Assembly (NCBI GenBank): GCA_964469295.1
Contig: CAYXYJ010000002.1
Coordinates: forward strand, 15,641 to 79,640
Length of the DNA stretch: 64,000 nucleotides
Direction: 5' to 3'
Source: an uncultured Candidatus Saccharibacteria bacterium
GTDB lineage: Bacteria > Patescibacteriota > Minisyncoccia > Phycocordibacterales > UBA918
In this document: positions 1-64,000 of the stretch, one piece after another
How the letters are laid out: each line of letters opens with the position of its first letter
How positions within the stretch are numbered: position 1 is the first letter of the stretch
The notes under the pieces: model-generated
The model's database searches: none
What the model was told of the DNA's origin: nothing
What the model saw: the letters and a program-made list of their open reading frames with translations, nothing else
Translations under genes and position numbers: made by a program

Positions 1-277
1 ACGCTAAATAACCGGTTACTGAAAGAATAAAAGACCAGAGTGTCAATCCGAACAAACTATATAACACCACCATATACATCGGAGTTCGATCAATATAACG
101 AGCAACTACTGATGGCAATATCATATAAATATAATTTAATAATATGTAAATGGTACTGATTAACATCCATATTAAATGGGGTAACGTATCTTCGATTATA
201 CACAGACAAATTTGCCGAACAATACCCCTTACGGGTATACTCTCTTTTGTTATCTGTATAATTTTGAATATTTCCTT

Positions 278-748
278 ATGCCAATTATTGCTATTATCAT
301 TGCCGTTGTTGCTGTCGTCGGATTGGGTAGCTATTTCTTGCATCAAGAAGACGTAACAACGACCACACCAACCACGACCGTAGTTGATACTGAAACACCA
401 GTCGCAACCGAACCAGGTACTGCGGTTTCAACCAGCGACATTGTCACATACGCTGACGGAGTACACACGGCATCTGCTAATTATGTCGCGCCAAATGGCG
501 CTAATCATACAGTGAACGTATCGTTAACATTGGCGAATGATATTGTCACCGAAGCTACGGTTACCTATACTGGTGACGACGTACCAGCATCCAAGCAAAA
601 TCAAGCGAAATTTTCGGCCGCGTATCCAACGCTCGTCGTCGGACAACCACTTGATAACATTAAATTATCCCGCGTTGGTGGCGCTTCGTTAACTACCGGA
701 GCCTTTAATGAAGCACTGGCTGAAATTAAAACTGAAGCAACCTTGTAG
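278..748 (+). CDS. Membrane-anchored FMN-binding-domain-like protein (candidate ApbE flavinylation substrate)
   Basis: ORF 212-748; likely start is ATG 278 (MPIIAIIIAVVAVVGLG, one TM helix). Thr-rich linker, then a ~100-aa domain resembling FMN_bind (YADGVHTASANY...VNVSLTL...; C-terminal LSRVGGASLTTGAF resembles the SGATxTS flavinylation segment). Lies directly upstream of an ApbE-like gene. Confidence 0.45.
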   Translation: MPIIAIIIAVVAVVGLGSYFLHQEDVTTTTPTTTVVDTETPVATEPGTAVSTSDIVTYADGVHTASANYVAPNGANHTVNVSLTLANDIVTEATVTYTGDDVPASKQNQAKFSAAYPTLVVGQPLDNIKLSRVGGASLTTGAFNEALAEIKTEATL

Positions 749-763
749 TCTCCGTTAGGTAAA

Positions 764-796
764 AGCCGGCAAAGCTTCGCTTTGCCGGCTTTTACC
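764..796 (+). terminator. Rho-independent terminator
   Basis: gccggcaaag / ctttgccggc stem followed by ttttacc. Confidence 0.6.
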
Positions 797-827
797 TGCC
801 GAAATAACTCCTCATCAATATGACTTT

Positions 828-1745
828 GTGATGATAAAACGATTTGATGAAACCATGACAGTGGATGATACCAAAACAATTTCAATGGCGGCTCTTGGCA
901 CACACTGGTGGATTGAAATTTTTAATGACGTAGATACAAACAGTTACCATTCCATCACTACTGCTTGTACCGATCAACTAGCCTCAATCGAAAAACGCTT
1001 CTCGCGGTTTTTGCCTGACTCTTTGGTCTCACGCTTAAATCGAGACGGTCACGTAGCCACGACTGATACCGATTTTCGGTATCTCATTCACTGCGCGCAA
1101 CAATGGTATCAATCTACCGCCGGTCAATTTAATATTCTGATCGGCGATGCCCTGATTGCTCGTGGGTACGATGCAGCCTATTCATTTACTAACCAAGAAC
1201 GAACGATATCCATTGGCAATCCGGTGACTGATATAGTGATTTCTGATACGAGTATTTCACTCAAAGCCGGGTCAATGGATCTCGGTGGCATTGGCAAAGG
1301 TTGGGCCATTGATACATTGGCGACTACCTTGCGCGAACTTGGCTATGATGAATTTTTGATTAATGGTGGCGGTGATATGTATGGTACAAGCGACCAGGGG
1401 CAACCAATCACTATTTATTTAGAACACCCAACCATTCCCCATACGTATTTAGGGACGACGAATATTTTTAATCAAGGCTTTGCCGCTTCGAGTCCACATA
1501 AACGACGCTGGAAGACCACCACCGGCGTCGCTACTCACATTGTCAGTACTCACGCGATAAGAGACGCCAGTTTTGTGATTGCTCCAACCGCTATGACCGC
1601 CGATATACTGGCCACCTGTTCGCTGATGCTAGGAGACGACGTTATGGATCATCTTTCCACGCAGTACCAAGCTCATACCGCCACGTACAGTATTGCTGAT
1701 GCAATTTTTATGAAAAGCCCTCATTTTGTTCATTATAATCTGTAA
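828..1745 (+). CDS. apbE: ApbE-family FAD:protein FMN transferase
   Basis: MDLGGIGKGWAIDTLA and LINGGGDMYG resemble ApbE core motifs (GGIAKGYAVD / NAGGDI); size ~305 aa. Confidence 0.55.
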   Translation: MMIKRFDETMTVDDTKTISMAALGTHWWIEIFNDVDTNSYHSITTACTDQLASIEKRFSRFLPDSLVSRLNRDGHVATTDTDFRYLIHCAQQWYQSTAGQFNILIGDALIARGYDAAYSFTNQERTISIGNPVTDIVISDTSISLKAGSMDLGGIGKGWAIDTLATTLRELGYDEFLINGGGDMYGTSDQGQPITIYLEHPTIPHTYLGTTNIFNQGFAASSPHKRRWKTTTGVATHIVSTHAIRDASFVIAPTAMTADILATCSLMLGDDVMDHLSTQYQAHTATYSIADAIFMKSPHFVHYNL

Positions 1746-1875
1746 ATACAGGCTTACACTGGAAAGCTTCTTTCTTTTGTAAGAAATGAATAAGTTATCC
1801 GTCTACTGCACTGGAGGAGGCATCAAACCCTTCAAAACGGAGTTCTTGAAATTGAAAACCCTAACTCAGATAGTG

Positions 1876-2268
1876 ATGCGTTCACTAGTCGTCCTGTTGG
1901 CCCAATTGGCCAGCACGACGCCTGCCATAGCGGATGAATCACTGTCACAGGGGACCCAAGCAACGTATGTTGCTGGTCTTATCCGGGAGCATTTTCCGGA
2001 CAACTATCAAACGATGCTTGCGATTGCCAGGTGTGAATCAACTGGCCTCATTCATCGTGATACCGACGGGACTTTGCTGCGGAATCAATCAGGTTCGTCG
2101 GCCCAGGGTGTGTTCCAAGTCCTTATGAGCGTACATCGCTCTGAAATGACCCGTCTCGGACTTGATCCTGACAACGACGAAGACTACATGACCTACGTTC
2201 GATATCTCTACGACCACCAAGGGTTGAGCCCTTGGGCAGAAAGTCGTCACTGTTGGGGACGGGCGTAA
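1876..2268 (+). CDS. Small secreted lytic-transglycosylase-like (SLT domain) protein
   Basis: ORF 1786-2268; likely start ATG 1876 giving signal peptide MRSLVVLLAQLASTTPAIA. CESTG...SSAQGVFQV resembles the SLT catalytic E-S...GLMQ segment. Confidence 0.4.
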   Translation: MRSLVVLLAQLASTTPAIADESLSQGTQATYVAGLIREHFPDNYQTMLAIARCESTGLIHRDTDGTLLRNQSGSSAQGVFQVLMSVHRSEMTRLGLDPDNDEDYMTYVRYLYDHQGLSPWAESRHCWGRA

Positions 2269-2312
2269 CAGCATGTGGCACACCCTAACGCCGGGTACGG
2301 GAGATATCCCGG

Positions 2313-2346
2313 GCCGAATTTCCTTTGTGGTAGTTCGGCTTTTTTC
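2313..2346 (+). terminator. Rho-independent terminator
   Basis: gccgaa...ttcggc stem then tttttt. Confidence 0.55.
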
Positions 2347-2378
2347 ATGCCACATATTTTGCTACACTGACACTTAAT

Positions 2379-2693
2379 ATGGAATCATCATTTAGCCACC
2401 GGGTCTGGGAATTGGCCACGAGCATTCCTCTGGGCCGCGTCACTACCTACGGGACCATTGCGAAAATGGCTGGTGGCGGATCAATGGCATCACGGAGCAT
2501 TTCCAGTATTTTAAGCAAAGCGCCCAACCAACGAGCCATCCCCTGGCACCGAATTGTTTATGCTGGCGGCAAAATCTGGCTTGATGCCGAACACGAAGCC
2601 ACGCGGCGTACGCTGTATAAAAAAGAGGGTATCGAAGTAGACCAAAAAGGCAAGATCAAAAACTTCGACGACGTCTTCTACGACTTTAATTAA
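2379..2693 (+). CDS. Alkyltransferase-like protein (ATL; Ogt/MGMT DNA-binding domain with Trp replacing the active-site Cys)
   Basis: VTTYGTIAKMAG...IPWHRIVYAGG matches the MGMT C-terminal fold with PWHR instead of PCHR, the hallmark of ATL proteins (E. coli YbaZ, S. pombe Atl1). Confidence 0.6.
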   Translation: MESSFSHRVWELATSIPLGRVTTYGTIAKMAGGGSMASRSISSILSKAPNQRAIPWHRIVYAGGKIWLDAEHEATRRTLYKKEGIEVDQKGKIKNFDDVFYDFN

Positions 2694-2745
2694 CTATTTA
2701 AAAATAGTTTTTTCGACCAAAGTACAGACACAGCTTTTATCCATA

Positions 2746-3879
2746 TCAAAGCAATATGAATTCTGATGTTGCGAGTATTGTTCCATTTATCTGGATATCT
2801 ACCTGATGTACACCTGGATACAAGGTAAATGTCGTCGCACCGGCTTTCAAACGATGTTGTTTGGTTAACGTGATGATTTCACCGTTTTGCAACTGGCAAG
2901 TCTTCCATTTAAATACTTTTGGTGCGGTTGTACCGTTTTTTTTCATAAAATGAATGACATAATCAATCAATATGACAGTATCCTCTTCAGCCAAAATCTT
3001 TGTCGTGAGCGTTATCACTGACCCAACGTTCAGGCTACGAGGAGAAGCTGAAAAATGTGTGACTTGAATTTTTGCTGGTTGATATCCTAGCAAAGCCAAA
3101 GCGTCTTTGTGGCCTTGTTTTACGAGCATTCGGAGAGCATGGTTAGTCATCCATTGCAGTTCACTATTAGTTTGTTGACCGAGAAATTTCCATTCCCGCA
3201 ATACTGCCACGACAAGCAACGGATCAGTTTTCCCGATATCATTTAAATGATTAGCAACAGATCGAGTGACATACCGAGCTGTATCGCTATGAAGCAACGT
3301 GAGGAGCGGTAAGGTATCGGTGGCCGAAAGTGGCACGCGTCCGCTCCAGGGTAGTAACGGTCGTGTTCCTTCACTAACCAGTCGGCGCACGTGATAGTGT
3401 GGATGTGTCGCCCACATTCGACATTCGGCCAGAGTTTCCTCGGGATATGCCCGAAGAAAGGTTCGGATTGCATCTTCCATAGAAAATCGCATCGTTATCG
3501 CTTCAAGAGCTTGTAACGACACTTTTAGATATTTTTCTTCGCACCCATACCGAGCAATAAACTCACCATACGGCGCAAAAATAAAATCACCAAAATCATC
3601 GTCGGTACGGGTAGGATTGAGTGGCGGTGGCAATGATGAGATCATCATTGCCACCGCCGCTGTATATTCACTCGGCAATACTGTTCGTAGAACAGTCGCG
3701 ATATGACGAATTCGGTCTTTTAATTCTAATCGAGGTAATTCCCTCATAACGTTAACCACAAATTCAGTCGCGGAAAAATCAACCTGAACAGATACCAATC
3801 TTTCGGCGAGATATTGAACTTTCTGTTCATTAAATAAATGATCTTTGAGCGAAAAGCGTTCCTCCATAGTAACCACCAT
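2746..3879 (-). CDS. DNA alkylation repair protein, AlkC/AlkD-like HEAT-like-repeat glycosylase with C-terminal beta-rich (Ig-like) region
   Basis: 377 aa; alpha-helical repeat body with W/R-rich motifs (WATHPHYHVRRLV, LREWKFLG) and a C-terminal ~90-aa beta-strand-rich tail, as described for AlkC homologues. Divergent neighbour of ATL. Family assignment is tentative. Confidence 0.4.
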   Translation of the reverse strand: MVVTMEERFSLKDHLFNEQKVQYLAERLVSVQVDFSATEFVVNVMRELPRLELKDRIRHIATVLRTVLPSEYTAAVAMMISSLPPPLNPTRTDDDFGDFIFAPYGEFIARYGCEEKYLKVSLQALEAITMRFSMEDAIRTFLRAYPEETLAECRMWATHPHYHVRRLVSEGTRPLLPWSGRVPLSATDTLPLLTLLHSDTARYVTRSVANHLNDIGKTDPLLVVAVLREWKFLGQQTNSELQWMTNHALRMLVKQGHKDALALLGYQPAKIQVTHFSASPRSLNVGSVITLTTKILAEEDTVILIDYVIHFMKKNGTTAPKVFKWKTCQLQNGEIITLTKQHRLKAGATTFTLYPGVHQVDIQINGTILATSEFILL

Positions 3880-4111
3880 ACCACATGAAGTACAGCGTCA
3901 AAATATCGCGGAATAACCCACATTGACTCATATATGTTTCCATGCTATTATATTGTTACCTTAAGATTCTCGTGTAGTGCTCTTCGGGTGACAGGCGAAT
4001 GGTAGCGATTGGCAATATGATAATCCCTACCACATCAATTGGTTTTATATAACTGCACACCCTGAGCCACAGTACTATTTGGTGCTCCGTCGCTCTCATA
4101 ACTATATACAA

Positions 4112-5566
4112 ATGGATTCATCAACTTCGCGACCACATCGGTCACGTCCCTTTACTCATTCACGCAATCGTTCTACCTCTCACCGAACCGATCGTAGTAA
4201 TCATCGCTCATCTCGTTCCAGTGGCGTTTTAGTTAGTGGTGCCGACACTGACGACCTTGTTCCAGCACGCAGTAGCGGCCGAACGTATATTATGCGTAAC
4301 GAACGTCCGGGTGTGACCAGTACCTATCGTTCTACTACCAACCGCTCATCAAACGACCGCTCTTCATATCGTGATCGCACCGGTCGAAGCAGTTCATTTA
4401 GTAGTAATCGGGAACGCGGTGGTCATTTTAGTAGCCGCGGCCGTGGTCGGGTAATGCAAACCTTTGACGTATCACAATACATCAACCGTAACCCTGTCGT
4501 CGCCGATACTGAACCAGCCTATGTCCCACAACACACTTTCCATGAATTTGGACTGAACAAGTTTTTAGTGCAAGCGATTGACGATCTGGGCATCACTACC
4601 CCATCACCGATCCAGGATCAAATCATTCCTCATATTTTGGCGGGTAAAGATGTAGTGGGTTTGGCCGCCACCGGAACAGGTAAAACAGCCGCGTTTCTTG
4701 TACCAATCATTCACAAAACCTTAACCGAACGGAACCGCACCACCCTTATCTTGGCGCCAACGCGCGAATTAGCGATTCAGGTCCAGGATGAACTTAAAAA
4801 GCTCACTCCAAAAATGGGAATTTATTCGACGGTATGTGTTGGTGGCACTCATATTCGTCCACAGATTCTCGGTCTAAAAAAGCGTAATCATTTTATCATT
4901 GGCACCCCCGGACGCGTCCAAGATCTCATTGATCGTGGTCATATAAAACCCGGAATATTTAGCACCGTGATATTGGACGAAGCCGACCGAATGCTTGATA
5001 TGGGATTTATTCATGACATGCGTCAAATTTTGAAAGACGTCCCTACCGAACGCGAAACATTATTCTTTTCCGCCACCATGAGTAAAAGTGTTGAGGGCCT
5101 CATTCATGAATTTATGAATGACCCACTGACGGTATCAGTAAAAAAACGTGACGTTACCAGTAGCGTAACGCAAGATGTAGTATTTTACGAACCACACCAT
5201 AAATTTGATTTGTTAGTGACGTTACTTGGTAAACCAGCGCTCGAAAAAGTAATCATTTTTGGAGCAATGAAACACAGTGTCGAAAAACTAGCTCAGGAAC
5301 TGGTTCATGTGGGATTAAAGGCCGATGCCATTCACGGTAACAAAACACACGGGCAACGCCAGCGATCACTACAAAACTTTAAAGGCGGTCGCGTCAATAT
5401 TTTGGTTGCCACTGACGTCGCCGCTCGCGGTATCCACGTTGATAATGTAACTCACGTCATTAATTACGATCTGCCGAGCACTTTTGAAGATTACGTACAT
5501 CGTATTGGTCGGACTGGTCGAGCTGACAAAACCGGCACCGCTCTGACATTTGTCCCCAAACAATAA
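4112..5566 (+). CDS. DEAD-box ATP-dependent RNA helicase with Arg/Ser-rich N-terminal extension
   Basis: Motifs AxTGTGKT, LAPTRELAIQ, DEAD, SAT, HRIGRTGR. ORF track begins at TTG 4079; ATG 4112 is preferred. First ~140 aa is RS-rich low complexity. Confidence 0.9.
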   Translation: MDSSTSRPHRSRPFTHSRNRSTSHRTDRSNHRSSRSSGVLVSGADTDDLVPARSSGRTYIMRNERPGVTSTYRSTTNRSSNDRSSYRDRTGRSSSFSSNRERGGHFSSRGRGRVMQTFDVSQYINRNPVVADTEPAYVPQHTFHEFGLNKFLVQAIDDLGITTPSPIQDQIIPHILAGKDVVGLAATGTGKTAAFLVPIIHKTLTERNRTTLILAPTRELAIQVQDELKKLTPKMGIYSTVCVGGTHIRPQILGLKKRNHFIIGTPGRVQDLIDRGHIKPGIFSTVILDEADRMLDMGFIHDMRQILKDVPTERETLFFSATMSKSVEGLIHEFMNDPLTVSVKKRDVTSSVTQDVVFYEPHHKFDLLVTLLGKPALEKVIIFGAMKHSVEKLAQELVHVGLKADAIHGNKTHGQRQRSLQNFKGGRVNILVATDVAARGIHVDNVTHVINYDLPSTFEDYVHRIGRTGRADKTGTALTFVPKQ

Positions 5567-5577
5567 AAGTGAACCGT

Positions 5578-5610
5578 AAAATGGCGGGCCCTACGGGCCC
5601 GCCATTTTAC
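5578..5610. terminator. Bidirectional GC-clamp terminator
   Basis: aaaatggcgggccc tac gggcccgccatttt. Confidence 0.6.
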
Positions 5611-5627
5611 GGTATACTAATTCGTAT

Positions 5628-5708
5628 ATGAAATTAATTTTTATTGCCATTGCGTTGTTTGTAGCCTTAGCTATCGTCAATAAGTTTTTTGGCGGGACAC
5701 CGTTTTAA
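5628..5708 (+). CDS. Candidate 26-aa hydrophobic micropeptide
   Basis: ATG 5628 MKLIFIAIALFVALAIVNKFFGGTPF stop 5706-5708; sits just after a terminator; no SD seen; speculative. Confidence 0.2.
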   Translation: MKLIFIAIALFVALAIVNKFFGGTPF

Positions 5709-5901
5709 GTCACTTTATCCCTAGCAAACACAATCTCCGTTTTTTACCCGGCGACCGCGCGCCGATTGTATCTCGCAGAGCTTCATATCAGACACAGTAT
5801 CAAGCCAAAAAGAAAAACTGTACTTTTTTACTTAATTATGGTATAATGGCAGAAGATGAACCGGAGATACATCCGGCATCGTTGGTGTCGAGGAGGACAT
5901 C

Positions 5902-6255
5902 ATGAGGGACTTGTTACGAGCAGCTTGCTTTCTGACAGTTTTCGCCACCGCAGCGGCTGCCGACGACTGCTACTGTGGAACGGATGTGACGATGGTGTGG
6001 TTCACCTCCGGGAACCCCGCCGAGGTGGAGCTCATGGAGGAGTACCTTTGGGCCTACCAGTCCTGCAAACCAGGACCAGAGGGCGACATCATCGCCCTGG
6101 TAGAGCTCATCATCGATCCGGCCGACCCACGTCTTGCGACCTACGCGCTTGACGCGGACGGCAACCAGATGATTTTCGTCGGGAGCGAAAATCGGTGGGA
6201 GCGGTACGATCTGCTGACTACAAGCATCGCCGCGGAATGCGGATTCGTGTCGTGA
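5902..6255 (+). CDS. GC-rich small secreted Cys-containing protein (compositionally atypical gene A)
   Basis: GAGGAG 7 nt upstream of ATG; signal peptide MRDLLRAACFLTVFATAAAA; 4 Cys in the mature part. A 60-nt sample line counts ~63% GC versus ~48-50% in flanks. An AT-rich host-like TATAAT lies at ~5839. Confidence 0.5.
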   Translation: MRDLLRAACFLTVFATAAAADDCYCGTDVTMVWFTSGNPAEVELMEEYLWAYQSCKPGPEGDIIALVELIIDPADPRLATYALDADGNQMIFVGSENRWERYDLLTTSIAAECGFVS

Positions 6256-6263
6256 AAGATGAA

Positions 6264-6297
6264 GGGCCGGGACAAGTTCCGGCCCTTTTGCTTTTTA
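6264..6297 (+). terminator. Rho-independent terminator
   Basis: gggccgg gacaagtt ccggccc then ttttgcttttt. Confidence 0.6.
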
Positions 6298-6312
6298 TGC
6301 TACAGTATCGCT

Positions 6313-7140
6313 ATGCCTTTTCCGCCATACATTGTTTTGGAAAAAGCCGTCGGACAAACGCCGCTTGCTTGTGTTGAACTGTGGCGGGCGGCGCAGCCGC
6401 CCGCCTACCGCTCCATTCCCCTCGCCTATGCTGGACGACTTGACCCTTTAGCATCAGGCAAGCTACTCGTTTTAATCGGCGACACCTGTAAGGTACAAGA
6501 ACGGTATCATGCCCTCGACAAACGGTATGAATTTTCAATATTACTCGGAGTAAAATCTGATACCGGTGATGTGATGGGGCGACTAACGTTTGCTACTGTC
6601 GTTCCAACAGTCGCCAGCAACGACGTGAAAAGAATCGCTAAAAATTTTGTCGGTACTATTTCCCTGCCATTTCCAGTTTTTTCCGCCCGAACAGTGAAAG
6701 GAAAACCACTCCATACCTGGGCGATGGAAGGACGTTTAGCTGAAATAACGATACCCACCCAACAATCAACCGTGCACGACTTACGATTGACAGACATTAA
6801 ATATCTCACCCGTCAGCAAGTATATGACGCTGCACTGTCTAACGTTAACAGTATTCCTCCCGTCACAGAGCTGCGTAAAGCGCTCGGAAATGATTTTAGA
6901 CGTGATGATATCCGCAGTGACTGGCGAACATTTGTTGCCACTGGTTCACCAACCGATGTTTTTACAATAGTTCATATGGCTTGCATTGCCAGTAGCGGCA
7001 CATATATGCGCAGTCTCGCCGAAGCCATCGGTGCAACCCTGGGATTTCCAGCCCTCGCTTTTCATATTCATCGTACCCATATTGGCAATTACCAACCCCT
7101 CCCCTTTCATCAGGGATTATGGCGACGACGCTTTACCTAA
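6313..7140 (+). CDS. truB: tRNA pseudouridine(55) synthase TruB
   Basis: YAGRLDPLASGKLLVLIG and DKRYEF motifs. ORF 6259 extension rejected; start ATG 6313. Confidence 0.8.
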   Translation: MPFPPYIVLEKAVGQTPLACVELWRAAQPPAYRSIPLAYAGRLDPLASGKLLVLIGDTCKVQERYHALDKRYEFSILLGVKSDTGDVMGRLTFATVVPTVASNDVKRIAKNFVGTISLPFPVFSARTVKGKPLHTWAMEGRLAEITIPTQQSTVHDLRLTDIKYLTRQQVYDAALSNVNSIPPVTELRKALGNDFRRDDIRSDWRTFVATGSPTDVFTIVHMACIASSGTYMRSLAEAIGATLGFPALAFHIHRTHIGNYQPLPFHQGLWRRRFT

Positions 7141-9114
7141 TTATTTTTTGGTTGACAGTGCTGTTAGCTTTTTTATATATGCATCAACGGCCAACACGAA
7201 CTCAGCATGGCTCCAAATCAACGGTGAAGCTGATTTATGTTCACGAGTATGTGGATGCATTTGTTCAGCTAATAATCCTCCAGGTCCTGTGTGTGATGCC
7301 GTCCATTCCAGTAGTGGTAACGCTTTATCTAAATCGGCTTTTTTCGTTGCGCTTTCAATATAATAGCGCGCCACCCATAACGTCGTAATCACCCACGGAT
7401 TTGGTGACCCAGCATCTTGCATCGTGTAGTACGTATCACCAGCGTACCGCACAAAGCCACTACTTTTCGCATTTACCGCCAACTCTCGTTCCACAGTACG
7501 AAATGACTCTTGTACTCGTTCATCGGTAATCTCGAACACCCCAAATAGCATAATGCCGTAAATACTACTTACATCAAGAGTTTTATCGTATACGAGCCCA
7601 TCATCAGTGTGATGAACCAACTTTACAAACATTTTTAATTGCTTGTCATAGAGATGCTCACCAATCGCCTGTTGTAGCCGCTGAGTAATCGCTTCGTAGG
7701 TGCGAGCGTCATTTTCTTTTCCTAATAAAGTCGCAAATCGAGAGGCGGCTTTTAATCCACCATAGACTGAAGCAGCGGTATACGTGGCGGTACCATATTT
7801 TTCTTCCCACAAATCAAATGATGCCTGCGGCAAGCCGGTCGTAGGCTCAATATATTCAGCCAAAAATTGTGCTGCCGGTTCAATAAACGGGTTATATAAG
7901 GATTCAATGTATTCCAAATCATGACTTTTATCATAATGTTCCCATAGGACAAATAACACCGACGCGGTTTCATCTTCTTGAATGGGTAAAAACGCCTGAC
8001 CGTGTTGCAACCACGGATGCCATGAACTTCCCAATGAACCATCGGTAAGATACTTATGCATCAAATATCCAGCCGGTTCTTGGCACTTGGCGACAAAAGA
8101 AAAGAAACGTTCAGCCACATCAGTATAGCCAACAGTGTCAAACGCCAAGGCAATCATCGCTCCGTCTCTTGGCCACACATAACTATATGTATCACGACCA
8201 TGGTGCAACATGTCAGTATCTGAGGAGGCAATAATTCCACCGCGGTTATCGGTATGTACCCGAATTGTTGCCAGTGAGCGTCGATACAACGACGCTACTA
8301 CTGGTGGTACTAGTGATAAATCGCGGTTGTCTTTGGTAAGCCACGCCTTCCAATACGCATCAGTTGAATCAATGAGACGATTAACCGTTTCGACAAGCAC
8401 CAATTCATCTAATGCGTGTGCAGCCGGGATAGATGAAGCGGCTACAATCCAGTACGAAAACAGCTTGGTATCATCTGCGCCAAATTCGCGCGTGAATCCA
8501 ATAACAGAATCCACTGATCCATGTTCGATGGGATTTTTTTCTAAAATTCCGTCGTACGCGTCATGCCACGTTCCCTCTTTTCCTTCAATACCAAATAAAC
8601 CAATATTAAAATCAGTAAATTGTTCAGCTCCACATAATGCGTTTACGAGAAATGTATCGGATCCTTTGTAATGAATCACTGCCCCGACCCGAGGGTCATA
8701 TAAGGCGGTATCACCCCGTCTTGATTCAGCAATGCGAAATTGTTGTCCAAAAAATATTTTAATGGTGCGAGTTTCTTTTGATTTGTTGCAAACTAAAAAT
8801 TCTCGCAAAAATACATTCTGTTCGTTATGAACCGCGTCGCGGGTGGTAATCACAACTCCCAATTCTGTGTTCTCAGCTGTCATGTGCCCAATGACACTAT
8901 CAGTGTCATTGGAAAAATGTATATCCCAATGCCCATCATCTAACCACGACAATGTTCCGTCAATCCAGACACCGATTTTATGGACAAATGTCCCACTGGC
9001 GCCACTGACATGATTGGTTTGCCCAACATACGGGTAATAAAAATCTCGCACTTGGCCATATTGGTCAAGACCAACTAAAATATTACCATTTCCTAAAGTA
9101 ACCGCTCGAGCCAT
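7141..9114 (-). CDS. Glycoside hydrolase family 15 protein (glucoamylase/trehalase-like)
   Basis: 657 aa; N-terminal beta domain plus (alpha/alpha)6 region with WPRDGAMIALA and EPAGYLMHKY, typical of GH15. Confidence 0.7.
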   Translation of the reverse strand: MARAVTLGNGNILVGLDQYGQVRDFYYPYVGQTNHVSGASGTFVHKIGVWIDGTLSWLDDGHWDIHFSNDTDSVIGHMTAENTELGVVITTRDAVHNEQNVFLREFLVCNKSKETRTIKIFFGQQFRIAESRRGDTALYDPRVGAVIHYKGSDTFLVNALCGAEQFTDFNIGLFGIEGKEGTWHDAYDGILEKNPIEHGSVDSVIGFTREFGADDTKLFSYWIVAASSIPAAHALDELVLVETVNRLIDSTDAYWKAWLTKDNRDLSLVPPVVASLYRRSLATIRVHTDNRGGIIASSDTDMLHHGRDTYSYVWPRDGAMIALAFDTVGYTDVAERFFSFVAKCQEPAGYLMHKYLTDGSLGSSWHPWLQHGQAFLPIQEDETASVLFVLWEHYDKSHDLEYIESLYNPFIEPAAQFLAEYIEPTTGLPQASFDLWEEKYGTATYTAASVYGGLKAASRFATLLGKENDARTYEAITQRLQQAIGEHLYDKQLKMFVKLVHHTDDGLVYDKTLDVSSIYGIMLFGVFEITDERVQESFRTVERELAVNAKSSGFVRYAGDTYYTMQDAGSPNPWVITTLWVARYYIESATKKADLDKALPLLEWTASHTGPGGLLAEQMHPHTREHKSASPLIWSHAEFVLAVDAYIKKLTALSTKK

Positions 9115-9117
9115 AGA

Positions 9118-9468
9118 TTATGCTTGATACGACTGTAAATAACGACCAACAATCTTGCGGGCTTCTTTACTGGTGGTTGCCAATTTTAACTCTCGAGCAC
9201 ACGCTTTATCATTAAGTGCTCCGGCCACCCATTTAGCAAAGTCTTGGTATGACTTATCAGCGTGATATTGGTACACTCGTTGTGGCATAGTAGCCAATCC
9301 GTCAAACAAATCTTGTAGTGAATGAAACACCGCCCCGTCAACCGTCCAAAAGGCTTGGTCTGTGGATACGACGATCAGGGTTGGTTTGGTGACCGGTTTT
9401 TGCTTTGGTGACACAGTTTTACGGGCACTGTTCGTCCTCGTTCTTTTAGTCACAGTTTTTGTATTCAT
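9118..9468 (-). CDS. Hypothetical protein (Lys-rich N-terminus), embedded in alpha-glucan cluster
   Basis: 116-aa ORF between GH15 and GH57 on the same strand; no recognisable motif. Confidence 0.3.
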   Translation of the reverse strand: MNTKTVTKRTRTNSARKTVSPKQKPVTKPTLIVVSTDQAFWTVDGAVFHSLQDLFDGLATMPQRVYQYHADKSYQDFAKWVAGALNDKACARELKLATTSKEARKIVGRYLQSYQA

Positions 9469-9478
9469 ACCACTACAA

Positions 9479-10846
9479 TTATTTTGTTAAGAACTGACGC
9501 CAATGTACTTTTATCTGCTTCCACCAGCGGGCTGGAGTGGATGTCGTAATGAGATGCTGCCACGTTGCTCGTAACAACATTCCTAACGTTAACTCCAAAT
9601 CAACAACAGGACCATCGGTTATTTCGGTCGAGACTGTTTCTGTAACAGCGGTGCGTTGGTTCACTCGTAATTGTAAATCAGAAAGTGCGTTCATGAAAGC
9701 GATATATGCGTCATATGGGGATTGGTACGGACTAAAGTAAGCGTGTACGTCTCCATCCGCAGACCATTTGGTGCACATATAATAAAAATGATCTGACGTT
9801 TGTAATTTGCGCCATTGTTCAATCAAATGAATATCGGCTGTTGCTAATACCGCAGATTCGAGTGCGTAAATTTTCTGGAGTGCGTCACGTTGAATATCAT
9901 TTCCTGTCCAAGCGGTTAAATCACGATCAGTATCCGCCCACGTTAACACCTCCGGTACGTCATACGTTCCAACGGTACTATAGGCGCGCACGGTTTCGGT
10001 TGGTGTTAAAAATGTCGTGTCGGGGTGACGCATGAGCGTTTCCGGCAACACCCGCAAAAAATCAAAAATGCCAGTATCTTCCCATTGGTGTTCACCAAAC
10101 GTTTCATAATCCATAAAAAGATTGATGGTTTGTCCGTCGCCATGATGCGAATGAACCCAACTGGCGTACGTATCGGCTGATAATGGCCAACTTGCCCAGC
10201 CGCGATTGCCAAACCGAAATGCCACATCATCAGATAATTTGTAGTTTTTAAGGAGCACTTTTATTTTTTCCGTTCCGGGTGGTTGGTACAAAAAATTGGG
10301 GCTACGCCAGCCAAGATATTTATCCCACCCCTCAGCCATAATACCGATATATCCATGCTGTTCGCACCATGACGCCAAATCATTGCGGTAGGATAATTCA
10401 GTATTGCGGAACACTTGTGGCGTCACACCAAACAATTGTTTTATTCGCCGGGCGTGCATGGCGACTTGCCTTTCAAATTCAGGAATCGAGTAAAAAAACG
10501 CCAGTGAATGATGGTACGTATCCGCCAAAATTTCCACCCGGCCAGACGCGACTAATTTTTGAAATGACTCCAATACATCGGGGGCGTACGTTTCAAATTG
10601 ATCAAGGGCGGTTCCCGAAAACGACAGAGCAAAACGAAACTCTTCATGAGTATCGAGTAACTCTTGTAAAATTTTATTGGTTGGTCGGTAGGATTTATTG
10701 GCAACTTTTTCGACAATCCGTCGATTATTCAAATCAGAGTCACTGTTGTCGTTAAAATACTGATTGTCGTGTCCAATATCAAACACCTGATACCGCTTGA
10801 CGCGATACGGTTGGTGAACATGAAAATACGGACAAACGGTCAACAT
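9479..10846 (-). CDS. Glycoside hydrolase family 57 protein (alpha-amylase/4-alpha-glucanotransferase-like)
   Basis: N-terminal YFHVHQPYR (GH57 HQP signature); 455 aa. Confidence 0.7.
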   Translation of the reverse strand: MLTVCPYFHVHQPYRVKRYQVFDIGHDNQYFNDNSDSDLNNRRIVEKVANKSYRPTNKILQELLDTHEEFRFALSFSGTALDQFETYAPDVLESFQKLVASGRVEILADTYHHSLAFFYSIPEFERQVAMHARRIKQLFGVTPQVFRNTELSYRNDLASWCEQHGYIGIMAEGWDKYLGWRSPNFLYQPPGTEKIKVLLKNYKLSDDVAFRFGNRGWASWPLSADTYASWVHSHHGDGQTINLFMDYETFGEHQWEDTGIFDFLRVLPETLMRHPDTTFLTPTETVRAYSTVGTYDVPEVLTWADTDRDLTAWTGNDIQRDALQKIYALESAVLATADIHLIEQWRKLQTSDHFYYMCTKWSADGDVHAYFSPYQSPYDAYIAFMNALSDLQLRVNQRTAVTETVSTEITDGPVVDLELTLGMLLRATWQHLITTSTPARWWKQIKVHWRQFLTK

Positions 10847-10852
10847 ATACTA

Positions 10853-12070
10853 TCAAGTGTATTGTACCAGACGATTGTAAAGAGCAATGACTTTCTTGGC
10901 AGCGCCGTGCCATGACAATCGATTGATTTCGTCGCGGGCGTAGGTGCGTAGTTGTCGATGTAATACATCGTACCGTAACGCTGCGAGAATTTGATTAGCC
11001 ATTTCATTTACATCCCAAAAATCAACTTTTAGTGTGTGAGAAAGCACCTCACCCACTCCGGATTGTTTGGAAATGAGAGAGGGTGTACCGTGTTGAATCG
11101 CTTCAAGCGGAACCAGTCCGAACGGTTCTGAGACCGACGGCATGACGACTAGATCAGCGGATTGATACATACGATCGCGATCATCATCCCATAAGGCTCC
11201 AGCAAAAATTACGTTCCCAGACAATCCCATTCTCCCCACTTCATTAATAATTTGAGTAGTCATATCACCCCAACCAGAAATCACAAACACCACAGCAGGG
11301 TCAATATCAACCACTTTGCGGGCCGCCCGAACAAAATAATCGACACCTTTTTGAATAGTGATACGCCCATGATACAAAACAATTTTTTTACCTTGCTCTT
11401 TTAGAGACGCTAAACTGGGAGTGTGACGAATTGGTTCATGAGTGTCACAACCATTATGAATCACCGCAATCTTTTCGGGTGAGACATGGTGCTTTTCAAT
11501 TAAAATTCTTTTTGTGAGGTGACTCACGGTGACAATACTATCAGCCACAGCAAAGCCTTCACATTCAATTTGGTACATCGCCGGATCAACCTGAGCACTG
11601 GCTGCTTGGTCAAAAGAAGTCGCATGAACATGCAATACAAGTGGCTTACCGCTTGCTTTTTTAGCGGCGACTCCAGCGAGATACGATGTCCAATCATGCG
11701 CGTGAATGAGGTCAAATGTTTCGGTTTGCGCTATCAAAGACGCCTGATGCGCAAACCGATGAACTTCTTCCAAAATGGTACGGTGGCGAGTAATTTTTTG
11801 TCCGGTTACGGGATCATAGGTGACACTGTTAACCACTGAATCAGTATTGTGATACGGAACGAGTGACGACGCCACCGCTTTTACCGATACTTTGTATTCA
11901 GTATCAGCAAACAAAAATATTGGTTCCCCCATAGTGTCTTGCTTTTTTGGCAACACAAAAAGTACTTCCACCCCTTCATTTATGATTTCTCTCGTTAGTC
12001 CATAACACGCTACGCCCAAACCGCCGTTTTTAATAGGGGGAAAATCCCAACCAAAAGTCAAAACACGCAT
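10853..12070 (-). CDS. glgA: Glycogen synthase-like glycosyltransferase (GT4/GT5)
   Basis: Likely start MRVLTFGWDFPPIKNGGLGVACYGL at 12070 (ORF extends to 12274). FDLIHAHDWTS and EPFGLVPLEA motifs. Confidence 0.6.
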   Translation of the reverse strand: MRVLTFGWDFPPIKNGGLGVACYGLTREIINEGVEVLFVLPKKQDTMGEPIFLFADTEYKVSVKAVASSLVPYHNTDSVVNSVTYDPVTGQKITRHRTILEEVHRFAHQASLIAQTETFDLIHAHDWTSYLAGVAAKKASGKPLVLHVHATSFDQAASAQVDPAMYQIECEGFAVADSIVTVSHLTKRILIEKHHVSPEKIAVIHNGCDTHEPIRHTPSLASLKEQGKKIVLYHGRITIQKGVDYFVRAARKVVDIDPAVVFVISGWGDMTTQIINEVGRMGLSGNVIFAGALWDDDRDRMYQSADLVVMPSVSEPFGLVPLEAIQHGTPSLISKQSGVGEVLSHTLKVDFWDVNEMANQILAALRYDVLHRQLRTYARDEINRLSWHGAAKKVIALYNRLVQYT

Positions 12071-12176
12071 AGATAACGACCGCGTACCAAGCCGGCACTG
12101 TCTGTCCCATCGTAGCACAATTGACGAGCAAAAAAGACCAAAAAACTGGGAAAAGGCTGTTGATAATAAGGATAAA

Positions 12177-12205
12177 TTGACGAAAAAATATTTATCTGCT
12201 ATAAT
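12177..12205 (+). promoter_or_regulatory. Consensus sigma70-type promoter for rpmG (near-leaderless)
   Basis: TTGACG, 17-nt spacer, TATAAT (12200-12205); ATG at 12216, so the leader is only a few nt. Confidence 0.55.
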
Positions 12206-12215
12206 CGCTCTCACT

Positions 12216-12395
12216 ATGTCACAGGATTTACTTGTCAAATTGGTTTCAGTCGGCGATAAAAACGGCGTCGGCAAAGGTCATACCTATTACACTCGGTATA
12301 ACAACAAAGTTAAAAAAGATCCGAGTAAAAAATACGAAACCAAAAAATTTAACCCAATTGCCAAAGTACACACCGTGTACAAGCAAAAGAAATAA
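12216..12395 (+). CDS. rpmG: 50S ribosomal protein L33
   Basis: KLVSVGDKNGVGKGHTYYTRYNNKVK...KKFNPIAKVHTVYKQ matches L33; ORF 12177 extension rejected. Confidence 0.85.
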   Translation: MSQDLLVKLVSVGDKNGVGKGHTYYTRYNNKVKKDPSKKYETKKFNPIAKVHTVYKQKK

Positions 12396-12398
12396 AAC

Positions 12399-12440
12399 AA
12401 AAGCAGCCGGCCCCAAAGGGGCCGGCTGCTTTTGTTTTTA
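12399..12440. terminator. Bidirectional GC-clamp terminator (rpmG / fba)
   Basis: aagcagccggcccc aaa ggggccggctgctt then ttgttttt. Confidence 0.65.
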
Positions 12441-12442
12441 CA

Positions 12443-13468
12443 TTACTTCAACACCTGATCAGCCGCGGCGTTATATTTCCCTTGTGCAGCCAAACTATTC
12501 ATTTTACAGGCATGCAAAAGAACCTGTTGTGAATGTTCGGTATTTTCTGGTTTTCCTTGCCACGCCAACAAAAACGGTTCTTCAAGCGCGCGTGAAAACG
12601 AATACGTAATCGGCCATGGTTGCACTCCTAATGCAGCAATAGCATTAAGATTTTCTGTTGATCGTTTTGGCGATTGACCACCAGACAAAAACACGATACC
12701 GCCAACTTCATACGGAACAGACATATGGAATGTACGAAGTGTCGCATTAGCGATGTCTTCGGGTGAAGATTGTTCACGACACATATCACCAGCGAGTACC
12801 ATTGAAGATTTAAGGATCAATCCACCCAAATCAACACGATATTTGATGAGAGTCTGGAACAATACTTGTAGCGCCCGCGTCGTTACCATCTCGGCGGTTA
12901 AAATATCATGATCCCCCGCAAAGATAACTTCTGGTTCGACCATTGGCACAATGCCACACCGTTGAGCAATCTGCGCATACCGCGCCAACATCACCGCGTT
13001 AATTTCCAAACTGGCATCGGTTGGCAGTCCGTCATCAATCGTGACCACAGCTCGCCATTTCGCAAATCTGGCACCCAAATCATAATATTCTTCAAAACGT
13101 TCTTCGAGCCCATCAAGACCTTGGGTGACGACCTCGCCCGGAAAACCGTCGAGATCTTTGGTGCCCAAATCTACCTTAATACCCGGCAAAATGCCTTTGG
13201 CAGTTAACACATCGGGGAACGGGATGCCGGCGTCAGTAGCCGTTCGCATTGACGAATCATACATAATGACTCCTGACAGATACTCTTCGATACCTGGAGC
13301 AGCAAATAATAGTTCCCGAAAATCTTGACGATTTTCAGCACTATTAGGCAGATGGACCATTTCGAGTCGTTTGCCGGCAGTACTATCACTTTCATCGGCG
13401 GCTAATATTCCTTTTCCTGGTGCCATCATGGCACCAACTATTTCGTACAATTTGGCGTTGTTATTCAT
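12443..13468 (-). CDS. fba: Fructose-bisphosphate aldolase, class I (eukaryote-like)
   Basis: Start MNNNAKLYEIV (13468). GKGILAADES...AENRQDFRELLF matches the class I aldolase N-terminus. Confidence 0.8.
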   Translation of the reverse strand: MNNNAKLYEIVGAMMAPGKGILAADESDSTAGKRLEMVHLPNSAENRQDFRELLFAAPGIEEYLSGVIMYDSSMRTATDAGIPFPDVLTAKGILPGIKVDLGTKDLDGFPGEVVTQGLDGLEERFEEYYDLGARFAKWRAVVTIDDGLPTDASLEINAVMLARYAQIAQRCGIVPMVEPEVIFAGDHDILTAEMVTTRALQVLFQTLIKYRVDLGGLILKSSMVLAGDMCREQSSPEDIANATLRTFHMSVPYEVGGIVFLSGGQSPKRSTENLNAIAALGVQPWPITYSFSRALEEPFLLAWQGKPENTEHSQQVLLHACKMNSLAAQGKYNAAADQVLK

Positions 13469-13484
13469 ACTGTCTATAGCATAG

Positions 13485-13515
13485 CAGCCGCGCGCCCATA
13501 GGGCGCGCGGCTGCT
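13485..13515. promoter_or_regulatory. Perfect 14-bp GC hairpin 17 nt upstream of fba start codon
   Basis: gcagccgcgcgccc ata gggcgcgcggctgc; on the minus strand it is followed by tatgctatagacagtATG. Confidence 0.3.
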
Positions 13516-13520
13516 GTGGA

Positions 13521-13566
13521 GATAAAAACAACCCCGCTTCTTCGCTTGCGCGAATAGGCGGGGTGT
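13521..13566 (-). terminator. Rho-independent terminator (ABC transporter operon, minus strand)
   Basis: minus strand: ccccgcctattcgcgcaagcgaagaagcgggg then ttgtttttat. Confidence 0.5.
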
Positions 13567-13784
13567 TGACCTAACGACCGGTCCGTTATCGACGTTGACG
13601 CATCATATCGAGTTGCGAGCGCCAGCAGCGGCTGCACAGGTCGTGATCTTTGTCCGGTGGCGGTCCCCAGATTCCCTCTATGCATACTCGGACAGCACGG
13701 CCACAGCAAGAACAGTATGTCGTTGCCACTCAGATTTCCTCCTTTACTGAGAGATGTACAATCTACATCAGTTTCTTATTTTGT

Positions 13785-14552
13785 CTAGCTGCGAATTTTC
13801 CAGCCACGACGGAATAGGGTGACGAGTAAGATGCCTAATCCGATTACTAACACCCCAATCACCAAAAACCCAACTGCTGCATTCGCTTCGCTGTATCCAA
13901 TCATGCTCGATCGTATACCGTCAGCGAAATAAAAGAATGGATTCCACTGTGTGATAGTAACCGCGAGTGGCGGCAACATAGTAATCGAGTAGAAAATCCC
14001 TCCCAGGTACGTCAGTGGCGTAATCACGAACGTATTCAGAACCTGTAATTGTTCAAAACTCTCAGCCCATAGCGCCACAATAATTCCCAACATGGCGAAT
14101 ATCGCCGCAATTGACGTAACGTACAACAAGAACAGTAGCGGATTAACCAAAGTTACTGCGCCAAAGAGCAGCCCAACGACCAGGATAAGTCCAGCCACCA
14201 TAACCGCGCGCGTCACCGCACTTCCGACAAACCCAACGAGCATTTCCAAATACGAAAATGGCGTAATAAGAATTTCTTCAAGTCCGCGGGTAAAGCGCAT
14301 AAAATACAAGGCCGAGGACGCACTAGCAAACGAGGCATTAATAATCGACAGCATGAGTACCCCCGGAAAGACGAAGGTGATGTACGGTACCCCAGCAAAA
14401 TCTTTAATCTGTGACCCAATCACTGTCCCAAAAATAAATATATACAGTGCGGCCGACATCGCTGGCGCAATGAGCGTTTGTGTTACCACCCGCAAGGTAC
14501 GTTTTACTTCACGGCGCAACATTGTATAGAGTCCAATCCAATTTGTGGTCAT
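13785..14552 (-). CDS. ABC-2 family transporter permease
   Basis: 255 aa, 6 predicted TM segments, ABC-2 type; downstream of the ATPase on the same strand. Confidence 0.7.
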   Translation of the reverse strand: MTTNWIGLYTMLRREVKRTLRVVTQTLIAPAMSAALYIFIFGTVIGSQIKDFAGVPYITFVFPGVLMLSIINASFASASSALYFMRFTRGLEEILITPFSYLEMLVGFVGSAVTRAVMVAGLILVVGLLFGAVTLVNPLLFLLYVTSIAAIFAMLGIIVALWAESFEQLQVLNTFVITPLTYLGGIFYSITMLPPLAVTITQWNPFFYFADGIRSSMIGYSEANAAVGFLVIGVLVIGLGILLVTLFRRGWKIRS

Positions 14553-14627
14553 AATTTTTTATAAACTAATAAATTACACAGGCCGTGTTAGCTGCACACA
14601 TAGCTGGCTTGGCAAAGACCTTGCGCA

Positions 14628-14672
14628 GAGATGGTAAACATCATAAAAGCATTTTGTGATGTTTACCATCTC
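14628..14672. promoter_or_regulatory. Perfect 16-bp inverted repeat (operator or RNA-processing hairpin) between ABC ATPase and permease
   Basis: gagatggtaaacatca N13 tgatgtttaccatctc, located in the 200-nt intercistronic gap. Confidence 0.35.
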
Positions 14673-14753
14673 GAGCAGAGAGACAATTTTACTGAACATA
14701 AATGGACTCGTGCCTGCGACAAGATAGCTGTGGGGGCGTCTAACCAACAAAAC

Positions 14754-15512
14754 TTATTTTTTCAACAGCTCCAAATATTTCTCTTCCACCGACTTCCCGC
14801 CCGCCATAAACTCTGCTTTACTCCCCCGCCAAATAATTTCCCCGTGGTTAATCACCGCAATTGCATCACATAACTGTTCAATTTCTTCGAGGTAGTGAGA
14901 AGTGAGGATGATCGTTTTGCCATTTTGGTTTAGTTCTCGGAGGTAATTCCATAAATCTCGCCGCTGTTCAACATCCACCCCAGCTGTTGGTTCATCGAGA
15001 ATGAGTAACTCCGGTGTATGCACTAACGCACGGCCAAGCATTGCTCGCCGCTTCAGTCCACCGGACAATTTTTGAAACTTTACTGCGCGGTGTTCTGACA
15101 GATCAAAGCGAGTGATCAATTCTTCGATGCGACGTACACGTTCTTCGTGCGGGATACCGTAATACCCACCCATAAAATCCATTAACTGTTCTGGTGTGGC
15201 GAAAATATCGACATTAAACTCTTGGGGTGACAACCCTACTTTAGTACGAGCTGTTTTGTATTCACTCACCACATCAACGCCATCAATACGGATATGACCA
15301 CTCGTTGGCTGAGCAATACCAGTCATAGAATGAATAGTGGATGACTTGCCGGCTCCGTTTGGACCGAGTAACCCAAAAAACGACCCTTTAGGGATCGATA
15401 GCGATATGCCATTAACGGCTCGCTTCTGCCGACTACCACTGCCATAGACCTTTACGAGGTCTGTAATTTCTACCATTGGTGTTTCTGACATAGTTCCCAG
15501 TATACCAGACAA
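14754..15512 (-). CDS. ABC transporter ATP-binding protein
   Basis: Walker A GPNGAGKSS, signature LSGGLKRR, Walker B LILDEPTAGVD. Confidence 0.85.
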   Translation of the reverse strand: MSGILGTMSETPMVEITDLVKVYGSGSRQKRAVNGISLSIPKGSFFGLLGPNGAGKSSTIHSMTGIAQPTSGHIRIDGVDVVSEYKTARTKVGLSPQEFNVDIFATPEQLMDFMGGYYGIPHEERVRRIEELITRFDLSEHRAVKFQKLSGGLKRRAMLGRALVHTPELLILDEPTAGVDVEQRRDLWNYLRELNQNGKTIILTSHYLEEIEQLCDAIAVINHGEIIWRGSKAEFMAGGKSVEEKYLELLKK

Positions 15513-15513
15513 A

Positions 15514-15546
15514 GAAAAAACGGCGCCAGGTGTGGCGCCGTTTTGG
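15514..15546. terminator. Bidirectional terminator
   Basis: cggcgcca ggtg tggcgccg, flanked by aaaaaa / tttt. Confidence 0.55.
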
Positions 15547-15578
15547 GGTGGCTGTGTACCGCCGCTGGAACTGTCGAG

Positions 15579-16073
15579 CTATTCGCTCGTGGACGCTGCG
15601 GATTCGTCCGTATCCCCCTCGATCAGATAGCCGAACACCCGGCGGAAATGCTGACCTTCACCATAGGTGTCATTGAAGGCCTGCTCAGCAGCCGTCAACA
15701 CAACCCGCAAAAGAGCAAAACGCATCGGCTGCTCAAGATCGTGAATGTAGAGCTCGATAACACGCGCCTGATCCGCATATTCGACCCAGGCGCTCAAATA
15801 CTCGGGGTTCAACAATCCCATGATCTCGTGATGCTGGATCGAGCGAAAGATCACCGGATCATTTGCCAAACTTCGGACGAAATAGAGGAAATCGTCGTCC
15901 GATATAGCGGACACCTCAGCCCCCTGCTCGGACAACCATTGCTCGAATTGCTTGAGCTTATGCTTAGCCGCCTTGATTCGCTTCATCGACAGGCTGTCGA
16001 TCTCCAACTCGAATTCGACAGCAATCTGGTCGTCGATTTCACGCAGCACGGACATCGCACTTTTGTCGATCAT
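15579..16073 (-). CDS. GC-rich hypothetical cytoplasmic protein (compositionally atypical gene E)
   Basis: ORF 15579-16376, but only the part from MIDKSAMSVLRE (ATG 16073) is GC-rich and preceded by GAGGAG. 165 aa with no recognisable motif. Terminator directly downstream. Confidence 0.45.
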   Translation of the reverse strand: MIDKSAMSVLREIDDQIAVEFELEIDSLSMKRIKAAKHKLKQFEQWLSEQGAEVSAISDDDFLYFVRSLANDPVIFRSIQHHEIMGLLNPEYLSAWVEYADQARVIELYIHDLEQPMRFALLRVVLTAAEQAFNDTYGEGQHFRRVFGYLIEGDTDESAASTSE

Positions 16074-16142
16074 CTCGCTTCTCCTCAGTGATGATTGCAG
16101 CTTGTTTTTCAAGCTTTCCTGTAGTACCATGCCACAAATATT

Positions 16143-17048
16143 GTGAAAAATCAAGAAATTAAGTGGCTCTTGCAGGAAAAATATCACGGCGAAAAAAGTG
16201 ACGCATTTTTCGCCGACGGCGATCGTCTGGCCGCAGGCGAACCGTTGGCATATATTATTGGTCACGTCCCGTTTCTTGATTGTGAGGTTTACCTCGATTC
16301 TCACCCACTTATCCCCCGCCCAGAAACGGAATATTGGACAGAGAAAGCGATTCAGCAGATTGGCAATTCGCCACACGTAGTTGCAGTCGGATCATCTAAT
16401 ACACTATCGAAATCGTCGACACAACGTCACTCTCCAGCAGCTAGTTTAACGAACAAGCAAGCCGCCGATCCTCAGCAGGTCCTCGCTCGTGACATTCTCG
16501 CTGCAGATGCTTTACCGTTGCAACCTACTCATTCGCCTATCACTATCCTCGACCTGTGTGCCGGGAGTGGTGCGATTGGGGTAGCGATAGCGAAAGCGAT
16601 TCCGCACAGTCAGGTGACATTTGGCGAAATCGACTCGGCACATGTACCCACCATTGCCAAAAACTGTCACGCTAATGCCATTACCCCTGACCGCTACTCC
16701 ATTGTCACTTCAGACCTCTTTGCCAATATATCTGGATCGTTTGATGTCATTGTCAGTAACCCGCCCTACATTGATGCTGCGGCAGGAACAGTAGACACCA
16801 ACGTCGTCGAGCACGAACCCCACCTCGCGTTATTTGGTGGCGTCGCGGGTATGGAATTGATTGCAAAAATAATTACCACCGCACGATCATACCTCGCGCC
16901 ACACGGCCAACTATGGATTGAACATGAACCGTTTCAAGCTGATGCCATTGCCGCCCTCGCCGCCACCCATGGTTTTACCGCTACTCATCACCACGACCAG
17001 TACAACACAGCCCGCTATAGCGTCCTCATCCCAACTGTGGCACAATAA
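16143..17048 (+). CDS. prmC: Release factor glutamine N5-methyltransferase PrmC/HemK
   Basis: GEPLAYIIGHVPFLDCEV, LDLCAGSGAIG, VSNPPY motifs; carries an internal low-complexity insertion. Confidence 0.75.
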   Translation: MKNQEIKWLLQEKYHGEKSDAFFADGDRLAAGEPLAYIIGHVPFLDCEVYLDSHPLIPRPETEYWTEKAIQQIGNSPHVVAVGSSNTLSKSSTQRHSPAASLTNKQAADPQQVLARDILAADALPLQPTHSPITILDLCAGSGAIGVAIAKAIPHSQVTFGEIDSAHVPTIAKNCHANAITPDRYSIVTSDLFANISGSFDVIVSNPPYIDAAAGTVDTNVVEHEPHLALFGGVAGMELIAKIITTARSYLAPHGQLWIEHEPFQADAIAALAATHGFTATHHHDQYNTARYSVLIPTVAQ

Positions 17049-17053
17049 TTTGC

Positions 17054-17269
17054 ATGGAACTCTCATTTGCGTTTGATGTGACGCCATGGCTGAAAGTAAT
17101 CTTTTACTTCACCCTCATTGCCTACACAATATTTACCATCATCCTTTACTATCATTGGCAACACTACGCCATGTCCAAAACCGCAACGACACAAACCTTT
17201 CTTGCATATTTTGTTATTTCCATTCCACTGATTCTCGGCCTCGCCGGCATTGCTTTTTTAATGATGTAA
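17054..17269 (+). CDS. Small hydrophobic membrane protein
   Basis: 71 aa with two TM helices; no motif. Confidence 0.3.
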   Translation: MELSFAFDVTPWLKVIFYFTLIAYTIFTIILYYHWQHYAMSKTATTQTFLAYFVISIPLILGLAGIAFLMM

Positions 17270-17279
17270 ATCAGTACAT

Positions 17280-17843
17280 ATGTTATACGAAAAAATCGCA
17301 CTCGAACCAGAAGAAAAAGTAATTACCACCGTGCGTAAACATTGGTTTGTGATTATGCTCGATCTTTTCTCGATTATCTTTATTGGATTATTGCCAGTCA
17401 TCGGCTGTATTATTATTTTAAGCACATCGTTTAATACTGATATTGTAGAAATATTTGCCACCCAATTTCCTACTATTTTATTTTTCCTCGGAGCTTGGCT
17501 TCTTTTGACGACTATGGCCGCCGTATTGTCGTGGACCAACTACTATTTGGATTTATGGGTGATTACTGACCGCCGAATTATTGTCATCGAACAAATTGCT
17601 TTTTTCAACCGCAAAGTAAGCAATTTCCGACTCGAACGAATGCAAGATATAAAAGTATCGGTTAACGGAATTATTCCCACTCTTCTAAACTACGGTACGT
17701 TACGAGCCCAGACCGCGAGCGCATCTGAAAGTAACTTCACGTCACCCTATTTACCCGATCCGCGTGGACTCCAAGCCCTGATTCAAACGGCAATGGATGC
17801 CCGTCTCGAGGTACTCGGTAACAACCCGGTCAAAGTTGACTAG
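17280..17843 (+). CDS. Bacterial PH-domain (bPH_2/YdbT-like) membrane protein
   Basis: Two N-terminal TM helices then a PH-like region, as in YdbS/YdbT. Confidence 0.5.
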   Translation: MLYEKIALEPEEKVITTVRKHWFVIMLDLFSIIFIGLLPVIGCIIILSTSFNTDIVEIFATQFPTILFFLGAWLLLTTMAAVLSWTNYYLDLWVITDRRIIVIEQIAFFNRKVSNFRLERMQDIKVSVNGIIPTLLNYGTLRAQTASASESNFTSPYLPDPRGLQALIQTAMDARLEVLGNNPVKVD

Positions 17844-17867
17844 ATTGTTAAAGATATAGCCATACTG

Positions 17868-17957
17868 AAAAAAGTGCGGGGACTGGTAGCTGAGATCGTA
17901 AGACTAGCATAGCGGCTTTGGAGCGCAATCGAAGATACCAGTCCCCGCACTTTTTTC
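17868..17957 (+). repeat. Structured hairpin element copy 1 (conserved core, terminator-like)
   Basis: 21-bp outer stem aaaaaagtgcggggactggta / taccagtccccgcacttttttc enclosing core ctgagatcgtaagactagcatagcggctttggagcgcaatcgaag; T-run follows. Confidence 0.5.
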
Positions 17958-18023
17958 AACGGTCTTCAACATACACCTTGCCAACGTCATATTTCTCCCC
18001 TACAATCAGACCATTCACCTGTT

Positions 18024-19286
18024 ATGACTCAAAAATTTCTCTCCACTGACCCGTATAAAGGGGTACGCGATTTTTATCCTGAAGACATGGCCGTAGAGCG
18101 GTATATCTTTGATGTTTGGAGTCATACCGCCGAAAGTTTTGGCTTTGAACGATATGACGCTTCGGTACTGGAACCATCAGAGTTATACAAAAGTAAAGGT
18201 GCCGAGAACGAAGAAATGGTGAATGAACAAACCTATACTTTCATTGACCGCGGCGATCGCGAAGTGACTCTTCGTCCGGAAATGACCCCCACCGTGGCAC
18301 GTATGGTCGCTGGCAAACGTCGAGAGTTATCCTTTCCGGTACGCTGGTACAGCATTCCCAATCTTTTTCGCTATGAACGACCGCAACGGGGACGATTGCG
18401 AGAACACTGGCAACTTAATTGCGATATCTTTGGCGCCAACGATTACACCGCGGACGTGGAAATCATCGCTCTGGCCCATCGTATAATTGTGAATTTCGGC
18501 GCACAAACAGAAATGTTTGAAATTCGCATTAATGATCGCACTGAAATGCGTACAAAGTATGCCTCATTTGGTGTCACTGACACCAACACCCAAGATGCAA
18601 TCACCCGTTTGAACGATCGTTTTCACAAAATTAATGCTGATGAATATAAATCAGCCCTCTTTGATATCGTTCATAACCAAACCACAGTAGATACCATTTA
18701 CACACTGGTATCCGGTGGTGATACCACCGATACCAACACCGTCGTTGACGGGCTGCGAGAATTGGGTATTACCAATGTAAAAATCGATCGTTCGATCGCT
18801 CGTGGCTTTAATTATTACACCGGCACCATTTTTGAAATTTTTGATGTCTCTGGCGAAAACAATCGTTCGATGCTTGGCGGTGGTCGCTATGATAACTTAA
18901 CAGCGATGTTTGGTGATGAACCAATTACCGGTATTGGTTTTGGTATGGGTGATGTCACCATGCGTGACTTCTTGGAAACGCACGATTTATTGACTGCCAA
19001 TATCACGGCACCAACATTGATGGTTATTCCTACAGACGATTCACTCAATTTAACTGCGCAAAAAATTGCGATGGAATTTAGACACAAAGACATCAGTGTC
19101 GCTACCGATATCAGTACTAAAAAAATTGGGAAAAAAATTGCTGACGCCGCTCATCGATTTGTTGAATACATACTTGTGGTTGGCGACAATGAAAGAGCCA
19201 GTGGCACCTACACCCTTAAAAATCTGATTACTGAGACTGAAGTCACTGGAACAATTACCGATATCATTAACGAGATGAGCGAGTAA
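18024..19286 (+). CDS. hisS: Histidine--tRNA ligase
   Basis: Class II motifs: RYERPQRGRLREHWQ (motif 2), GGGRYDNL (motif 3). Confidence 0.9.
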   Translation: MTQKFLSTDPYKGVRDFYPEDMAVERYIFDVWSHTAESFGFERYDASVLEPSELYKSKGAENEEMVNEQTYTFIDRGDREVTLRPEMTPTVARMVAGKRRELSFPVRWYSIPNLFRYERPQRGRLREHWQLNCDIFGANDYTADVEIIALAHRIIVNFGAQTEMFEIRINDRTEMRTKYASFGVTDTNTQDAITRLNDRFHKINADEYKSALFDIVHNQTTVDTIYTLVSGGDTTDTNTVVDGLRELGITNVKIDRSIARGFNYYTGTIFEIFDVSGENNRSMLGGGRYDNLTAMFGDEPITGIGFGMGDVTMRDFLETHDLLTANITAPTLMVIPTDDSLNLTAQKIAMEFRHKDISVATDISTKKIGKKIADAAHRFVEYILVVGDNERASGTYTLKNLITETEVTGTITDIINEMSE

Positions 19287-19377
19287 TTTCACTTTCTATC
19301 AGTTGACTGTTTTTACCGGTGGTACGAATCTAACAATATCCCTTGCCAGATTATGTTATACTGCAAGCCACCTTTCT

Positions 19378-19953
19378 ATGCGTTATCTCGTATTTGATCT
19401 CGAAACTCAAAATATTTTTGAAGATGTTGGATCCAGCGATCCGGCCGCATTGGATATTTCGGTCGCTAGTTTTTATGATAGTGCCACTGATACATACCTC
19501 ACCGTAACAGTGAATGACCTGCATCAGGCATGGCCACTTATTGAACAAGCAGATGCGTTAGTTGGCTACAATAGTAATCATTTTGATATTCCGCTTCTTA
19601 ATAAATATTACCCCGGTGACCTCACCCATATCAAAAGTATTGATTTACTCGAAAGTATTCGTCAATCACTTGGTCGGAGACTGCGACTTGATAGTGTGGC
19701 CGAAGCCACCATTGGCGCAAAAAAATCTGGACACGGGTTACAGGCGGTCAGGTGGTGGAAGGAAGGGAAAATTGATGAGATAAAAAAGTACTGTGAACAA
19801 GATGTAAAAGTCACAAAAAAAGTTTTTGACTATGCCTTGGCGCACGGTCATGTAAAATTCAAAGATGGCAGTCGCAAACGAGAAATCCCCCTTGATACTA
19901 CTACGTGGATGATTAAAGAGGATTCGGCCATGACCCACTCTTTACTTTTTTAG
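19378..19953 (+). CDS. DEDDy-type 3'-5' exonuclease
   Basis: Start MRYLVFDLET (19378). Exo I FDLET, Exo II YNSNHFDIPLL, Exo III YCEQDV. Confidence 0.5.
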   Translation: MRYLVFDLETQNIFEDVGSSDPAALDISVASFYDSATDTYLTVTVNDLHQAWPLIEQADALVGYNSNHFDIPLLNKYYPGDLTHIKSIDLLESIRQSLGRRLRLDSVAEATIGAKKSGHGLQAVRWWKEGKIDEIKKYCEQDVKVTKKVFDYALAHGHVKFKDGSRKREIPLDTTTWMIKEDSAMTHSLLF

Positions 19954-19997
19954 TAAAATAAAAGTTTACAAGGATTTAAAATGTACTTTGATTAAAT

Positions 19998-20079
19998 GAA
20001 AAGCCAAATGGGTGTCTGAGATCGTCAGACTAGCCTAGTGGCTTTGGAGCGAGATCGAAGCTACCCATTTGGCTTTTTC
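19998..20079 (+). repeat. Structured hairpin element copy 2
   Basis: Outer stem gaaaagccaaatgggt / acccatttggctttttc enclosing core ctgagatcgtcagactagcctagtggctttggagcgagatcgaag. The core is ~85% identical to copy 1 while the outer stems differ but stay complementary. Confidence 0.5.
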
Positions 20080-20223
20080 AGTTAATTGCGCTATATAGAA
20101 ATGTTGTGTCAAATATGCTGAAGTAGTGTGTCGTGTCCGGTGCTATGCCTCACACAACGGCAGACATGAAAGAGCGTCCTTGGCGGACGCTCTTTATCTA
20201 TATTTGAACACTCGTATCTTCCT

Positions 20224-21033
20224 CTAATTTAATGCAAAAATATAAATGACCATGAGTGCCAAAAACAAGCGGTACCAGATAAATGGCCAAAGAGAATATT
20301 GGCGTACAAAGGTAATCATAAAATGAATCGCCAACAATCCCACAAAAAACGCCGTGCCAGCACCAATCGCAATCACGGATACCGAAATGTCTCCCCCAAC
20401 TGCCAATAATTCCAATAACTTTTTGATACCTGCACCAAGCAAAAGTGGCACCGCTAACATAAATCCAAAACGAGCGGCTTCGCTACGGGTAAGACCCATA
20501 AGCATTCCCCCTGCAATCGTTGCCCCTGATCGAGAGAATCCTGGAATTAATGCCAAACATTGAAATAATCCCACTTTCACTCCGGTAGCTAACGTAATTT
20601 CACTATGGGGAACAGTATTGTAATATCGCCACTCAGCAAAAATAAACAGCAATGATCCAGCCACGAGCGATAGAGCGACCAATAGTGGATTGCGGAATAC
20701 TGTCGCCATGATGTCTTCGAGTAAAAGCCCTACGATAACAGCCGGAACCGTTCCCACCAACAAAGCGACAACGCGAGCAACTTCACGCTCGTCTACCGGA
20801 AGACGCCCGAGCTTCCGCAATAATGCTTGAAACATCAACCAAAAATCTCGTCGAAAATAAAGCAGCACAGCGGTGGCAGTCGCTAGATGTAACACTGCAT
20901 CAAACGCAAGCGAGCTATTTGATAACACCCCTAAAAAATCTGTTACTAATATTAAATGTCCGGATGATGAAACCGGTAAAAATTCAGTGATACCTTGAAT
21001 AAGACCTAGAATAATCGCGTCTAACGTTGTCAT
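20224..21033 (-). CDS. uppP: Undecaprenyl-diphosphatase
   Basis: MTTLDAIILGLIQGITEFLPVSSSGHL N-terminus; 8 TM segments. Confidence 0.85.
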   Translation of the reverse strand: MTTLDAIILGLIQGITEFLPVSSSGHLILVTDFLGVLSNSSLAFDAVLHLATATAVLLYFRRDFWLMFQALLRKLGRLPVDEREVARVVALLVGTVPAVIVGLLLEDIMATVFRNPLLVALSLVAGSLLFIFAEWRYYNTVPHSEITLATGVKVGLFQCLALIPGFSRSGATIAGGMLMGLTRSEAARFGFMLAVPLLLGAGIKKLLELLAVGGDISVSVIAIGAGTAFFVGLLAIHFMITFVRQYSLWPFIWYRLFLALMVIYIFALN

Positions 21034-21102
21034 AGTGTCTAGTATACCACGCTCTGTGGTATACTTTTGACATAATCAGTTTATTTATAGTTTATACGAA
21101 AT

Positions 21103-21843
21103 ATGCCCGAACAACCTTTTACAACCACCCAAAGTCCACTTACTGGAATGGCTATTCCTATTTCGATTGTCATTGGATTTGCGATGATTGCCGCTGCCAT
21201 TTATTTTAGTGGCTTTGGCAACACTGGAAACACAGCAGTAATCGCTCCAACCGCAACTACAACTGAAAAGGTTATCACCGTCGCTCCAGTCACTGATGCG
21301 GACTATATTCGTGGTAATCCGAATGCCCCAATCATGATTGTCGAATACTCGGATTATGATTGCCCGTATTGTAAAAACTTCCACGAAACGATGAACATGG
21401 TTATGGAAGAATATGGTGTTGATGGCAAAGTAGCCTGGGTCTATCGCCAATTCCCATTGGCACAACTACATCCAAATGCTCCACGCATTTCCGAAGCGGC
21501 TTATTGTGTTGGTGAATTAGGTGGCGACGATGCGTTTTGGAAGTTCTCCGATTTAGTTTTTGAAGAACGAGAATTACGCGAACAAACCAATATGACAAGG
21601 TTACCGGAATTTGCTGAAAAAGCTGGGGTAAATCGCTCGGCGTTTAATACCTGTCTTGATAGTGGCAAATATACCGACGCTGTCACTGCATCATTAAAAT
21701 CTGGTGTTGATGCTGGCGCTCAAGGAACACCACACTCGATTGTAATGGTTGGTGACCAAAAAGCACCGATTAATGGGGCGCAGCCGTATCCAGTGGTAAA
21801 ACAAATGATTGACGGTTTGCTTGCACAACTCGAGGGTCAATAG
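21103..21843 (+). CDS. Membrane-anchored DsbA/BdbD-like thiol:disulfide oxidoreductase
   Basis: N-terminal TM helix, thioredoxin fold with CPYC active site. Confidence 0.65.
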   Translation: MPEQPFTTTQSPLTGMAIPISIVIGFAMIAAAIYFSGFGNTGNTAVIAPTATTTEKVITVAPVTDADYIRGNPNAPIMIVEYSDYDCPYCKNFHETMNMVMEEYGVDGKVAWVYRQFPLAQLHPNAPRISEAAYCVGELGGDDAFWKFSDLVFEERELREQTNMTRLPEFAEKAGVNRSAFNTCLDSGKYTDAVTASLKSGVDAGAQGTPHSIVMVGDQKAPINGAQPYPVVKQMIDGLLAQLEGQ

Positions 21844-21863
21844 TATTTTGACTTTTCATGAAG

Positions 21864-21901
21864 AAAACAGCGTGAGGAACTTTAGTTCCTCACGCTGTTT
21901 T
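21864..21901. terminator. Bidirectional terminator
   Basis: aaaacagcgtgaggaac ttta gttcctcacgctgtttt. Confidence 0.6.
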
Positions 21902-21921
21902 CACCATCAATCAATTATTAC

Positions 21922-24912
21922 TTACACAAAATACTTGCCAATAATAGCGTAATCACTGTCTTCGAGTAATTGCCGGTCGGATAAAAAATCTCCCGTCACC
22001 AACTGTTTTACAACACTCATAATCTGCATCTTAAGATCACTTATTTCTTCTTCCGTGGTGACAAATGTTTCTTCTTTGATTTCTCCTTTACTCGTTGGTT
22101 CTATAAACGACAACGTACCAGTTGTTGTCTGGTATCGTTCATCCTCAGACAACCGTAACAACAACGCATAAAACGTTAATTGACGACGATAATTACCATT
22201 GCTGGTTGCGGTCTTACCGATAATATCGTTTCTTGATTTTGGCTTGCCGGTTTTATAGTCAACAATTTGTAGAGCGCGACCGTTCGCATCACTATCAATA
22301 CGATCAATCATACCAGTCAATGGCAAGGTTGGTACTTCGGCAATATCCGTCGTGATCGCTACTCGTATCGACAATTCTTCTTTAGTTTGTGGTGGCAATG
22401 TTTGACATACGTGCGGTATATACGACTCAACCACCTTCATACCAGCGGTAAATAAGCTATGGTATTCGGCTTCTGACAATGGTTCACGGCGAAGGGCGTT
22501 TTCAAGCATCCGTCGCACCGACAAGATATCGGGAGCCGTTTTCGTCTGTCCATACAATCGTGTGGTTTGTTCCAATACCGCATGCATCACCGTTCCAAAC
22601 TGTAGGGGAAGCGATTTTGCTTCAGGAAATCTAAGGACATTCTTAAAAAAGAAATTCCACGGATTTTCCAGTGCATTATTAAATGAAGTGGCAGACAAAC
22701 CTTTATCATTTAACCGACGAATTAATAATTGCCTAAGCATTTCCGTTTGGGTTGTTGATGCTGGGGGTAAAATTTCTGTCACTGGCATATCGGTACAAAC
22801 CACACCGGTTGTCTGTACACCAATATCGGCCAAAAAACTGACCGGAATATTTGGTGTATCATCACGAGAAATGGTGGAATAGGATAACACGAGAGTGCGT
22901 TTTGCTCGTGTCATTGCCACATAGAGTAACCGTCGTTCATCTTCATTCAGAACGGCAGTCATGGCTGCGGTTTTGGTTAGTGGCACTTTAAAATACTCTC
23001 GATGATTACCCTTTCCCCATCTCGTATCAATGACATTTGGAATAATGACGGTGTCAAATTCTAACCCTTTTGATTTGTGAGCAGTCATCACCCGAACGGC
23101 TTTTGTGACATCATCGGTAAATGGAGCAGTAAGTGACACTCCATATGACACCATCCGAGAAAGTTGCTTGTACACATCAGCTAACGTCACTGCTTCCCCA
23201 CTTAATACTATTCGCTCAACTTCGTCATATACCCGCCGCACGATTCTAGCAGCCGTCACCGGGTCTTCTTGTCCAATAGTGACAAGAAACCCTGATGCAT
23301 GTAGCAAATGCGCGAGCACCCGATGTGGTGCAGCAACCATCGCTTTTTTCCTCGTTTCATCAATAACCGTCATCATATGCGTCACGCGATCGGGCTGGGT
23401 GAGAGCTATATCATCAATCCGATTAGGGTTTGCTAATAACGATAGCAACGATTCACCATACGACCGTGCAGCCAATACCGTCACAGCGTCCCCTAATGGC
23501 ATACCCCAACACGGCATCAACAGCAGCGTCGCCCACGTCGTGTCGTTTTCTGGGTTGGTGACGGCTGCCAATAATGTCATAATGCCAACAAAGACAGTGT
23601 GGGTTAACACATCGCTGTCGGCCGATGGCGAAACCGGTATCTGGGAATCACGAAGCAACTCCGTTATTGATTCTACTTCTCGATTAGACCGTACAATCAC
23701 TGCAATATCTTCTGGTGCGACTCCCAATGCCACGGCAGCGCGAATACGATTAACAATCGCATTCATCTCGTATGATTCATGGGGATATGATTCAATCGTT
23801 GGCAACACCCCCTCCTTGTTACTGGTCAAGGGGATACGATAGGTGGCGAGCGGAGACTCACAGGGTACCGCAATCAAGGCATGAGCTGTATCTAGAACTT
23901 CTTTCGTTGATCGGTAATTGTCAGTTAGGGAAATGATAACAGTATCTTTGTATAATGATTCAAAATACAGAAAGTTTTCCAACGAGGCACCTTGAAAGCG
24001 ATAGATGGCTTGTTTTTCATCACCAACCACAAATATATTTGGATGGTCGTGATACGACGTTAATAAACGTAAAATTTCATTTTGAGCGCCGTTCACATCT
24101 TGATGTTCATCCGCCAAAATATATTGGTACTGCTCTTGGATATCAAGACGAACTGATTCGTTTGTCTGTAACAATGTAACCGTTTCCACAATCAGGTCAT
24201 CAAAATCATACTTGAACTTTTCACGCATTAGCGCTTCGTATCGACGATAGACATACAACAACGCTCGTAGCTTTTCTTGCTGGGCGACGGCTTTGGTATA
24301 CTCTCCTCTCTCCTTTCCTTTATGAGCGCCTTTTTCGTGATATTGAGGAATGGCCAGAATATCCATTTCGCTTTGAGTGATTATCCCAGCCAATTCGTCA
24401 GGTCCGACGTTCTCTTGCTTCATCGAGCTAATAATAGAAAGTAAACTTTTAATATAAAATTGTGGCGCCCCTTTCGGTCGTAGGATGGACACCTCTTTAG
24501 CTTCAAGAATCAATTCAATTACGTCGATTCGCTCGATATCGCTCGCAATAGTCCCGCCGATAATGCGTTCATAGGCTTCTGGATATTGCCGTAATAACCG
24601 TTCACATAATCCATGAAACGTGAAAATCGGCACGCGATATGCCACACTTCCCATAAAGGTCATCAATCGTTCTCGCATGGCGTTAACGCCGGATTTGGTA
24701 AAGGTGAGCGCCAAGATATTTTCTGGTTGGGTGTCGGTTTGGCGTAAAATATTCGCAATACGCAAGGTCAAAATTTGCGTTTTGCCAGTTCCTGGACCAG
24801 CTATGACCATCACCGGCCCGTCAATAGTATCGACTGCCCTTTTTTGCTGTGGGTTTAGACGGTTGTACGCATCTAAAAATCGCTCTTCTCCAATCGTTTG
24901 CATAATAGCCAA
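21922..24912 (-). CDS. UvrD/PcrA-family SF1 helicase fused to C-terminal RecB-like PD-(D/E)XK nuclease
   Basis: AGPGTGKT Walker A, UvrD-like motifs, C-terminal IVDYKTGK nuclease motif; 996 aa. Confidence 0.75.
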   Translation of the reverse strand: MAIMQTIGEERFLDAYNRLNPQQKRAVDTIDGPVMVIAGPGTGKTQILTLRIANILRQTDTQPENILALTFTKSGVNAMRERLMTFMGSVAYRVPIFTFHGLCERLLRQYPEAYERIIGGTIASDIERIDVIELILEAKEVSILRPKGAPQFYIKSLLSIISSMKQENVGPDELAGIITQSEMDILAIPQYHEKGAHKGKERGEYTKAVAQQEKLRALLYVYRRYEALMREKFKYDFDDLIVETVTLLQTNESVRLDIQEQYQYILADEHQDVNGAQNEILRLLTSYHDHPNIFVVGDEKQAIYRFQGASLENFLYFESLYKDTVIISLTDNYRSTKEVLDTAHALIAVPCESPLATYRIPLTSNKEGVLPTIESYPHESYEMNAIVNRIRAAVALGVAPEDIAVIVRSNREVESITELLRDSQIPVSPSADSDVLTHTVFVGIMTLLAAVTNPENDTTWATLLLMPCWGMPLGDAVTVLAARSYGESLLSLLANPNRIDDIALTQPDRVTHMMTVIDETRKKAMVAAPHRVLAHLLHASGFLVTIGQEDPVTAARIVRRVYDEVERIVLSGEAVTLADVYKQLSRMVSYGVSLTAPFTDDVTKAVRVMTAHKSKGLEFDTVIIPNVIDTRWGKGNHREYFKVPLTKTAAMTAVLNEDERRLLYVAMTRAKRTLVLSYSTISRDDTPNIPVSFLADIGVQTTGVVCTDMPVTEILPPASTTQTEMLRQLLIRRLNDKGLSATSFNNALENPWNFFFKNVLRFPEAKSLPLQFGTVMHAVLEQTTRLYGQTKTAPDILSVRRMLENALRREPLSEAEYHSLFTAGMKVVESYIPHVCQTLPPQTKEELSIRVAITTDIAEVPTLPLTGMIDRIDSDANGRALQIVDYKTGKPKSRNDIIGKTATSNGNYRRQLTFYALLLRLSEDERYQTTTGTLSFIEPTSKGEIKEETFVTTEEEISDLKMQIMSVVKQLVTGDFLSDRQLLEDSDYAIIGKYFV

Positions 24913-24951
24913 ATCATATCATTTTGAAACAAACGAAGCGACCAACGTAAT

Positions 24952-25728
24952 TTACCGATGATCATCCAAAAACGCTTCATACATCACCACGGCCAACAGT
25001 GGCCACACTAACAAAAACAGTAGTTCTTCTATCGGTACCACTTGTCCCACAATTGATATAGTCCAAAGGTATTCAGAAGAAAAGGCAAAAATGCGAATGC
25101 CAGCAGCGATAGCGAGGAGTTCAACAATGAACGACAACGGCAATACCGCGAGCGAAAATATTACCATCCGTCTCCATACGGTTATGGGCATATCTTTGGT
25201 ACATAACCCAATACACAAAAGAGTCCCTAATAACAACAAAATGAGCCACGAAAACGCAAAGGTGACGATATGAACGGAAAACAAGTACACCGCAGTTAAT
25301 AACACTGACAACACACACACCATAGTGAGGGATATCGGTTGCCAACGCACCGGCATCAGTCGATCATCATCAAAAAAGTACTCATACAGCACCAAGATAT
25401 AGAGCGTATGTAACAATCCAAATAATAATTGCCCAACGGATAACGGAATACCGAATCCCAATATTGTATCGCTCGTAACGGTGTACCAGGCACCACTGAA
25501 TTGAGCGAAATATTCTACAACAAAATACACTGTGGCGATTAAAACAACTGAAATTAATAGCTTCGCGGTTGGGAGAGGTGTATCATACAGCAAGATAATT
25601 ACCGGTACTCCAAATAGAAGCACAGCAACGTAAACCATAGGCCAAGTACAGACAATCGCAACAATAGCGATAACCGCACTATACAGAGTGAGAGTAAGGA
25701 ACCGAGACACGATTCGTTCATTAATCAT
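24952..25728 (-). CDS. Lycopene-cyclase-domain integral membrane protein (duplicated half-domains)
   Basis: ~8 TM segments; repeated motif LYEYFFDD / PIEELLFLL...YEAFLDD resembles CrtYcd-type lycopene cyclase domain. Confidence 0.4.
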   Translation of the reverse strand: MINERIVSRFLTLTLYSAVIAIVAIVCTWPMVYVAVLLFGVPVIILLYDTPLPTAKLLISVVLIATVYFVVEYFAQFSGAWYTVTSDTILGFGIPLSVGQLLFGLLHTLYILVLYEYFFDDDRLMPVRWQPISLTMVCVLSVLLTAVYLFSVHIVTFAFSWLILLLLGTLLCIGLCTKDMPITVWRRMVIFSLAVLPLSFIVELLAIAAGIRIFAFSSEYLWTISIVGQVVPIEELLFLLVWPLLAVVMYEAFLDDHR

Positions 25729-25784
25729 ACTGACAGTATTGTAACAAGCAAATACAAAAATTATTTGCTGCGCTGTTAGTTAAT

Positions 25785-25824
25785 AAACGAGAAGGGCGGG
25801 CCCACGGGCCCGCCCTTCTCGTTT
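25785..25824. terminator. GC-clamp terminator downstream of rpoD
   Basis: aaacgagaagggcgggcc cac gggcccgcccttctcgttt. Confidence 0.6.
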
Positions 25825-25830
25825 ATTTCA

Positions 25831-27249
25831 TTAATAACTCTTTAATCGACGTGCTTTTTCGTGGCTGCGGATTTTTTCGAGTGCTTTCGCTTCAATTTGA
25901 CGAATTCGTTCACGGGTGACGCCAAATTCTTTTCCAACTTCTTCAAGGGTATGATACGTTCCATCCAAGAGACCATGCCGCATCTCTAAAATCTTTCGTT
26001 CCTTTTCCGACAACGTATCAAGGATTTCGGTAATTTGATCGGTTAAGATACTGTGAGATACTTCTTGATCTGGAGAAATAATTTTATCATCAGCAATAAA
26101 ATCTGATAATCGTGACTGATCATCCTCGTCACCAATTGGCAGCTCCAGCGAAATCGTATCTTGGCTAATTTTCTCAATTTGATAAATCTTCTCCACCTCC
26201 ACGCCCATTTCTGTAGCAATTTCTTCTGGCATCGGGTCACGACCAAGGTCTTGTGATAAGCGTCGTGACACCTGTTTGTACTTTGCCATCGTTTCTACCA
26301 TATGTACAGGAATGCGAATGGTTCGTGACTGATCAGCCAAAGCGCGAGTAATAGCCTGGCGAATCCACCATGTCGCGTACGTCGAAAATTTGAATCCTTT
26401 AGTAAAATCAAATTTATCAACTGCCTTAAATAGACCCAAATTCCCTTCTTGAATCAAATCAAGGAGAGTAAGGTCTGGCGACCGTCCGACATATTTTTTC
26501 GCAATAGATACTACCAAACGTAAGTTCGCCCGAGCGAGCAGATTCCGCGCTTCTTCATCCCCATCAACAATTCGTTTAGCGAGAACACGTTCTTCATGCG
26601 CGGACAACAATGGATATTGTCCAATCTCCCGGAGGTACATTTGGATTGAATCATAACTCCCTTCGCTGCGCCGAAAAGCGTTTTTTTGGGCTAACAATTC
26701 TTCTGATACATCAGCGCCCAACATACCACCACTCTTTAACACATCAATACCGGAAATCGAAAACCGTTCATACAACTCGTCGAGGAATAAGACGTCTTTT
26801 TCAATTTCTGGAAATGATCGCAACAATTCATCATAAGTAACATACCCACGTTCTCGACCAAGTTTCATTAATTCAGCCGCTTTTAACTCTAGGATTTTTT
26901 CGTTACGATTTAAGGCTTTTTTGGCGACTGGTGCCAATTTTTTAATTGGGGCTGGTTTTTTGACGCTGGTGGTTTTTTTCTTTAGTGTCGGTGCCTTTTT
27001 TACGGCTTTCTTGGCGACTGGTTTTTTAACAGTCGATACACGTTTTGCAACCACTTTTTTAGGAGCGGGTTTGGTAACTTTTTTAGCTGGTTTTTTGACG
27101 CTGGTGGTTTTTTTCTTTAGTGTCGGTGCCTTTTTTACGGCTTTCTTGGCGACTGGTTTGGTTGCAAGCTTTGCTGGTTTTTTGGCGGCTTTAACCGCTT
27201 TTTTCTGCACTTTATTTGGTGTTTTAACTCCTTTTTTGGCAGTTGCCAT
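25831..27249 (-). CDS. rpoD: RNA polymerase sigma-70 factor RpoD with ~110-aa Lys/Ala-rich histone-H1-like N-terminal extension
   Basis: Regions 2-4 conserved ([32 protein letters not shown]); N-terminus is [13 protein letters not shown] repeats. Confidence 0.9.
26950..27170 (-). repeat. Intragenic ~80-nt segment duplicated at ~138-nt period within rpoD N-terminal extension
   Basis: Plus-strand ggctggttttttgacgctggtggtttttttctttagtgtcggtgccttttttacggctttcttggcgactggttt occurs twice, encoding [26 protein letters not shown] twice. Confidence 0.5.
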
Positions 27250-27294
27250 ATGTGCGCATACTATACAGAAAAATACGAAAATGTCCAGCCCTTA

Positions 27295-29046
27295 TCAACT
27301 TGACGGTTCAGTAAAAATGCTCTCTGTGTAGGCCGGTTGTTGTAATAATCCAGAAACATGCCCGAGCGTCTCCATGGCTTTTTCGTTATCAATTCCCTCT
27401 CTTGACATGTGCGCTCGTACCGTTTGGATTGTTTGTTTGTAATAAGTGGTTCGAAAAATATTTAATTGGTGCAAAATCTCTTCATTACGCACTTTGGCTG
27501 TAAGACCATCAAACTGCGTTTCGAGTGTAAACGACAATTCAGAAATGAGAAAGGTTGGGAGAGTCGCTTTTAGAGCTAAAAGATTTTGTCCGGATATCTG
27601 CGTAATTTCATTTTCAAGCGCCCTGGCCACAATCGTGTCCGGCAATATTTGTATCACCGCAAGTAAATATGCAAGGTGTTTGTCTACCCTTTCAACCGGC
27701 TGACGAGGAGTTCTGGTCACCGGGGGTTTCTGATTTTCGTTAACCGTTGTCGCTATAGTTGCCTTTGTCATGATACGTTGTACTTCAAAATGAATGGCGT
27801 CTTTCGTCGTGGATAATGCTGTCGCAATCACTCCTTCAAAATGTTCTTGATCAATGTGATTAGGGATAAGTGGAACAAACGGCACCACTTCTTCTCGTAC
27901 CCGCAATTTATACGTGCGATCATCAGTAATTTCTCGTCGTAAATGATCTAGCAAAAATTCAATGACATGGACGGAATTAGCAATTGCCTGTTTAAAGCCT
28001 GGCAAATCAGCAATTACCATATCTGCCGGATCAGCACCATCAGTAAACCGAGCCACTTTCACGTCCATTCCCCGTCGCAACATGATATCTGCCGCTTTCT
28101 TCATCGCATTGATACCAGCTTTATCCGTATCAAGCGCCAACACTACGTTTTTGGACATCCGCTCTAGTAATTGCACATGATGGAGTGTTAGCGCTGTCCC
28201 CGAAACCGCAACCGCGGTTTTGTATCCGGCCTGGTGACTCATCACCACATCAAACTGTCCTTCCACCAATAGCCAAAACGGTAGTTGGCGTAAATGGTGT
28301 TTGGCAAAATCATATCCGTAGAGCAATTCCGATTTGTGGTATAGTTCGGTTTCTGGTGAGTTGACGTATTTTGGTGCCTTATCATCAGGATGTAAAATCC
28401 GACCAGAATACGCCACTATCCGCCCGGCATTGTCACGCAGTGGGAACATAATGCGATCCCGAAAAGTGTCAAAGGCTTCTTTTCCGGCATCAGCAGTTTT
28501 TATCAAACCAGTTTTTATAATCAGCGCATCAGAAAAGCCAACCGCGTTTAAATGGTTTTTTACTTCACGCCAGCCACGTTTTGGTGGCCCCGGCGCAAAC
28601 CCAATCCGCCATTTTGCAATAGTTTCTTTTGTCACTCCACGGTTTTCGAGATACGCCAACGCTTCAGCGTTTTGTTGTAATTCAGCTTCATAGAATGCCG
28701 TGGCGGCTTCCATAATGGCCGCCAATTTTTCTCGCTCCGTGCGCTTTTCGGGTTTTTCAGGCACCAATTCGACTCCTGCTTTTTGCGCTAAGGTTTTTAA
28801 GGCTTCTTTAAAATCAACACCATCAATCGCTTCAACAAAAGAAAAAATATCGCCTCCTACTCCACAACCAAAACAATGGTAGGTACCGCGGTCTGGTGAG
28901 ACATGGAATGATGGTGTTTTCTCGCCATGAAACGGGCAGCGACCTTTGAAATGCTTCCCAGCACGATGTAATTCAACATACGAACTAACCACGTCCAATA
29001 TATTAAGTCGCTCTTTGATTTGATTTACTGCATCGCCAGAAGCCAT
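27295..29046 (-). CDS. dnaG: DNA primase
   Basis: CHC2 zinc finger (CPFHGEKTPSFHV...CFGCG), TOPRIM region. Confidence 0.9.
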   Translation of the reverse strand: MASGDAVNQIKERLNILDVVSSYVELHRAGKHFKGRCPFHGEKTPSFHVSPDRGTYHCFGCGVGGDIFSFVEAIDGVDFKEALKTLAQKAGVELVPEKPEKRTEREKLAAIMEAATAFYEAELQQNAEALAYLENRGVTKETIAKWRIGFAPGPPKRGWREVKNHLNAVGFSDALIIKTGLIKTADAGKEAFDTFRDRIMFPLRDNAGRIVAYSGRILHPDDKAPKYVNSPETELYHKSELLYGYDFAKHHLRQLPFWLLVEGQFDVVMSHQAGYKTAVAVSGTALTLHHVQLLERMSKNVVLALDTDKAGINAMKKAADIMLRRGMDVKVARFTDGADPADMVIADLPGFKQAIANSVHVIEFLLDHLRREITDDRTYKLRVREEVVPFVPLIPNHIDQEHFEGVIATALSTTKDAIHFEVQRIMTKATIATTVNENQKPPVTRTPRQPVERVDKHLAYLLAVIQILPDTIVARALENEITQISGQNLLALKATLPTFLISELSFTLETQFDGLTAKVRNEEILHQLNIFRTTYYKQTIQTVRAHMSREGIDNEKAMETLGHVSGLLQQPAYTESIFTEPSS

Positions 29047-29152
29047 AATTGACCACAGTATACCTGATTTGAAAGTTTTTGTTTTTAATTGATTAATTTA
29101 ATAAATATAATATAATCAAAATCAGTATAATCCCCTATGGCTGGAGGACTAA

Positions 29153-29392
29153 GTGACCTATCTGTACAACACTTCACGTATTGCGACAAGAGCGTTACTG
29201 CAGGCGATTGTAACTTTGGCACCGATTCTTACGCTCTGTGTCGCCATCTTATTTTTTATCTTGGGTATCATGCTCGATGGCAAGTGGGCAGAAACGTGTT
29301 ACGTTATCGGTATCTTCCATTTGTTTGCCTTGGTACTCCTGTTCATTGATGCGTATGCGCATTACATCATCAAGACTCTCAAGTCGAAATGA
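29153..29392 (+). CDS. Small 2-TM membrane protein (GTG start)
   Basis: GGAGG 5 nt upstream of GTG 29153; TATAAT at 29126; two hydrophobic helices. Confidence 0.4.
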   Translation: MTYLYNTSRIATRALLQAIVTLAPILTLCVAILFFILGIMLDGKWAETCYVIGIFHLFALVLLFIDAYAHYIIKTLKSK

Positions 29393-29414
29393 AATCGTAT
29401 GCTGACGCATTAGA

Positions 29415-29447
29415 CGGCGGGCCATGACCTCATGGCCCGCCAATTTT
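29415..29447 (+). terminator. Rho-independent terminator
   Basis: cggcgggccatga cc tcatggcccgcc then aatttt. Confidence 0.6.
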
Positions 29448-29475
29448 ATATACCCCAATTCATGGTAACTTCACA

Positions 29476-29516
29476 GACCAGCAAAAAGCCACCCCTAGGG
29501 ATGGCTTTTTGCTGGT
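29476..29516. terminator. Bidirectional terminator downstream of rpoC
   Basis: accagcaaaaagccaccc cta gggatggctttttgctggt. Confidence 0.55.
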
Positions 29517-29525
29517 GCAGAATTT

Positions 29526-32500
29526 CTAACTATTCTTTATCGCTTCAATCATTTCATTTTTACGTGAACCCTTAAATCCAGTTCCGGCAGGAATCAATTT
29601 ACCGATAATCACGTTTTCCATCAGTCCAGCAAGGTTATCCTCACTTCCCTTCACAGCCGCATTGATAAGAACGCGGGTGGTGTTTTGGAATGAAGCCGCT
29701 GAAAGGAAACTCTTGCGTGAGAGTGACGTTTCGGTAATACCGAGAATAAGTTTTTCGGCTTTGGCAGAATCTTTACCTTCGGCCTTTAACTTATTATTAG
29801 TGTCGATAAAAATCCATTCTTCGACCACATCACCGACGGTAAAGTGACTGTCGCCGGCGTCGGTAACTTTCACTCGCGACATCATTTGCTTTACAATCAA
29901 TTCAATGTGTTTGCGAGAAATCGTTACTCCTTGCAGTTCGTAAATTTTGTTTACTTCAGAAATGATGTATTCCTGAGCTACTTCTTGACCGCCGAACTTG
30001 AATAATTCTGGGAGCAAGGCAGAACCGTCAGTCATGATTTGACCAGCTTTTACCGTTTCACCTTTCGCCACAGTAATCACGCGACGGTATGACACCACAT
30101 ATTCAATGTTATCTTTTTTCTTTGGTGCCCCCTTGGCGCCCATATCTGGAGCAATCACGATGACCGACTCTCGACCTTCGCGACGAATATCCACTACGAC
30201 ACCTTCACATTTACTCACGACGGCTGGAATCTTTGGTGAGCGCTTTTCAAAGACTTCCTCCACGCGCGGCAACCCGGACGTTACGTCTCCGCCGGCTGAC
30301 GCAGCTCCTCCAGCGTGCTTGGTGTTCATGGTGAGCTGGGTACCCGGTTCACCAATCGCTTGGGCAGCAACCGTTCCAACCGCTTCACCAATATCAACAA
30401 TCTTGTTCGTCGTGAGGTCAATACCGTAACATTTTTGACAAACCCCACGGAGAGTCTTACAGGTCATTGGTGACCGTACAATTACTTCACCACACGTTGA
30501 TCCTTCAATCGCAATCGCGTCCCGTCGTGACAACAAATGACCTTTCGGGAAGATGACATTGCCTTTACTATCAACCGCGTCTTCGGCCAAAATACGTCCC
30601 TTAATCGCTTTACTAAAGGCAATTTCGATACCTGACGCACTGATGCGACTAATGCGAGTACCTTCTTTGGTTTTACAATCCTCTTCGGTCACAATCGCAT
30701 CTTGAGCTACTACGAAGAGACGACGAGTCAAATACCCGGCTTTTGCTGTCTGGAGCGCCGTGTCCGCGAGACCCTTACGCGAACCGTGGGTCGTGTTGAA
30801 GTATTCAAGCGGTGACATTCCTTCTTTCATTGATGACAAAATTGGGAATTCCAATGTTTCACCGCGAGTGTTTACAATCAGTCCTTTCATACCAGCCATC
30901 TGCGCAATCTGTCCGAGTGATCCACGAGCACCAGACTTCCACATCTCATACGCTGAACCATTATGATCGAGTGTCTCTGGCAAAATCTTTTCAATTTGCG
31001 TTTTAGCACGGTGCCAAATTTCCACAATCATGCGTCGTCGTTCTTCACGAGAAATCAATCCTTCATCATAGAACGCAAAGACGCGACGTTCTTCTTCTCG
31101 TGACGCATCAATAATTTGTTGCTTTTCTTTGGGAATTTTTACTTCATCAATCCCCCATGTCGTGCCTGATACGGTGGCGTATTTGAATCCGAGCTTCTTT
31201 AACTTGTCGACAATCGCTGGTACGGCTTCTGGTCCGCGATCATCAATGATGTCGATAATGATATCGAAAATCATGCGTTGTACCACGACATCATTGATAA
31301 AGAGATGATCTGACGGCAATACCGAGTTGAATAACAACCGACCAACCGTGGTTTCAAACACCTTACCATCAAATTGTCGGTACTTTTCAGTATCCGTAGC
31401 GAGGACTTTGACTTTGGCACGGAAATCAATAATACCGTAATCGTACGCGTTAATCGCATCATTTGGTGACGCAAAATACTTTCCTTCACCAAGCGCTCCC
31501 TCAACGACTTTGGTCATCCAATAGGCACCGAGGGCAAGGTCAAGCAACTTTTCTGATACCACTGGTTCTGATGAACCCGGCTTCAAAATGTTCTTATTAG
31601 CAGAAATAATTTCTCGAGCCTCAGTCTGCGCTTCTTCACCCAAAGGAACGTGGACCGCCATTTGGTCACCGTCAAAGTCAGCGTTAAAGGCACGACAAAC
31701 GAGCGGGTGCACTTGAATCGCGTTTCCTTCGATCAATACTGGACGGAACGCTTGGATACCTTGGCGGTGCAGTGTCGGTGCACGGTTAAGGAGTACGTGC
31801 TTGTGTTTGATAATGTTTTCAAGAATGGCCCATACTTCTGGCACGCCATCTTCGATGAGACGACCAGCACCACGAATGTTATAGGCTAACTCTTGTTTCA
31901 ATAACTCCGCAATCACAAACGGACGGAACAATTCAAGCGCCATGTGTTTTGGCAATCCACATTGATCAAGTGCTAAATCTGGACCAATCACAATCACCGA
32001 ACGCCCTGAATAATCAACACGCTTACCGAGTAGGTTTTGGCGGAAGTATCCCTGCTTACTCTTGAGGTAATCTGAAAGTGATTTAAGTGGGCGACGTTGC
32101 GCTTGTCCAAGAGCCGAATATGCGGCATTTCCGTGACGGATTGAATTATCAATGAGCGCATCAACCGCCTCTTGCAAGATACGCTTTTCGTTACGCAAGA
32201 TAACGTCCGGCGCCATGATATCGATTAGTTTCTTTAGACGATTGTTACGGTTAATCACGCGACGGTACAAGTCGTTAAGGTCTGATGAAGCATGACGACC
32301 CCCCTCAAGCGCCACCATTGGACGAATCGCTGGCGGAATCACTGGCAACCGATTCAAGAACATCCATTCTGGTTTTACCCCAGCATGAATCATCCCTTTA
32401 ACCAGCGATAACCGCTTGTCAATTTTTGCTCGCTCCATGGCTCCGGCTTTTTCGCGCGCTTCTTCAAGTTGCACTTGTAACTTTGCTAAATCCAAATTCT

Positions 32501-33188
32501 TAAACAACTCGTAGATTGATTCGGCACCAATCTTGGCTTCAAACAACGTACTGTATTTGATGGAATACTTATGGAAGTTGGTTTCATCAAGTACCATACC
32601 TGGCACGATACTTTCGATTTCGTGCTTCATGTCTTCCATGCGTGTTTTGAGCGCATCACGAGCGTCTTCGTTTTGTAGCTCTTTCATTCGTGACTTAAAT
32701 TCAGTATCAAGTTCTTTCAAGAGTCGAGCGCGCTCGTCTTCTCGCACTTTGGTAACGATATAGCCAGCAAAGTAAATAACCTTTTCAATAGCTGATGCCG
32801 TGATACCCATCAACAAGGCAATTCGTGATGGAACACCACGTAAAAACCAAATGTGTGATACCGGTACACACAAATCAATGTGTCCCATACGTTCGCGGCG
32901 AACGATAGCGCGAGTGATTTCCACTCCACACTTTTCACAAACAATACCCTTGTACCGAATGCCACGATACTTTTTACATGAACATTCATAATCTTCAACC
33001 GGACCGAAAATTCGTTCATCGAACAATCCGTGTTTTTCTGGTCGTTGGGTACGGTAGTTAATTGTTTCTGGTTTTGTAACTTCTCCATATGACCATTCGA
33101 GAACGGTTTCTGGTGACGCAAGCTTGAGACCAATCTCCGTGAACTGGTTTGGCGTCAAAGCTGGTTTCTTTGGTGAAAATGTTGACAT
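29526..33188 (-). CDS. rpoC: DNA-directed RNA polymerase subunit beta'
   Basis: [12 protein letters not shown] catalytic motif, zinc-binding Cys clusters; 1220 aa. Confidence 0.95.
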
Positions 33189-33201
33189 AGTCTAGCGCAG
33201 A

Positions 33202-36200
33202 TTAATTGGTCTCATAAATTGATTCATCCCGTGATCGTCGTGGTGGTCGTTCACCTTCTTCGCGGTCAAGGCGTACATCCAGTGATAGTCCACGCAATTG
33301 ATTCACGAGTACATTAAAGGCAGCTGGTGTATGTGGATGTGGGATTTTTTCGCCACGCACAATCGCGTCAAAGGCGGCTGACCGTCCAACAATATCATCA
33401 GATTTAATGGTGAGCATTTCACGAAGCGTGTGTGCGGCACCATATCCGAGAAGGGCCCAGACTTCCATTTCTCCAAATCGTTGTCCACCGATTTGTGCCT
33501 TTCCGCCAAGCGGCTGTTGCGTAATCAGTGAGTACGGTCCAATCGATCGCATATGGATCTTGTCTTCCACCATGTGGTGCAGTTTCAAAATGTACATGAT
33601 ACCAACGGCTGTTTTTTGCGCAAAGGCATCGCCAGTACGCCCATCGCGGAGTTGGATTTTTCCGTCTTCAGGGAAACCAGCGGCTTTCAACTCGGCTTTT
33701 ACGTGGTTTTCATCAACTCCACCAAATGGTGGTACGACGGCTTGATAGCCGAGCGTCCCCGCAGCCATACCAAGGTGCAATTCCAAAATCTGCCCGAGGT
33801 TCATACGGGATGGTACTCCCAGTGGAGTCAACAGAATATCAATTGGTCGACCATCTTCGGTGTATGGCATATCTTCTTCTGGCAAAATGCGAGAAATTAC
33901 ACCCTTGTTTCCGTGCCGTCCAGCCAATTTGTCGCCCACTGACACATTACGTACCTGTGCGACGGTCACGTGAATACGTTTAATCACGCCACTTTCTAAC
34001 TGATCACCATTTTCTCGCGAAAATACTTTGACACCAATCACACGACCACGCTTACCTGCTTCCAGACGAAGTGAGGTATCTTTTACATCTTTCGCTTTCT
34101 CACCAAAGATACTGCGGAGCAACCGTTCTTCTGGTGTGAGTTGGGTTTCACCTTTTGGCGTAACCTTACCAACCAAAATATCACCCGGACGGACTTCGGC
34201 ACCAATGCGGATAATACCGTTTTCATCGAGATTACGCAGTTTCAATTCACTGACGTTTGGAATATCGGGAGTGGTTACTTCCGGCCCCAGCTTCGTATCT
34301 CGCACCGATACTTCAAGTTCATCAAGGTGAATACTGGCAAACTTGCTGTTCTTAACGAGACGTTCAGAAATAACAATCGCATCTTCGTAGTTTGCGCCAT
34401 TCCAAGACATAAACGCTACCAAAGCGTTTTGTCCGACGGCGAGTTGCCCATGATCCGTTGATGTTGTATCCGCCAACAAATCGCCTCGTTTTACTTTATC
34501 TCCAACCGTCACCACTGGACGATGATAAAACGCTGAGAAATCGTTGGTGCGTTCGAGCGTCGTTAATGGATAGTCACGCTTCTTTCCTTCTTTGTTTTTG
34601 ACCACAATATGAAGAGCATCACATTCCACTACTTCACCAGCTTCATGCGCGTAAATAATTCGTCCACTATCTCGAGCCGCTACCCCTTCAACACCGGTTG
34701 CCACAATTGGTGCTTCGGTGATAAGTAGTGGTGTCGCTTGCTTTTGCATGTTTGAACCCATGAGCGTTCGGTTCGCGTCGTCATGGTTCAAAAATGGAAT
34801 CATTGATGTCGCAATTGAAAAGCCTTGGTTCGTAGCGACGTCCATGTATTCAATATCGTCACGTGATACCGTGCGAGAATCACCACGCTTGCGCGCTTCA
34901 ACTAACTTGTTAGTAATTTTTCCATCTTTATCCAATTCAACGGCTGCGTGCGCAATAGTGAACTTTTCTTCTTCATGCGCATTCATATAGATCACTTCGC
35001 CAGTAACGCGACCTTTCACCACCTTTACATAGGGAGTTTCAATAATGCCAAAACGATTGACTCGAGCATACATTGACAGACGAAGAATCAGACCGATATT
35101 TGGTCCTTCTGGCGTATGGATTGGACAGAGACGACCATAGTGTGAGGTGTGGACGTCACGTACTTCAAAACCAGCGCGCTCACGAGTGAGTCCGCCCGGC
35201 CCCAGCGCTGAGAGGGTGCGGAGGTGTTCGATTTCAGCCAGGTTATTTTGTTGCTGTGAAAATTGTGACAATTGGTTAGTCGAGAAAAATTCTTTAATCG
35301 CAGCCTGAAGTGGTCGCGGATTAAGAATTTGCATTGGCAAAGACGTTTCCGCTTCAATCGTTGACATGCGGTCTTGAATATTTCGCTTCATGCGTGTCAT
35401 ACCAACCCGGACACGTTGTTGCAACATTTCACCAAAGTACCGTACACGGCGGAAGCCAAGGTGATCGATATCGTCAGGCAACGCCATCGGATCATGATTC
35501 ATTTCGATAATATTTTTCAAAATGAGTTTCATGTCTTCGATTGACACAGTTCGGACATCAGTTGCTTTTTTATCTACTGGCAAACCATATCGTTCATTAA
35601 AGTGATGGCGGCCGATTTCAGACAAATCGTAGCGTTCTGGAGCAAAGAGTGAGCGTACAAATTCACGAGCGTTTTCAACCGTCGCCAAATCTCCATCACG
35701 AAGTCGTTTATAGATTTCGATAAATGAATCATCAGCGGTTTTGGCTGGGTCTTTGGCAATGGTAGCCTTCATGTATTCTTCACCACGCTCCACTCCTTTC
35801 ATGAGGGCAATCATGTCTTTATCAGATTCAACGCCAAGGACACGAAGCAGTGATGAGATTGGGAATTTCTTTTTTCGATCGATTTTAACGTAAATAACGC
35901 CGTCGCCGTCGGATTCGATTTCTACCCACGCACCGCGCGCCGGAATGATTTTGGCACCAAAAAGCGTTCGCCCTTTATTTTCTGCCGCCGTAAAAAAGAT
36001 ACCGTACGAGCGAGCAAGTTGAGGTACAATCACCCGTTCAACACCATTAATGATGAAGGTTCCATTTTCGGTCATGAGTGGCATATCTGCCAAAAACATT
36101 TCTTGATCTTTTTCGCCTTCAAAGGTTTTATTCTTCAAAATCACTTGAGCACGGAGCGGAGCGTCATAGGTAATTTTATTTGCTTTGGCAAATTCAGGCG

Positions 36201-36441
36201 TACATTTCGCTTCACCTAATTCGTACTTTTTAAAGCGCAACTCAAACTTCTTTTCTGAATAGTCACTAATTGGTGAAAACTCAGTAAAAATTTCCTTTAA
36301 AGCGGTTTCAATAAACCACTTAAAAGACTCGCGCTGTGGTTCGATGAGATCCGGTACTTCAATCATCGCGTCAGAACTCACCGCAAACTTCTTTTGCGGC
36401 ATGGCTCCAACAGTAGAATAGTCTTCGTACTTTAATTGCAT
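33202..36441 (-). CDS. rpoB: DNA-directed RNA polymerase subunit beta
   Basis: MIEVPDLIEPQRESFKWF N-terminal region and conserved beta motifs. Start is ambiguous: 36441, 36402 or 36483. Confidence 0.95.
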   Translation of the reverse strand: MQLKYEDYSTVGAMPQKKFAVSSDAMIEVPDLIEPQRESFKWFIETALKEIFTEFSPISDYSEKKFELRFKKYELGEAKCTPEFAKANKITYDAPLRAQVILKNKTFEGEKDQEMFLADMPLMTENGTFIINGVERVIVPQLARSYGIFFTAAENKGRTLFGAKIIPARGAWVEIESDGDGVIYVKIDRKKKFPISSLLRVLGVESDKDMIALMKGVERGEEYMKATIAKDPAKTADDSFIEIYKRLRDGDLATVENAREFVRSLFAPERYDLSEIGRHHFNERYGLPVDKKATDVRTVSIEDMKLILKNIIEMNHDPMALPDDIDHLGFRRVRYFGEMLQQRVRVGMTRMKRNIQDRMSTIEAETSLPMQILNPRPLQAAIKEFFSTNQLSQFSQQQNNLAEIEHLRTLSALGPGGLTRERAGFEVRDVHTSHYGRLCPIHTPEGPNIGLILRLSMYARVNRFGIIETPYVKVVKGRVTGEVIYMNAHEEEKFTIAHAAVELDKDGKITNKLVEARKRGDSRTVSRDDIEYMDVATNQGFSIATSMIPFLNHDDANRTLMGSNMQKQATPLLITEAPIVATGVEGVAARDSGRIIYAHEAGEVVECDALHIVVKNKEGKKRDYPLTTLERTNDFSAFYHRPVVTVGDKVKRGDLLADTTSTDHGQLAVGQNALVAFMSWNGANYEDAIVISERLVKNSKFASIHLDELEVSVRDTKLGPEVTTPDIPNVSELKLRNLDENGIIRIGAEVRPGDILVGKVTPKGETQLTPEERLLRSIFGEKAKDVKDTSLRLEAGKRGRVIGVKVFSRENGDQLESGVIKRIHVTVAQVRNVSVGDKLAGRHGNKGVISRILPEEDMPYTEDGRPIDILLTPLGVPSRMNLGQILELHLGMAAGTLGYQAVVPPFGGVDENHVKAELKAAGFPEDGKIQLRDGRTGDAFAQKTAVGIMYILKLHHMVEDKIHMRSIGPYSLITQQPLGGKAQIGGQRFGEMEVWALLGYGAAHTLREMLTIKSDDIVGRSAAFDAIVRGEKIPHPHTPAAFNVLVNQLRGLSLDVRLDREEGERPPRRSRDESIYETN

Positions 36442-36602
36442 AACGTATGAATAATGACACCACCAAACACACAAAAAGCACACGTGTCCGTGCTCTCTAT
36501 CATGTATTAGCGGTAGGCTTGTAATATTGTCATCACGCTCGTGATTTGTACCTCCGCGACATCTCCCAATCGAAACTCATTCGAGACTGCGTTTGTGCCG
36601 GT

Positions 36603-36630
36603 ATTATACTGACTTTATATTTTTTTGCAA
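36603..36630 (-). promoter_or_regulatory. Consensus promoter for rpoBC (minus strand) with ~150-nt leader
   Basis: minus strand: TTGCAA, 16 nt, TATAAT. Confidence 0.5.
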
Positions 36631-36737
36631 GCTAAAAACTTAGGATACTTACCTATTCATCACTACATAACGCCTGCAAAACCCGTTTTTCACCGACTGC
36701 ATCATGAATATACGGTGAGTAGGAAAAGAAAATAGCG

Positions 36738-39494
36738 TTATTCTGCTGTATTTTCACCATCACTCAATGCATCGCCACTCTGACTTGGTGCGGATTCCAG
36801 GCTAGCATCTGACGACGTTTCTACTGCATCACCCGTCGACACTGCAGTATCTTCATCCGTCGCTTCAAAAGCATCGTTTTCCTGATTGTCTTCGTCAACA
36901 TCATTATTACTGGTCGCACTGTCATTAGCCCCACCTGAAGAAACCGGTACTGATACTTCCTGTAAAGTTTCTTCGACAGCGTCTAACCGGCTGCGTAATT
37001 CAGCATTTTCGACTTCGAGTTCAGTAATACGATCTTCATGTCCGCTGACGGTCTGCCATAATTCCTTGATGGCTTCGACCACTACCGCTACCATATTTTT
37101 GGTATTAAGCGACCAATAATCACCTCCCTTACTGACTACTTCTGGTAACACCGTATCAACTTCCTGCGCAATAAATCCAATTTCAGTTTGCTCGCCAAAC
37201 CGTTCTGCATCTTTCCATTCATACCGCACGCCCCGCAACTGTAAAACTAAATCAAGCGCATCTTCGATTTCAACCACATTTTTCTTTAATCGAGCATCTG
37301 ACGCATCGCGAATAATATTTCCGTTGGCGTCAGTGGTAAGGTTCGTGGCGCCACCAAGCAAATTTGATGCCAGAATCGTACCATCAACTGTCAATGCTGT
37401 TGATGGTGTTGATGTACCAATACCGACATGGTTGGTACCACCATTTACATACAAGGTCGGTACTGAGGAAGACCCGACTTGGAAATTACCCCAGACATCC
37501 AAAGTAGTTGCTGGTGAAGAGGTGCCAATACCGACAAATCCAGTTGTGGCCGGAATACGCATCGCTTCTAACGATGCCGATACACCGTAGTTAAATACAA
37601 TCGCTGCGTTAGCGTTCGGATTAATGTTGGTCGAACTACGCAAGACTAACTGATTCCCTTGACCAGAACCACCACGAAGAAGTGGAGCAGTTACTGTACC
37701 AGTAAACGTTGGAGACGCACTGAAAACGATAGAACCAGCATTACCAGTTTCGTCAGTGATGGCGTTTGCTAGGTTTGCACTCGACATCACAGCCAACGTC
37801 GTTGATACACCACTACCCAACCCACTAATTCCTGTCGCTATTGGTAGATTCGATGCGTTGGTGAGATCAACAGTTGATGGTGTACCCAAATTCGGCGTCA
37901 CCAAAGTTGGCGACTGAGCAAATACCGTTGCCCCAGTTCCCGTTTCATCAGACAGCAAACCAGCCAATTGTGATGATGTAGTGAATAACGGACTTAACCC
38001 CAGTGATGAAGTCGACACAGTAAGAGTATTTCCAGCCCAACTTAATCCGGTACCGGTGACAATGCGCGTACTTGGCGTATTGTAAAAATTATTCCAGTTG
38101 GTAGTTGACGCTACCAGCGAAATTTCGTAGCCGGAAGAAAGCACCAATTCATCCGACGCCAACGCCAATCCAGTAGCACCAACACTAAAATTGGTGTGAG
38201 CGGAAATATCAACCGACGCACTATCTAACGTACATTCGATACTGTCACAACTGAAACTACCGAAATCCGTTACAGCCATTTCCGTTGGATCAATATATGA
38301 TCCAAACGCTGACCCACCAGAAATACCAAGCGATGATGTCGCTACCCACGTTGGTACCCCACCAACAACAGACAACACATCGCCAGTGTTTCCAATCGCG
38401 CGTCTTGCGAGTACGCCTGCTCCCGATGAGTACAAAATATCACCAGTGACATATACAGAGAGTCCTGTGCCGCCATAGGTCGTTCCGATTACGTCACCAT
38501 TCCACAACCCATCGGTGATCGTCCCCGTCGCCGATACCAAAAATTGCGAACCGGCGGTTGGACCAACTGTGAGGAGTGATGATGGAGTGGTGGTGCCGAT
38601 ACCCACATTCCCCGTCAATCGATACACATCCGTACCATTACCGTCCCAAGAACTACTGGCATTACCCGCCGTCAGTGATGAACCATTCCAATACAATGAC
38701 CCGCCTTGCGCGTACAAGCGATTAGTAACTGTGCCCGGCGTAAAATTATCGAGATACAACGCCCCGCCGACCACAGACAATAATTCTGGTGGCGTAGTGG
38801 TGCCAATACCTAAACGACCATTCGCGTCCACAAATAATCCTTCATCGTCACCATCACCAGACAAATGATAATTCCCAAGCGCCAGATTAGAACCAATTGG
38901 TCCAGCAAATACCGGCAACGTCAGGGTGGCGCCTGACAATTCGGAAACGTGAATATCATCAAATTTCGCTTTTACGTAATCAGACAATGAATCACTTGTG
39001 CGTTCGGCTTGTTTGTCAATTAACGTTTCTAGTCTGTTGATTTCGTGATGCCATAATTCGTTGCTTTGCAACAATAATCCAGTTTGTCGCCACAGCCACA
39101 TCGTATTCAAATCGCTATCAGCAGAAGATACCGTATATGAGTTTGATAACGGTCGATTTCCAGTTTCGATTGGTGATAGTGTGGTGGTGGCAACACCACG
39201 AACTTGTGCCGTTGGTGTAAAAAGAGAAATATCCGGCTCGCCAGAAGTAATGACCGTAGAGTAATCGGTTGCGTGGTTTACTGGTGTAGGAGCAGTAGAT
39301 ATATATCGATCACTAATGAGTGGAGCCTCGTAGCAATGATCCAGCCATCCCAACAAGACCGGAAAAGTTTGACACCACGTTTGCACCGAAAACCACGACG
39401 CCGCCACAAGCTGTGGTAGCAAAAAACCAACGGCTACAACCGATACGATTATCGTACACAAGAAAAAAGATTGAGGCCTGTCACAACCATTCAT
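36738..39494 (-). CDS. Surface-fibre-like protein with C-terminal phage tail-fibre intramolecular chaperone (peptidase S74) domain
   Basis: N-terminal TM/signal; long Gly/Thr/Ser-rich repeat region (GIGTTTP, LYWNGSSLTAG); ~37060-37310 encodes SDARLKKNVVEIEDALDLVLQLRGVRYEWKD...EIGFIAQEVDTVLPEVV...VVEAIKELW, matching the S74 endosialidase-chaperone consensus; coiled coil and acidic tail follow. Confidence 0.55.
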   Translation of the reverse strand: MNGCDRPQSFFLCTIIVSVVAVGFLLPQLVAASWFSVQTWCQTFPVLLGWLDHCYEAPLISDRYISTAPTPVNHATDYSTVITSGEPDISLFTPTAQVRGVATTTLSPIETGNRPLSNSYTVSSADSDLNTMWLWRQTGLLLQSNELWHHEINRLETLIDKQAERTSDSLSDYVKAKFDDIHVSELSGATLTLPVFAGPIGSNLALGNYHLSGDGDDEGLFVDANGRLGIGTTTPPELLSVVGGALYLDNFTPGTVTNRLYAQGGSLYWNGSSLTAGNASSSWDGNGTDVYRLTGNVGIGTTTPSSLLTVGPTAGSQFLVSATGTITDGLWNGDVIGTTYGGTGLSVYVTGDILYSSGAGVLARRAIGNTGDVLSVVGGVPTWVATSSLGISGGSAFGSYIDPTEMAVTDFGSFSCDSIECTLDSASVDISAHTNFSVGATGLALASDELVLSSGYEISLVASTTNWNNFYNTPSTRIVTGTGLSWAGNTLTVSTSSLGLSPLFTTSSQLAGLLSDETGTGATVFAQSPTLVTPNLGTPSTVDLTNASNLPIATGISGLGSGVSTTLAVMSSANLANAITDETGNAGSIVFSASPTFTGTVTAPLLRGGSGQGNQLVLRSSTNINPNANAAIVFNYGVSASLEAMRIPATTGFVGIGTSSPATTLDVWGNFQVGSSSVPTLYVNGGTNHVGIGTSTPSTALTVDGTILASNLLGGATNLTTDANGNIIRDASDARLKKNVVEIEDALDLVLQLRGVRYEWKDAERFGEQTEIGFIAQEVDTVLPEVVSKGGDYWSLNTKNMVAVVVEAIKELWQTVSGHEDRITELEVENAELRSRLDAVEETLQEVSVPVSSGGANDSATSNNDVDEDNQENDAFEATDEDTAVSTGDAVETSSDASLESAPSQSGDALSDGENTAE

Positions 39495-39530
39495 ATCATT
39501 CTAGTATAGCCTACAAAACGTACCTGATTG

Positions 39531-40226
39531 TTAGTTATCCAACCCCTTCCGCCACCTTTCAATTTCGGCATGATTCCCTTTTAGTAGTACTTCTGGTACT
39601 AAAAATTTTTGTTTTTTATATAACAAAACATCTGGTCGCGTATACGTTACACCGTTTGTGACTCGCTCGTCTTCAAGTGATTCAAACGTGCCGAGTACAC
39701 CCGGAATTTGGCGAGCCACGCTATCAATAATGGTTAATGCTGGCAATTCGCCACCTGTGAGCACGTAGTCGCCGACTGATACTTCTTCGGCATCAAGCAC
39801 TTCCTTCACTCGAGCATCAATTCCCTCGTACCGTCCACTGATTACTACAAGATGGTCGTATTCACTTGCCCATTTTTTGGCTAAACCGTTCGTGAAATTT
39901 GTCCCACGTGGCGACATGATAAGTGTCTTTACTTTCCCATTTTTAATAGCGGTTGATTTTTTACCCACCGCAGTTTGCCACGCGCGCAAAATAGGTTCAG
40001 CCATCATGACCATACCCGGTCCGCCGCCAAATGGTCGTTCATCAACTTTACGGTGTTTATCAGTCGTAAAATCACGAGGATTGTAATAAGACACAGTTAT
40101 TTTCTGGCCGCGAACTTTGGCGCCTTTCCCTTTGTCAATTTTCTGCGCCCGCCCTAAGACACTGGCGTCAGTATACGCTTGGCAAAGCTCCGGAAAAATA
40201 GTAATAACATGAAAATGCATGGTCAA
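39531..40226 (-). CDS. trmD: tRNA (guanine37-N1)-methyltransferase
   Basis: MHFHVITIFPE, SPRGT, GGGPGMVMM motifs. Confidence 0.85.
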   Translation of the reverse strand: MTMHFHVITIFPELCQAYTDASVLGRAQKIDKGKGAKVRGQKITVSYYNPRDFTTDKHRKVDERPFGGGPGMVMMAEPILRAWQTAVGKKSTAIKNGKVKTLIMSPRGTNFTNGLAKKWASEYDHLVVISGRYEGIDARVKEVLDAEEVSVGDYVLTGGELPALTIIDSVARQIPGVLGTFESLEDERVTNGVTYTRPDVLLYKKQKFLVPEVLLKGNHAEIERWRKGLDN

Positions 40227-40283
40227 AGATTAACATAAAAGCGGGCGGCACTAAAGGTGCCGCCCGCTTTTATGTTTCGCCCT

Positions 40284-40634
40284 TTATATTTTCAGGTCGT
40301 CGATGGCCTCGTCCAAACTCTTGGTGGCCGATGTTACCATCCCTTCGTCTTCCATGGCATCACTCATGTCACGAGTCATTCCCTTACCTCCCTCTGGTTC
40401 GTTAATTTTTAGATTTACTCGTGCATCGTGTTTCATCCCCACCACCCGCAACAATGTGCGGATAGCTTTGGCGGTATTACCGGAACGACCAATAATCTTA
40501 CCCATATCATCAGCATGAACATCAAGCGTGAGGAGAACTCCCATCTCATCCACTGTGCGATTGATGCGAACAGCATCTGGATTATCGACAAGTGCCTTTA
40601 CTACCGTTTCAAGAAACTGCTGATCTTCGTACAT
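40284..40634 (-). CDS. khpA: KH-domain RNA-binding protein KhpA (YlqC) with acidic C-terminal tail
   Basis: GKIIGRSGNTAKAIRTL KH GXXG loop; sits between rpsP and trmD as in canonical operons. Confidence 0.7.
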   Translation of the reverse strand: MYEDQQFLETVVKALVDNPDAVRINRTVDEMGVLLTLDVHADDMGKIIGRSGNTAKAIRTLLRVVGMKHDARVNLKINEPEGGKGMTRDMSDAMEDEGMVTSATKSLDEAIDDLKI

Positions 40635-40735
40635 ATTTATCGTTACTATCGTGTAAATCGGTCAGTCGGAAGCGGAGGTACTGCATCCATAAGCGACCGT
40701 TACATATATCGTACGAGTCATTAGGAAAATCGTCA

Positions 40736-40775
40736 ACCAAAAACCGGGCACAAGTGCCCGGTTTTTGGTTGATAT
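40736..40775 (-). terminator. Intercistronic hairpin/attenuator between rpsP and khpA
   Basis: aaccaaaaaccgggcac aa gtgcccggtttttggtt. Confidence 0.4.
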
Positions 40776-40783
40776 GTATTACT

Positions 40784-41218
40784 TTATGCCGGTGTTTCTT
40801 CAGTAGTTGGTGTAGCGTCAGCCGGTTCTGCCGCGGCCGCTTTTTCGGCTGCTTCCGCCTCAGCTTTAGCTTTAGCATCTGCTTCGGCTTTCGCTTTTGC
40901 GTCTGCCTCAGCTTTTAATTTGGCTTCGTCGATAATCGGCGACTTCTTTGGCAATACATTTTTCTTCTTTCCGTCAATCAATTTTTGACTCACCAACATG
41001 TTATACACCGTTTCTGATGGCTGCACACCATGAGACAACCAGTGTTTCGCTCGCTCGCCATTAATTGTCACTTTGCCTGCTTTTGGTTCATAGGAACCAA
41101 GAAGGTCAACGGTTTTATTACTTTTGACACTTGTACGCTTATCAACCACTACAATTCGGTAGCTAGGGTTGTTTTTGCGACCAACTCGCTTTAAACGCAT
41201 CATTAACATAGTGGGCAA
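40784..41218 (-). CDS. rpsP: 30S ribosomal protein S16 with C-terminal KAEADAKA repeat extension
   Basis: MRLKRVGRKNNPSYRIVVVD matches the S16 N-terminus (start may be 41200); ~60-aa Ala/Lys/Glu-rich tail from 24-nt DNA repeats. Confidence 0.85.
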   Translation of the reverse strand: MPTMLMMRLKRVGRKNNPSYRIVVVDKRTSVKSNKTVDLLGSYEPKAGKVTINGERAKHWLSHGVQPSETVYNMLVSQKLIDGKKKNVLPKKSPIIDEAKLKAEADAKAKAEADAKAKAEAEAAEKAAAAEPADATPTTEETPA

Positions 41219-41239
41219 AGGGTATCAGATGTTGATGAT

Positions 41240-41268
41240 TTGGTCAATAGGTGAAAGCTTGCTATACT
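41240..41268 (+). promoter_or_regulatory. Promoter for rnr (near-leaderless)
   Basis: TTGGTC, 17 nt, TATACT; ATG 8 nt after the -10 box. Confidence 0.5.
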
Positions 41269-41276
41269 CGAGCACA

Positions 41277-43214
41277 ATGAAAACTACATTTGAGGGAGTT
41301 CTTATGGTGCGCGGAAAAGGCACCGGTTTTGTGTCGTTACCTGACCACGAAGAAGACATTATTATCGAACGAGAATCATTAGGTTTTGGACTTGATGGCG
41401 ACACTGTTGAAATTGAACTGAAGAAGAAAATCCCCGGCAAACGTCAGGAAGGCAAGGTACTCCGCGTCGTGACCCGAACGTGGCGTGATCTTATTGGAGT
41501 CGTCAAAGAACAAAAAGTTAACGGTAAGAGTCAATATTATTTTGCTCCAGATAATCACCGCATTCACATCCGCCCCCTCTTACCTGATGCGACTACCAAC
41601 GATCTTGGTATGAAAGTCGCGGTTGAAATTACAAGCTGGGCTAGTGAACACACTGATCCGATTGGTACGATCATTGAAACCTTGGGTCGGTCCGGTGATC
41701 ACGAAACGGAAATGCAGGCCATCATCCGCGGTGGTGGCTTTAGTAAAAATTTTCCCGAAGCCGTGCAAAAGGAAGCTCACGACTTGCACGAACGGCAAGC
41801 CACCATTTTTGCTGACGCCCTTTCTGATCCAAAACGTCGAGATATGCGAGACGTTACCACCATGACGATTGACCCCTACGATGCGAAAGATTTTGATGAT
41901 GCCTTGTCCATCAAAACCCTGGCTAACGGCAATTATGAAATTGGTGTCCATATTGCTGATGTTTCCCATTACGTCACCGCCGGCAGTGTTCTCGACCAGG
42001 AAGCCAAAGAACGCGGAACATCAGTCTATCTCGTCGATCGGGTAATTCCGATGCTCCCCGAAGTCCTCTCGAATGATTTATGTTCACTCCGCCCTCATGA
42101 AGACCGACTCGCGTTTTCGGCCGTATTCGAAATGACCGCAGACGCCCGGATTGTGAATGAATGGTATGGCCAAACAATCATCAACAGCGATCGCCGGTTC
42201 AGTTATGAAGAAGCGCAAACGGTTTTTGACAGTGGTACCGGTGATTACCATGCCGAATTAACCATTATGATGACACTCGGCAGACTATTACGAAAACGAC
42301 GATTTGCTCACGGCGCCATCGCTTTTGAACAACCCGAGGTGAAGTTTGAATTAGACGAAGCCGGCAAGCCAATCCGTGCGTACAAAAAAGTCCGTACCGA
42401 AACGATGCTCATGATTGAGGACTTTATGTTGTTAGCAAACGAACAAGTAGCAACACATATTCACACTCTCGCCAACAAACGTGGTCGAGATCACGTCTTT
42501 ATCTACCGTATACACGATGTACCAAACCCAGATAAAATTGAAGAATTGTCAATTTTTCTCCACGCGCTTGGGTATGAATTTGAAGCACCCAAAGGCATTG
42601 TTCGCGCCACCGATATCAACAAACTTCTTAGCGACGTCACTGGCACACCCGAAGAAAACCTCATCAAAACGGCCACGATTCGCTCTATGGCCAAAGCAAT
42701 TTATTCGACCAAAAACATCGGCCATTTTGGACTTGCCTTTAAATTTTACACTCACTTTACGTCGCCAATTCGCCGGTATCCCGACCTACTCGCCCACCGT
42801 CTATTACGTCTCCATCTAGATAACAGCATTATTGGTTCTGGCGAACAAGCTAAATTTGAGTCAATCAGCATTCAATCATCAAAACGAGAAATGGAAGCAG
42901 TGTCAGCCGAACGTGATTCGATAAAATTCAAACAAGTTGAATTTATGATGAACAATATTGGCAAGGAATTTGATGCCATCATTACTGGAACTGCTGATTG
43001 GGGCATCTATGTACAAGAGCAAGAGGCGCTGTGTGAAGGGATGGTGCGACTGGCGAGTATTAAAGGTGATTTTTATGAACACCAGGCGAGCAAGTTTCAG
43101 ATTCGCGGCACAAAAACCGGTAAAGTATATCGGTTAGGTGACACAGTGCGCGTCAAATTAGTCCGTGCTGACGCCGAAGAACGGCAATTGGATTTTGAAT
43201 TAGTAACGAAATAG
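41277..43214 (+). CDS. rnr: Ribonuclease R (RNB-family exoribonuclease)
   Basis: Start MKTTFEGVLMVRGKGTGFV (cold-shock-like), RNB catalytic region, C-terminal S1 domain. Confidence 0.85.
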   Translation: MKTTFEGVLMVRGKGTGFVSLPDHEEDIIIERESLGFGLDGDTVEIELKKKIPGKRQEGKVLRVVTRTWRDLIGVVKEQKVNGKSQYYFAPDNHRIHIRPLLPDATTNDLGMKVAVEITSWASEHTDPIGTIIETLGRSGDHETEMQAIIRGGGFSKNFPEAVQKEAHDLHERQATIFADALSDPKRRDMRDVTTMTIDPYDAKDFDDALSIKTLANGNYEIGVHIADVSHYVTAGSVLDQEAKERGTSVYLVDRVIPMLPEVLSNDLCSLRPHEDRLAFSAVFEMTADARIVNEWYGQTIINSDRRFSYEEAQTVFDSGTGDYHAELTIMMTLGRLLRKRRFAHGAIAFEQPEVKFELDEAGKPIRAYKKVRTETMLMIEDFMLLANEQVATHIHTLANKRGRDHVFIYRIHDVPNPDKIEELSIFLHALGYEFEAPKGIVRATDINKLLSDVTGTPEENLIKTATIRSMAKAIYSTKNIGHFGLAFKFYTHFTSPIRRYPDLLAHRLLRLHLDNSIIGSGEQAKFESISIQSSKREMEAVSAERDSIKFKQVEFMMNNIGKEFDAIITGTADWGIYVQEQEALCEGMVRLASIKGDFYEHQASKFQIRGTKTGKVYRLGDTVRVKLVRADAEERQLDFELVTK

Positions 43215-43224
43215 CAGCTGACGC

Positions 43225-43266
43225 AAAAAGCGGGCGGGGCTACGCCCCGCCCGCTTTTTGTTTCAT
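43225..43266. terminator. Bidirectional GC-clamp terminator
   Basis: aaaaagcgggcggggc tac gccccgcccgcttttt. Confidence 0.65.
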
Positions 43267-43276
43267 TTTAACATTC

Positions 43277-45637
43277 CTACACTTCCTGCGCCAACGGTAT
43301 CACCTCGACCGTGGTTTGGGCTCTCGTGGCACCACAGGTAATGGTGAAGGTTTGAGTGCTTTGGAGAGGGTTTGAGGTGTGGGTACCGGCCAGTTCGTCG
43401 GTGATGGTACTTGGACTACTGGGGTACACAATAGGAGCCGTTGGCATACCAGGGCCAGTGAGGGTACAGGACGTTGGATTAACACCGCGGATACTGTACG
43501 TGATGGTGGCAGTGCCGTTGTAACGGACGATGCGGGGGTTGGCGGTGATGGTCAGGGTTGGGGGTTGTACTAGGGATTCTGAGAGACCTCCGGGGTTGTG
43601 AGAGCCATCTGGATACCAGCACGCAGGGTCAAGAGCATCGGCATAATCGTCTTCGGAATCGTCGTTATCGTGACCGTCGGAGCATTCGGGAGGAACAATT
43701 TGGTTAATAGTAATGGACACAATTGGACTTTCGTTATTGTTGCGAGTTTGTTCACCAAGTGCCGTTACATTGTCAGGATTAGCGATTAATCGGAATTGGT
43801 GCTCTCCTACCGTTAACTTATTTTGATCCAGAGAAAATGACCCCGATGATCTTCCAGCAAGTATCGGCTGTACCGTACCATTGGCCACCGGTCCCCAAGC
43901 CGACCAAGCCAGACTACCAACCGCTCGCTGACGAGCCATCAATCTATAGGGTACCGTAACGCCAGCCGGAGTATCATTACCTATGTTGTGAAGCTGACCA
44001 GTTAGCACAGTGCGGTCACATGACCCGTCAACTGGAGTGGTACAGGTACGTTGTAATACCAATGACGCTTGGTAATCTGGGTAGTCACCAATCACTAATA
44101 CGTTTTCCGTATCCGTTAATGGCGTACCATCGGTACCAGTACAATTTAACGTAAAGGTGAACGAACCGAGATTGGTGGCGGGAATGACCTGAAAACCACT
44201 TTCACTCTTTATCCCCAACCAAGCGCCAGACGCACGACAGGTACCTGGTCGAATATGTTGACCAAACCAGGTTAATAGAATATCTTCACCCATTTTGACC
44301 GTTGAAGAAAGAACATTAAGATACAAAATGGGGGTATCTGCCGAAACTGTCACATAATAATTCTGCCAAGGCGTCGTGTTGTTGGCGCGAGAAGTTGGAT
44401 CAGTTTCTACTGTCGATGCCGGATCAACTAGCATCCGTACCCGCCAAGCCCCAGTAGTGGTATGACGAATATTGTTAAAATTTTGATTAACAATAGCGCC
44501 TACTGCCAAACCAGAGACGGTTGTATCAATCGCGAAATCGTTGTTACGGCCGTTCGTAAAGCCATCACGACCATAATCAAATTGTAATGTTACTGGCACA
44601 TCACCAGTAGCGGGTGCCGTGCCCAAATTTTGCACAGTACCGCGAATTGTATATGGTTGGTTCACAATCTGATCAGGCACAATCGGCAAAGAGCTAGCCA
44701 AATCAATAGCAGGATTTGGCAAAGCTGGACAATTCACCGCAAAGGATTTAATCGTATCATTCCAGCCCGCATTGGCCATAAGGGCACTTGTCGGAGCACT
44801 TGATGGACCATACATGAGTGCATAGATTGTATCACCACGACGGCACGTACCACCAGTGCAAGTAAAGTTGCCGCTGATATTGAAATCATTCAATAATCGC
44901 TCAGTTGTCAAAGTACCCCAGTGGGATCGATTAAGTCGGTTATTATTTCGATACAAATGACTATTGATGGTTGTCGACGCCACCGTACCGCGGATAGTGA
45001 TAGTGCGAGTCCGTCCATCTTTCCACGCGACTGGAGTGGGATAACGGTAATCATACAGATAACCTGGTGACTGGCCACAATTTGGTGTGTGGTTAAAACG
45101 ACTCAAATTTGCCCACCAGTTGTCAGTTAATCCCTGTGATCTAATCCAGGGACGAAATGTATCGTACAATACTCCATCAACATAGATTTGTAGTGTGACT
45201 GGATCCAGGTGATCACGAGTATCACACGACCAACCCGAAATAACCTGACAGGTATTATTGCACCGACTGGTATCCTCTCCTGGGGCGCCAGTACACGGCA
45301 CATTCTTGTAATCATATCCACTACCATAGACATTCAGATCACCAATAATTCGCCATCGCTCATGAGTACGTGGATCCACGTACTCTGGTCCGTCATCGTC
45401 ATCGTTCCGGGGCCTAGGCGGAGTATTATTAACAGGGGCCAAAAATGGCCCCTGTTGACCATTGGACGGTTGATAGATCGTTACCATTTGACCATTAATG
45501 TTTGCTTGACCAAATACCTGACTGCCAGGAGTTAGATGCGTACTCACTATCGTTCCTTGGGCCTCTGTATACGCAATAAAAACAATGAACGAACAACTTA
45601 TAGCCATCACACTACCTAGAACTCGAGTGTATTTCAT
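43277..45637 (-). CDS. Large secreted Cys-rich hypothetical protein
   Basis: Signal peptide MKYTRVLGSVMAISCSFIVFIAYTEA; 786 aa; many Cys; acidic CSDGHDNDDSEDDYADALDPAC segment. Confidence 0.4.
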   Translation of the reverse strand: MKYTRVLGSVMAISCSFIVFIAYTEAQGTIVSTHLTPGSQVFGQANINGQMVTIYQPSNGQQGPFLAPVNNTPPRPRNDDDDGPEYVDPRTHERWRIIGDLNVYGSGYDYKNVPCTGAPGEDTSRCNNTCQVISGWSCDTRDHLDPVTLQIYVDGVLYDTFRPWIRSQGLTDNWWANLSRFNHTPNCGQSPGYLYDYRYPTPVAWKDGRTRTITIRGTVASTTINSHLYRNNNRLNRSHWGTLTTERLLNDFNISGNFTCTGGTCRRGDTIYALMYGPSSAPTSALMANAGWNDTIKSFAVNCPALPNPAIDLASSLPIVPDQIVNQPYTIRGTVQNLGTAPATGDVPVTLQFDYGRDGFTNGRNNDFAIDTTVSGLAVGAIVNQNFNNIRHTTTGAWRVRMLVDPASTVETDPTSRANNTTPWQNYYVTVSADTPILYLNVLSSTVKMGEDILLTWFGQHIRPGTCRASGAWLGIKSESGFQVIPATNLGSFTFTLNCTGTDGTPLTDTENVLVIGDYPDYQASLVLQRTCTTPVDGSCDRTVLTGQLHNIGNDTPAGVTVPYRLMARQRAVGSLAWSAWGPVANGTVQPILAGRSSGSFSLDQNKLTVGEHQFRLIANPDNVTALGEQTRNNNESPIVSITINQIVPPECSDGHDNDDSEDDYADALDPACWYPDGSHNPGGLSESLVQPPTLTITANPRIVRYNGTATITYSIRGVNPTSCTLTGPGMPTAPIVYPSSPSTITDELAGTHTSNPLQSTQTFTITCGATRAQTTVEVIPLAQEV

Positions 45638-45785
45638 ATTTTGTTAATATTATCATTCGGGACATATTCTCTTGACAAGCCTTATGTGCATAAGTTTGGA
45701 CTACTTTACTTTTTCTGGCACATGTGTTATATAATATGTCTGAACGCTAGGATCGACCTAGTGCGTAAACAAGAGGAGTTCTAAA

Positions 45786-46091
45786 TTGCATACGTGTATC
45801 ATGGCCACCTTGGCCACAATCGCGCTCACGGCAACCATCGCCAATGCGGACGTGCCCCACTGCCCCACCCAGCTGCGCCCGCCGCCCGCCGCCGTCACGT
45901 TCGGGCCGTACCTGGTCACCGGGTATGCCACCCCTGATGCTCACGCATATGGGCTGCCGAACTGCGATGCGGCTATCGACATAGCCAACACCTTGCTGTC
46001 GGCTGTGGGTGACGGCTTTGCCATCACCATCGTTGCGGTGCCCGACGGCACCTACACCGTGGCCGTGACCCGGGCTCCCGATCAAGGGTAA
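45786..46091 (+). CDS. GC-rich small secreted protein (compositionally atypical gene B)
   Basis: AGAGGAG 7 nt upstream of TTG 45786 (alternative ATG 45804); signal peptide MATLATIALTATIANA; 2 Cys in mature part; visibly GC-rich; host-like TGnTATAAT promoter ~45725. Confidence 0.45.
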   Translation: MHTCIMATLATIALTATIANADVPHCPTQLRPPPAAVTFGPYLVTGYATPDAHAYGLPNCDAAIDIANTLLSAVGDGFAITIVAVPDGTYTVAVTRAPDQG

Positions 46092-46153
46092 CCGGACATG
46101 TCACGACAATGAATCCGGCGTCATTCTTCTCAGAGTGATGCCGGATAATTCGT

Positions 46154-46552
46154 TTAATGAATTGCATCCACCACATCTTCACCAGCAGAATCGTCTATTG
46201 ATGGTCCGGATGTTTCGCCATTATTGATCTCCGTCTGATGCACCGGCTGAATCTCAATCGTGTACAAATTCGTCTCAATATTTTTGCTGACTCTAGTCGT
46301 ATACTGGACACCAATCGCTTTGATAAAAATCTCCTCCATTTCAGCCGCAATAGCAATAGCGCTTTGTTGCGAGGTGATACCCTCTACAACCATCGCGTTC
46401 CCCTCGCCCACGACCTCAATCGCACGGGTATATGAAGGCATAAAAGCCATGCCAACCAATACAGTCATAACACCCGTAATGATATGAGGATTTCTATACA
46501 GTCGTGACATATTCATATTATCGATTTTTATACGTACCATAAATCGTCTCAT
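46154..46552 (-). CDS. Hypothetical signal-anchored protein
   Basis: 132-aa ORF, one TM helix, acidic C-terminus. Confidence 0.3.
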   Translation of the reverse strand: MRRFMVRIKIDNMNMSRLYRNPHIITGVMTVLVGMAFMPSYTRAIEVVGEGNAMVVEGITSQQSAIAIAAEMEEIFIKAIGVQYTTRVSKNIETNLYTIEIQPVHQTEINNGETSGPSIDDSAGEDVVDAIH

Positions 46553-47399
46553 AATCTGCAGTCTGTTTTAACTGCTCAAAATACTGCACCACCAGACTCT
46601 CGGCTGCCAACAAGTCATTTTGACCGTATTCACCGTAGGCCATACCACGCTTGGCATAGGCTGCACCAAGGGCACGATAATCAACTGCATTAGCTGGATC
46701 AACCATTGACATTATTTCAGCAGTCAAAAAGCCATTTACTGCCCGGGCTGGTGGATAGGTCAAGGCAACAGTCGAATCAAATGGGCTGGTCGGAATGTGA
46801 GTCAAAAGCTCGACACCAGTTACTCGTTGATGAAATGCAGGCTGTTTATACCGGACATTCAACAAGTGCATCAAGTACCACACCTCATCTTGAATTTGGT
46901 ACAACAGTTCGCGCTGCGGGTATTCAGCCAATACCATACTAAAAGGCATCTGATCGTCAAAGAGAAAATTATCGATTCGATCAAACTTGGCATTAGCAAC
47001 AAGATTTGGCGATAAGACTGATCTGGCAGCTGTATAATCCGTTTTATCGCTGACTGAGGATTCACTCGGCGCAGAAATCTTTATTACGGCGTCAGCATCA
47101 GGCACCAGGTTAAAAGTAACAGTGTTTTGCTTATGCTCAGTAACTAAATCGAGAACCTCGTTGCGAATTTGTGCGGCTTTGGCTGGATCCATCGGTTCAA
47201 CATACCCAAATGGCATTTCACTGACTTCCTCAACTTCTGCTGGCAATGGTTCCTGATTCCAATACAGCCAACCAAAAAATGCGCCGCCAACAACTGCGCC
47301 CAAGACACATAGAAAGAGTAGTCGCTTGGTCTGCTGCTGGCGTGTTAGCTTTACTCGCTCACCCGAGAACACTACATCATTTCCTGGTTCCATATTCAA
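46518..47399 (-). CDS. Hypothetical membrane-anchored protein
   Basis: 293 aa, single N-terminal TM helix (LLFLCVLGAVVGGAFFGWLYW). Confidence 0.35.
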   Translation of the reverse strand: MNMEPGNDVVFSGERVKLTRQQQTKRLLFLCVLGAVVGGAFFGWLYWNQEPLPAEVEEVSEMPFGYVEPMDPAKAAQIRNEVLDLVTEHKQNTVTFNLVPDADAVIKISAPSESSVSDKTDYTAARSVLSPNLVANAKFDRIDNFLFDDQMPFSMVLAEYPQRELLYQIQDEVWYLMHLLNVRYKQPAFHQRVTGVELLTHIPTSPFDSTVALTYPPARAVNGFLTAEIMSMVDPANAVDYRALGAAYAKRGMAYGEYGQNDLLAAESLVVQYFEQLKQTADYETIYGTYKNR

Positions 47400-47483
47400 T
47401 GGTCATTAATAATACTATAAGTAATTATACTGGGTTTCCTGTAGTCACGATTGGTAATTATCCCCTTTTTATTTATTATAAGC

Positions 47484-48395
47484 CTACGCCGGGCGGCGAC
47501 GAAGTGCCTCGTGCGCACCATAGACTTTGGCTGTGTATTCGCGCGCATGTTCTTTGTAACGCGAGCGCCATTCCTCGAGCATCGCGGTCGTCGCCATACC
47601 AGCATAGACATCATATCCGGTCAAAATATAGGCTTCATCAAACAACGCGACCGTGTCAGCCGGCGATGGAAAAGTAGCCGCAAACTGTTTAATGATCTGC
47701 TCGAGATTACCCATGCCCGCGTTATAGCTACCGATCAAAACCGGGGCCAGAAAACAAACTGCAAATGCTTCCTCGTTCCCGGCAAAATGGTTCTCGCGGA
47801 TGAGCGCCAATTCGGCTCGGCAGGTGGTGGTAATATGCTGATAGGCTTGGACAAATAACCGTCCGGCCACTTTTATTTGTGCTACTACATCATCAGGCTG
47901 TTCGGTTGGCAGTGCGAGTTCATCCCAGGTGGCTGGCATGAGTTGCATGAGGCCAAAGGCACCAGCAGAACTGGTGCGATCAGACGTAAACCGCGACTCC
48001 ACAAACGCCAGGCCGGGGATCAGATTCGTGATGGTGGTACGAAGCGCATAATTATCAATCGCCGAGACATCAAAATGCTCGGTCAGTAACTGGATGATGG
48101 TATCGGTATCATCAATAGTAACTAATTCCGCTGCATACTGGTCGGCAAAGGCGTCCCGTTCAGCATTGAAATACGTACTATTCGATTTGTCATATTCGAC
48201 CGCTTCGGTAGTTTCGGGACCGGCCAGGGATTCTTCGACCGCTGGTTCCGGTACGGGCGGGGCGGCGGCTGGTAATTCGGGATTATCAGATGGCGCGGAT
48301 TCACCAAAACGGCCGGCCGCCACAGCAGCGCCAACCGCCGCCCCGCCCATACCAGCCAAAAACCCTCGCCGTGTCCATTGTTTCCCTCGCTCCAT
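47484..48395 (-). CDS. Lytic transglycosylase (SLT domain) with twin-arginine-like signal
   Basis: TRRGFLAGMGGAAVGAAVAA N-terminus; catalytic ESRFTSDRTSSAGAFGLMQLMP; 5' part of the gene is GC-enriched. Confidence 0.6.
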   Translation of the reverse strand: MERGKQWTRRGFLAGMGGAAVGAAVAAGRFGESAPSDNPELPAAAPPVPEPAVEESLAGPETTEAVEYDKSNSTYFNAERDAFADQYAAELVTIDDTDTIIQLLTEHFDVSAIDNYALRTTITNLIPGLAFVESRFTSDRTSSAGAFGLMQLMPATWDELALPTEQPDDVVAQIKVAGRLFVQAYQHITTTCRAELALIRENHFAGNEEAFAVCFLAPVLIGSYNAGMGNLEQIIKQFAATFPSPADTVALFDEAYILTGYDVYAGMATTAMLEEWRSRYKEHAREYTAKVYGAHEALRRRPA

Positions 48396-48396
48396 A

Positions 48397-50652
48397 CTAT
48401 TTCGCTACCGCCACCGCATCATCAAATTTAACCGACAACAATTTAGAGACGCCATCACTCCCCATGGTCACTCCATACAAAATACTGGCTCGGCTCATCG
48501 TTTCGCGATTGTGGGTAATCAGGATCAGCTGCGATTTCTTCGCCAAGGCTTCGATCATGTCACCGTAGCGGCGACTATTGGCCTCATCAAGGGCCGCATC
48601 CGTTTCGTCGAGAATAATAAATGGTGGCGGTTGCACCTGACTCATCGCAAAAATAAGAGCAATTGATGTGAGGGCTCGTTCACCACCAGACAACATATCA
48701 AGTCCTTTCACCCGCTTATTTGGTAACGCAATATCAATCTCGACTCCTTCGGCAGTTTCATCTCCCTCCACTTCGGTTTCTGTCCCATCCTCAGCTACCT
48801 TTTTTACTTTTGGTTTAATCCGTTTTAAATCAGCACTGCCGCCACCAAACATCAGTACAAAAAATCGATTAAACTCAGTGGTAATCTTTTCCATGCCAGA
48901 AACAAATTGTTCATGCAATTGACCATTTAGTTCGGTAATGAGATTTTCAAGATTCGTCACCGATGTCGAGAGATCGGTAATTTCTCGTTCCAAAAAAGTA
49001 TCGCGTTCCATTGCCCGATTGTATTCTTCCACTACGTCAGTCGTGGCACCGATACCCAGTTCTTCTAATCTGATTTTCAATTTCTCCAGCACGCGACGTC
49101 GTTCATATTGAACAGCACGATCTTCGGCAATGATTTGTTCATTACTAATTGGTTGACCATGTTCGACAATCTCATGATTAAAGTAATGAGCCGCCGCGCT
49201 TTGTATCAACGCCACCGCTTCTTGTAATTCGCGTTTAAATTCTTCCCGATCACGTTCCAATACAGCCAATTCACGATCGATTTTTTCGATATCATTTTCG
49301 ATGGCACGCACTTGTCCAACTAAATCAAAGATATGACGCTCTTGCACGTGCGTTTCAGTCGCTTCACTTTCAATCGCTCGTTTGACCTCATTGTATCGTG
49401 CTTCGGCGGTCGCTTCGACCGTGACAGCGGATTCATGTTCTGCAGCAACAGTCAACCGTTTTTGTTCGGTTTCAGCCAACTCTTTCTGTAAATCAGCCAC
49501 GGCAGACACGACGACCGGTGCACTCCGTTGTATAAATAGTCGTAACGAAGACACGATATCTTGTAACGTGCGGCGCAATACTTCACTGCTCGTTTGTGAT
49601 TCAACAGCTGCTACATCACGTTCAAACTTAGTCACCAAATTCTCGAGCGCAGTTGCATCGACCACTGTTACTGACGATTCTTTTTCCGCCCGTTCCACCG
49701 CAGCGATTTTGCGACTGATATATGTCACCTCACCTTCAATTGCTCCCAAGGTACGCAAAATTTCATTCTTTTTTTTGCGTGCTGTTGTTAATTGTTCTTC
49801 GGCTTCCAGCAGTGCGCTAGTGTCTTTTTGCATCTCGACTTGGCGCAAAGCCGTTTTAGCAGCGACGAGCTCATTTTTTAGTCGCTCTAATTCCCTGCTT
49901 GGCGCTCGACGAGCCAATTGCAATCGATCAGTATGGTGCGCCAAATAAATATCTTCCCGTTTTAGATACGTGGCATAACAAGTTTTTAACTCCGCTTGTA
50001 CCGCCAATGATTTTTCCACCCGTTCTACTTGTTTCTTTAAATATTTTAGATGTGGCGCATGTTCGCGACGGAGCGATTCAACCTGCGCGATATTTTCTCG
50101 AGTCTTTTCGAGTTTCTTTTCCGCTTCAACTTTTTTATATTGATACACCTTTAACCCAAGCGCATCTTCGATCATCTCGCGGCGCTCTTTTCCGTTCGCA
50201 GACAAAATGCGATCAGCTTCACCCTGAGAAATAATGTGATGTCCGGTTGATCCAATATTGGCAGCGGCAAGTAACTCTTGTACGTCTTTTAGTCTTACCG
50301 CCGACCCGTTAATGCTGTATTCGTTTTGCCCATCCCGATGGACCGTCCGTTCGATTGTAATCACATCAAAATCGATAGGAAACAATCGGTTGCTATTATC
50401 GAGTTCGATGACGACTGATGCCCGATTACCTCGCGACACCTGTTCACTGCCACCCCAGATCAAATCCTCACCGCGTTTGCCCCGTAATGATTTGACCGAT
50501 TGCTCACCTAAGACAAACCGAAATGATTCCGCGACGTTACTTTTCCCCGATCCATTTGGACCCACAATCGCGGTAATGGCAGAGGAAAATTCCAATTCGC
50601 TTTTTTTGGCGAACGACTTAAAGCCATTGATGGTCAACTCGCGGAGGATCAT
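48397..50652 (-). CDS. SMC-family chromosome segregation ATPase (short, 751 aa)
   Basis: N-terminal FKSFAKKS...GPNGSGKSN Walker A, long coiled coil, C-terminal LSGGERALTSIALIFA signature and ILDETDAALD Walker B. Confidence 0.65.
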   Translation of the reverse strand: MILRELTINGFKSFAKKSELEFSSAITAIVGPNGSGKSNVAESFRFVLGEQSVKSLRGKRGEDLIWGGSEQVSRGNRASVVIELDNSNRLFPIDFDVITIERTVHRDGQNEYSINGSAVRLKDVQELLAAANIGSTGHHIISQGEADRILSANGKERREMIEDALGLKVYQYKKVEAEKKLEKTRENIAQVESLRREHAPHLKYLKKQVERVEKSLAVQAELKTCYATYLKREDIYLAHHTDRLQLARRAPSRELERLKNELVAAKTALRQVEMQKDTSALLEAEEQLTTARKKKNEILRTLGAIEGEVTYISRKIAAVERAEKESSVTVVDATALENLVTKFERDVAAVESQTSSEVLRRTLQDIVSSLRLFIQRSAPVVVSAVADLQKELAETEQKRLTVAAEHESAVTVEATAEARYNEVKRAIESEATETHVQERHIFDLVGQVRAIENDIEKIDRELAVLERDREEFKRELQEAVALIQSAAAHYFNHEIVEHGQPISNEQIIAEDRAVQYERRRVLEKLKIRLEELGIGATTDVVEEYNRAMERDTFLEREITDLSTSVTNLENLITELNGQLHEQFVSGMEKITTEFNRFFVLMFGGGSADLKRIKPKVKKVAEDGTETEVEGDETAEGVEIDIALPNKRVKGLDMLSGGERALTSIALIFAMSQVQPPPFIILDETDAALDEANSRRYGDMIEALAKKSQLILITHNRETMSRASILYGVTMGSDGVSKLLSVKFDDAVAVAK

Positions 50653-50655
50653 AGG

Positions 50656-51165
50656 TTACCAAGTGGCCGCCCCACTTGAATAGACAGCATAGGTGGTTGC
50701 ATACATCGTAGTCGTACTTCGTGAGTATTCATCAGTGAGGAGTTTAATCGTTTTTTGCTCAACTGAGTTCCATGCCATAAATTTATAATCCGTACCATTC
50801 GATCTATATAAATATCCTTGGCTAGCGTCAGTATTCGGATCCCATGGCAATTGTGCAATGAAGTCAGGCGTTAAACCACTGATATAGTTATTTGGCGTAC
50901 AGGACGCTCCGTACGTGGCATGATTTGTACCTGACCAATTGCCACTACCCTTACACCCTAATGGATACGAGCCATTCTGTGCTTTGTATAACTCAAGCGC
51001 CAACCGTACCTCTTCAAGCGAAGACTTACGGATGTCATCTCGCGCCCCACCGCGGGCACTACCGAAATTCGCGTACACAATACTGGCGAGAATCCCAATC
51101 ACACTAATAACCACCATTAATTCTACCAACGTAAAGCCTCTTTTTTGTTTAAAATTATATATCAT
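50656..51165 (-). CDS. Type IV pilin/pseudopilin (prepilin)
   Basis: Class III signal KRG|FTLVELMVVISVIGILA; likely start MIYNFKQKRG (51165); C-terminal Cys pair. Confidence 0.65.
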   Translation of the reverse strand: MIYNFKQKRGFTLVELMVVISVIGILASIVYANFGSARGGARDDIRKSSLEEVRLALELYKAQNGSYPLGCKGSGNWSGTNHATYGASCTPNNYISGLTPDFIAQLPWDPNTDASQGYLYRSNGTDYKFMAWNSVEQKTIKLLTDEYSRSTTTMYATTYAVYSSGAATW

Positions 51166-51179
51166 ATACAAATAGTATC

Positions 51180-51854
51180 TTATCGGCACGTTATCGTGGT
51201 CGTATCCTGCACATATGCTGGAGTAGTACTCGAGACATTTCGAGGAGCAGCGAATCCTCCCCAGATACCATACGAATTACTAAAAGGAGCTCGTGAAGCA
51301 TCGCATACTGCAGGCAAATTATTACTACTATACGTCACTTGACCACACCAGCCGATTACCTCGCGATCCGACGATCCGCTCACCAATGAACCTCCTTCAT
51401 TGGCCACCCGTACATCACAACTCTTTAAGGTGTGTTCATGAGTCACAACTTCAGATTCCACCGTCCGACGAGCAACTAATTTAAACACTGTTCCGTTACT
51501 GTTGGTCATATACGAATATCCCTCATTGCTTCCACGTTTGGGATCGTGGGGGAGACTAGGAATAAAAGTGGGTGCAAGACCAAGAATGTATTCCGAGCAG
51601 TCCCGTTCAAATGTCCACGTCGGACCAACGTTTCCGCAGCCAGCTTCGGGATAGCGACCGTTTTGTTGTTTGTATTGGTTAATAGCTACCTCCAGTCGTC
51701 GCAAATCGGCCTGCCGTTCGGCGTCACGCCCCTTAGCCCCGACACCCGAAAGATTCGCAATTACTATCGCTACCAAAATGCCTAAAATAGCTACAACAAC
51801 CATCAATTCAATGAGCGTAAATCCCCCGTGTTGTATGAGACGGTTTGTCGTCAT
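51180..51854 (-). CDS. Type IV pilin (prepilin)
   Basis: MTTNRLIQHGG|FTLIELMVVVAILGILVA; ORF 51929 extension rejected. Confidence 0.65.
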   Translation of the reverse strand: MTTNRLIQHGGFTLIELMVVVAILGILVAIVIANLSGVGAKGRDAERQADLRRLEVAINQYKQQNGRYPEAGCGNVGPTWTFERDCSEYILGLAPTFIPSLPHDPKRGSNEGYSYMTNSNGTVFKLVARRTVESEVVTHEHTLKSCDVRVANEGGSLVSGSSDREVIGWCGQVTYSSNNLPAVCDASRAPFSNSYGIWGGFAAPRNVSSTTPAYVQDTTTITCR

Positions 51855-51930
51855 AAATGATATATTTCTAGTGTACCATACAGAAAAGCTGGCCAGGCTA
51901 CGCCTGGCCAGCTTTTCTGTGCAAATCACC

Positions 51931-52656
51931 CTACATCAATTCCCAACCTTTCACCACAATCGCCTTCTCTGCAGCTTGTTGTTCGGCCTCTTGCTTTGAT
52001 CGACCTTTTCCTTCAGCCACTAATTCATGACGCAGATACACTCCAATAATAAATATGCGGTCATGATCCGGTCCAGATTGACCAAGCGTTTGGTACGTTG
52101 GCGTTACCGACGCGTGCTCTTGAGCTAATTCTTGGAACAAACTCTTTGGGTCTTGCCATAGCCGCTTCCGGACAATTTCTTCCGTTTTGGGGAATAGGTG
52201 TTTGGCGACAAATCCTTTCGCCACCTCATACCCCTGATCCAAATACATCGCACCAATAAACGCTTCAAACACGTTCGCCAAAATATATTGTCGAGCCCGA
52301 CCTTCATCTTTTGCTTCACCCTTAGACATCAAGAGAAATTTATTCACTCCCAATTTTTCAGACGCGGCCGATAGAGACACAGTATTAACGAGCGCGGCCC
52401 GAATTGCGGTTAACTCCCCTTCGGGCTTCTCCGGATACAAGCGAAAGAGATAGTCTGTAACGACCAATTCGAGCACCGCGTCACCCAAAAATTCTAACCG
52501 CTCGTTATGGTCTTGCACCGCTTCCCGGTGTTCGTTGAGATACGAACGATGGGTAATCGCGGACAATAAATGATTTGGCTCATGAAAAGTCACCTCGAGA
52601 ATTTCTTCGAGGGCTTTCAGATCAGCAGTAAAATCGCGCGACTCCATAGCTAGCAA
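51931..52656 (-). CDS. rnc: Ribonuclease III
   Basis: ERLEFLGDAVLELVVTDYLF signature; C-terminal dsRBD. Confidence 0.9.
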   Translation of the reverse strand: MLAMESRDFTADLKALEEILEVTFHEPNHLLSAITHRSYLNEHREAVQDHNERLEFLGDAVLELVVTDYLFRLYPEKPEGELTAIRAALVNTVSLSAASEKLGVNKFLLMSKGEAKDEGRARQYILANVFEAFIGAMYLDQGYEVAKGFVAKHLFPKTEEIVRKRLWQDPKSLFQELAQEHASVTPTYQTLGQSGPDHDRIFIIGVYLRHELVAEGKGRSKQEAEQQAAEKAIVVKGWELM

Positions 52657-52676
52657 TGATGTATTGAGAATAGCAT

Positions 52677-53579
52677 TTATTTACTCTTCTTGCCAACCAA
52701 CATAGTCACGGCCTTAGTCACAATGGGCAAAATATCTTCATAAAAATTCAATTCCAGAATATCCGCCACCTTAAACCACCGCCCGTCATCGAGACCACCT
52801 TTTTGTTCCAACACAATTTCACTGTATGGTGCTGAAGCGAGAAAATAATTAACCTGTTTGCGGACCTTACCCTTTTCCGGATGACTAGCGACGTATTCGT
52901 TCATCCCGAGTGGTGACTCAATCATTACCTCAAGACCAAGTTCTTCTTTTATACCACGAATAGCTCCAGCCTCCAGAGCTTCATTTTCTTCAATTTTTCC
53001 CTTCGATAATGTCCAATGGCCGAAAATATCATGGACCAAGGCCAGATACATTGCTCCGTTATCTTCGGCATAGACCACCGCTCCAGCCAATCGTTCAATC
53101 GGCATTTCGTGAAAGGGAATGTCTTTTTTCTTTTTGCGACCGATTTCTTCTTTGCCCGGTTCGCCAATTTCTTTGTACACCGCACCAAGCACGCCGTTCA
53201 CAAACCGACTGCTATTTTCGCCACCAAATTGCTTCGCGAGTTCAATCGCTTCATTAATCGCGACTTTTGCTGGTACTTCCCCACGATCCGCAAACAATAA
53301 TTCAAAGAGCCCAAGGCGGAGAATATTACGATCGACGGGCGAAATCCGATCAATCGGCCATTCCGGTGCCGCTTTTTCTATTACCAAATCAAGTTCTGGT
53401 TGTTTGCCGAGCACGCCATCAAGGAGCTTTTCCATAAATGGTCGGTCGGTCTTATTTGGTGCAAACTCTTCAATATTTCTATCTAAAACTTCTACAATTT
53501 CTTTTCGATCAATCGCATTCAAATCCCACTCAAACATGGTCTGAAGAACAATACTGCGTGAAAGGTGCCGGTTTGCCAT
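52677..53579 (-). CDS. nusB: NusB antitermination factor fused to C-terminal Nudix hydrolase domain
   Basis: VPAKVAINEAIELAKQFGGENSSRFVNGVL is near-identical to E. coli NusB; C-terminal half has Nudix box GKIEENEALEAGAIRGIKEELGL (GX5EX7R-G/E-UXEEXGU). Confidence 0.65.
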   Translation of the reverse strand: MANRHLSRSIVLQTMFEWDLNAIDRKEIVEVLDRNIEEFAPNKTDRPFMEKLLDGVLGKQPELDLVIEKAAPEWPIDRISPVDRNILRLGLFELLFADRGEVPAKVAINEAIELAKQFGGENSSRFVNGVLGAVYKEIGEPGKEEIGRKKKKDIPFHEMPIERLAGAVVYAEDNGAMYLALVHDIFGHWTLSKGKIEENEALEAGAIRGIKEELGLEVMIESPLGMNEYVASHPEKGKVRKQVNYFLASAPYSEIVLEQKGGLDDGRWFKVADILELNFYEDILPIVTKAVTMLVGKKSK

Positions 53580-53679
53580 AAAAAATGTACTAATCTACTA
53601 CTGTCTCCCAGTATACCCTGGATGAGTATCATCACGGGTCTTTAATCCACAAAGTCCCGCCAAGAGAGCGGGACCGTGA

Positions 53680-53943
53680 TTACTTCGTTGGTTCTGGAGC
53701 AGCCTCACCAGTTTGCGCTTTAATCGCATCGCGTTTAGCTTGCATCCGTTCGGTTCGAGCTTTGGCTTTAGCCGCCAAATCCATCACCATCCGACCGTTG
53801 TAAAAACCACAAGCAAGACACATGTGATGAGGTCGATGCATCGCGCCACAGTTCTTGCACACTGCCATTTCTGGGGTGGTAAGACCGTGATGTGAGCGTC
53901 GGTTGGCGGTGTGTGACCGCGTATGTCGCATTCGTACTACCAT
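53680..53943 (-). CDS. rpmF: 50S ribosomal protein L32 with Ala/Lys-rich C-terminal extension
   Basis: MVVRMRHTRSHTANRRSHHGL...CKNCGAMHRPHHMCLACGFYNG matches L32; ORF-track start 53952 is TTG, ATG 53943 preferred. Confidence 0.8.
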   Translation of the reverse strand: MVVRMRHTRSHTANRRSHHGLTTPEMAVCKNCGAMHRPHHMCLACGFYNGRMVMDLAAKAKARTERMQAKRDAIKAQTGEAAPEPTK

Positions 53944-53952
53944 AATGGGCAA

Positions 53953-53980
53953 AACTATAGCAAATTAGCAAAAAATTGCA
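53953..53980 (-). promoter_or_regulatory. Promoter for rpmF (near-leaderless)
   Basis: minus strand: TTGCAA, 16 nt, TATAGT; ATG 9 nt downstream. Confidence 0.5.
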
Positions 53981-53989
53981 AGCTTATTG

Positions 53990-54640
53990 CCGATGTAGAG
54001 CCCTAACGGTAGCTGTTTGATTGCGTCCGAACCCAGGCCGGTACACACTCTCCGTTCCCTGCCAAGCGACTACACTATGAGTGTTTACCGGCCTGGGTTC
54101 TCTATAAATCTTCAGTGCGGGCGACTGAAATATGAAAAAGCCGCCTTGTGGAAGGGCAGGTAGGGTCTCGACCAAACCGCAACAAACCAGGCAAAAGAAA
54201 AGGCCGCCTTGTGGAAGGGCGACCGAAGGCCGGTAGAACTAATATCGGGGTGACTAGCTAGTTCCACCCCTTTTGCGCGACACTCTCACGCGACCCGAGG
54301 CCACGAGCAAGCGTCGCCACGCTCGATGGTGGCCTTAAGGCGCGCGCGAGCTGCTTCTAGAACCAGCTGGTGCGCTACGGCCAACCTGACCGGACAAGTT
54401 TTGCGCGAAGCTGGAGGATTCAACATATCTCCCCCCTTCACACACACACCATTATTGTAATAGTAGCACCTGGTGCAAATGCTTCCTTCTGCCTTCTTTT
54501 GACTTTTCTCCACGCCCCTGCTCCTCTAACTTTTTATGGAGATTGGTATGAGGGTCGGGTATCAAAGTCGCTTAGGCCTTTTAATAGTAACACATTATTA
54601 TAAATAATACAATAGCGACCGGGTGATGACTTAAAATGAA
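53990..54640. other. GC-rich structured non-coding island (candidate ncRNA(s) or acquired element)
   Basis: Hairpin with 22-bp arms 54029-54050 / 54079-54100; two minus-strand terminator-like hairpins with identical loop cuuccacaa at 54128-54160 and 54193-54224; plus-strand ggggtg...cacccc tttt hairpin 54247-54274; (CA)5 run; strongly GC-enriched versus flanks. Confidence 0.35.
54286..54426 (-). CDS. Candidate GC-rich micro-ORF F (46 aa)
   Basis: GGGGGGAG before ATG 54426; MLNPPASRKTCPVRLAVAHQLVLEAARARLKATIERGDACSWPRVA; lies inside the GC-rich island; speculative. Confidence 0.2.
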   Translation of the reverse strand: MLNPPASRKTCPVRLAVAHQLVLEAARARLKATIERGDACSWPRVA

Positions 54641-54642
54641 TA

Positions 54643-54680
54643 TTAAAAGGGCCGGATTCCGCAAGGCGGAATCCGGCCCA
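54643..54680 (-). terminator. Rho-independent terminator (minus strand) after micro-ORF D
   Basis: gggccggattccgc aa ggcggaatccggccc; on the minus strand followed by ttttaatat. Confidence 0.55.
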
Positions 54681-54691
54681 ATCGTCGTCCA

Positions 54692-54862
54692 TCAGGCGAC
54701 GAACTGCCGGAAAAACGGATTCATCTGCCACAGCGACAGGCCGATCTTCATTTGCGCCGCCGCCAGCGCCATGACGGCGTCATGGGCGATGGCCACCAGC
54801 TGGAGATGCGGCGGCGTCACACCAAAGCCGCTGTGCGGAATCGTATTGCCCACATGGGTCAT
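54692..54862 (-). CDS. Candidate GC-rich micro-ORF D (56 aa)
   Basis: ATG 54862; MTHVGNTIPHSGFGVTPPHLQLVAIAHDAVMALAAAQMKIGLSLWQMNPFFRQFVA; own terminator; below the ORF-track length cutoff; no clear SD. Confidence 0.3.
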   Translation of the reverse strand: MTHVGNTIPHSGFGVTPPHLQLVAIAHDAVMALAAAQMKIGLSLWQMNPFFRQFVA

Positions 54863-54921
54863 ATTTTACACTTTCTTTTCTGTTGCACTTCATCCATCGC
54901 TGACGATGGCGAAGTCACACC

Positions 54922-55554
54922 TTACAATATTTTAATATTTTTGCAATAGCTGGCGCGATGTTCGGTCGAAAACCCATGCTCGGCGATTAATTGTCGGTGA
55001 CGCGCCGTGCCGTACCCTTTGTGCCGGGCAAAATCGTAGGGGGTGAAGGCGGGTCGCGTCGCGACTCGCCGCATATACGCATCGCGTGTCACTTTCGCCA
55101 TAATCGATGCCAATCCAATTACCGGTTCTTTGGCGTCGCCTTTAATAATCGTTTCTTTGTGGATACAATAAGTTGGTGCTGTGAGACTCCCATCAAGCAA
55201 TACCCGGACATTATTCCAATCGATTGTTTGTCCTACCGCGTCACCGCACTGCCCAACCACTGTCCGAATGCCTCGTTCAATACATTCCCGAATCACCACC
55301 GCGATACCTCGCGTATCAATCGTTTTGGCACTCGCCATCTCAACCGTAGACCATACCTTTTCCGTTTTTGCCAATTGCATCGCCATACCGTATACGGCGT
55401 TACGTTTTTTTTCAGAAATCGCTTTACTATCACCTACCCCAGGAAGCAAATTCCAGTCAAAATCATACGGAATCAGTACGACCCCGACCGCTACCGGTCC
55501 TGCAAGCGGCCCACGCCCTGCTTCATCAATCCCAATTACCCACCGTATACCCAT
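54922..55554 (-). CDS. rnhB: Ribonuclease HII
   Basis: GIDEAGRGPLAGPVAVGVV and DSK motifs. The long upstream ORF extension to 55851 is rejected. Extended -10 TGcTATAAT abuts ATG 55563, so 55554 is the likely leaderless start. Confidence 0.8.
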   Translation of the reverse strand: MGIRWVIGIDEAGRGPLAGPVAVGVVLIPYDFDWNLLPGVGDSKAISEKKRNAVYGMAMQLAKTEKVWSTVEMASAKTIDTRGIAVVIRECIERGIRTVVGQCGDAVGQTIDWNNVRVLLDGSLTAPTYCIHKETIIKGDAKEPVIGLASIMAKVTRDAYMRRVATRPAFTPYDFARHKGYGTARHRQLIAEHGFSTEHRASYCKNIKIL

Positions 55555-55654
55555 ACGATACATATTATAGCATGACATTGACTTTATACGAAAATATGCT
55601 ATATTATAGGTAGAGGTCGGCGAATAGGTCCACCGACAAAAAAAGGAGTGTGTC

Positions 55655-55924
55655 ATGAAGATTTTCGCACTGTTGGCGGTACTACTCCCGGCCACCGCGG
55701 CAGGGGCGCAGACAATGGTCTGTAGAGACGTCGAAAGTGTCATAGTCGTCGAGACTGTGTCGCTTGTGCACCCGACGGTGCGCTGCCCCTTTTGCGGAGC
55801 GGAATTCACCGTCATCCAAGGTGACGTCACCATCGAGTGTGATGGTGACATCGCTTGGATTACCGGCGTCGGTCGGGTAATCCTCCAAGGAAACGAGGTC
55901 GTAGTCTTCGAAGAACAGTCCTGA
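55655..55924 (+). CDS. GC-rich small secreted protein with CPFC motif (compositionally atypical gene C)
   Basis: AAGGAG 6 nt upstream of ATG; signal peptide MKIFALLAVLLPATAAGA; 4 Cys including CPFC; GC-rich. Confidence 0.45.
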   Translation: MKIFALLAVLLPATAAGAQTMVCRDVESVIVVETVSLVHPTVRCPFCGAEFTVIQGDVTIECDGDIAWITGVGRVILQGNEVVVFEEQS

Positions 55925-55928
55925 TCAA

Positions 55929-55975
55929 CGGACGGTCGTCACCATCAGTGACGACCGCCCGTATCTTATTTTGAC
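55929..55975 (+). terminator. Terminator-like hairpin after gene C
   Basis: gacggtcgtcac cat cagtgacgaccgcc, then T-rich tatcttatttt. Confidence 0.45.
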
Positions 55976-56026
55976 CGACATGTTGCTGTGTATACCGACG
56001 CATGATTTTTTTGTTATACTGCTTTT

Positions 56027-59000
56027 ATGTCTGAACCAGTGTCACTGTCGAGTACATTTATCCATCTCCATGTGCATTCGCACTACTCACTCCTCAATGC
56101 ACTCCCCACCCCCAAGGAGTTGGCCAAAGCCGCCAAAGAAGATGGGCAAGACGCTCTCGCGATCACTGATGCGGGCGCCCTCTATGGCGCCATTGATTTC
56201 TATAAAGCCTGTACCAAAGAAGGTATTAAGCCAATTATTGGCCTCGATGCGTTTCTCGCTCCCCGCACCCGCCACGACAAAGAAGCGATGATCGACAAAC
56301 CACGTTCCCGTCTTGTCCTCCTCGCCCAAACCTTTCACGGCTACCAAAATCTTATTCAACTCGTCACCCTTTCCAATCTCGAAGGTTTTTATTACCGTCC
56401 TCGCCTCGATCAAGAACTGATTAAAACCTACGCCAAAGACCTCGTCTGTATCATCCCCTCTTTTGCGGGCGAGGTCGTTCAACAATTAAAAAATGAAAAC
56501 GACGAAAAAGCCGCCGAACGGTTAGATTGGTACAAAGGAGTATTTGGCGAAGATTGTTATCTGGAAATCACGCATCACCCGGAAATTGTTGAACATGAGA
56601 AATGGCAACAAAAAATAATTAAACTGGCGCGCACCACCAACACTCCCCTCGTAGCAGCACACGATGTCTACTATCTCAGACCCGAAGATCACATTGCCCG
56701 CGAAACGATGATAAAAATTCAAAGTGGCGGGGTCGTTGATACTTCTGGTGATGGACAGGGCGAGGATAATTTTTCTTTCCTCACCCAAGCGGAAATCATC
56801 GAGCGATTTAAAGACACGCCCGAGGCAGTCGCCAACACGGTCAAAATTGCCGAACAATGTACCGTCGAATTAGAAATCGGTACGCACTGGTATTTCCCCG
56901 ATTATAAAATCGCCAGCGGTCAAGCACCAGACGATGAATTGAAAGACATGGCGTATAAAGGTGTTACTTGGCGCGGACTGTCAACCGCTGACACCACCAT
57001 TATGGAACGCCTCGATTACGAACTCGAAGTCATTAAAACGAAAGGGTATGCGAAATATTTTCTCGTGGTGGGCGACCTCTTGCGTGAGTCTCGGGAACGA
57101 GGAATTTTAACTACTATCCGCGGATCAGTGGCAGGATCACTCACGACCTATGTCCTGGGGATTACAAACGTTAACCCCATTGAATATCAGCTTCCGTTTG
57201 AACGATTCTTAAACCCCGAACGGCCGTCTGCCCCGGATATCGACATGGATTACGCTGATAATCGGCGCGATGAAATTATTGAATATGCCAAAAGTAAATA
57301 TGGCGCAGACAAAGTCGCGCAAATCGGTACGTTCGGAACCATGATGGCCCGCGCGGCGGTGCGGGACGTGGCGCGGGCTCTTGGTCACCCATACAGTGTC
57401 GGTGACCAAATCGCTAAACTGATTCCGATGGGCAGCCAAGGCTTTCCGATGACAATCAAAAAAGCTCTCGAAATTGAACCCGATTTACAGAAACTGTATA
57501 AGAATGACGCTGAGGCGCGTGAAGTAATTGACCTCGCCCAAAAAATCGAAGGACGGGTACGACACCTCGGTGTCCACGCTGCCGGTGTAGTGATTGCACC
57601 CGCACCACTAAATCAATTCGTCCCCATCCAGCCCGACCCCAAAACCGGGAAATTTGTCACTCAGTACGAAATGAAATCCGTCGGTGAAGATGGCGTTGGA
57701 CTTCTCAAATTCGACTTCCTTGGCATCAAAAACCTCGCCATTTTAGCAGATGCGGTGAAGCGAGTGAAAGCGATTCATACTATTGAAGTTGATATCGAAA
57801 ATATCCCACTTGATGATTCCAAAACCTTTGCCATTCTCGCTAGCGGACAGACCATGGGTCTATTCCAATTAAATGGTTCTGGTATGACGGCGTTTTTAAA
57901 ACAACTAAAACCATCAACGATTCACGACATTAACGCGATGGTGGCGCTCTATCGTCCGGGACCAATGGAATCAATTCCGCAATATATCGAACGAAAGCAT
58001 AACCCTACGCTCGTTACCTACCTTGATCCACGCCTCAAAACGATTCTGGACCGGTCGTATGGCGTCATCACGTACCAGGACGATGTAATGACGATTGCGC
58101 GCGAACTGGCGGGATATTCGTGGCTTGAAGCCGATATGTTGCGTAAAGCCATGGGTAAGAAAATTCCCGAGGTCATGGCCGCTGAGAAAGATAAACTGAT
58201 GAAAGGGTTTCTGGAATATGGCCAACTTTCACAACATACTGCTGATAAATTATGGCTGTTGATTGAACCATTTGCCGCCTACGGCTTTAACAAAGCCCAC
58301 GCAGCCAGTTACGGTCGCGTCGCCTACCAGACAGCCTACATGAAAGCGAATTTTCCGGTCGAATACATGTCTGCTGTTCTCACCGCCGACTCGGGCGACA
58401 CAGACAAAATTTCTGAAATTATTCATGAGTGTGAGCGCATGGGAATTGAAGTACTCCCGCCAGATATCAATGAATCATTCGCCGACTTTTCAGTGGTGCC
58501 GGGCCGGCAAACAATCCGGTTTGGGCTGACAACTATCAAAAATTTTGGCGAAGGAATTTCCGAAGCCATCATCGAAAACCGCAAGTCACAGGGCAAGTTT
58601 ATGTCGATGCAAGACTTCCTCACCCGGATCAAAAACCGTAATTTGAACAAAAAATCACTCGAAGCGCTTATTATGGTCGGTGCCTTTGATACCATGGGTG
58701 AACGTGGCCAATTACTCGCCAATGTGGATTTGATGCTTTCATTCAACCGCGAACAGGTCGCCGCTGCCGAAAGCGCGCAAGATTCACTCTTTGGATTTGG
58801 TGGTGGAAACAGCGTTTCTGATCTCGTGCTCGCCCCGGCCCCAGCCGCCAACAAAGCCGAAAAACTTGTCTGGGAAAAAGACTTACTCGGGGTATATGTA
58901 TCGGGCCATCCACTTGAAGAATTCATAGATGAACTGAATAAGCGACCAAGTGTGAAATTCATCAAAACCGCCGTCGAAGAAAAACAGGAAGTGACCATAG

Positions 59001-59284
59001 CACAATTAAAGGGGTCCCTCGTCACCGCCGGTATGATTACAGCGGTGCGGGAGCTTATTACGAAAAAGGGTGACAAAATGGCCTTTGTGACGCTTGGTGA
59101 CCTCACTGACACTATCGAAATGGTTGCCTTCCCCACCGTTTACGCCGAGCAAAAGGAATTGTTTACCGTCGGACAATGCCTAGCCGTCAAGGGTAAATTA
59201 ACGATTCGTAACGACGAACCGAGCATTGCAATTGATCGGGTGAAAGCACTCACCACTTCACCAACAATTGACGAACCTACTTGA
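56027..59284 (+). CDS. dnaE: DNA polymerase III alpha subunit
   Basis: PHP domain IHLHVHSHYSLL, polymerase core, OB fold; 1085 aa. Confidence 0.9.
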   Translation: MSEPVSLSSTFIHLHVHSHYSLLNALPTPKELAKAAKEDGQDALAITDAGALYGAIDFYKACTKEGIKPIIGLDAFLAPRTRHDKEAMIDKPRSRLVLLAQTFHGYQNLIQLVTLSNLEGFYYRPRLDQELIKTYAKDLVCIIPSFAGEVVQQLKNENDEKAAERLDWYKGVFGEDCYLEITHHPEIVEHEKWQQKIIKLARTTNTPLVAAHDVYYLRPEDHIARETMIKIQSGGVVDTSGDGQGEDNFSFLTQAEIIERFKDTPEAVANTVKIAEQCTVELEIGTHWYFPDYKIASGQAPDDELKDMAYKGVTWRGLSTADTTIMERLDYELEVIKTKGYAKYFLVVGDLLRESRERGILTTIRGSVAGSLTTYVLGITNVNPIEYQLPFERFLNPERPSAPDIDMDYADNRRDEIIEYAKSKYGADKVAQIGTFGTMMARAAVRDVARALGHPYSVGDQIAKLIPMGSQGFPMTIKKALEIEPDLQKLYKNDAEAREVIDLAQKIEGRVRHLGVHAAGVVIAPAPLNQFVPIQPDPKTGKFVTQYEMKSVGEDGVGLLKFDFLGIKNLAILADAVKRVKAIHTIEVDIENIPLDDSKTFAILASGQTMGLFQLNGSGMTAFLKQLKPSTIHDINAMVALYRPGPMESIPQYIERKHNPTLVTYLDPRLKTILDRSYGVITYQDDVMTIARELAGYSWLEADMLRKAMGKKIPEVMAAEKDKLMKGFLEYGQLSQHTADKLWLLIEPFAAYGFNKAHAASYGRVAYQTAYMKANFPVEYMSAVLTADSGDTDKISEIIHECERMGIEVLPPDINESFADFSVVPGRQTIRFGLTTIKNFGEGISEAIIENRKSQGKFMSMQDFLTRIKNRNLNKKSLEALIMVGAFDTMGERGQLLANVDLMLSFNREQVAAAESAQDSLFGFGGGNSVSDLVLAPAPAANKAEKLVWEKDLLGVYVSGHPLEEFIDELNKRPSVKFIKTAVEEKQEVTIAQLKGSLVTAGMITAVRELITKKGDKMAFVTLGDLTDTIEMVAFPTVYAEQKELFTVGQCLAVKGKLTIRNDEPSIAIDRVKALTTSPTIDEPT

Positions 59285-59317
59285 AAAGTAGTAGTCTGCT
59301 CCGTAGCCAGTTCCCCA

Positions 59318-59782
59318 ATGAAGGTATCTTCAATGAACATCGCGACCATCTCACCTCATCCCGTGTCGGTTGCTGCTTTAGTTGCTTTGAAACCAAAGTT
59401 GTTTTATCAGCAACAAGCTTCTGATTTCACTCATCCGGTATTTACCGCCGAGAGATATATAGACCAGTCAATCATCACCGCCTATGGTGATGCCCATGCT
59501 TCCAACCAACTTGACTGGGGCCGATCACACAATCTGTCAGAAGAGGAAATTAAATACCCAACATTTCCATTACTTGAAACGTTGGCGTGGTGGATGGCGT
59601 TTACCATCATGCATGATGGACACAACCGGCGTTCATTCGTCACTCCATCATCTACTTTTATTGATGGATATCGGCTCGGAGTCGCACTGCTCGTCAACGA
59701 CTCACTCCGTGTGGCGTACACGTTTGTGGCCAGAGACACGTCCCCACCACACCAGCAAATCTGGCCCGCAATCACTTGGTGA
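59318..59782 (+). CDS. Hypothetical protein
   Basis: 154-aa ORF with no motifs; start may be MNIATIS (59333). Confidence 0.3.
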   Translation: MKVSSMNIATISPHPVSVAALVALKPKLFYQQQASDFTHPVFTAERYIDQSIITAYGDAHASNQLDWGRSHNLSEEEIKYPTFPLLETLAWWMAFTIMHDGHNRRSFVTPSSTFIDGYRLGVALLVNDSLRVAYTFVARDTSPPHQQIWPAITW

Positions 59783-59799
59783 TTGCGGGCTTTCACTTC

Positions 59800-60048
59800 C
59801 ATATACGAGAGAGGCTTTTATATTATTTATTGACCAATTATCCCGACTCCGTTAGTATGTGTTTATACAGAGATTGTGGTAACTACCAACTACCAGCACG
59901 GTCGGACAACAGTCCCTAATCTGTACCCAAAGTGTGGGTTGGCATACCAACCTGAAGCCCGGTGGAACCGCGGTCGAGTTATTGTAACTCAATCGTCCGA
60001 GCAAAAATTCGAAGCTTCGAATTTTTGCTCGGACGATTTTTCGTTTCA
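59800..60048 (+). promoter_or_regulatory. Threonine T-box riboswitch leader of thrS
   Basis: T-box core cccGGTGGaACCGCGg at 59958-59973 (consensus GGGTGGTACCGCG); AGAGA motif; ACU/ACC-rich candidate specifier region ggtaactaccaactacc; strong terminator hairpin 59995-60036 plus T-run immediately before thrS ATG. Confidence 0.55.
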
Positions 60049-60073
60049 TTATTAATTTCACCCATCAAATACT

Positions 60074-61831
60074 ATGAGCAATCTAGAACACAAGCGGCAC
60101 ACCCTGGCCCACCTCATGGCCAAAGCCATTATTGACGCCTACCCCCACGCCAAACTAACCCTTGGTCCCGCCATCGATACCGGTTTTTATTACGATGTTG
60201 ATTTTTCAGGTGGACCAACCCTCGGTGATGATGATTTAAAAGACATTCAGAAAGCGATGAAAAAGCTTCTCAATACCTGGACAACGTGGCGGCACCGCGA
60301 CGTCACCGTTGACGAAGCCCGCACGATTTTTGCCGGCAACCAATTCAAACTTGAACTGATCGAGGAAATCGCCAGCCGGGGTGAAACGATTACCCTCTAT
60401 ACCTGTGGGAGCGGCAAGAGCGAATTCACCGACCTCTGCCGCGGCGGTCACGTAGAGAACCCGGCAACCGACATTGATGCCAACAGTTTCAAACTCGACA
60501 AAGTCGCCGGTGCATATTGGCGCGGGGACGAAACCAAACCAATGTTGTCACGAATCTATGGACTAGCATTTGCTACTGTGGCCGACCTAGACGCGTATAT
60601 CTTTATGCGCGAAGAAGCGAAAAAGCGCGATCACCGCAAACTAGGCAAGGAACTCGATTTGTTTGCGTTTTCTGATTTGGTTGGTTCAGGACTTCCCCTC
60701 TATACGCCACGGGGTACCATTTTGCGCGAAGAATTAAGTGCCTTTTCCGAATCGCTCCAAAAAGCCGCTGGCTTTGAAAAAGTCTGGATCCCCCACATTA
60801 CGAAAACGGACCTTTATAAAACTTCTGGTCACTGGGACAAATTTGGCGACGAATTGTTCTTGGTACAAAGTCAAGAATCAAGTGATAGTTTTGCCTTAAA
60901 ACCGATGAATTGTCCCCATCATACGCAGATTTTTGCCAGCAAACCACGTAGTTACCGCGATTTACCAATTCGCTATATGGAAACCACGACGTGTTATCGA
61001 GATGAAAAAACCGGTGAATTGGGCGGTCTCACTCGCGTACGGTCATTAACCCAAGACGATGCGCACGTCTTTTGTCGTCCTGATCAAATCGAAGCTGAAT
61101 TCGAGGCCATCATGAACATGATTAAATCTATGTATGGTGCTCTGGGGTTAAAATTCACCGCTCGTCTATCATTTCATGATCCAGCCAATCGAGAAAAGTA
61201 TCTAGGCTCAGATGAACTATGGCATGATGCGGAGACCAAAATCGAAGCAGTGGCCAAGAAACTTGAATTAAACTATTTTGTCGCCCCCGGTGAAGCGGCG
61301 TTTTATGGACCAAAGATTGATATCATGGTTATCGACGCTATTGGACGTGAATGGCAATGTGCCACCCAGCAACTCGATTTTGTACAACCGACTCGTTTTG
61401 GCTTAGAGTACACCGATAGTGACGGACAAAAGAAAACTCCAGTCATGATTCACAAAGCGCTCCTTGGTACAATCGATCGTTTTCTTGGTGTCTATATTGA
61501 ACACACTGCTGGTAATTTCCCTCTTTGGCTGGCCCCAGAACAAATCCGTATCGTTCCGGTTTCGGACAATCATATTGATTATGCGCAAAATGTTTTAGAT
61601 CACCTCAAACGATCAGGAATTCGAGCGACACTCGACACCGATAACGAATCCATGGGCAAGAAAATCCGCACCGCCAAAACCTTAAAACTACCGTATTTCC
61701 TAGTCATTGGTGACCAGGAGGTTGCCGATAAAACCGTTACTCTCGAAAAACGTGACGGTACCAAAACAGTCCTCAGTCTCTCAGCGCTCATTGCGCTCCT
61801 TGATGCTGAAATATCATCAAAAGCATTATAA
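60074..61831 (+). CDS. thrS: Threonine--tRNA ligase
   Basis: HRKLGKELDLF, class II catalytic core, C-terminal anticodon-binding domain; 585 aa (short N-terminus). Confidence 0.9.
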   Translation: MSNLEHKRHTLAHLMAKAIIDAYPHAKLTLGPAIDTGFYYDVDFSGGPTLGDDDLKDIQKAMKKLLNTWTTWRHRDVTVDEARTIFAGNQFKLELIEEIASRGETITLYTCGSGKSEFTDLCRGGHVENPATDIDANSFKLDKVAGAYWRGDETKPMLSRIYGLAFATVADLDAYIFMREEAKKRDHRKLGKELDLFAFSDLVGSGLPLYTPRGTILREELSAFSESLQKAAGFEKVWIPHITKTDLYKTSGHWDKFGDELFLVQSQESSDSFALKPMNCPHHTQIFASKPRSYRDLPIRYMETTTCYRDEKTGELGGLTRVRSLTQDDAHVFCRPDQIEAEFEAIMNMIKSMYGALGLKFTARLSFHDPANREKYLGSDELWHDAETKIEAVAKKLELNYFVAPGEAAFYGPKIDIMVIDAIGREWQCATQQLDFVQPTRFGLEYTDSDGQKKTPVMIHKALLGTIDRFLGVYIEHTAGNFPLWLAPEQIRIVPVSDNHIDYAQNVLDHLKRSGIRATLDTDNESMGKKIRTAKTLKLPYFLVIGDQEVADKTVTLEKRDGTKTVLSLSALIALLDAEISSKAL

Positions 61832-61835
61832 GCCA

Positions 61836-61877
61836 AAACACAACAGGCGCGCCCTACGGGCGCGCCTGTTGTGTTTT
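61836..61877. terminator. Bidirectional GC-clamp terminator
   Basis: aaaacacaacaggcgcgccc tac gggcgcgcctgttgtgtttt. Confidence 0.65.
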
Positions 61878-61894
61878 CTACTTGCGTCTATGAC

Positions 61895-64000
61895 TTACGC
61901 GATGGCTTTGATAGCCTTCAAGATAGCCATCTTCACCGCATCAGCTTCGTCAGTATACGTACCATCAATCGCTCCAGTGAGGGCAGCAATCGCTGCCTTT
62001 ACTTGTTCCACTGAAAGGGTGCTACCCTCCATAGACAAGAGTCCAGTTACGGCTACGTTCTCACCTTGTTTGGCTCGATAGAGTGTATCCAGTTCAGCAG
62101 CAGCTTCCGCTAGTGCTACCATTGGACGATTACCAATCATTTGGTAGGCCGCCACAATGTTGCCAGTAACAATCGCTTCCGCTAATGAACTATTTCCTGC
62201 CGTATTGGTAACTACACTTGCTGGCGTAAAACTAACTGGAGTAGCGACAACTTGTTTCATGAGCATGGTCATTCGTTCACCAGTCAGTACTACCCATCCG
62301 TCTTCACTTGGGTATGAGGCTTTCGCATCGGCAATCAATTGAGTCAATGTTGCCACTCGATTCGTAGCGGTTGTTCCGTTCACCAATTGGCGCATAGCGT
62401 CACTTGATAACAACACATGTTGCGCGTGGGCGATATTTTCCATATCAGTCGCCACGGCATCATATTCAGTGTCACGAGTAGGTGTGGCGTAGCCAACTAC
62501 CGGAGCCGGTACTGTCGCTACTTCCACTGGAGCCACAAACCGAGGCGTATTGAACGTTTCAGTAAACATCCCACTGGTTACTTTTTCATCAGCCACCATC
62601 GCCGCTACTGGAGCAACTGGTGTGGTGACTACCGGAGTAGCAAGCGCGACGCCACCGATACTCTGGCGACGAATCACCAAAATGTATGCCAAGTAGAGAG
62701 CCCACAAGAGCAACAATCCGTAGAAGAGAGTCGTAAGAATTGGACCAGCTTCAAATCCAGTGTATGGCACTTGAGTCAATGAGATTCCTGTTACTACCGG
62801 CTTTTGGTCACGGTTTTCAATCACGGTAATCTCATCATCTTCATCAACATCAACTTTTACGGTACAAGTTCGGTCTTTACTACCACGTTCAACCAATAAG
62901 GTGTAAGTGGTGTCTTCCTCTGGACGCAAGGTCATTTCACCATCGTACAAGTCACGCTTTTCTGATGATGATTTGCCATCAGTATCAACTAATGTCTTGC
63001 CATGATTGTCTCGGATGCGGAGATCAGTCGCGTTTGAACTATCCCATTCCAAGGTAACTCGTTCACCTGATTTGATACTTTTATCAGAGATTTTTAATTC
63101 ACAACGTGGACTTGGTGTGCCACCGCCGCCGCCATTATTTTCATCAACGTCAATACGAACGGTACAATCACGTTCATCACCAGCACTGTTACGGATAGTC
63201 ATCACATAATTAGTGTCTGATCGTGGCGATACTTCGACATCACCAGACAGTGCCGTTGAGCCAATGTTGCTGATGGTTAATGAACGAACACCACGAGTAT
63301 TCCAGATAATGCGACTAGTTTCGCCCTCATCAATTGACGTACGAGTGGCATAGAATGAAGTGACGTTATTTTCGCAAGAGAACACTGGTGCTTCCGGTAC
63401 TTCAACTCGCACATCGCTGTAACACGTCGCTTCGTTGGCTGCATTGTATGCGGTCAAGGTGTAGGTAATATTTGATCGAGGAGCCACGCTGATCGAACCG
63501 TCCTTTTCTACTTCACCAACACCCTGGTTGATGACGACACGTGTCGCATTCGTGGTATCCCAACGAAGCGTAGTTGATTGACCTCGGTCAATCGTTGCTG
63601 GTTCAGCACGGAAGTATTCACAACGTGGTAATTCCGGACGAGGAGTTACGGTTACGGTAGCAGTACAGGTCTTTTCTTCTCCAGCACTGTTACGCACGAT
63701 AAAGGTGTAGGTAGTATTTTGCGTTGGTCGAATCCATTGTTCACCTGATACCGCGACAGTACCGATACCTTGGTTGATTGCACGGTAGGTCGCATTCGTA
63801 CTCGTCCAAGTCAAACGAGTTTGGTCACCAGCAGTAATCGTCGTTGGTGATACCGCGAGGGTACAGGTAGGGTTTGGAACCGGCGCAGCGGTTACGGTAA
63901 TCGTACGAGAACAGGTGACTGATCCACCAGCACCGGTAGCAGTCAATGTATACGTTGTATTGTCTACTGGTGTTACTGATTGGTTGCCATCAACTGCCAC
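61895..64000 (-). CDS. Large surface protein with tandem Ig-like repeats, one TM helix and ~270-aa C-terminal domain (partial; N-terminus beyond window)
   Basis: At least five ~80-aa repeats ending TxYTLTAxNxxGxxxxCxxxVxV; TM segment ILTTLFYGLLLLWALYLAYILVIRRQS; ORF is open at the window edge. Confidence 0.5.
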   Translation of the reverse strand: MAVDGNQSVTPVDNTTYTLTATGAGGSVTCSRTITVTAAPVPNPTCTLAVSPTTITAGDQTRLTWTSTNATYRAINQGIGTVAVSGEQWIRPTQNTTYTFIVRNSAGEEKTCTATVTVTPRPELPRCEYFRAEPATIDRGQSTTLRWDTTNATRVVINQGVGEVEKDGSISVAPRSNITYTLTAYNAANEATCYSDVRVEVPEAPVFSCENNVTSFYATRTSIDEGETSRIIWNTRGVRSLTISNIGSTALSGDVEVSPRSDTNYVMTIRNSAGDERDCTVRIDVDENNGGGGGTPSPRCELKISDKSIKSGERVTLEWDSSNATDLRIRDNHGKTLVDTDGKSSSEKRDLYDGEMTLRPEEDTTYTLLVERGSKDRTCTVKVDVDEDDEITVIENRDQKPVVTGISLTQVPYTGFEAGPILTTLFYGLLLLWALYLAYILVIRRQSIGGVALATPVVTTPVAPVAAMVADEKVTSGMFTETFNTPRFVAPVEVATVPAPVVGYATPTRDTEYDAVATDMENIAHAQHVLLSSDAMRQLVNGTTATNRVATLTQLIADAKASYPSEDGWVVLTGERMTMLMKQVVATPVSFTPASVVTNTAGNSSLAEAIVTGNIVAAYQMIGNRPMVALAEAAAELDTLYRAKQGENVAVTGLLSMEGSTLSVEQVKAAIAALTGAIDGTYTDEADAVKMAILKAIKAIA

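What the first reader, a model, noticed from the sequence alone, without database searches (positions are those of the whole stretch)
17868..20079. Two-copy structured RNA-like element with conserved core and covarying outer stems bracketing hisS and the exonuclease gene
Copies at 17868-17957 and 19998-20079 share a ~45-nt core (ctgagatcgtMagactagcMtagYggctttggagcgMRatcgaag). Their outer stems are completely different in sequence yet each is perfectly self-complementary (21 bp and ~15 bp). Both end in T-runs. Compensatory change in the stems with a conserved interior suggests a functional RNA structure: an sRNA, a specialised terminator family, or a protein-binding element rather than a simple repeat. 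The copies flank hisS and the DEDDy exonuclease in direct orientation.
Basis: seen in the sequence. Interest (0 to 1): 0.6.

Follow-up and report, generated by a model that had tools for sequence, protein, structure and literature searches.

The report
Conserved hairpin module capping terminator hairpins
Two transcription-terminator hairpins beside the hisS and exonuclease genes of an uncultured Patescibacteria (CPR) bacterium each carry the same 55-base folded module at their tip; the module recurs in a few related genomes, matches no catalogued RNA family, and its function is unknown.

Summary
Copies at 17866-17958 and 19998-20078 share a 55-nt core (17885-17939 and 20011-20065, 85% identical). 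Each core is enclosed by unrelated, perfectly paired arms with a 5' A-run and a 3' T-run. The pair is not isolated. Covariance models and inspection found 11 copies in 8 of roughly 90 related Paceibacteria/Kaiserbacteria-like hisS loci. None match Rfam. The module is an irregular rod: a GGCC-UAGC-GGCC tip, purine-rich non-canonical loops (tandem G.A) and short helices that covary between genomes. They are ordinary bidirectional terminator hairpins of this genome, and the module is nested in their loops. Three results support this. Relatives carry plain terminators at the same spot. Homology between copies stops abruptly at the module edge. One relative holds a "palindromised" copy, which shows DNA-level arm-to-arm conversion. 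Copies cluster around hisS and the exonuclease gene and all lie on the hisS strand. Differences between the window copies mostly avoid paired positions, so the module seems selectively maintained. The function is inferred only: terminator plus a protein-binding cap, or a hairpin-loop-invading element. It is a new variant of known kinds and of moderate interest.

The parts
17866..17958 (+). Copy 1: complete 93-nt hairpin (outer terminator stem plus module), 3' of the bPH-domain gene
   Evidence: MFE -50.7 kcal/mol, z -7.9; R2 80.3 bits
17866..17884 (+). Copy 1 outer 5' arm (TGAAAAAAGTGCGGGGACT): A-run plus GC stem, unique to this copy; interpreted as the host terminator arm
   Evidence: same architecture as the plain terminators of the window
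17885..17939 (+). Copy 1 module (55 nt). Basal helix GGTA/TACC; 1x1 mismatch (17889 and 17935); CU/AG; tandem GA (17892-3 and 17931-2); P2 (17894-9 with 17923-30); J5' AAGACU; P3 hairpin AGCA-UAGC-GGCU (17906-17917); J3' UUGGA
17940..17958 (+). Copy 1 outer 3' arm with T-run (AGTCCCCGCACTTTTTTCA)
19998..20078 (+). Copy 2: complete 81-nt hairpin, 3' of the exonuclease gene and convergent with uppP
   Evidence: z -5.7; R2 80.3 bits
19998..20010 (+). Copy 2 outer 5' arm (GAAAAGCCAAATG), unique to this copy
20011..20065 (+). Copy 2 module (55 nt, 85% identical to copy 1; P3 hairpin AGCC-UAGU-GGCU at 20032-20043)
20066..20078 (+). Copy 2 outer 3' arm with T-run (CATTTGGCTTTTT)
17280..17843 (+). bPH-domain protein gene whose 3' end copy 1 follows
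17978..18006 (+). hisS promoter (TTGCCA-17-TACAAT), downstream of copy 1 and conserved in relatives
18024..19286 (+). hisS (histidyl-tRNA synthetase)
19378..19953 (+). DEDD-type 3'-5' exonuclease gene (RNase_H_2 / DNA_pol_B_exo2), with its own extended -10 (TGTTATACT, 19354-19362)
20224..21033 (-). uppP/bacA, convergent with copy 2

Best explanation
Each copy is an ordinary bidirectional intrinsic terminator of this genome (A-run, GC-rich perfect stem, T-run) with a conserved 55-nt structured module nested in its apical loop. The result is one long hairpin within a hairpin.

Shown:
- The module is a member of a small family found in related Paceibacteria.
- The family consists of a GGCC-UAGC-GGCC tip, a purine-rich non-canonical segment (5'-AGAC/5'-GGAG), a short covarying helix ending in U.G, and usually a second tandem G.A loop.
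- Its own helices covary between genomes.
- The flanking outer stems differ because they belong to different host hairpins.

Inferred:
- The module spreads locally by DNA-level copy-and-paste or palindrome processes (insertion at hairpin apices, arm-to-arm conversion), mainly within the hisS-exonuclease neighbourhood.
- It is kept by selection as a single-stranded fold of the core-sense strand.
- In the window the two composite hairpins still terminate and insulate transcription: of the bPH gene before the hisS promoter, and of the exonuclease gene against convergent uppP.
- The module's most likely role is a protein-docking or 3'-end-protecting cap on the terminated RNA. This last step is the least supported.
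For: Family and structure:
- The core is unique to the two sites in the window.
- CM searches over the window plus about 100 fetched hisS loci (about 1.66 Mb in total: 1.41 Mb, 0.11 Mb, 0.14 Mb) give 9 distinct hits. Seven have E<1e-11. Two more are in L107, which is duplicated in L108.
- Two variants were found by eye, L019b and L022.
- There is no Rfam match.
- Covariation: 93% of cells are paired against 63% in shuffles and 35-45% in slid controls. 18 of 22 pairs change on both sides. In P2, 5 of 6 pairs do.
- Subfamily B differs from A by a matched loss on both strands (AGAC/GGAG becomes AGC/GAG). L070 turns a G.A into U-A.

Outer stems as host terminators:
- The window contains at least 12 plain A-run/T-run perfect palindromes with loops of 0-5 nt.
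- In L019 the module sits inside A5-CGGCGG...CCGCCG-T5 directly after the exonuclease stop codon. L096 and L092 align on both flanks but carry plain terminators there.
- L019a and L022 share the core plus a 12-bp stem of their own. Homology then stops, and the two copies lie in different intergenic regions (IGRs).
- L107 11378-11457 is a copy whose 3' half is the exact complement of its 5' half.
- L005 and L008 share one outer stem around unrelated interiors.

Terminator role:
- Both window copies follow stop codons and end in T-runs.
- The hisS promoter lies downstream of copy 1.

Selection and strand:
- 6 of the 8 differences between the window copies are at unpaired positions, and 1 is A-U to G.U.
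- The core-sense fold is more stable in 7 of 9 copies. G.U pairs number 26 against 9. Internal G.U in outer stems number 5-6 against 0 A.C.

Locus association:
- 8 of 11 copies lie in the three IGRs that touch hisS or the exonuclease gene. All 11 are on the hisS strand.
Against: - No empty-site allele with identical outer stems was found for either window copy. The closest relatives have only 76-83% HisS identity, and their terminators are not alignable.
- No target-site duplication and no transposase, reverse transcriptase or HUH gene occurs in the window or beside the other copies.
- In L065 and L070 the whole hairpin, outer stem included, is extra relative to relatives, so a pre-existing host hairpin is not demonstrated there.
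- A gradient of stem similarity (L019a/L022 closer to each other than to L107) also fits slow compensatory divergence.
- Three copies (L027, L070, L081) are antisense to the flanking genes and lack T-runs, so terminator function is not universal.
- Termination, transcription and protein binding are all untested.
- The alignment used for pair counts was fitted to the model and contains one reversed row.
- All related loci are centred on hisS, which is an ascertainment bias.
Confidence: 0.5

Rival explanations
1. A purely cis-acting structured RNA of the hisS-exonuclease locus, such as a 3'-UTR or intercistronic stabiliser, an RNase processing site or a regulator. It would be inherited vertically, with outer stems that diverged by compensatory substitutions and no mobility involved.
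For: Copies sit at syntenic IGRs around hisS and the exonuclease gene in distant lineages and always on the hisS strand. There is strong covariation and strand-specific G.U pairing. Differences avoid paired sites. A gradient of stem similarity runs among L019a, L022 and L107. RNase III and RNase R genes are present in the window.
Against: The element is absent from the closest relatives at all three IGRs. Its position shifts between IGRs in related genomes: L019a lies after the exonuclease gene, L022 and L107 before it. Homology boundaries are abrupt. A palindromised copy exists. Copies in L027, L070 and L081 are antisense to the local genes.
Confidence: 0.25
2. A selfish, non-autonomous hairpin element recognised as single-stranded DNA, mobilised in trans by an HUH/RAYT-, Xer- or IS-type enzyme encoded elsewhere. 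It would target hairpin loops and have no host function.
For: Distribution is patchy. The element nests in different hairpins. Paired copies lie close together in direct orientation in three genomes: window, L019 and L107. A nested insertion occurs in L022. Strand-specific folding holds even where the sense strand is not the mRNA strand. All copies are on one strand relative to the syntenic block.
Against: No transposase lies in the 64 kb window or in the loci. No target-site duplication is seen. Copy number is very low: 2 in 64 kb and 11 in about 1.66 Mb. The window copies are 15% diverged, which does not look like a recent burst. No hits occur in the phage, plasmid or viral collections.
Confidence: 0.15
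3. Independent small-RNA genes, each with its own promoter and terminator.
For: Each is a discrete, stable hairpin ending in a T-run in the window. Orientation is independent of the neighbouring genes in three loci.
Against: No conserved -35/-10 lies upstream of the copies. The hairpins begin 22 and 44 nt after the stop codons. Several copies lack a T-run.
Confidence: 0.05
4. Two unrelated terminators that resemble each other by chance, or guide-RNA-like units of a TIGR-Tas stem-loop array.
For: Both are terminator-shaped. TIGR stem-loop arrays have variable palindromic stems with conserved motifs in the loops (PMC12045711).
Against: By chance, 0 matches were expected in shuffles against 2 found, and homologues exist in 7 other genomes. 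For TIGR, the loops here are conserved rather than carrying variable spacers, there is no tandem array, and no Nop/Tas gene is in the window.
Confidence: 0.02

Closest known systems
Rho-independent (intrinsic) terminators, including bidirectional ones
   Same: The position is right after stop codons. There is an A-run, a GC-rich perfect stem and a T-run. The architecture of the outer stem matches the plain terminators of the same window.
   Different: The loop is replaced by a conserved, folded module of 47-55 nt. A standard terminator scan (loop 3-8 nt) does not call these hairpins. Some family members lack T-runs.
Intergenic palindromic repeat elements: REP/BIME, ERIC, Correia (CREE), RUP/BOX, RPE. 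These are MITE-like hairpins that are co-transcribed and can act as terminators or RNase III targets. IS1397-type insertion into REP loops is also relevant. This comparison rests on my own knowledge.
   Same: These are small non-coding palindromes in intergenic regions. Their distribution is patchy, they nest, and they tolerate internal insertions. They lie at the 3' ends of genes.
   Different: In the known elements the ends (TIRs or stems) are conserved and copies are numerous. Here the centre is conserved, the outer stems are not, copy number is 1-2 per locus, and no target-site duplication or cognate transposase is seen.
Candidate structured RNA motifs of the Rfam / Weinberg-Breaker type (hairpins with conserved internal loops; tandem G.A or kink-turn-like protein-binding motifs)
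   Same: There are covarying helices, conserved purine-rich internal loops and a strand-specific fold.
   Different: No Rfam 15 family matches, even at E<=10. The inner G.A motif has a 2-nt rather than a 3-nt bulge and is absent in subfamily B, so it is not a canonical k-turn.
TIGR-Tas stem-loop arrays and IS110 bridge RNAs (PMC12045711)
   Same: Variable palindromic stems flank loops that hold short conserved motifs. These systems are reported in phages and parasitic bacteria.
   Different: Those loops carry variable guide spacers, the units form tandem arrays, and they lie next to a Nop-domain or IS110 gene. None of this holds here.

Membership tests
Intrinsic terminator | GC-rich stem-loop immediately followed by a U/T-run, downstream of a stop codon | tested here: met
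   Copy 1 begins 22 nt after the bPH stop codon and ends in T6. Copy 2 begins 44 nt after the exonuclease stop codon and ends in T5.
Intrinsic terminator | Short apical loop (3-8 nt) | tested here: not met
   There are 47 nt between the continuous outer arms, and the scan does not list either hairpin. The interior does fold into further helices.
Intrinsic terminator | Actual termination of transcription | not testable with these tools
   No RNA-seq or Term-seq data were available.
MITE / REP-like repeat element | Terminal inverted repeats or stems conserved among copies | tested here: not met
   The outer arms of the two window copies are unrelated. Only the inner GGTR.CT/AG.YACC ends of the 55-nt module are shared. 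blastn-short searches with the arms find nothing else.
MITE / REP-like repeat element | Target-site duplication and a cognate transposase/RAYT | tested here: not met
   No direct repeats flank the hairpins. No transposase or HUH domain was found among 47 window ORFs scanned against Pfam. The rest of the genome was not seen.
MITE / REP-like repeat element | Many copies per genome | tested here: inconclusive
   There are 2 copies in 64 kb and 11 in about 1.66 Mb of hisS-centred loci. Whole genomes could not be searched.
Any Rfam 15 family | Score at or above the gathering threshold | tested here: not met
   There are 0 hits in the window at gathering and 0 at E<=10 over 17800-20250. Six other loci gave only a tRNA.
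Kink-turn | C-stem, 3-nt bulge, tandem sheared G.A/A.G, NC-stem | tested here: inconclusive
   Subfamily A has CGU-AA-GA-CU opposite UG-GA-GCG, which gives the right polarity but a 2-nt bulge. L019b has no bulge, and subfamily B lacks the 5' GA. The 3-D geometry cannot be tested here.
hisS leader (T-box or other 5' cis-regulator) | Located in the transcribed 5' leader, downstream of the promoter | tested here: not met
   The conserved hisS promoter at 17978-18006 lies downstream of copy 1. Copy 2 is not upstream of any co-oriented gene.
TIGR stem-loop array unit | Tandem array next to a Nop-domain tas gene, with variable spacers in the loop | tested here: not met
   There are two solitary units 2.1 kb apart, their interiors are conserved, and no Nop domain is present.
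Integron attC | R''/R' core sites (RYYYAAC / GTTRRRY) at the base of the hairpin, with an integrase nearby | tested here: not met
   The bases of the hairpins are A-run/T-run with no GTTRRRY. No integrase is in the window.

The most novel reading that the evidence does not exclude
The module may be a new kind of tiny element defined by a conserved centre rather than conserved ends. It would propagate by invading the apical loops of terminator palindromes, through single-strand hairpin recognition or template switching. Or it may be a CPR-specific RNA cap on terminators that recruits an unknown protein to control 3'-end fate at the hisS-exonuclease locus. Either would be a mechanism not described for bacterial terminators.
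Probability: 0.2. Interest if true: 0.7.

Novelty: new variant of a known kind. Interest (0 to 1): 0.45.

Why it matters
Patescibacteria have tiny genomes with little non-coding DNA and almost no characterised non-coding elements. A selectively maintained, strand-specific structured module that rides on terminator hairpins would matter in one of two ways. It could be a new RNA-protein recognition element governing mRNA 3' ends in these organisms. Or it could be an example of how palindromes grow and exchange inserts at their apices. The case also carries a methodological warning: different, perfectly paired stems around a conserved core can arise from nesting in different host hairpins and are not in themselves covariation. 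The same loci hold at least three further uncatalogued hairpin families, so this clade looks like a good hunting ground for RNA-motif discovery.

Tried and rejected
Collection scans:
- The pattern GACTAGCNNNNNGGCTTTGGAGCG gave 0 hits in genome contigs and 0 in viral contigs.
- It gave 4 hits in metagenome contigs. These were chance matches in 69% GC contigs with no hairpin.
- In hindsight the pattern was too strict, because L065 reads GACAGGC...GGCC.
- Looser viral scans gave 0 hits and 5 hits without the hairpin architecture.
- Phage and plasmid BLAST gave no match.

Known-family and function readings:
- Rfam searches were negative.
- tRNA and tmRNA searches found none in the window.
- I checked the sequence by eye for hammerhead, other small ribozymes, a tRNA D-arm or tRNA-His mimic, SRP, an L1-binding site and a tetraloop receptor. 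None fits.
- The GGAG in J3' as a Shine-Dalgarno sequence was rejected, because no start codon follows and GGAG is absent in subfamily B.
- A conserved promoter upstream of the copies was not found.
- An origin or terminus nearby was ruled out, because GC skew is uniformly negative across the window.

Retrieval and alignment attempts that led nowhere:
- Empty-site searches with the arm sequences found nothing.
- The window's own contig (110,794 bp, NCBI) could not be retrieved.
- MAFFT alignments A4 and A6 were not structural enough for pair counting, so a CM-derived alignment was used instead.
- ThrRS homologues could not be linked to the contigs that carry the element.
Full report
OBSERVATION

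Copy 1 is a 93-nt hairpin at 17866-17958 and copy 2 is an 81-nt hairpin at 19998-20078, both on the + strand. They share a 55-nt block, 17885-17939 and 20011-20065, at 85% identity. The degenerate core pattern occurs exactly twice in the window and never in 100 dinucleotide shuffles. An exhaustive nhmmer scan finds no third copy in 64 kb.

Outside the block the arms are unrelated. Even so, they pair without a mismatch over 19 further bp in copy 1 and 13 in copy 2. Each hairpin starts with an A-run and ends with a T-run. Predicted folds are far more stable than shuffles, with z of -7.9 and -5.7. The only correction is that the conserved block is 55 nt, not about 45 nt.

CONTEXT

- The window is a housekeeping chromosomal region. 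It carries rpoB/C, sigA, dnaG, dnaE, RNase III, RNase R, KhpA, NusB and ThrRS.
- The organism is an uncultured Patescibacteria bacterium. Its HisS relatives are labelled Paceibacteria, Parcubacteria or Kaiserbacteria.
- GC content is 46%.
- The gene order MTase - bPH - hisS - DEDD exonuclease - uppP(-) - dsbA is conserved in all 80 related loci fetched.
- Copy 1 begins 22 nt after the stop codon of the bPH-domain gene. The conserved hisS promoter (TTGCCA-17-TACAAT, 17978-18006) lies downstream of it. Copy 1 is therefore at a 3' end and is not a hisS leader.
- Copy 2 follows the exonuclease gene and faces the convergent uppP gene.
- The window contains at least a dozen plain terminators of one style: A-run, GC-rich perfect stem of 19-23 bp, loop of 0-5 nt, T-run. 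The outer arms of both copies have exactly this style.

A FAMILY, NOT A PAIR

No Rfam 15 family matches, even at E<=10. Searches of related hisS loci found homologues as follows.

- nhmmer first found L065.
- A hairpin and regex survey found L019a, L070 and L081.
- Two covariance models found L027 and confirmed seven canonical copies at E<1e-11 in 1.41 Mb.
- Further relatives of L019 added two copies in L107, which is duplicated in L108.
- Two structural variants were seen by eye. L019b has a larger tip. L022 has a roughly 65-nt insertion.

In total there are 11 copies in 8 genomes, out of roughly 90 sampled. The closest relatives of the window (HisS 76-83% identical: L005-L008, L016, L057, L085, L086) have none at the three intergenic regions (IGRs) concerned and carry ordinary hairpins there.

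STRUCTURE

The module is an irregular rod with these features.

- A tip hairpin, GGCC-UAGC-GGCC (AGCM-UAGY-GGCU in the window).
- A purine-rich non-canonical segment, 5'-AGAC facing 5'-GGAG.
- A helix P2 of 3-6 bp that always ends in U.G.
- In most copies a second tandem GA/GA loop, a 1-6 bp helix and a 1x1 mismatch.

On the CM-derived alignment, 93% of cells pair against 63% in shuffles and 35-45% when partners are slid. 18 of 22 pairs change on both sides, including 5 of 6 in P2. Two caveats apply: the alignment is fitted to the model, and one row is the reverse strand of copy 1.

The register of the purine segment has two supports. Subfamily B (L019a, L027, L070) has a matched one-nucleotide loss on both strands, AGC facing GAG. 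L070 replaces a G.A with U-A.

The fold is strand-specific. The core-sense strand is more stable in 7 of 9 copies, by up to 15 kcal/mol. G.U pairs number 26 against 9 on the opposite strand. Internal wobbles in the outer stems are 5-6 G.U against 0 A.C. This runs against the direction expected from the window's GC skew.

The inner motif has kink-turn polarity but a 2-nt bulge, and it is not universal. I do not file it as a k-turn.

WHY THE OUTER STEMS DIFFER

The evidence favours nesting of the module in different host hairpins.

1. The outer arms look like this genome's plain terminators.
2. In L019 the module lies inside A5-CGGCGG...CCGCCG-T5 directly after the exonuclease stop codon. L096 and L092 align with L019 on both flanks but have plain terminators at that spot: AAAGACGCGCCC-TGC-GGGCGCGTCTTTT and AAGGCCGCGCC-TGAA-GGCGCGGCCTTTT.
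3. L019a and L022 share the core plus 12 bp of their own stem (GAATGTTSWTTY). Homology then ends, the outer stems are unrelated, and the two copies lie on opposite sides of the exonuclease gene.
4. L107 11378-11457 is a copy whose 3' half has been replaced by the exact complement of its 5' half (CTGTTCTAGCGAGGGGTAAG...CTTACCCCTCGCTAGAACAG). This is a DNA-level arm-to-arm conversion.
5. L005 and L008 share one outer stem around unrelated 52-nt and 71-nt interiors. This shows that hairpin apices in this clade take up inserts.

True covariation exists, but it is in the module's own helices between genomes.

Counter-evidence is as follows. No empty allele with identical stems was found for either window copy. 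L065 and L070 are whole-hairpin insertions relative to their relatives. There is no target-site duplication and no transposase.

DISTRIBUTION

- Eight of 11 copies lie in the three IGRs that touch hisS or the exonuclease gene. L027 and L070 lie in the ABC ATPase-permease IGR 3-4 kb away, and L081 lies 6 kb upstream.
- Binomial P is 3e-5 to 4e-3, depending on how many IGRs are counted as available. All loci were chosen because they contain hisS, so ascertainment is biased.
- The window itself is the least biased sample: 2 of 2 copies flank hisS and the exonuclease gene, and none occurs at the other terminators in 64 kb.
- The same IGRs are general hotspots. They hold 1.7-3.9 kb gene insertions in L026, L068, L083 and L096, and several other hairpin families.
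- All 11 copies are on the hisS strand. Six to eight are sense to the upstream gene and three are antisense to the local genes.
- Three genomes carry two copies 0.3-2.1 kb apart in direct orientation.
- The 8 differences between the window copies are distributed as follows: 6 at unpaired positions, 1 an A-U to G.U change, and 1 opening the loop-closing pair of the tip (P about 0.02-0.05).
- The core stays at least 80% identical across genomes whose HisS is only 55-65% identical. This argues for purifying selection or for transfer.

MECHANISM

Shown:
- A conserved, strand-specifically folded module.
- Its position at the apex of terminator-type palindromes.
- DNA-level palindrome dynamics.
- Clustering at one locus.

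Inferred:
- In the window both composite hairpins terminate transcription. They insulate the hisS promoter from the bPH operon and end the exonuclease transcript against convergent uppP.
- The module duplicates locally by insertion at hairpin apices or by template switching.
- It is retained because it does something in single-stranded form. The most plausible role is as a docking site or 3'-end cap on RNA. The tandem G.A loops are typical protein-binding features, and RNase III and RNase R are encoded in the window. Alternatively it is the recognition structure for its own propagation.

I put about 0.5 on the composite statement, about 0.25 on a purely vertical cis-RNA with compensatory stems, about 0.15 on a purely selfish ssDNA-hairpin element, and about 0.05 on an independent sRNA. 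Chance resemblance and TIGR-like units are effectively excluded.

COMPARISON AND NOVELTY

The element works like a terminator with an added cap. It behaves in evolution like the intergenic palindromic repeats (REP/BIME with IS1397-type loop insertions, ERIC, Correia, RUP; this comparison is from my own knowledge). It fails their defining features: conserved ends, target-site duplication and high copy number. It is not in Rfam. It is therefore a new variant of known kinds. It is a real, uncatalogued family with an unusual architecture (conserved centre, host-derived stems), but without a demonstrated function. Interest is moderate.

LIMITS

- The source contig could not be retrieved.
- All comparative sequence is hisS-centred.
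- No expression data were available.

Noticed in passing
L008 about 5230-5480 (two copies); also L005, L006, L007, L016, L057, L086, L041, L059, L009, L017: A second uncatalogued long-hairpin family. It has a GA-GCCGTAC-loop-GTACGG-TGA tip and conserved flanks GCTTTAGMTRCWAGGCGCR / AACGCAGWAGATGAAGTRATTT. It occurs downstream of uppP, in the hisS-exonuclease IGR or in the ABC IGR. The L057 copy carries a nested insert. There is no Rfam hit.
   Followed up: partly
window 14612-14690 (hairpin 14628-14672); L048, L027, L076 at the same IGR: The ABC ATPase-permease intergenic region holds a third motif with the opposite logic. Its flanks are conserved (GACCTYGCGSAG ... YGAGCRGAGA) and surround a hairpin whose sequence varies between genomes. 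It may be an intercistronic regulatory RNA of the ABC operon on the - strand.
   Followed up: no
L022 about 9905-9990, L107 11275-11365, L096 about 11290-11360, L092 hisS-exonuclease IGR: A fourth hairpin family has the interior CACGCGCTACGCGCAA..GGGGAAGTG. In L022 its GGAAGTGCTC is complementary to GAGCACTTCC inside the insert of the neighbouring module copy. This suggests a possible inter-hairpin pairing.
   Followed up: no
L107 11378-11457 (= L108 7786-7865): This is a 'palindromised' half-module. The 3' half of the element has been replaced by the perfect complement of the 5' half, which is direct evidence of arm-to-arm conversion in these palindromes.
   Followed up: yes
L005 807-894 and L008 2534-2636: Orthologous hairpins in the bPH-hisS IGR share the outer stem GCCYGTTAGAARTA but enclose unrelated interiors of 52 nt and 71 nt.
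   Followed up: partly
window 53580-54921: A 1.3-kb stretch lies between the NusB-NUDIX and RNase HII genes and has no ORF of 110 aa or more. It contains a long hairpin (54029-54100) and a repeated GCCGCCTTGTGGAAGGGC. There is no meaningful Rfam hit even at E<=1. This is unusually large for a compact CPR genome.
   Followed up: partly
hisS-exonuclease IGR in L026 (3.1 kb), L068 (3.9 kb), L083 (1.7 kb), L096 (Tricorn-like plus M23 peptidase genes): The IGR between hisS and the exonuclease gene is a recurrent insertion hotspot for foreign genes in this clade.
   Followed up: no
window 19354-19380 and homologous sites in relatives: The exonuclease gene has an extended -10 (TGnTAYAMT) only about 8-16 nt before its ATG. 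This suggests a leaderless or near-leaderless mRNA.
   Followed up: no
window 1-64000: No tRNA, rRNA, riboswitch or any other Rfam family reaches threshold in 64 kb. An ORF of 918 aa at 36738-39494 carries a Peptidase_S74 (endosialidase chaperone) domain, which is typical of phage tail fibres, within an otherwise housekeeping region.
   Followed up: no

Follow-up and report, generated by a model that had tools for sequence, protein, structure and literature searches.

A gene lying between trmD and rpoB in the genome of an ultrasmall bacterium of the Paceibacteria (CPR) is, on balance, best read as encoding a secreted, phage-type trimeric fibre that the bacterium produces for its own use, that would be cleaved between A731 and S732, and that probably serves the recognition of a host or another cell surface. 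The window analysed here is a continuous stretch of 64,000 nucleotides, and all positions refer to it (Table 1). The gene is an intact ORF with an ATG start and 918 codons followed by a stop codon; its extent and strand, as given in an earlier reading made from the sequence only, agree with the ORF list. The encoded protein is identical to a protein on record, P0001, which forms a singleton cluster and comes from an NCBI contig of 110,794 bp.

Table 1. Positions of the fibre gene, the segments of its product and the edges of the slot that it occupies.
Feature	Window positions	Strand	Evidence
Fibre gene, complete	36738..39494	-	ORF list; 918 aa
Sec signal-peptide-like segment, residues 1-32	39399..39494	-	n-region R6, h-region 10-26, P27, VAA/S33
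Aromatic, hydrophobic Cys-x12-Cys loop, residues 33-55 (SWFSVQTW-C41-QTFPVLLGWLDH-C54-Y)	39330..39398	-	Sequence
T/S/P-rich disordered linker, residues 56-128	39111..39329	-	AF2 pLDDT <50; composition
Long helix, candidate trimeric coiled-coil neck, residues 145-183	38946..39062	-	AF2 pLDDT ~68-71
G/S/T-rich mosaic rod and tip (mature shaft), residues 185-731	37302..38942	-	Composition, motifs, cassette matches
Rod cassette, residues 506-602 (LSDETGTG...SPTL.TP.LGTPS...TGISGLG...)	37689..37979	-	65% identity to P0022
Distal tip, homologous to phage tail-fibre ends, residues 577-731	37302..37766	-	tblastn, phrog_5668
SDARLK motif, predicted catalytic, residues 732-737	37284..37301	-	Translation, invariance, T5 pb1/Bd3182 mapping
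Pfam Peptidase_S74 core, residues 732-787	37134..37301	-	PF13884; AF2 pLDDT >90
Long C-terminal chaperone helix, coiled-coil former, residues 798-846	36957..37103	-	AF2 pLDDT ~91-96
Acidic disordered tail, residues 850-918	36741..36947	-	AF2 pLDDT <50; composition
trmD, upstream edge of the variable slot	39531..40226	-	PF01746, 1e-42
Sigma-70-like promoter for rpoB (TTGCAA-16-TATAAT), downstream edge of the slot	36603..36630	-	10/12 matches

The identification of the C-terminus as a true S74 intramolecular chaperone with an intact catalytic Ser-Lys dyad is well supported. The Pfam profile PF13884 is matched from position 1 to 57 of its 58 positions, with E=6.2e-19 and 68.5 bits (cut-off 22), and the motifs on which the sequence-only reading had based the same assignment are all found, SDARLK being followed by GVRYEWKD, IGFIAQEV and VVEAIKELW. 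The Ser-Lys pair is present as S732 and K737 in the S-x4-K spacing of the SDxxxK motif, in which Ser and Lys stand five residues apart (PMC10769870, PMC4690869). S732, D733 and K737 are invariant in an alignment of 40 sequences, and SDxxxK is kept in 60 of the 63 S74-bearing homologues. T5 pb1 is cleaved between Thr1263 and Ser1264, with Lys1269 (PMC4690869), and the mutation S782A blocks the cleavage of Bd3182 (PMC10769870). Mapping of the mechanism from these two proteins places the predicted scissile bond between A731 and S732, with S732 as the putative nucleophile and K737 as the base.

The structural comparisons agree with this assignment. Residues 729-849 have pLDDT >90 in the AF2 monomer, and the modelled fold is that of the chaperone, with a mixed alpha/beta core and a long helix. 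The best PDB matches of the region in Foldseek are the MyRF ICA (7dc3, 1e-5, TM 0.65 on the target), K1F (3gw6) and GA-1 (3gud). With the family profile, 7dc3 is found at 1.7e-14 and the phage fibres 8jov and 6f45 at 2.7e-18 and 9e-10. The T5 chaperone contains a central trimeric coiled coil, and its folding sensor involves the upstream residues Arg1250 and Asp1239 from the neighbouring subunit (PMC4690869). Candidate residues for a similar sensor are D722, which is at least 90% conserved, and R729; the Arg is missing in one subfamily ('GNVSVSSDERLK'). The segment behind the chaperone, residues 850-918, contains 22-30% D+E and neither K nor R, and a similar D/E/T/P-rich C-terminal tail is found in nearly all homologues.

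The likeness to phage fibres, also pointed out in the sequence-only reading, extends about 150 residues upstream of S74, into the tip. The protein matches 16 tail-fibre or baseplate families of PHROGs (best 1e-28), among which phrog_5668 covers residues 567-837, and tblastn matches to annotated tail fibres of cultured phages begin at residues ~577-599, with 27-35% identity; residues ~577-844 are thus homologous to tail-fibre ends. In the tip, neither a receptor-binding domain nor a lectin domain could be recognised. The rod had been described as long, repetitive and rich in Gly, Thr and Ser. Its composition bears this out, with G+S+T making up 33.6% of the protein and 40-50% across residues 250-700, but the repetition is limited to four GIGTxxP units, at residues 229, 298, 655 and 691. 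The DNA repeats are likewise restricted to the GIGT units, and neither tandem nor inverted repeats were found in the rod, so a tandem-repeat rod and phase-variation repeats were both rejected. Rod cassettes match different homologues in differing orders, and as judged from these matches the rod is a mosaic. The cassette at residues 506-602 has its counterpart in P0022, a T4-like phage tail fibre encoded beside the genes for gp13, a neck protein, gp15, terminase, sheath, tube and portal. Phage ancestry of the window protein is plausible in view of the cassettes that it has in common with a T4-like phage fibre. Outside the S74 region, the full-length AF2 monomer model is of low confidence, rod included.

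The N-terminus had been interpreted as an anchor. Its layout fits a cleavable signal peptide better, and a Sec signal peptide cut after V30-A31-A32, as the -3/-1 rule suggests, seems more likely. Residues 10-32 are hydrophobic, Kyte-Doolittle values exceed 2 for windows starting at residues 7-15, and AF2 gives a helix at residues 7-25. A hydrophobic N-terminus is present in 74 of the 109 Met-starting homologues, several of them with textbook AxA sites. The Cys-x12-Cys loop that follows might possibly act as a surface-attachment element. Eleven homologues have C-x12-C at the equivalent position, and an HMM built from their Cys loops gave no score on the window protein. Regular expressions run on the 109 homologues detected the hydrophobic N-terminus together with a Cys loop in 25 and the helix motif in nine, and an acidic 'LFxKQxDxxxDS' helix resembling that of the window protein occurs in some homologues. 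A conserved N-terminal anchor module, recognised by eye as the Cys loop plus an 'LFxKQxDxxYDS' helix, was downgraded to a resemblance in view of the negative HMM and phmmer results; phmmer with residues 1-200 against 1.84 billion representatives returned only the protein itself and no homologue. As a separate observation, a DsbA-like oxidoreductase is encoded at 21103-21843.

The genomic setting is that of a housekeeping region. The genes rpsP, khpA, trmD, the fibre gene, rpoB (33202-36483) and rpoC all lie on the same strand, as stated in the sequence-only reading, and the neighbours within the window further include primase, sigma-70, RNase R and SMC genes. Only 36 bp separate the trmD stop codon from the fibre ATG, no terminator-like site was found between the two genes, and the fibre gene is probably co-transcribed with trmD. 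On the other side, the promoter listed in Table 1 is the best promoter-like site of the region. DNA similarity to two relatives (L001 and L002) stops inside trmD, and similarity to L001 resumes at 36608-36560, past the fibre gene. Seven Patescibacteria relatives keep the order trmD, slot, rpoB, rpoC, five of them with rpsP and/or khpA upstream, and none of the seven carries a fibre gene in the slot, which supports the earlier view of an insertion into a housekeeping block. The closest relative has a MazF toxin pair at this place, and the others have DUF5674, unknown ORFs or nothing. The gap between trmD and rpoB acts as a slot for variable cargo, of which the fibre gene is a lineage-specific item. 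In two relatives a fibre gene is found at another site (MGMT/ApbE), and no paralogue was detected elsewhere in the window or in 80 trmD loci. The GC content of the gene is 0.470, and its codon-usage distance is the lowest found in the window. A recent foreign import was rejected on account of its native GC, GC3 and codon usage.

The sequence-only reading had also assigned the gene to the place where rplS usually follows trmD. This place was surveyed in the 80 trmD loci with E. coli RplS and RimM as queries. For ordinary bacteria the description is correct, rplS being near trmD in 60 of the 80 loci and rimM in 51 with these queries. It does not apply to Patescibacteria, where the same queries matched nothing in the window and detected neither rplS nor rimM at any of the Patescibacteria loci among the 80. 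The window does not show the E. coli-type rpsP-rimM-trmD-rplS operon, with rplS after trmD and rimM before it. The small ORFs in the slots of the relatives are not rplS; they are the MazF toxin pair, DUF5674 or unknowns. With rplS and trmD unlinked in all the Patescibacteria relatives, nothing has been displaced by the fibre gene, and a displacement of rplS was rejected.

The survey of orthologues gave 529 homologue hits, most of them from Parcubacteria/Paceibacterota, and revealed a large family. Dozens of these hits carry the PGAP name "tail fiber domain-containing protein" or are labelled Candidatus Paceibacterota, Parcubacteria or Kaiserbacteria. They belong to the same family and are alike in their S74 end, coiled coil and acidic tail; the PGAP family names are automatic, and the window protein is a singleton within the family. 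The literature searched contained nothing directly relevant, an S74 or tail-fibre family in Patescibacteria being undescribed there. Among 5.8 billion clusters there is no close orthologue, the best match reaching 43-55% identity over at most 42% of the length, and no near-full-length relative exceeds 43% identity. For the co-linear fibre P0003 the identity drops to 32%, as against 52-79% for the neighbouring genes in relatives. Fibre genes occupy differing sites in related genomes; that of P0009 is surrounded by housekeeping genes in a contig of 914 kb. In IMG/VR, two contigs only share cassettes, of 27-50 aa, which is uninformative. From the sequences it is proposed that the family owes its diversity to the shuffling of cassettes, some of them exchanged with phage fibres. 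The singleton status, the absence from the slot of the closest relatives and this cassette exchange form the pattern expected of a specificity determinant. The lack of a close orthologue, the varying combinations of cassettes, the divergence of P0003 and the differing sites similarly point to evolution of a recognition type.

Comparable proteins are the MAT fibres of Bdellovibrio, which are located on the surface of the predator and end in S74 in 13 of 21 cases (PMC10769870). Both kinds are proteins of ~1,000 aa encoded by chromosomal, non-phage genes, and the S74 subgroup of MAT proteins (e.g., Bd3182) shares with the window fibre a signal peptide (here deduced by sequence rules from the hydrophobic residues 10-32 and VAA/S), a mosaic rod, a beta-helix tip and an SDxxxK S74 domain. 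The family profile A1 matches the MAT structures 8ond of Bd2133 (1e-17), 8oml (5e-11), 8ol4 and 8onf (1e-7), 8ojn, 8onb and 8onc of Bd3182 (5.8e-7) and 8on4 (2.8e-5), so that by profile the fibre region is homologous to solved beta-helical tips. The MAT beta-helix is matched through the repeated unit 'ERMRI..GNVGIGT..P...L.V', and the window sequence 'LEAMRIPATTGFVGIGTSSPATTLDV' carries an aligned unit. MAT proteins have a conserved beta-rich N-terminal domain of ~130 aa after the signal peptide (PMC10769870). In contrast, the window fibre has an orphan N-terminus, for which AF2 gives, at low confidence, short helices, a disordered linker and a single long helix at residues 33-183, and no beta domain. 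The two organisms belong to different phyla and differ in their envelopes, Bdellovibrio being diderm and the cultured Paceibacteria representative being described as Gram-positive. Self-cleavage, surface location and trimer structure are established for MATs, whereas the window fibre is known from its sequence and a monomer model. The likening of both as bacteria living on other bacteria takes the lifestyle of the present organism from its phylum.

The S74 fold is common to the window protein and the fibres of phages (K1F 3GW6, T5 pb1 4UW8, T4-like 6F45, GA-1 3GUD), as is the Ser/Lys (i, i+5) dyad. Unlike these phage proteins, the window fibre is encoded alone between housekeeping genes, has native composition and carries a putative secretion signal where phage fibres have a virion-attachment N-terminus. 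Structurally, the MYRF ICA (7DC3) is the closest match (29% identity); it also ranks first in the single-sequence PDB search, and it resembles the window fibre as a phage module reused by a cell. Its cleavage releases a transcription factor from the membrane, whereas here it would mature an extracellular fibre.

A course of maturation can be proposed for the bacterial fibre. The protein would be exported by Sec through its putative signal peptide, and three chains would assemble from the C-terminus, the S74 trimer (732 to ~849) with its central coiled coil templating the interdigitated beta-helix of the distal rod, by comparison with K1F, T5, MyRF and Bd3182. In a correctly folded trimer only, S732 activated by K737 would cut the bond between A731 and S732 and thereby release a 187-residue fragment consisting of the chaperone and the acidic tail. 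The mature fibre of ~700 residues might be held on the cell by its N-terminal region, either through a Cys-loop and neck module or through an uncleaved signal anchor. The newly exposed tip (~577-731) may then bind a surface structure on another cell, by analogy most plausibly the host. The role of host-attachment adhesin suggested in the sequence-only reading would be a reasonable one by analogy with phage fibres and with the MAT fibres of Bdellovibrio. The only Paceibacteria representative in culture binds specifically to one structure of its host, for which no recognition factor is known (PMC12281837).

The export signal and fibre architecture would be equally compatible with a surface fibre that does not bind a host and instead contributes to cohesion in chains, to spacing of the envelope or S-layer, or to defence as a phage decoy. 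Cultured Paceibacteria do form chains and have extracellular material around their cells (PMC12281837). However, structural proteins with a housekeeping role tend to be conserved and to keep their synteny, and the singleton status of this gene, its absence from the slot in the closest relatives and its cassette exchange make such a role unlikely.

The S74 domain was first described on the K1F endosialidase, where it is only a folding aid, and 3gw6 is among the fold matches. The product could accordingly be a trimeric enzyme that is secreted and, as a depolymerase or a tailspike-like glycanase, breaks down polysaccharide of the host or of the cell itself. Pectate-lyase or beta-helix domains (PF12708/PF13229) in the family members P0008, P0056 and P0058 would suit an enzyme, as would a small secreted protein encoded beside the fibre gene in three relatives, with an ARCEST motif in two and a DPBB_1 domain in one; its window homologue has no Pfam match. 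Against this, no enzymatic domain was found outside S74 by Pfam, NCBIfam or PHROGs, the region before S74 consists of short GIGTxxP-type beta-helix repeats as in the non-enzymatic Bd2133 and Bd3182, and T5 pb1 demonstrates that receptor binding can be the sole function of an S74 fibre (PMC4690869). An enzymatic function is considered quite unlikely.

The homology of the C-terminal third to phage tail fibres and the cassette shared with P0022 would also be expected of a relic, that is, a tail-fibre gene left by a decayed prophage or mobile element and without a cellular role. P0006, which is encoded inside an element with integrase, AlpA, relaxase and a coupling protein, fits this origin, as does the variability of the slot, in which the closest relative carries a toxin-antitoxin pair. 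A relic is nevertheless improbable, for the ORF is undamaged and retains every catalytic residue, the N-terminus resembles a signal peptide, which is missing in phage fibres, P0022 for example, the codon usage is more native than elsewhere in the window, and hundreds of homologues have the secreted architecture, one in a plain chromosomal context. No capsid, tail, terminase or integrase genes were found near the gene in the window, and a PHROGs scan of the unannotated window ORFs detected no structural module near it; in the other window ORFs tested, the sole match to a phage structural family was an Ig-repeat surface protein 22 kb away. The trmD and rpoB flanks, the lack of phage structural genes, the native codon usage and the context of P0009 argue for a cellular rather than a viral gene. 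Very improbable is a fibre of a phage-tail-like particle (eCIS or tailocin) with its other genes beyond the 64 kb examined, since, although extracellular contractile injection systems have been reported to bear fibres with S74, sheath, tube and baseplate genes are absent from the window and from the homologue contexts L081, L083 and L087, and a signal peptide is unexpected for a particle assembled in the cytoplasm.

To our knowledge, the way in which ultrasmall Patescibacteria find and hold their hosts is largely unknown, and only type IV pili have been implicated, only in Saccharibacteria. The fibre gene provides a concrete candidate for a recognition factor, which would be secreted, phage-type and self-processing and which differs between close relatives. 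If the reading as a bacterial recognition fibre is true, it extends the finding from Bdellovibrio, that phage receptor-binding hardware is reused by bacteria dwelling on bacteria, to a second and very different lineage. Should the product merely be an annotated "tail fiber domain-containing protein" with another surface role, the finding would be an ordinary one. More speculatively, and with considerable doubt, Paceibacteria and other CPR bacteria may possess a large, hypervariable repertoire of S74-matured fibres as host-range determinants, with cassettes swapped with tailed phages, possibly of the same host, and with genes moving among a few permissive slots. If so, episymbiont and phage could use the same receptor-binding modules.

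The fibre gene between trmD and rpoB is a single unbroken open reading frame, and its exact product is on record as a singleton cluster on an NCBI contig of 110,794 bp. Peptidase_S74 (PF13884) is the sole Pfam domain of the protein, its match running from residue 732 to 787 and taking in positions 1-57 of the 58 in the profile (E=6.2e-19; 68.5 bits, curated cut-off 22), and an NCBIfam scan of the protein gave no match. Among PHROGs, 16 tail-fibre/baseplate families were recovered, headed by phrog_5668 (1e-28, residues 567-837). The motifs on which the sequence-only reading had based its S74 proposal are all present (SDARLK at 732-737, GVRYEWKD, IGFIAQEV and VVEAIKELW), and their agreement with S74 is far beyond chance. 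The S74 signature SDxxxK consists of a serine and, five residues on, a lysine, here S732 and K737. Since both the profile match and the Ser/Lys pair are present, neither of the two grounds named for rejecting the proposal applies. Only six columns are invariant in a 40-sequence alignment, three of them being S732, D733 and K737; SDxxxK is kept in 60 of the 63 retrieved homologues having the S74 core, and two of the remaining three carry S-S-x-R-F-K. In an AlphaFold2 model built for residues 570-860, pLDDT exceeds 90 at 729-849. Its top solved-structure match is the MyRF ICA domain (7dc3, E=1e-5, TM 0.65 on target), and further best matches are the K1F endosialidase chaperone (3gw6) and the GA-1 neck-appendage chaperone (3gud). 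The protein belongs fully to the S74 domain family, and the original identification is real and correct at domain level by Pfam, dyad and fold alike.

Self-cleavage of Bdellovibrio Bd3182 is lost in the S782A mutant (PMC10769870). In phage T5 pb1, the cleaved bond lies between Thr1263 and Ser1264, with Lys1269 activating Ser1264, and an Arg of the neighbouring subunit ties cleavage to correct trimer folding (PMC4690869). The scissile bond of the window protein is predicted to join A731 and S732, and its cleavage would free 187 residues, which take in the S74 core, a helix of 49 residues (798-846) and an acidic, disordered tail 69 residues long. In nearly all family members, the chaperone coiled coil is followed by such a long disordered C-terminal tail rich in D, E, T and P, which is not mentioned in the literature on related S74 fibres examined. 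Solubility, an export or timing signal, and activity of the released fragment are candidate functions.

The N-terminal anchor proposed earlier is better described as a signal-peptide-like segment. Residues 10-32 are strongly hydrophobic, with R6 in the n-region, a 17-residue h-region, P27, and V30-A31-A32 before S33; under the -3/-1 rule, we infer that a cleavable Sec signal peptide fits better than a membrane anchor. Textbook AxA sites occur in several homologues, and a hydrophobic N-terminus is shared by 74 of the 109 homologues that start with Met. The N-terminus of the window protein is of the export type. The C-x12-C loop that follows it is found at the matching position in eleven homologues. 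A profile built from these eleven loops left the window protein unscored, and a search of 1.84 billion representatives gave no homologue of residues 1-200. A membrane-anchored DsbA/thioredoxin-like oxidoreductase (PF13462, 6e-24) encoded in the window would allow disulfides in exported proteins, e.g., C41-C54 and C416-C421 of the fibre. The rod (residues 185-731) is G/S/T-rich, as first described; the repetitiveness also ascribed to it is not that of a tandem repeat, recurring units being limited to four short GIGTxxP. Instead, the rod is a mosaic in which cassettes of 40-100 residues match different homologues, with varying order and copy number.

A protein search yielded 529 matches at E<1e-5, the named ones being annotated as 'tail fiber domain-containing protein' or hypothetical in Candidatus Paceibacterota, Parcubacteria, Pacebacteria, Kaiserbacteria or Patescibacteria group. 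No close orthologue is among the 529, the best reaching 43-55% identity across no more than 42% of the length. The majority share a signal-like N-terminus, GIGT units, S74 core, coiled coil and acidic tail. Their contexts are diverse. On a contig of 914 kb, the homologue P0009 is surrounded by ribosomal, glycolytic and cell-wall genes. P0006 (996 aa) is inside an element with a tyrosine integrase, AlpA, a Replic_Relax relaxase and a TrwB-like coupling-protein ATPase, so that family members can travel on integrative mobilisable elements. Two others, P0002 and P0003, occupy one site, MGMT-(HD)-[fibre]-small secreted protein-ApbE, which is syntenic with the window; neighbouring genes are 52-79% identical, and no fibre is present at the window's copy. 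P0003 aligns co-linearly with the window protein across residues 95-900, at only 32% identity. From these varied contexts and the 32% identity against 52-79% for the neighbours, it follows that fibre genes occupy different sites among related genomes and diverge much faster than the genes around them. The small secreted 'ARCEST...G..QV' protein directly adjoins fibre genes in two relatives (L087 and L081), and in the window it stands at the syntenic MGMT-ApbE site without a fibre; a DPBB_1-domain protein takes the matching position in L083. It gave no match in Pfam or PHROGs and is possibly lysozyme/SLT-like. Its adjacency may reflect a functional pairing of fibre and wall-lytic enzyme, or mere synteny.

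The distal third of the protein is homologous, as judged from sequence, to both phage and MAT fibres. Cultured-phage fibres match residues ~577-844 only, at 27-35% identity. The homologue P0022 shares a 65% identical cassette with residues 506-602; it is the fibre of a true T4-like phage, with an Mtd_N N-terminus, no signal peptide, and genes for gp13, a neck protein, gp15, terminase, sheath, tube and portal alongside. Among characterised cellular systems, the mosaic adhesive trimer (MAT) family of Bdellovibrio stands nearest. In these mosaic trimeric fibres of ~1,000 aa, a signal peptide precedes a conserved beta-rich N-terminal domain; 13 of 21 members end in S74, and the fibres sit on the predator surface and take part in prey handling (PMC10769870). 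A profile of the Patescibacteria family matched solved MAT structures (Bd2133, 1e-17; 8oml, 5e-11; 8ol4, 1e-7; Bd3182, 6e-7) through the repeated unit 'ERMRI..GNVGIGT..P...L.V', which the window protein has at residues 643-668. However, the MAT-defining N-terminal domain is not evident in the window protein, either from the search with residues 1-200 or in the monomer model. For this reason it is described as a protein that would work like a MAT/S74 fibre and is not filed as a MAT family member. No description of such fibres in Patescibacteria was found in the literature searched.

The protein is very probably a secreted, S74-matured trimeric fibre. By family precedent, it would be exported by Sec, trimerise from the C-terminus and be cut at the predicted bond, with release of chaperone and acidic tail. 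By analogy only, the mature fibre might be retained on the cell, where its exposed tip might bind a host surface structure. A role as host-recognition adhesin, argued from the same analogy, has at best an even chance, and the two parts put forward as one statement are slightly favoured. A surface fibre that serves another purpose than host binding would share the same architecture and is less likely. A fibre belonging to an eCIS or tailocin, with the rest of its genes outside the window, is likewise a less likely reading; no phage structural module was found near the gene. A secreted depolymerase is again the lesser candidate, S74 being the one Pfam domain of the protein. A phage relic, to which the distal homology could point, is less likely for a gene of intact reading frame and native composition.

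GC and GC3 of the gene are 0.470 and 0.391 (window medians, 0.458 and 0.417), and its codon-usage distance is the smallest among 35 scored genes >600 bp; therefore it is not a compositionally foreign recent import. No paralogue occurs in the window or in the 80 trmD loci. An ORF cut by the window end encodes the C-terminal 701 aa of a large protein built from repeated Ig-like modules, matches phrog_2155 'virion structural protein' in four stretches (5e-51) and is a candidate for another phage-like surface protein.

The trmD stop codon and the fibre ATG are 36 bp apart, and no terminator-like site lies in this gap. When TrmD serves as query, a Candidatus Paceibacteria MAG (L001; TrmD 78%, RpoB 85% identity) and L002 (69%, 81%) come out closest, ahead of more distant Paceibacterota. 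The order trmD-[slot]-rpoB-rpoC is kept in seven Patescibacteria relatives; in five, rpsP and/or khpA also lie upstream, and none of the seven has a fibre in the slot. DNA similarity to L001 stops at trmD and restarts in the rpoB promoter/leader region, which gives a slot of ~2.9 kb here and ~0.8 kb in L001. The trmD-rpoB region is a variable cargo slot in the clade, and the fibre gene is lineage-specific in location and mosaic in make-up. The slot had been taken for that of rplS, which holds for ordinary bacteria (60 of 80 trmD loci, searched with an E. coli L19 sequence); rplS is absent from the window and from every Patescibacteria locus among the 80, so the fibre gene displaced nothing. 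The khpA-trmD gap also varies, with a NADAR protein in L001, a 159-aa ORF of no known family in L002 and nothing in the window. Another large surface-type gene lodged in the housekeeping block is that of a relative from Nomurabacteria, in which a protein of 936 aa with PD40 and dockerin-like matches is encoded between rpsP and khpA. The listed rpoB ORF (GTG, 1093 aa), whose start falls in the 36440-36500 stretch, is ~20-27 codons longer than those of relatives (1052-1079 aa), and its true start is probably downstream.

Coordinates of the fibre gene, its parts and associated features (window positions unless a locus or residues are named)
Feature	Position	Strand	Remark
Fibre gene	36738-39494	-	918 codons, ATG start
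Aromatic Cys-x12-Cys loop	C41-C54		full-length monomer model
T/S/P-rich linker	residues 56-128		same model, disordered
Long helix	residues 145-183		same model, pLDDT about 70; could be trimeric neck
Acidic tail	36741-36947		residues 850-918
rpsP	40784-41218	-
Hairpin	40733-40772	-	between rpsP and khpA; perfect 18-bp stem (9 G-C pairs), terminator-like, poor T-tract
khpA	40284-40634	-
trmD	39531-40226	-
rpoB, rpoC, a primase, a sigma-70 gene		-	rpoB side of fibre gene
Variable slot	36610-39531
Sigma-70-like rpoB promoter	36630-36603		TTGCAA-16-TATAAT, downstream of fibre gene
Restart of similarity to L001	36608-36560
Listed rpoB start	36483
Hairpin and T-run	36500-36471		rpoB leader if start is downstream
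L001 slot	L001:10690-11680		antitoxin-like ORF, PemK/MazF toxin (PF02452, 1.5e-23)
L007 slot	L007:10651-11927		DUF5674 protein
L002 slot	L002:10705-11777		ORFs without assigned function
L005, L030 slots			ORFs without assigned function
L004, L008 slots			empty
936-aa protein	L030:5644-8454
MGMT-ApbE site	212-9500
ARCEST protein	1786-2268	+
ARCEST protein	L087:8597-9082
ARCEST protein	L081:7493-7903
DPBB_1 protein	L083:11686-12135
Element with P0006	L082, 5847-18991
DsbA-like oxidoreductase	21103-21843	+
RNase R-SMC block	43277-48395		~5 kb
SLT-domain transglycosylase	47484-48395		GC 0.544
Type IV pilin-like genes	50656-51189, 51180-51929	-	adjacent, beside SMC
Ig-like protein	61895-64000	-

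The block between RNase R and SMC is missing in L001 and L002. Its genes are those of a secreted protein of 786 aa whose CARDB match stays below threshold (21.4 bits; cut-off 22.7), three small ORFs without assignment and the transglycosylase, whose GC is high against the window median. The two pilin-like genes carry the prepilin N-terminal methylation motif (PF07963). To our knowledge, type IV pili are the sole host-interaction apparatus shown so far in Patescibacteria. ARAGORN detected no tRNA or tmRNA gene in window 1-64000.

The window protein is a phage-type fibre with an S74 chaperone used by cells, and belongs to a large, automatically annotated and undescribed family. In Paceibacteria, the recognition factor for the host is not known (PMC12281837). 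A specialist would not be greatly surprised by such a fibre; its value is that of a concrete, testable host-recognition candidate for Paceibacteria.
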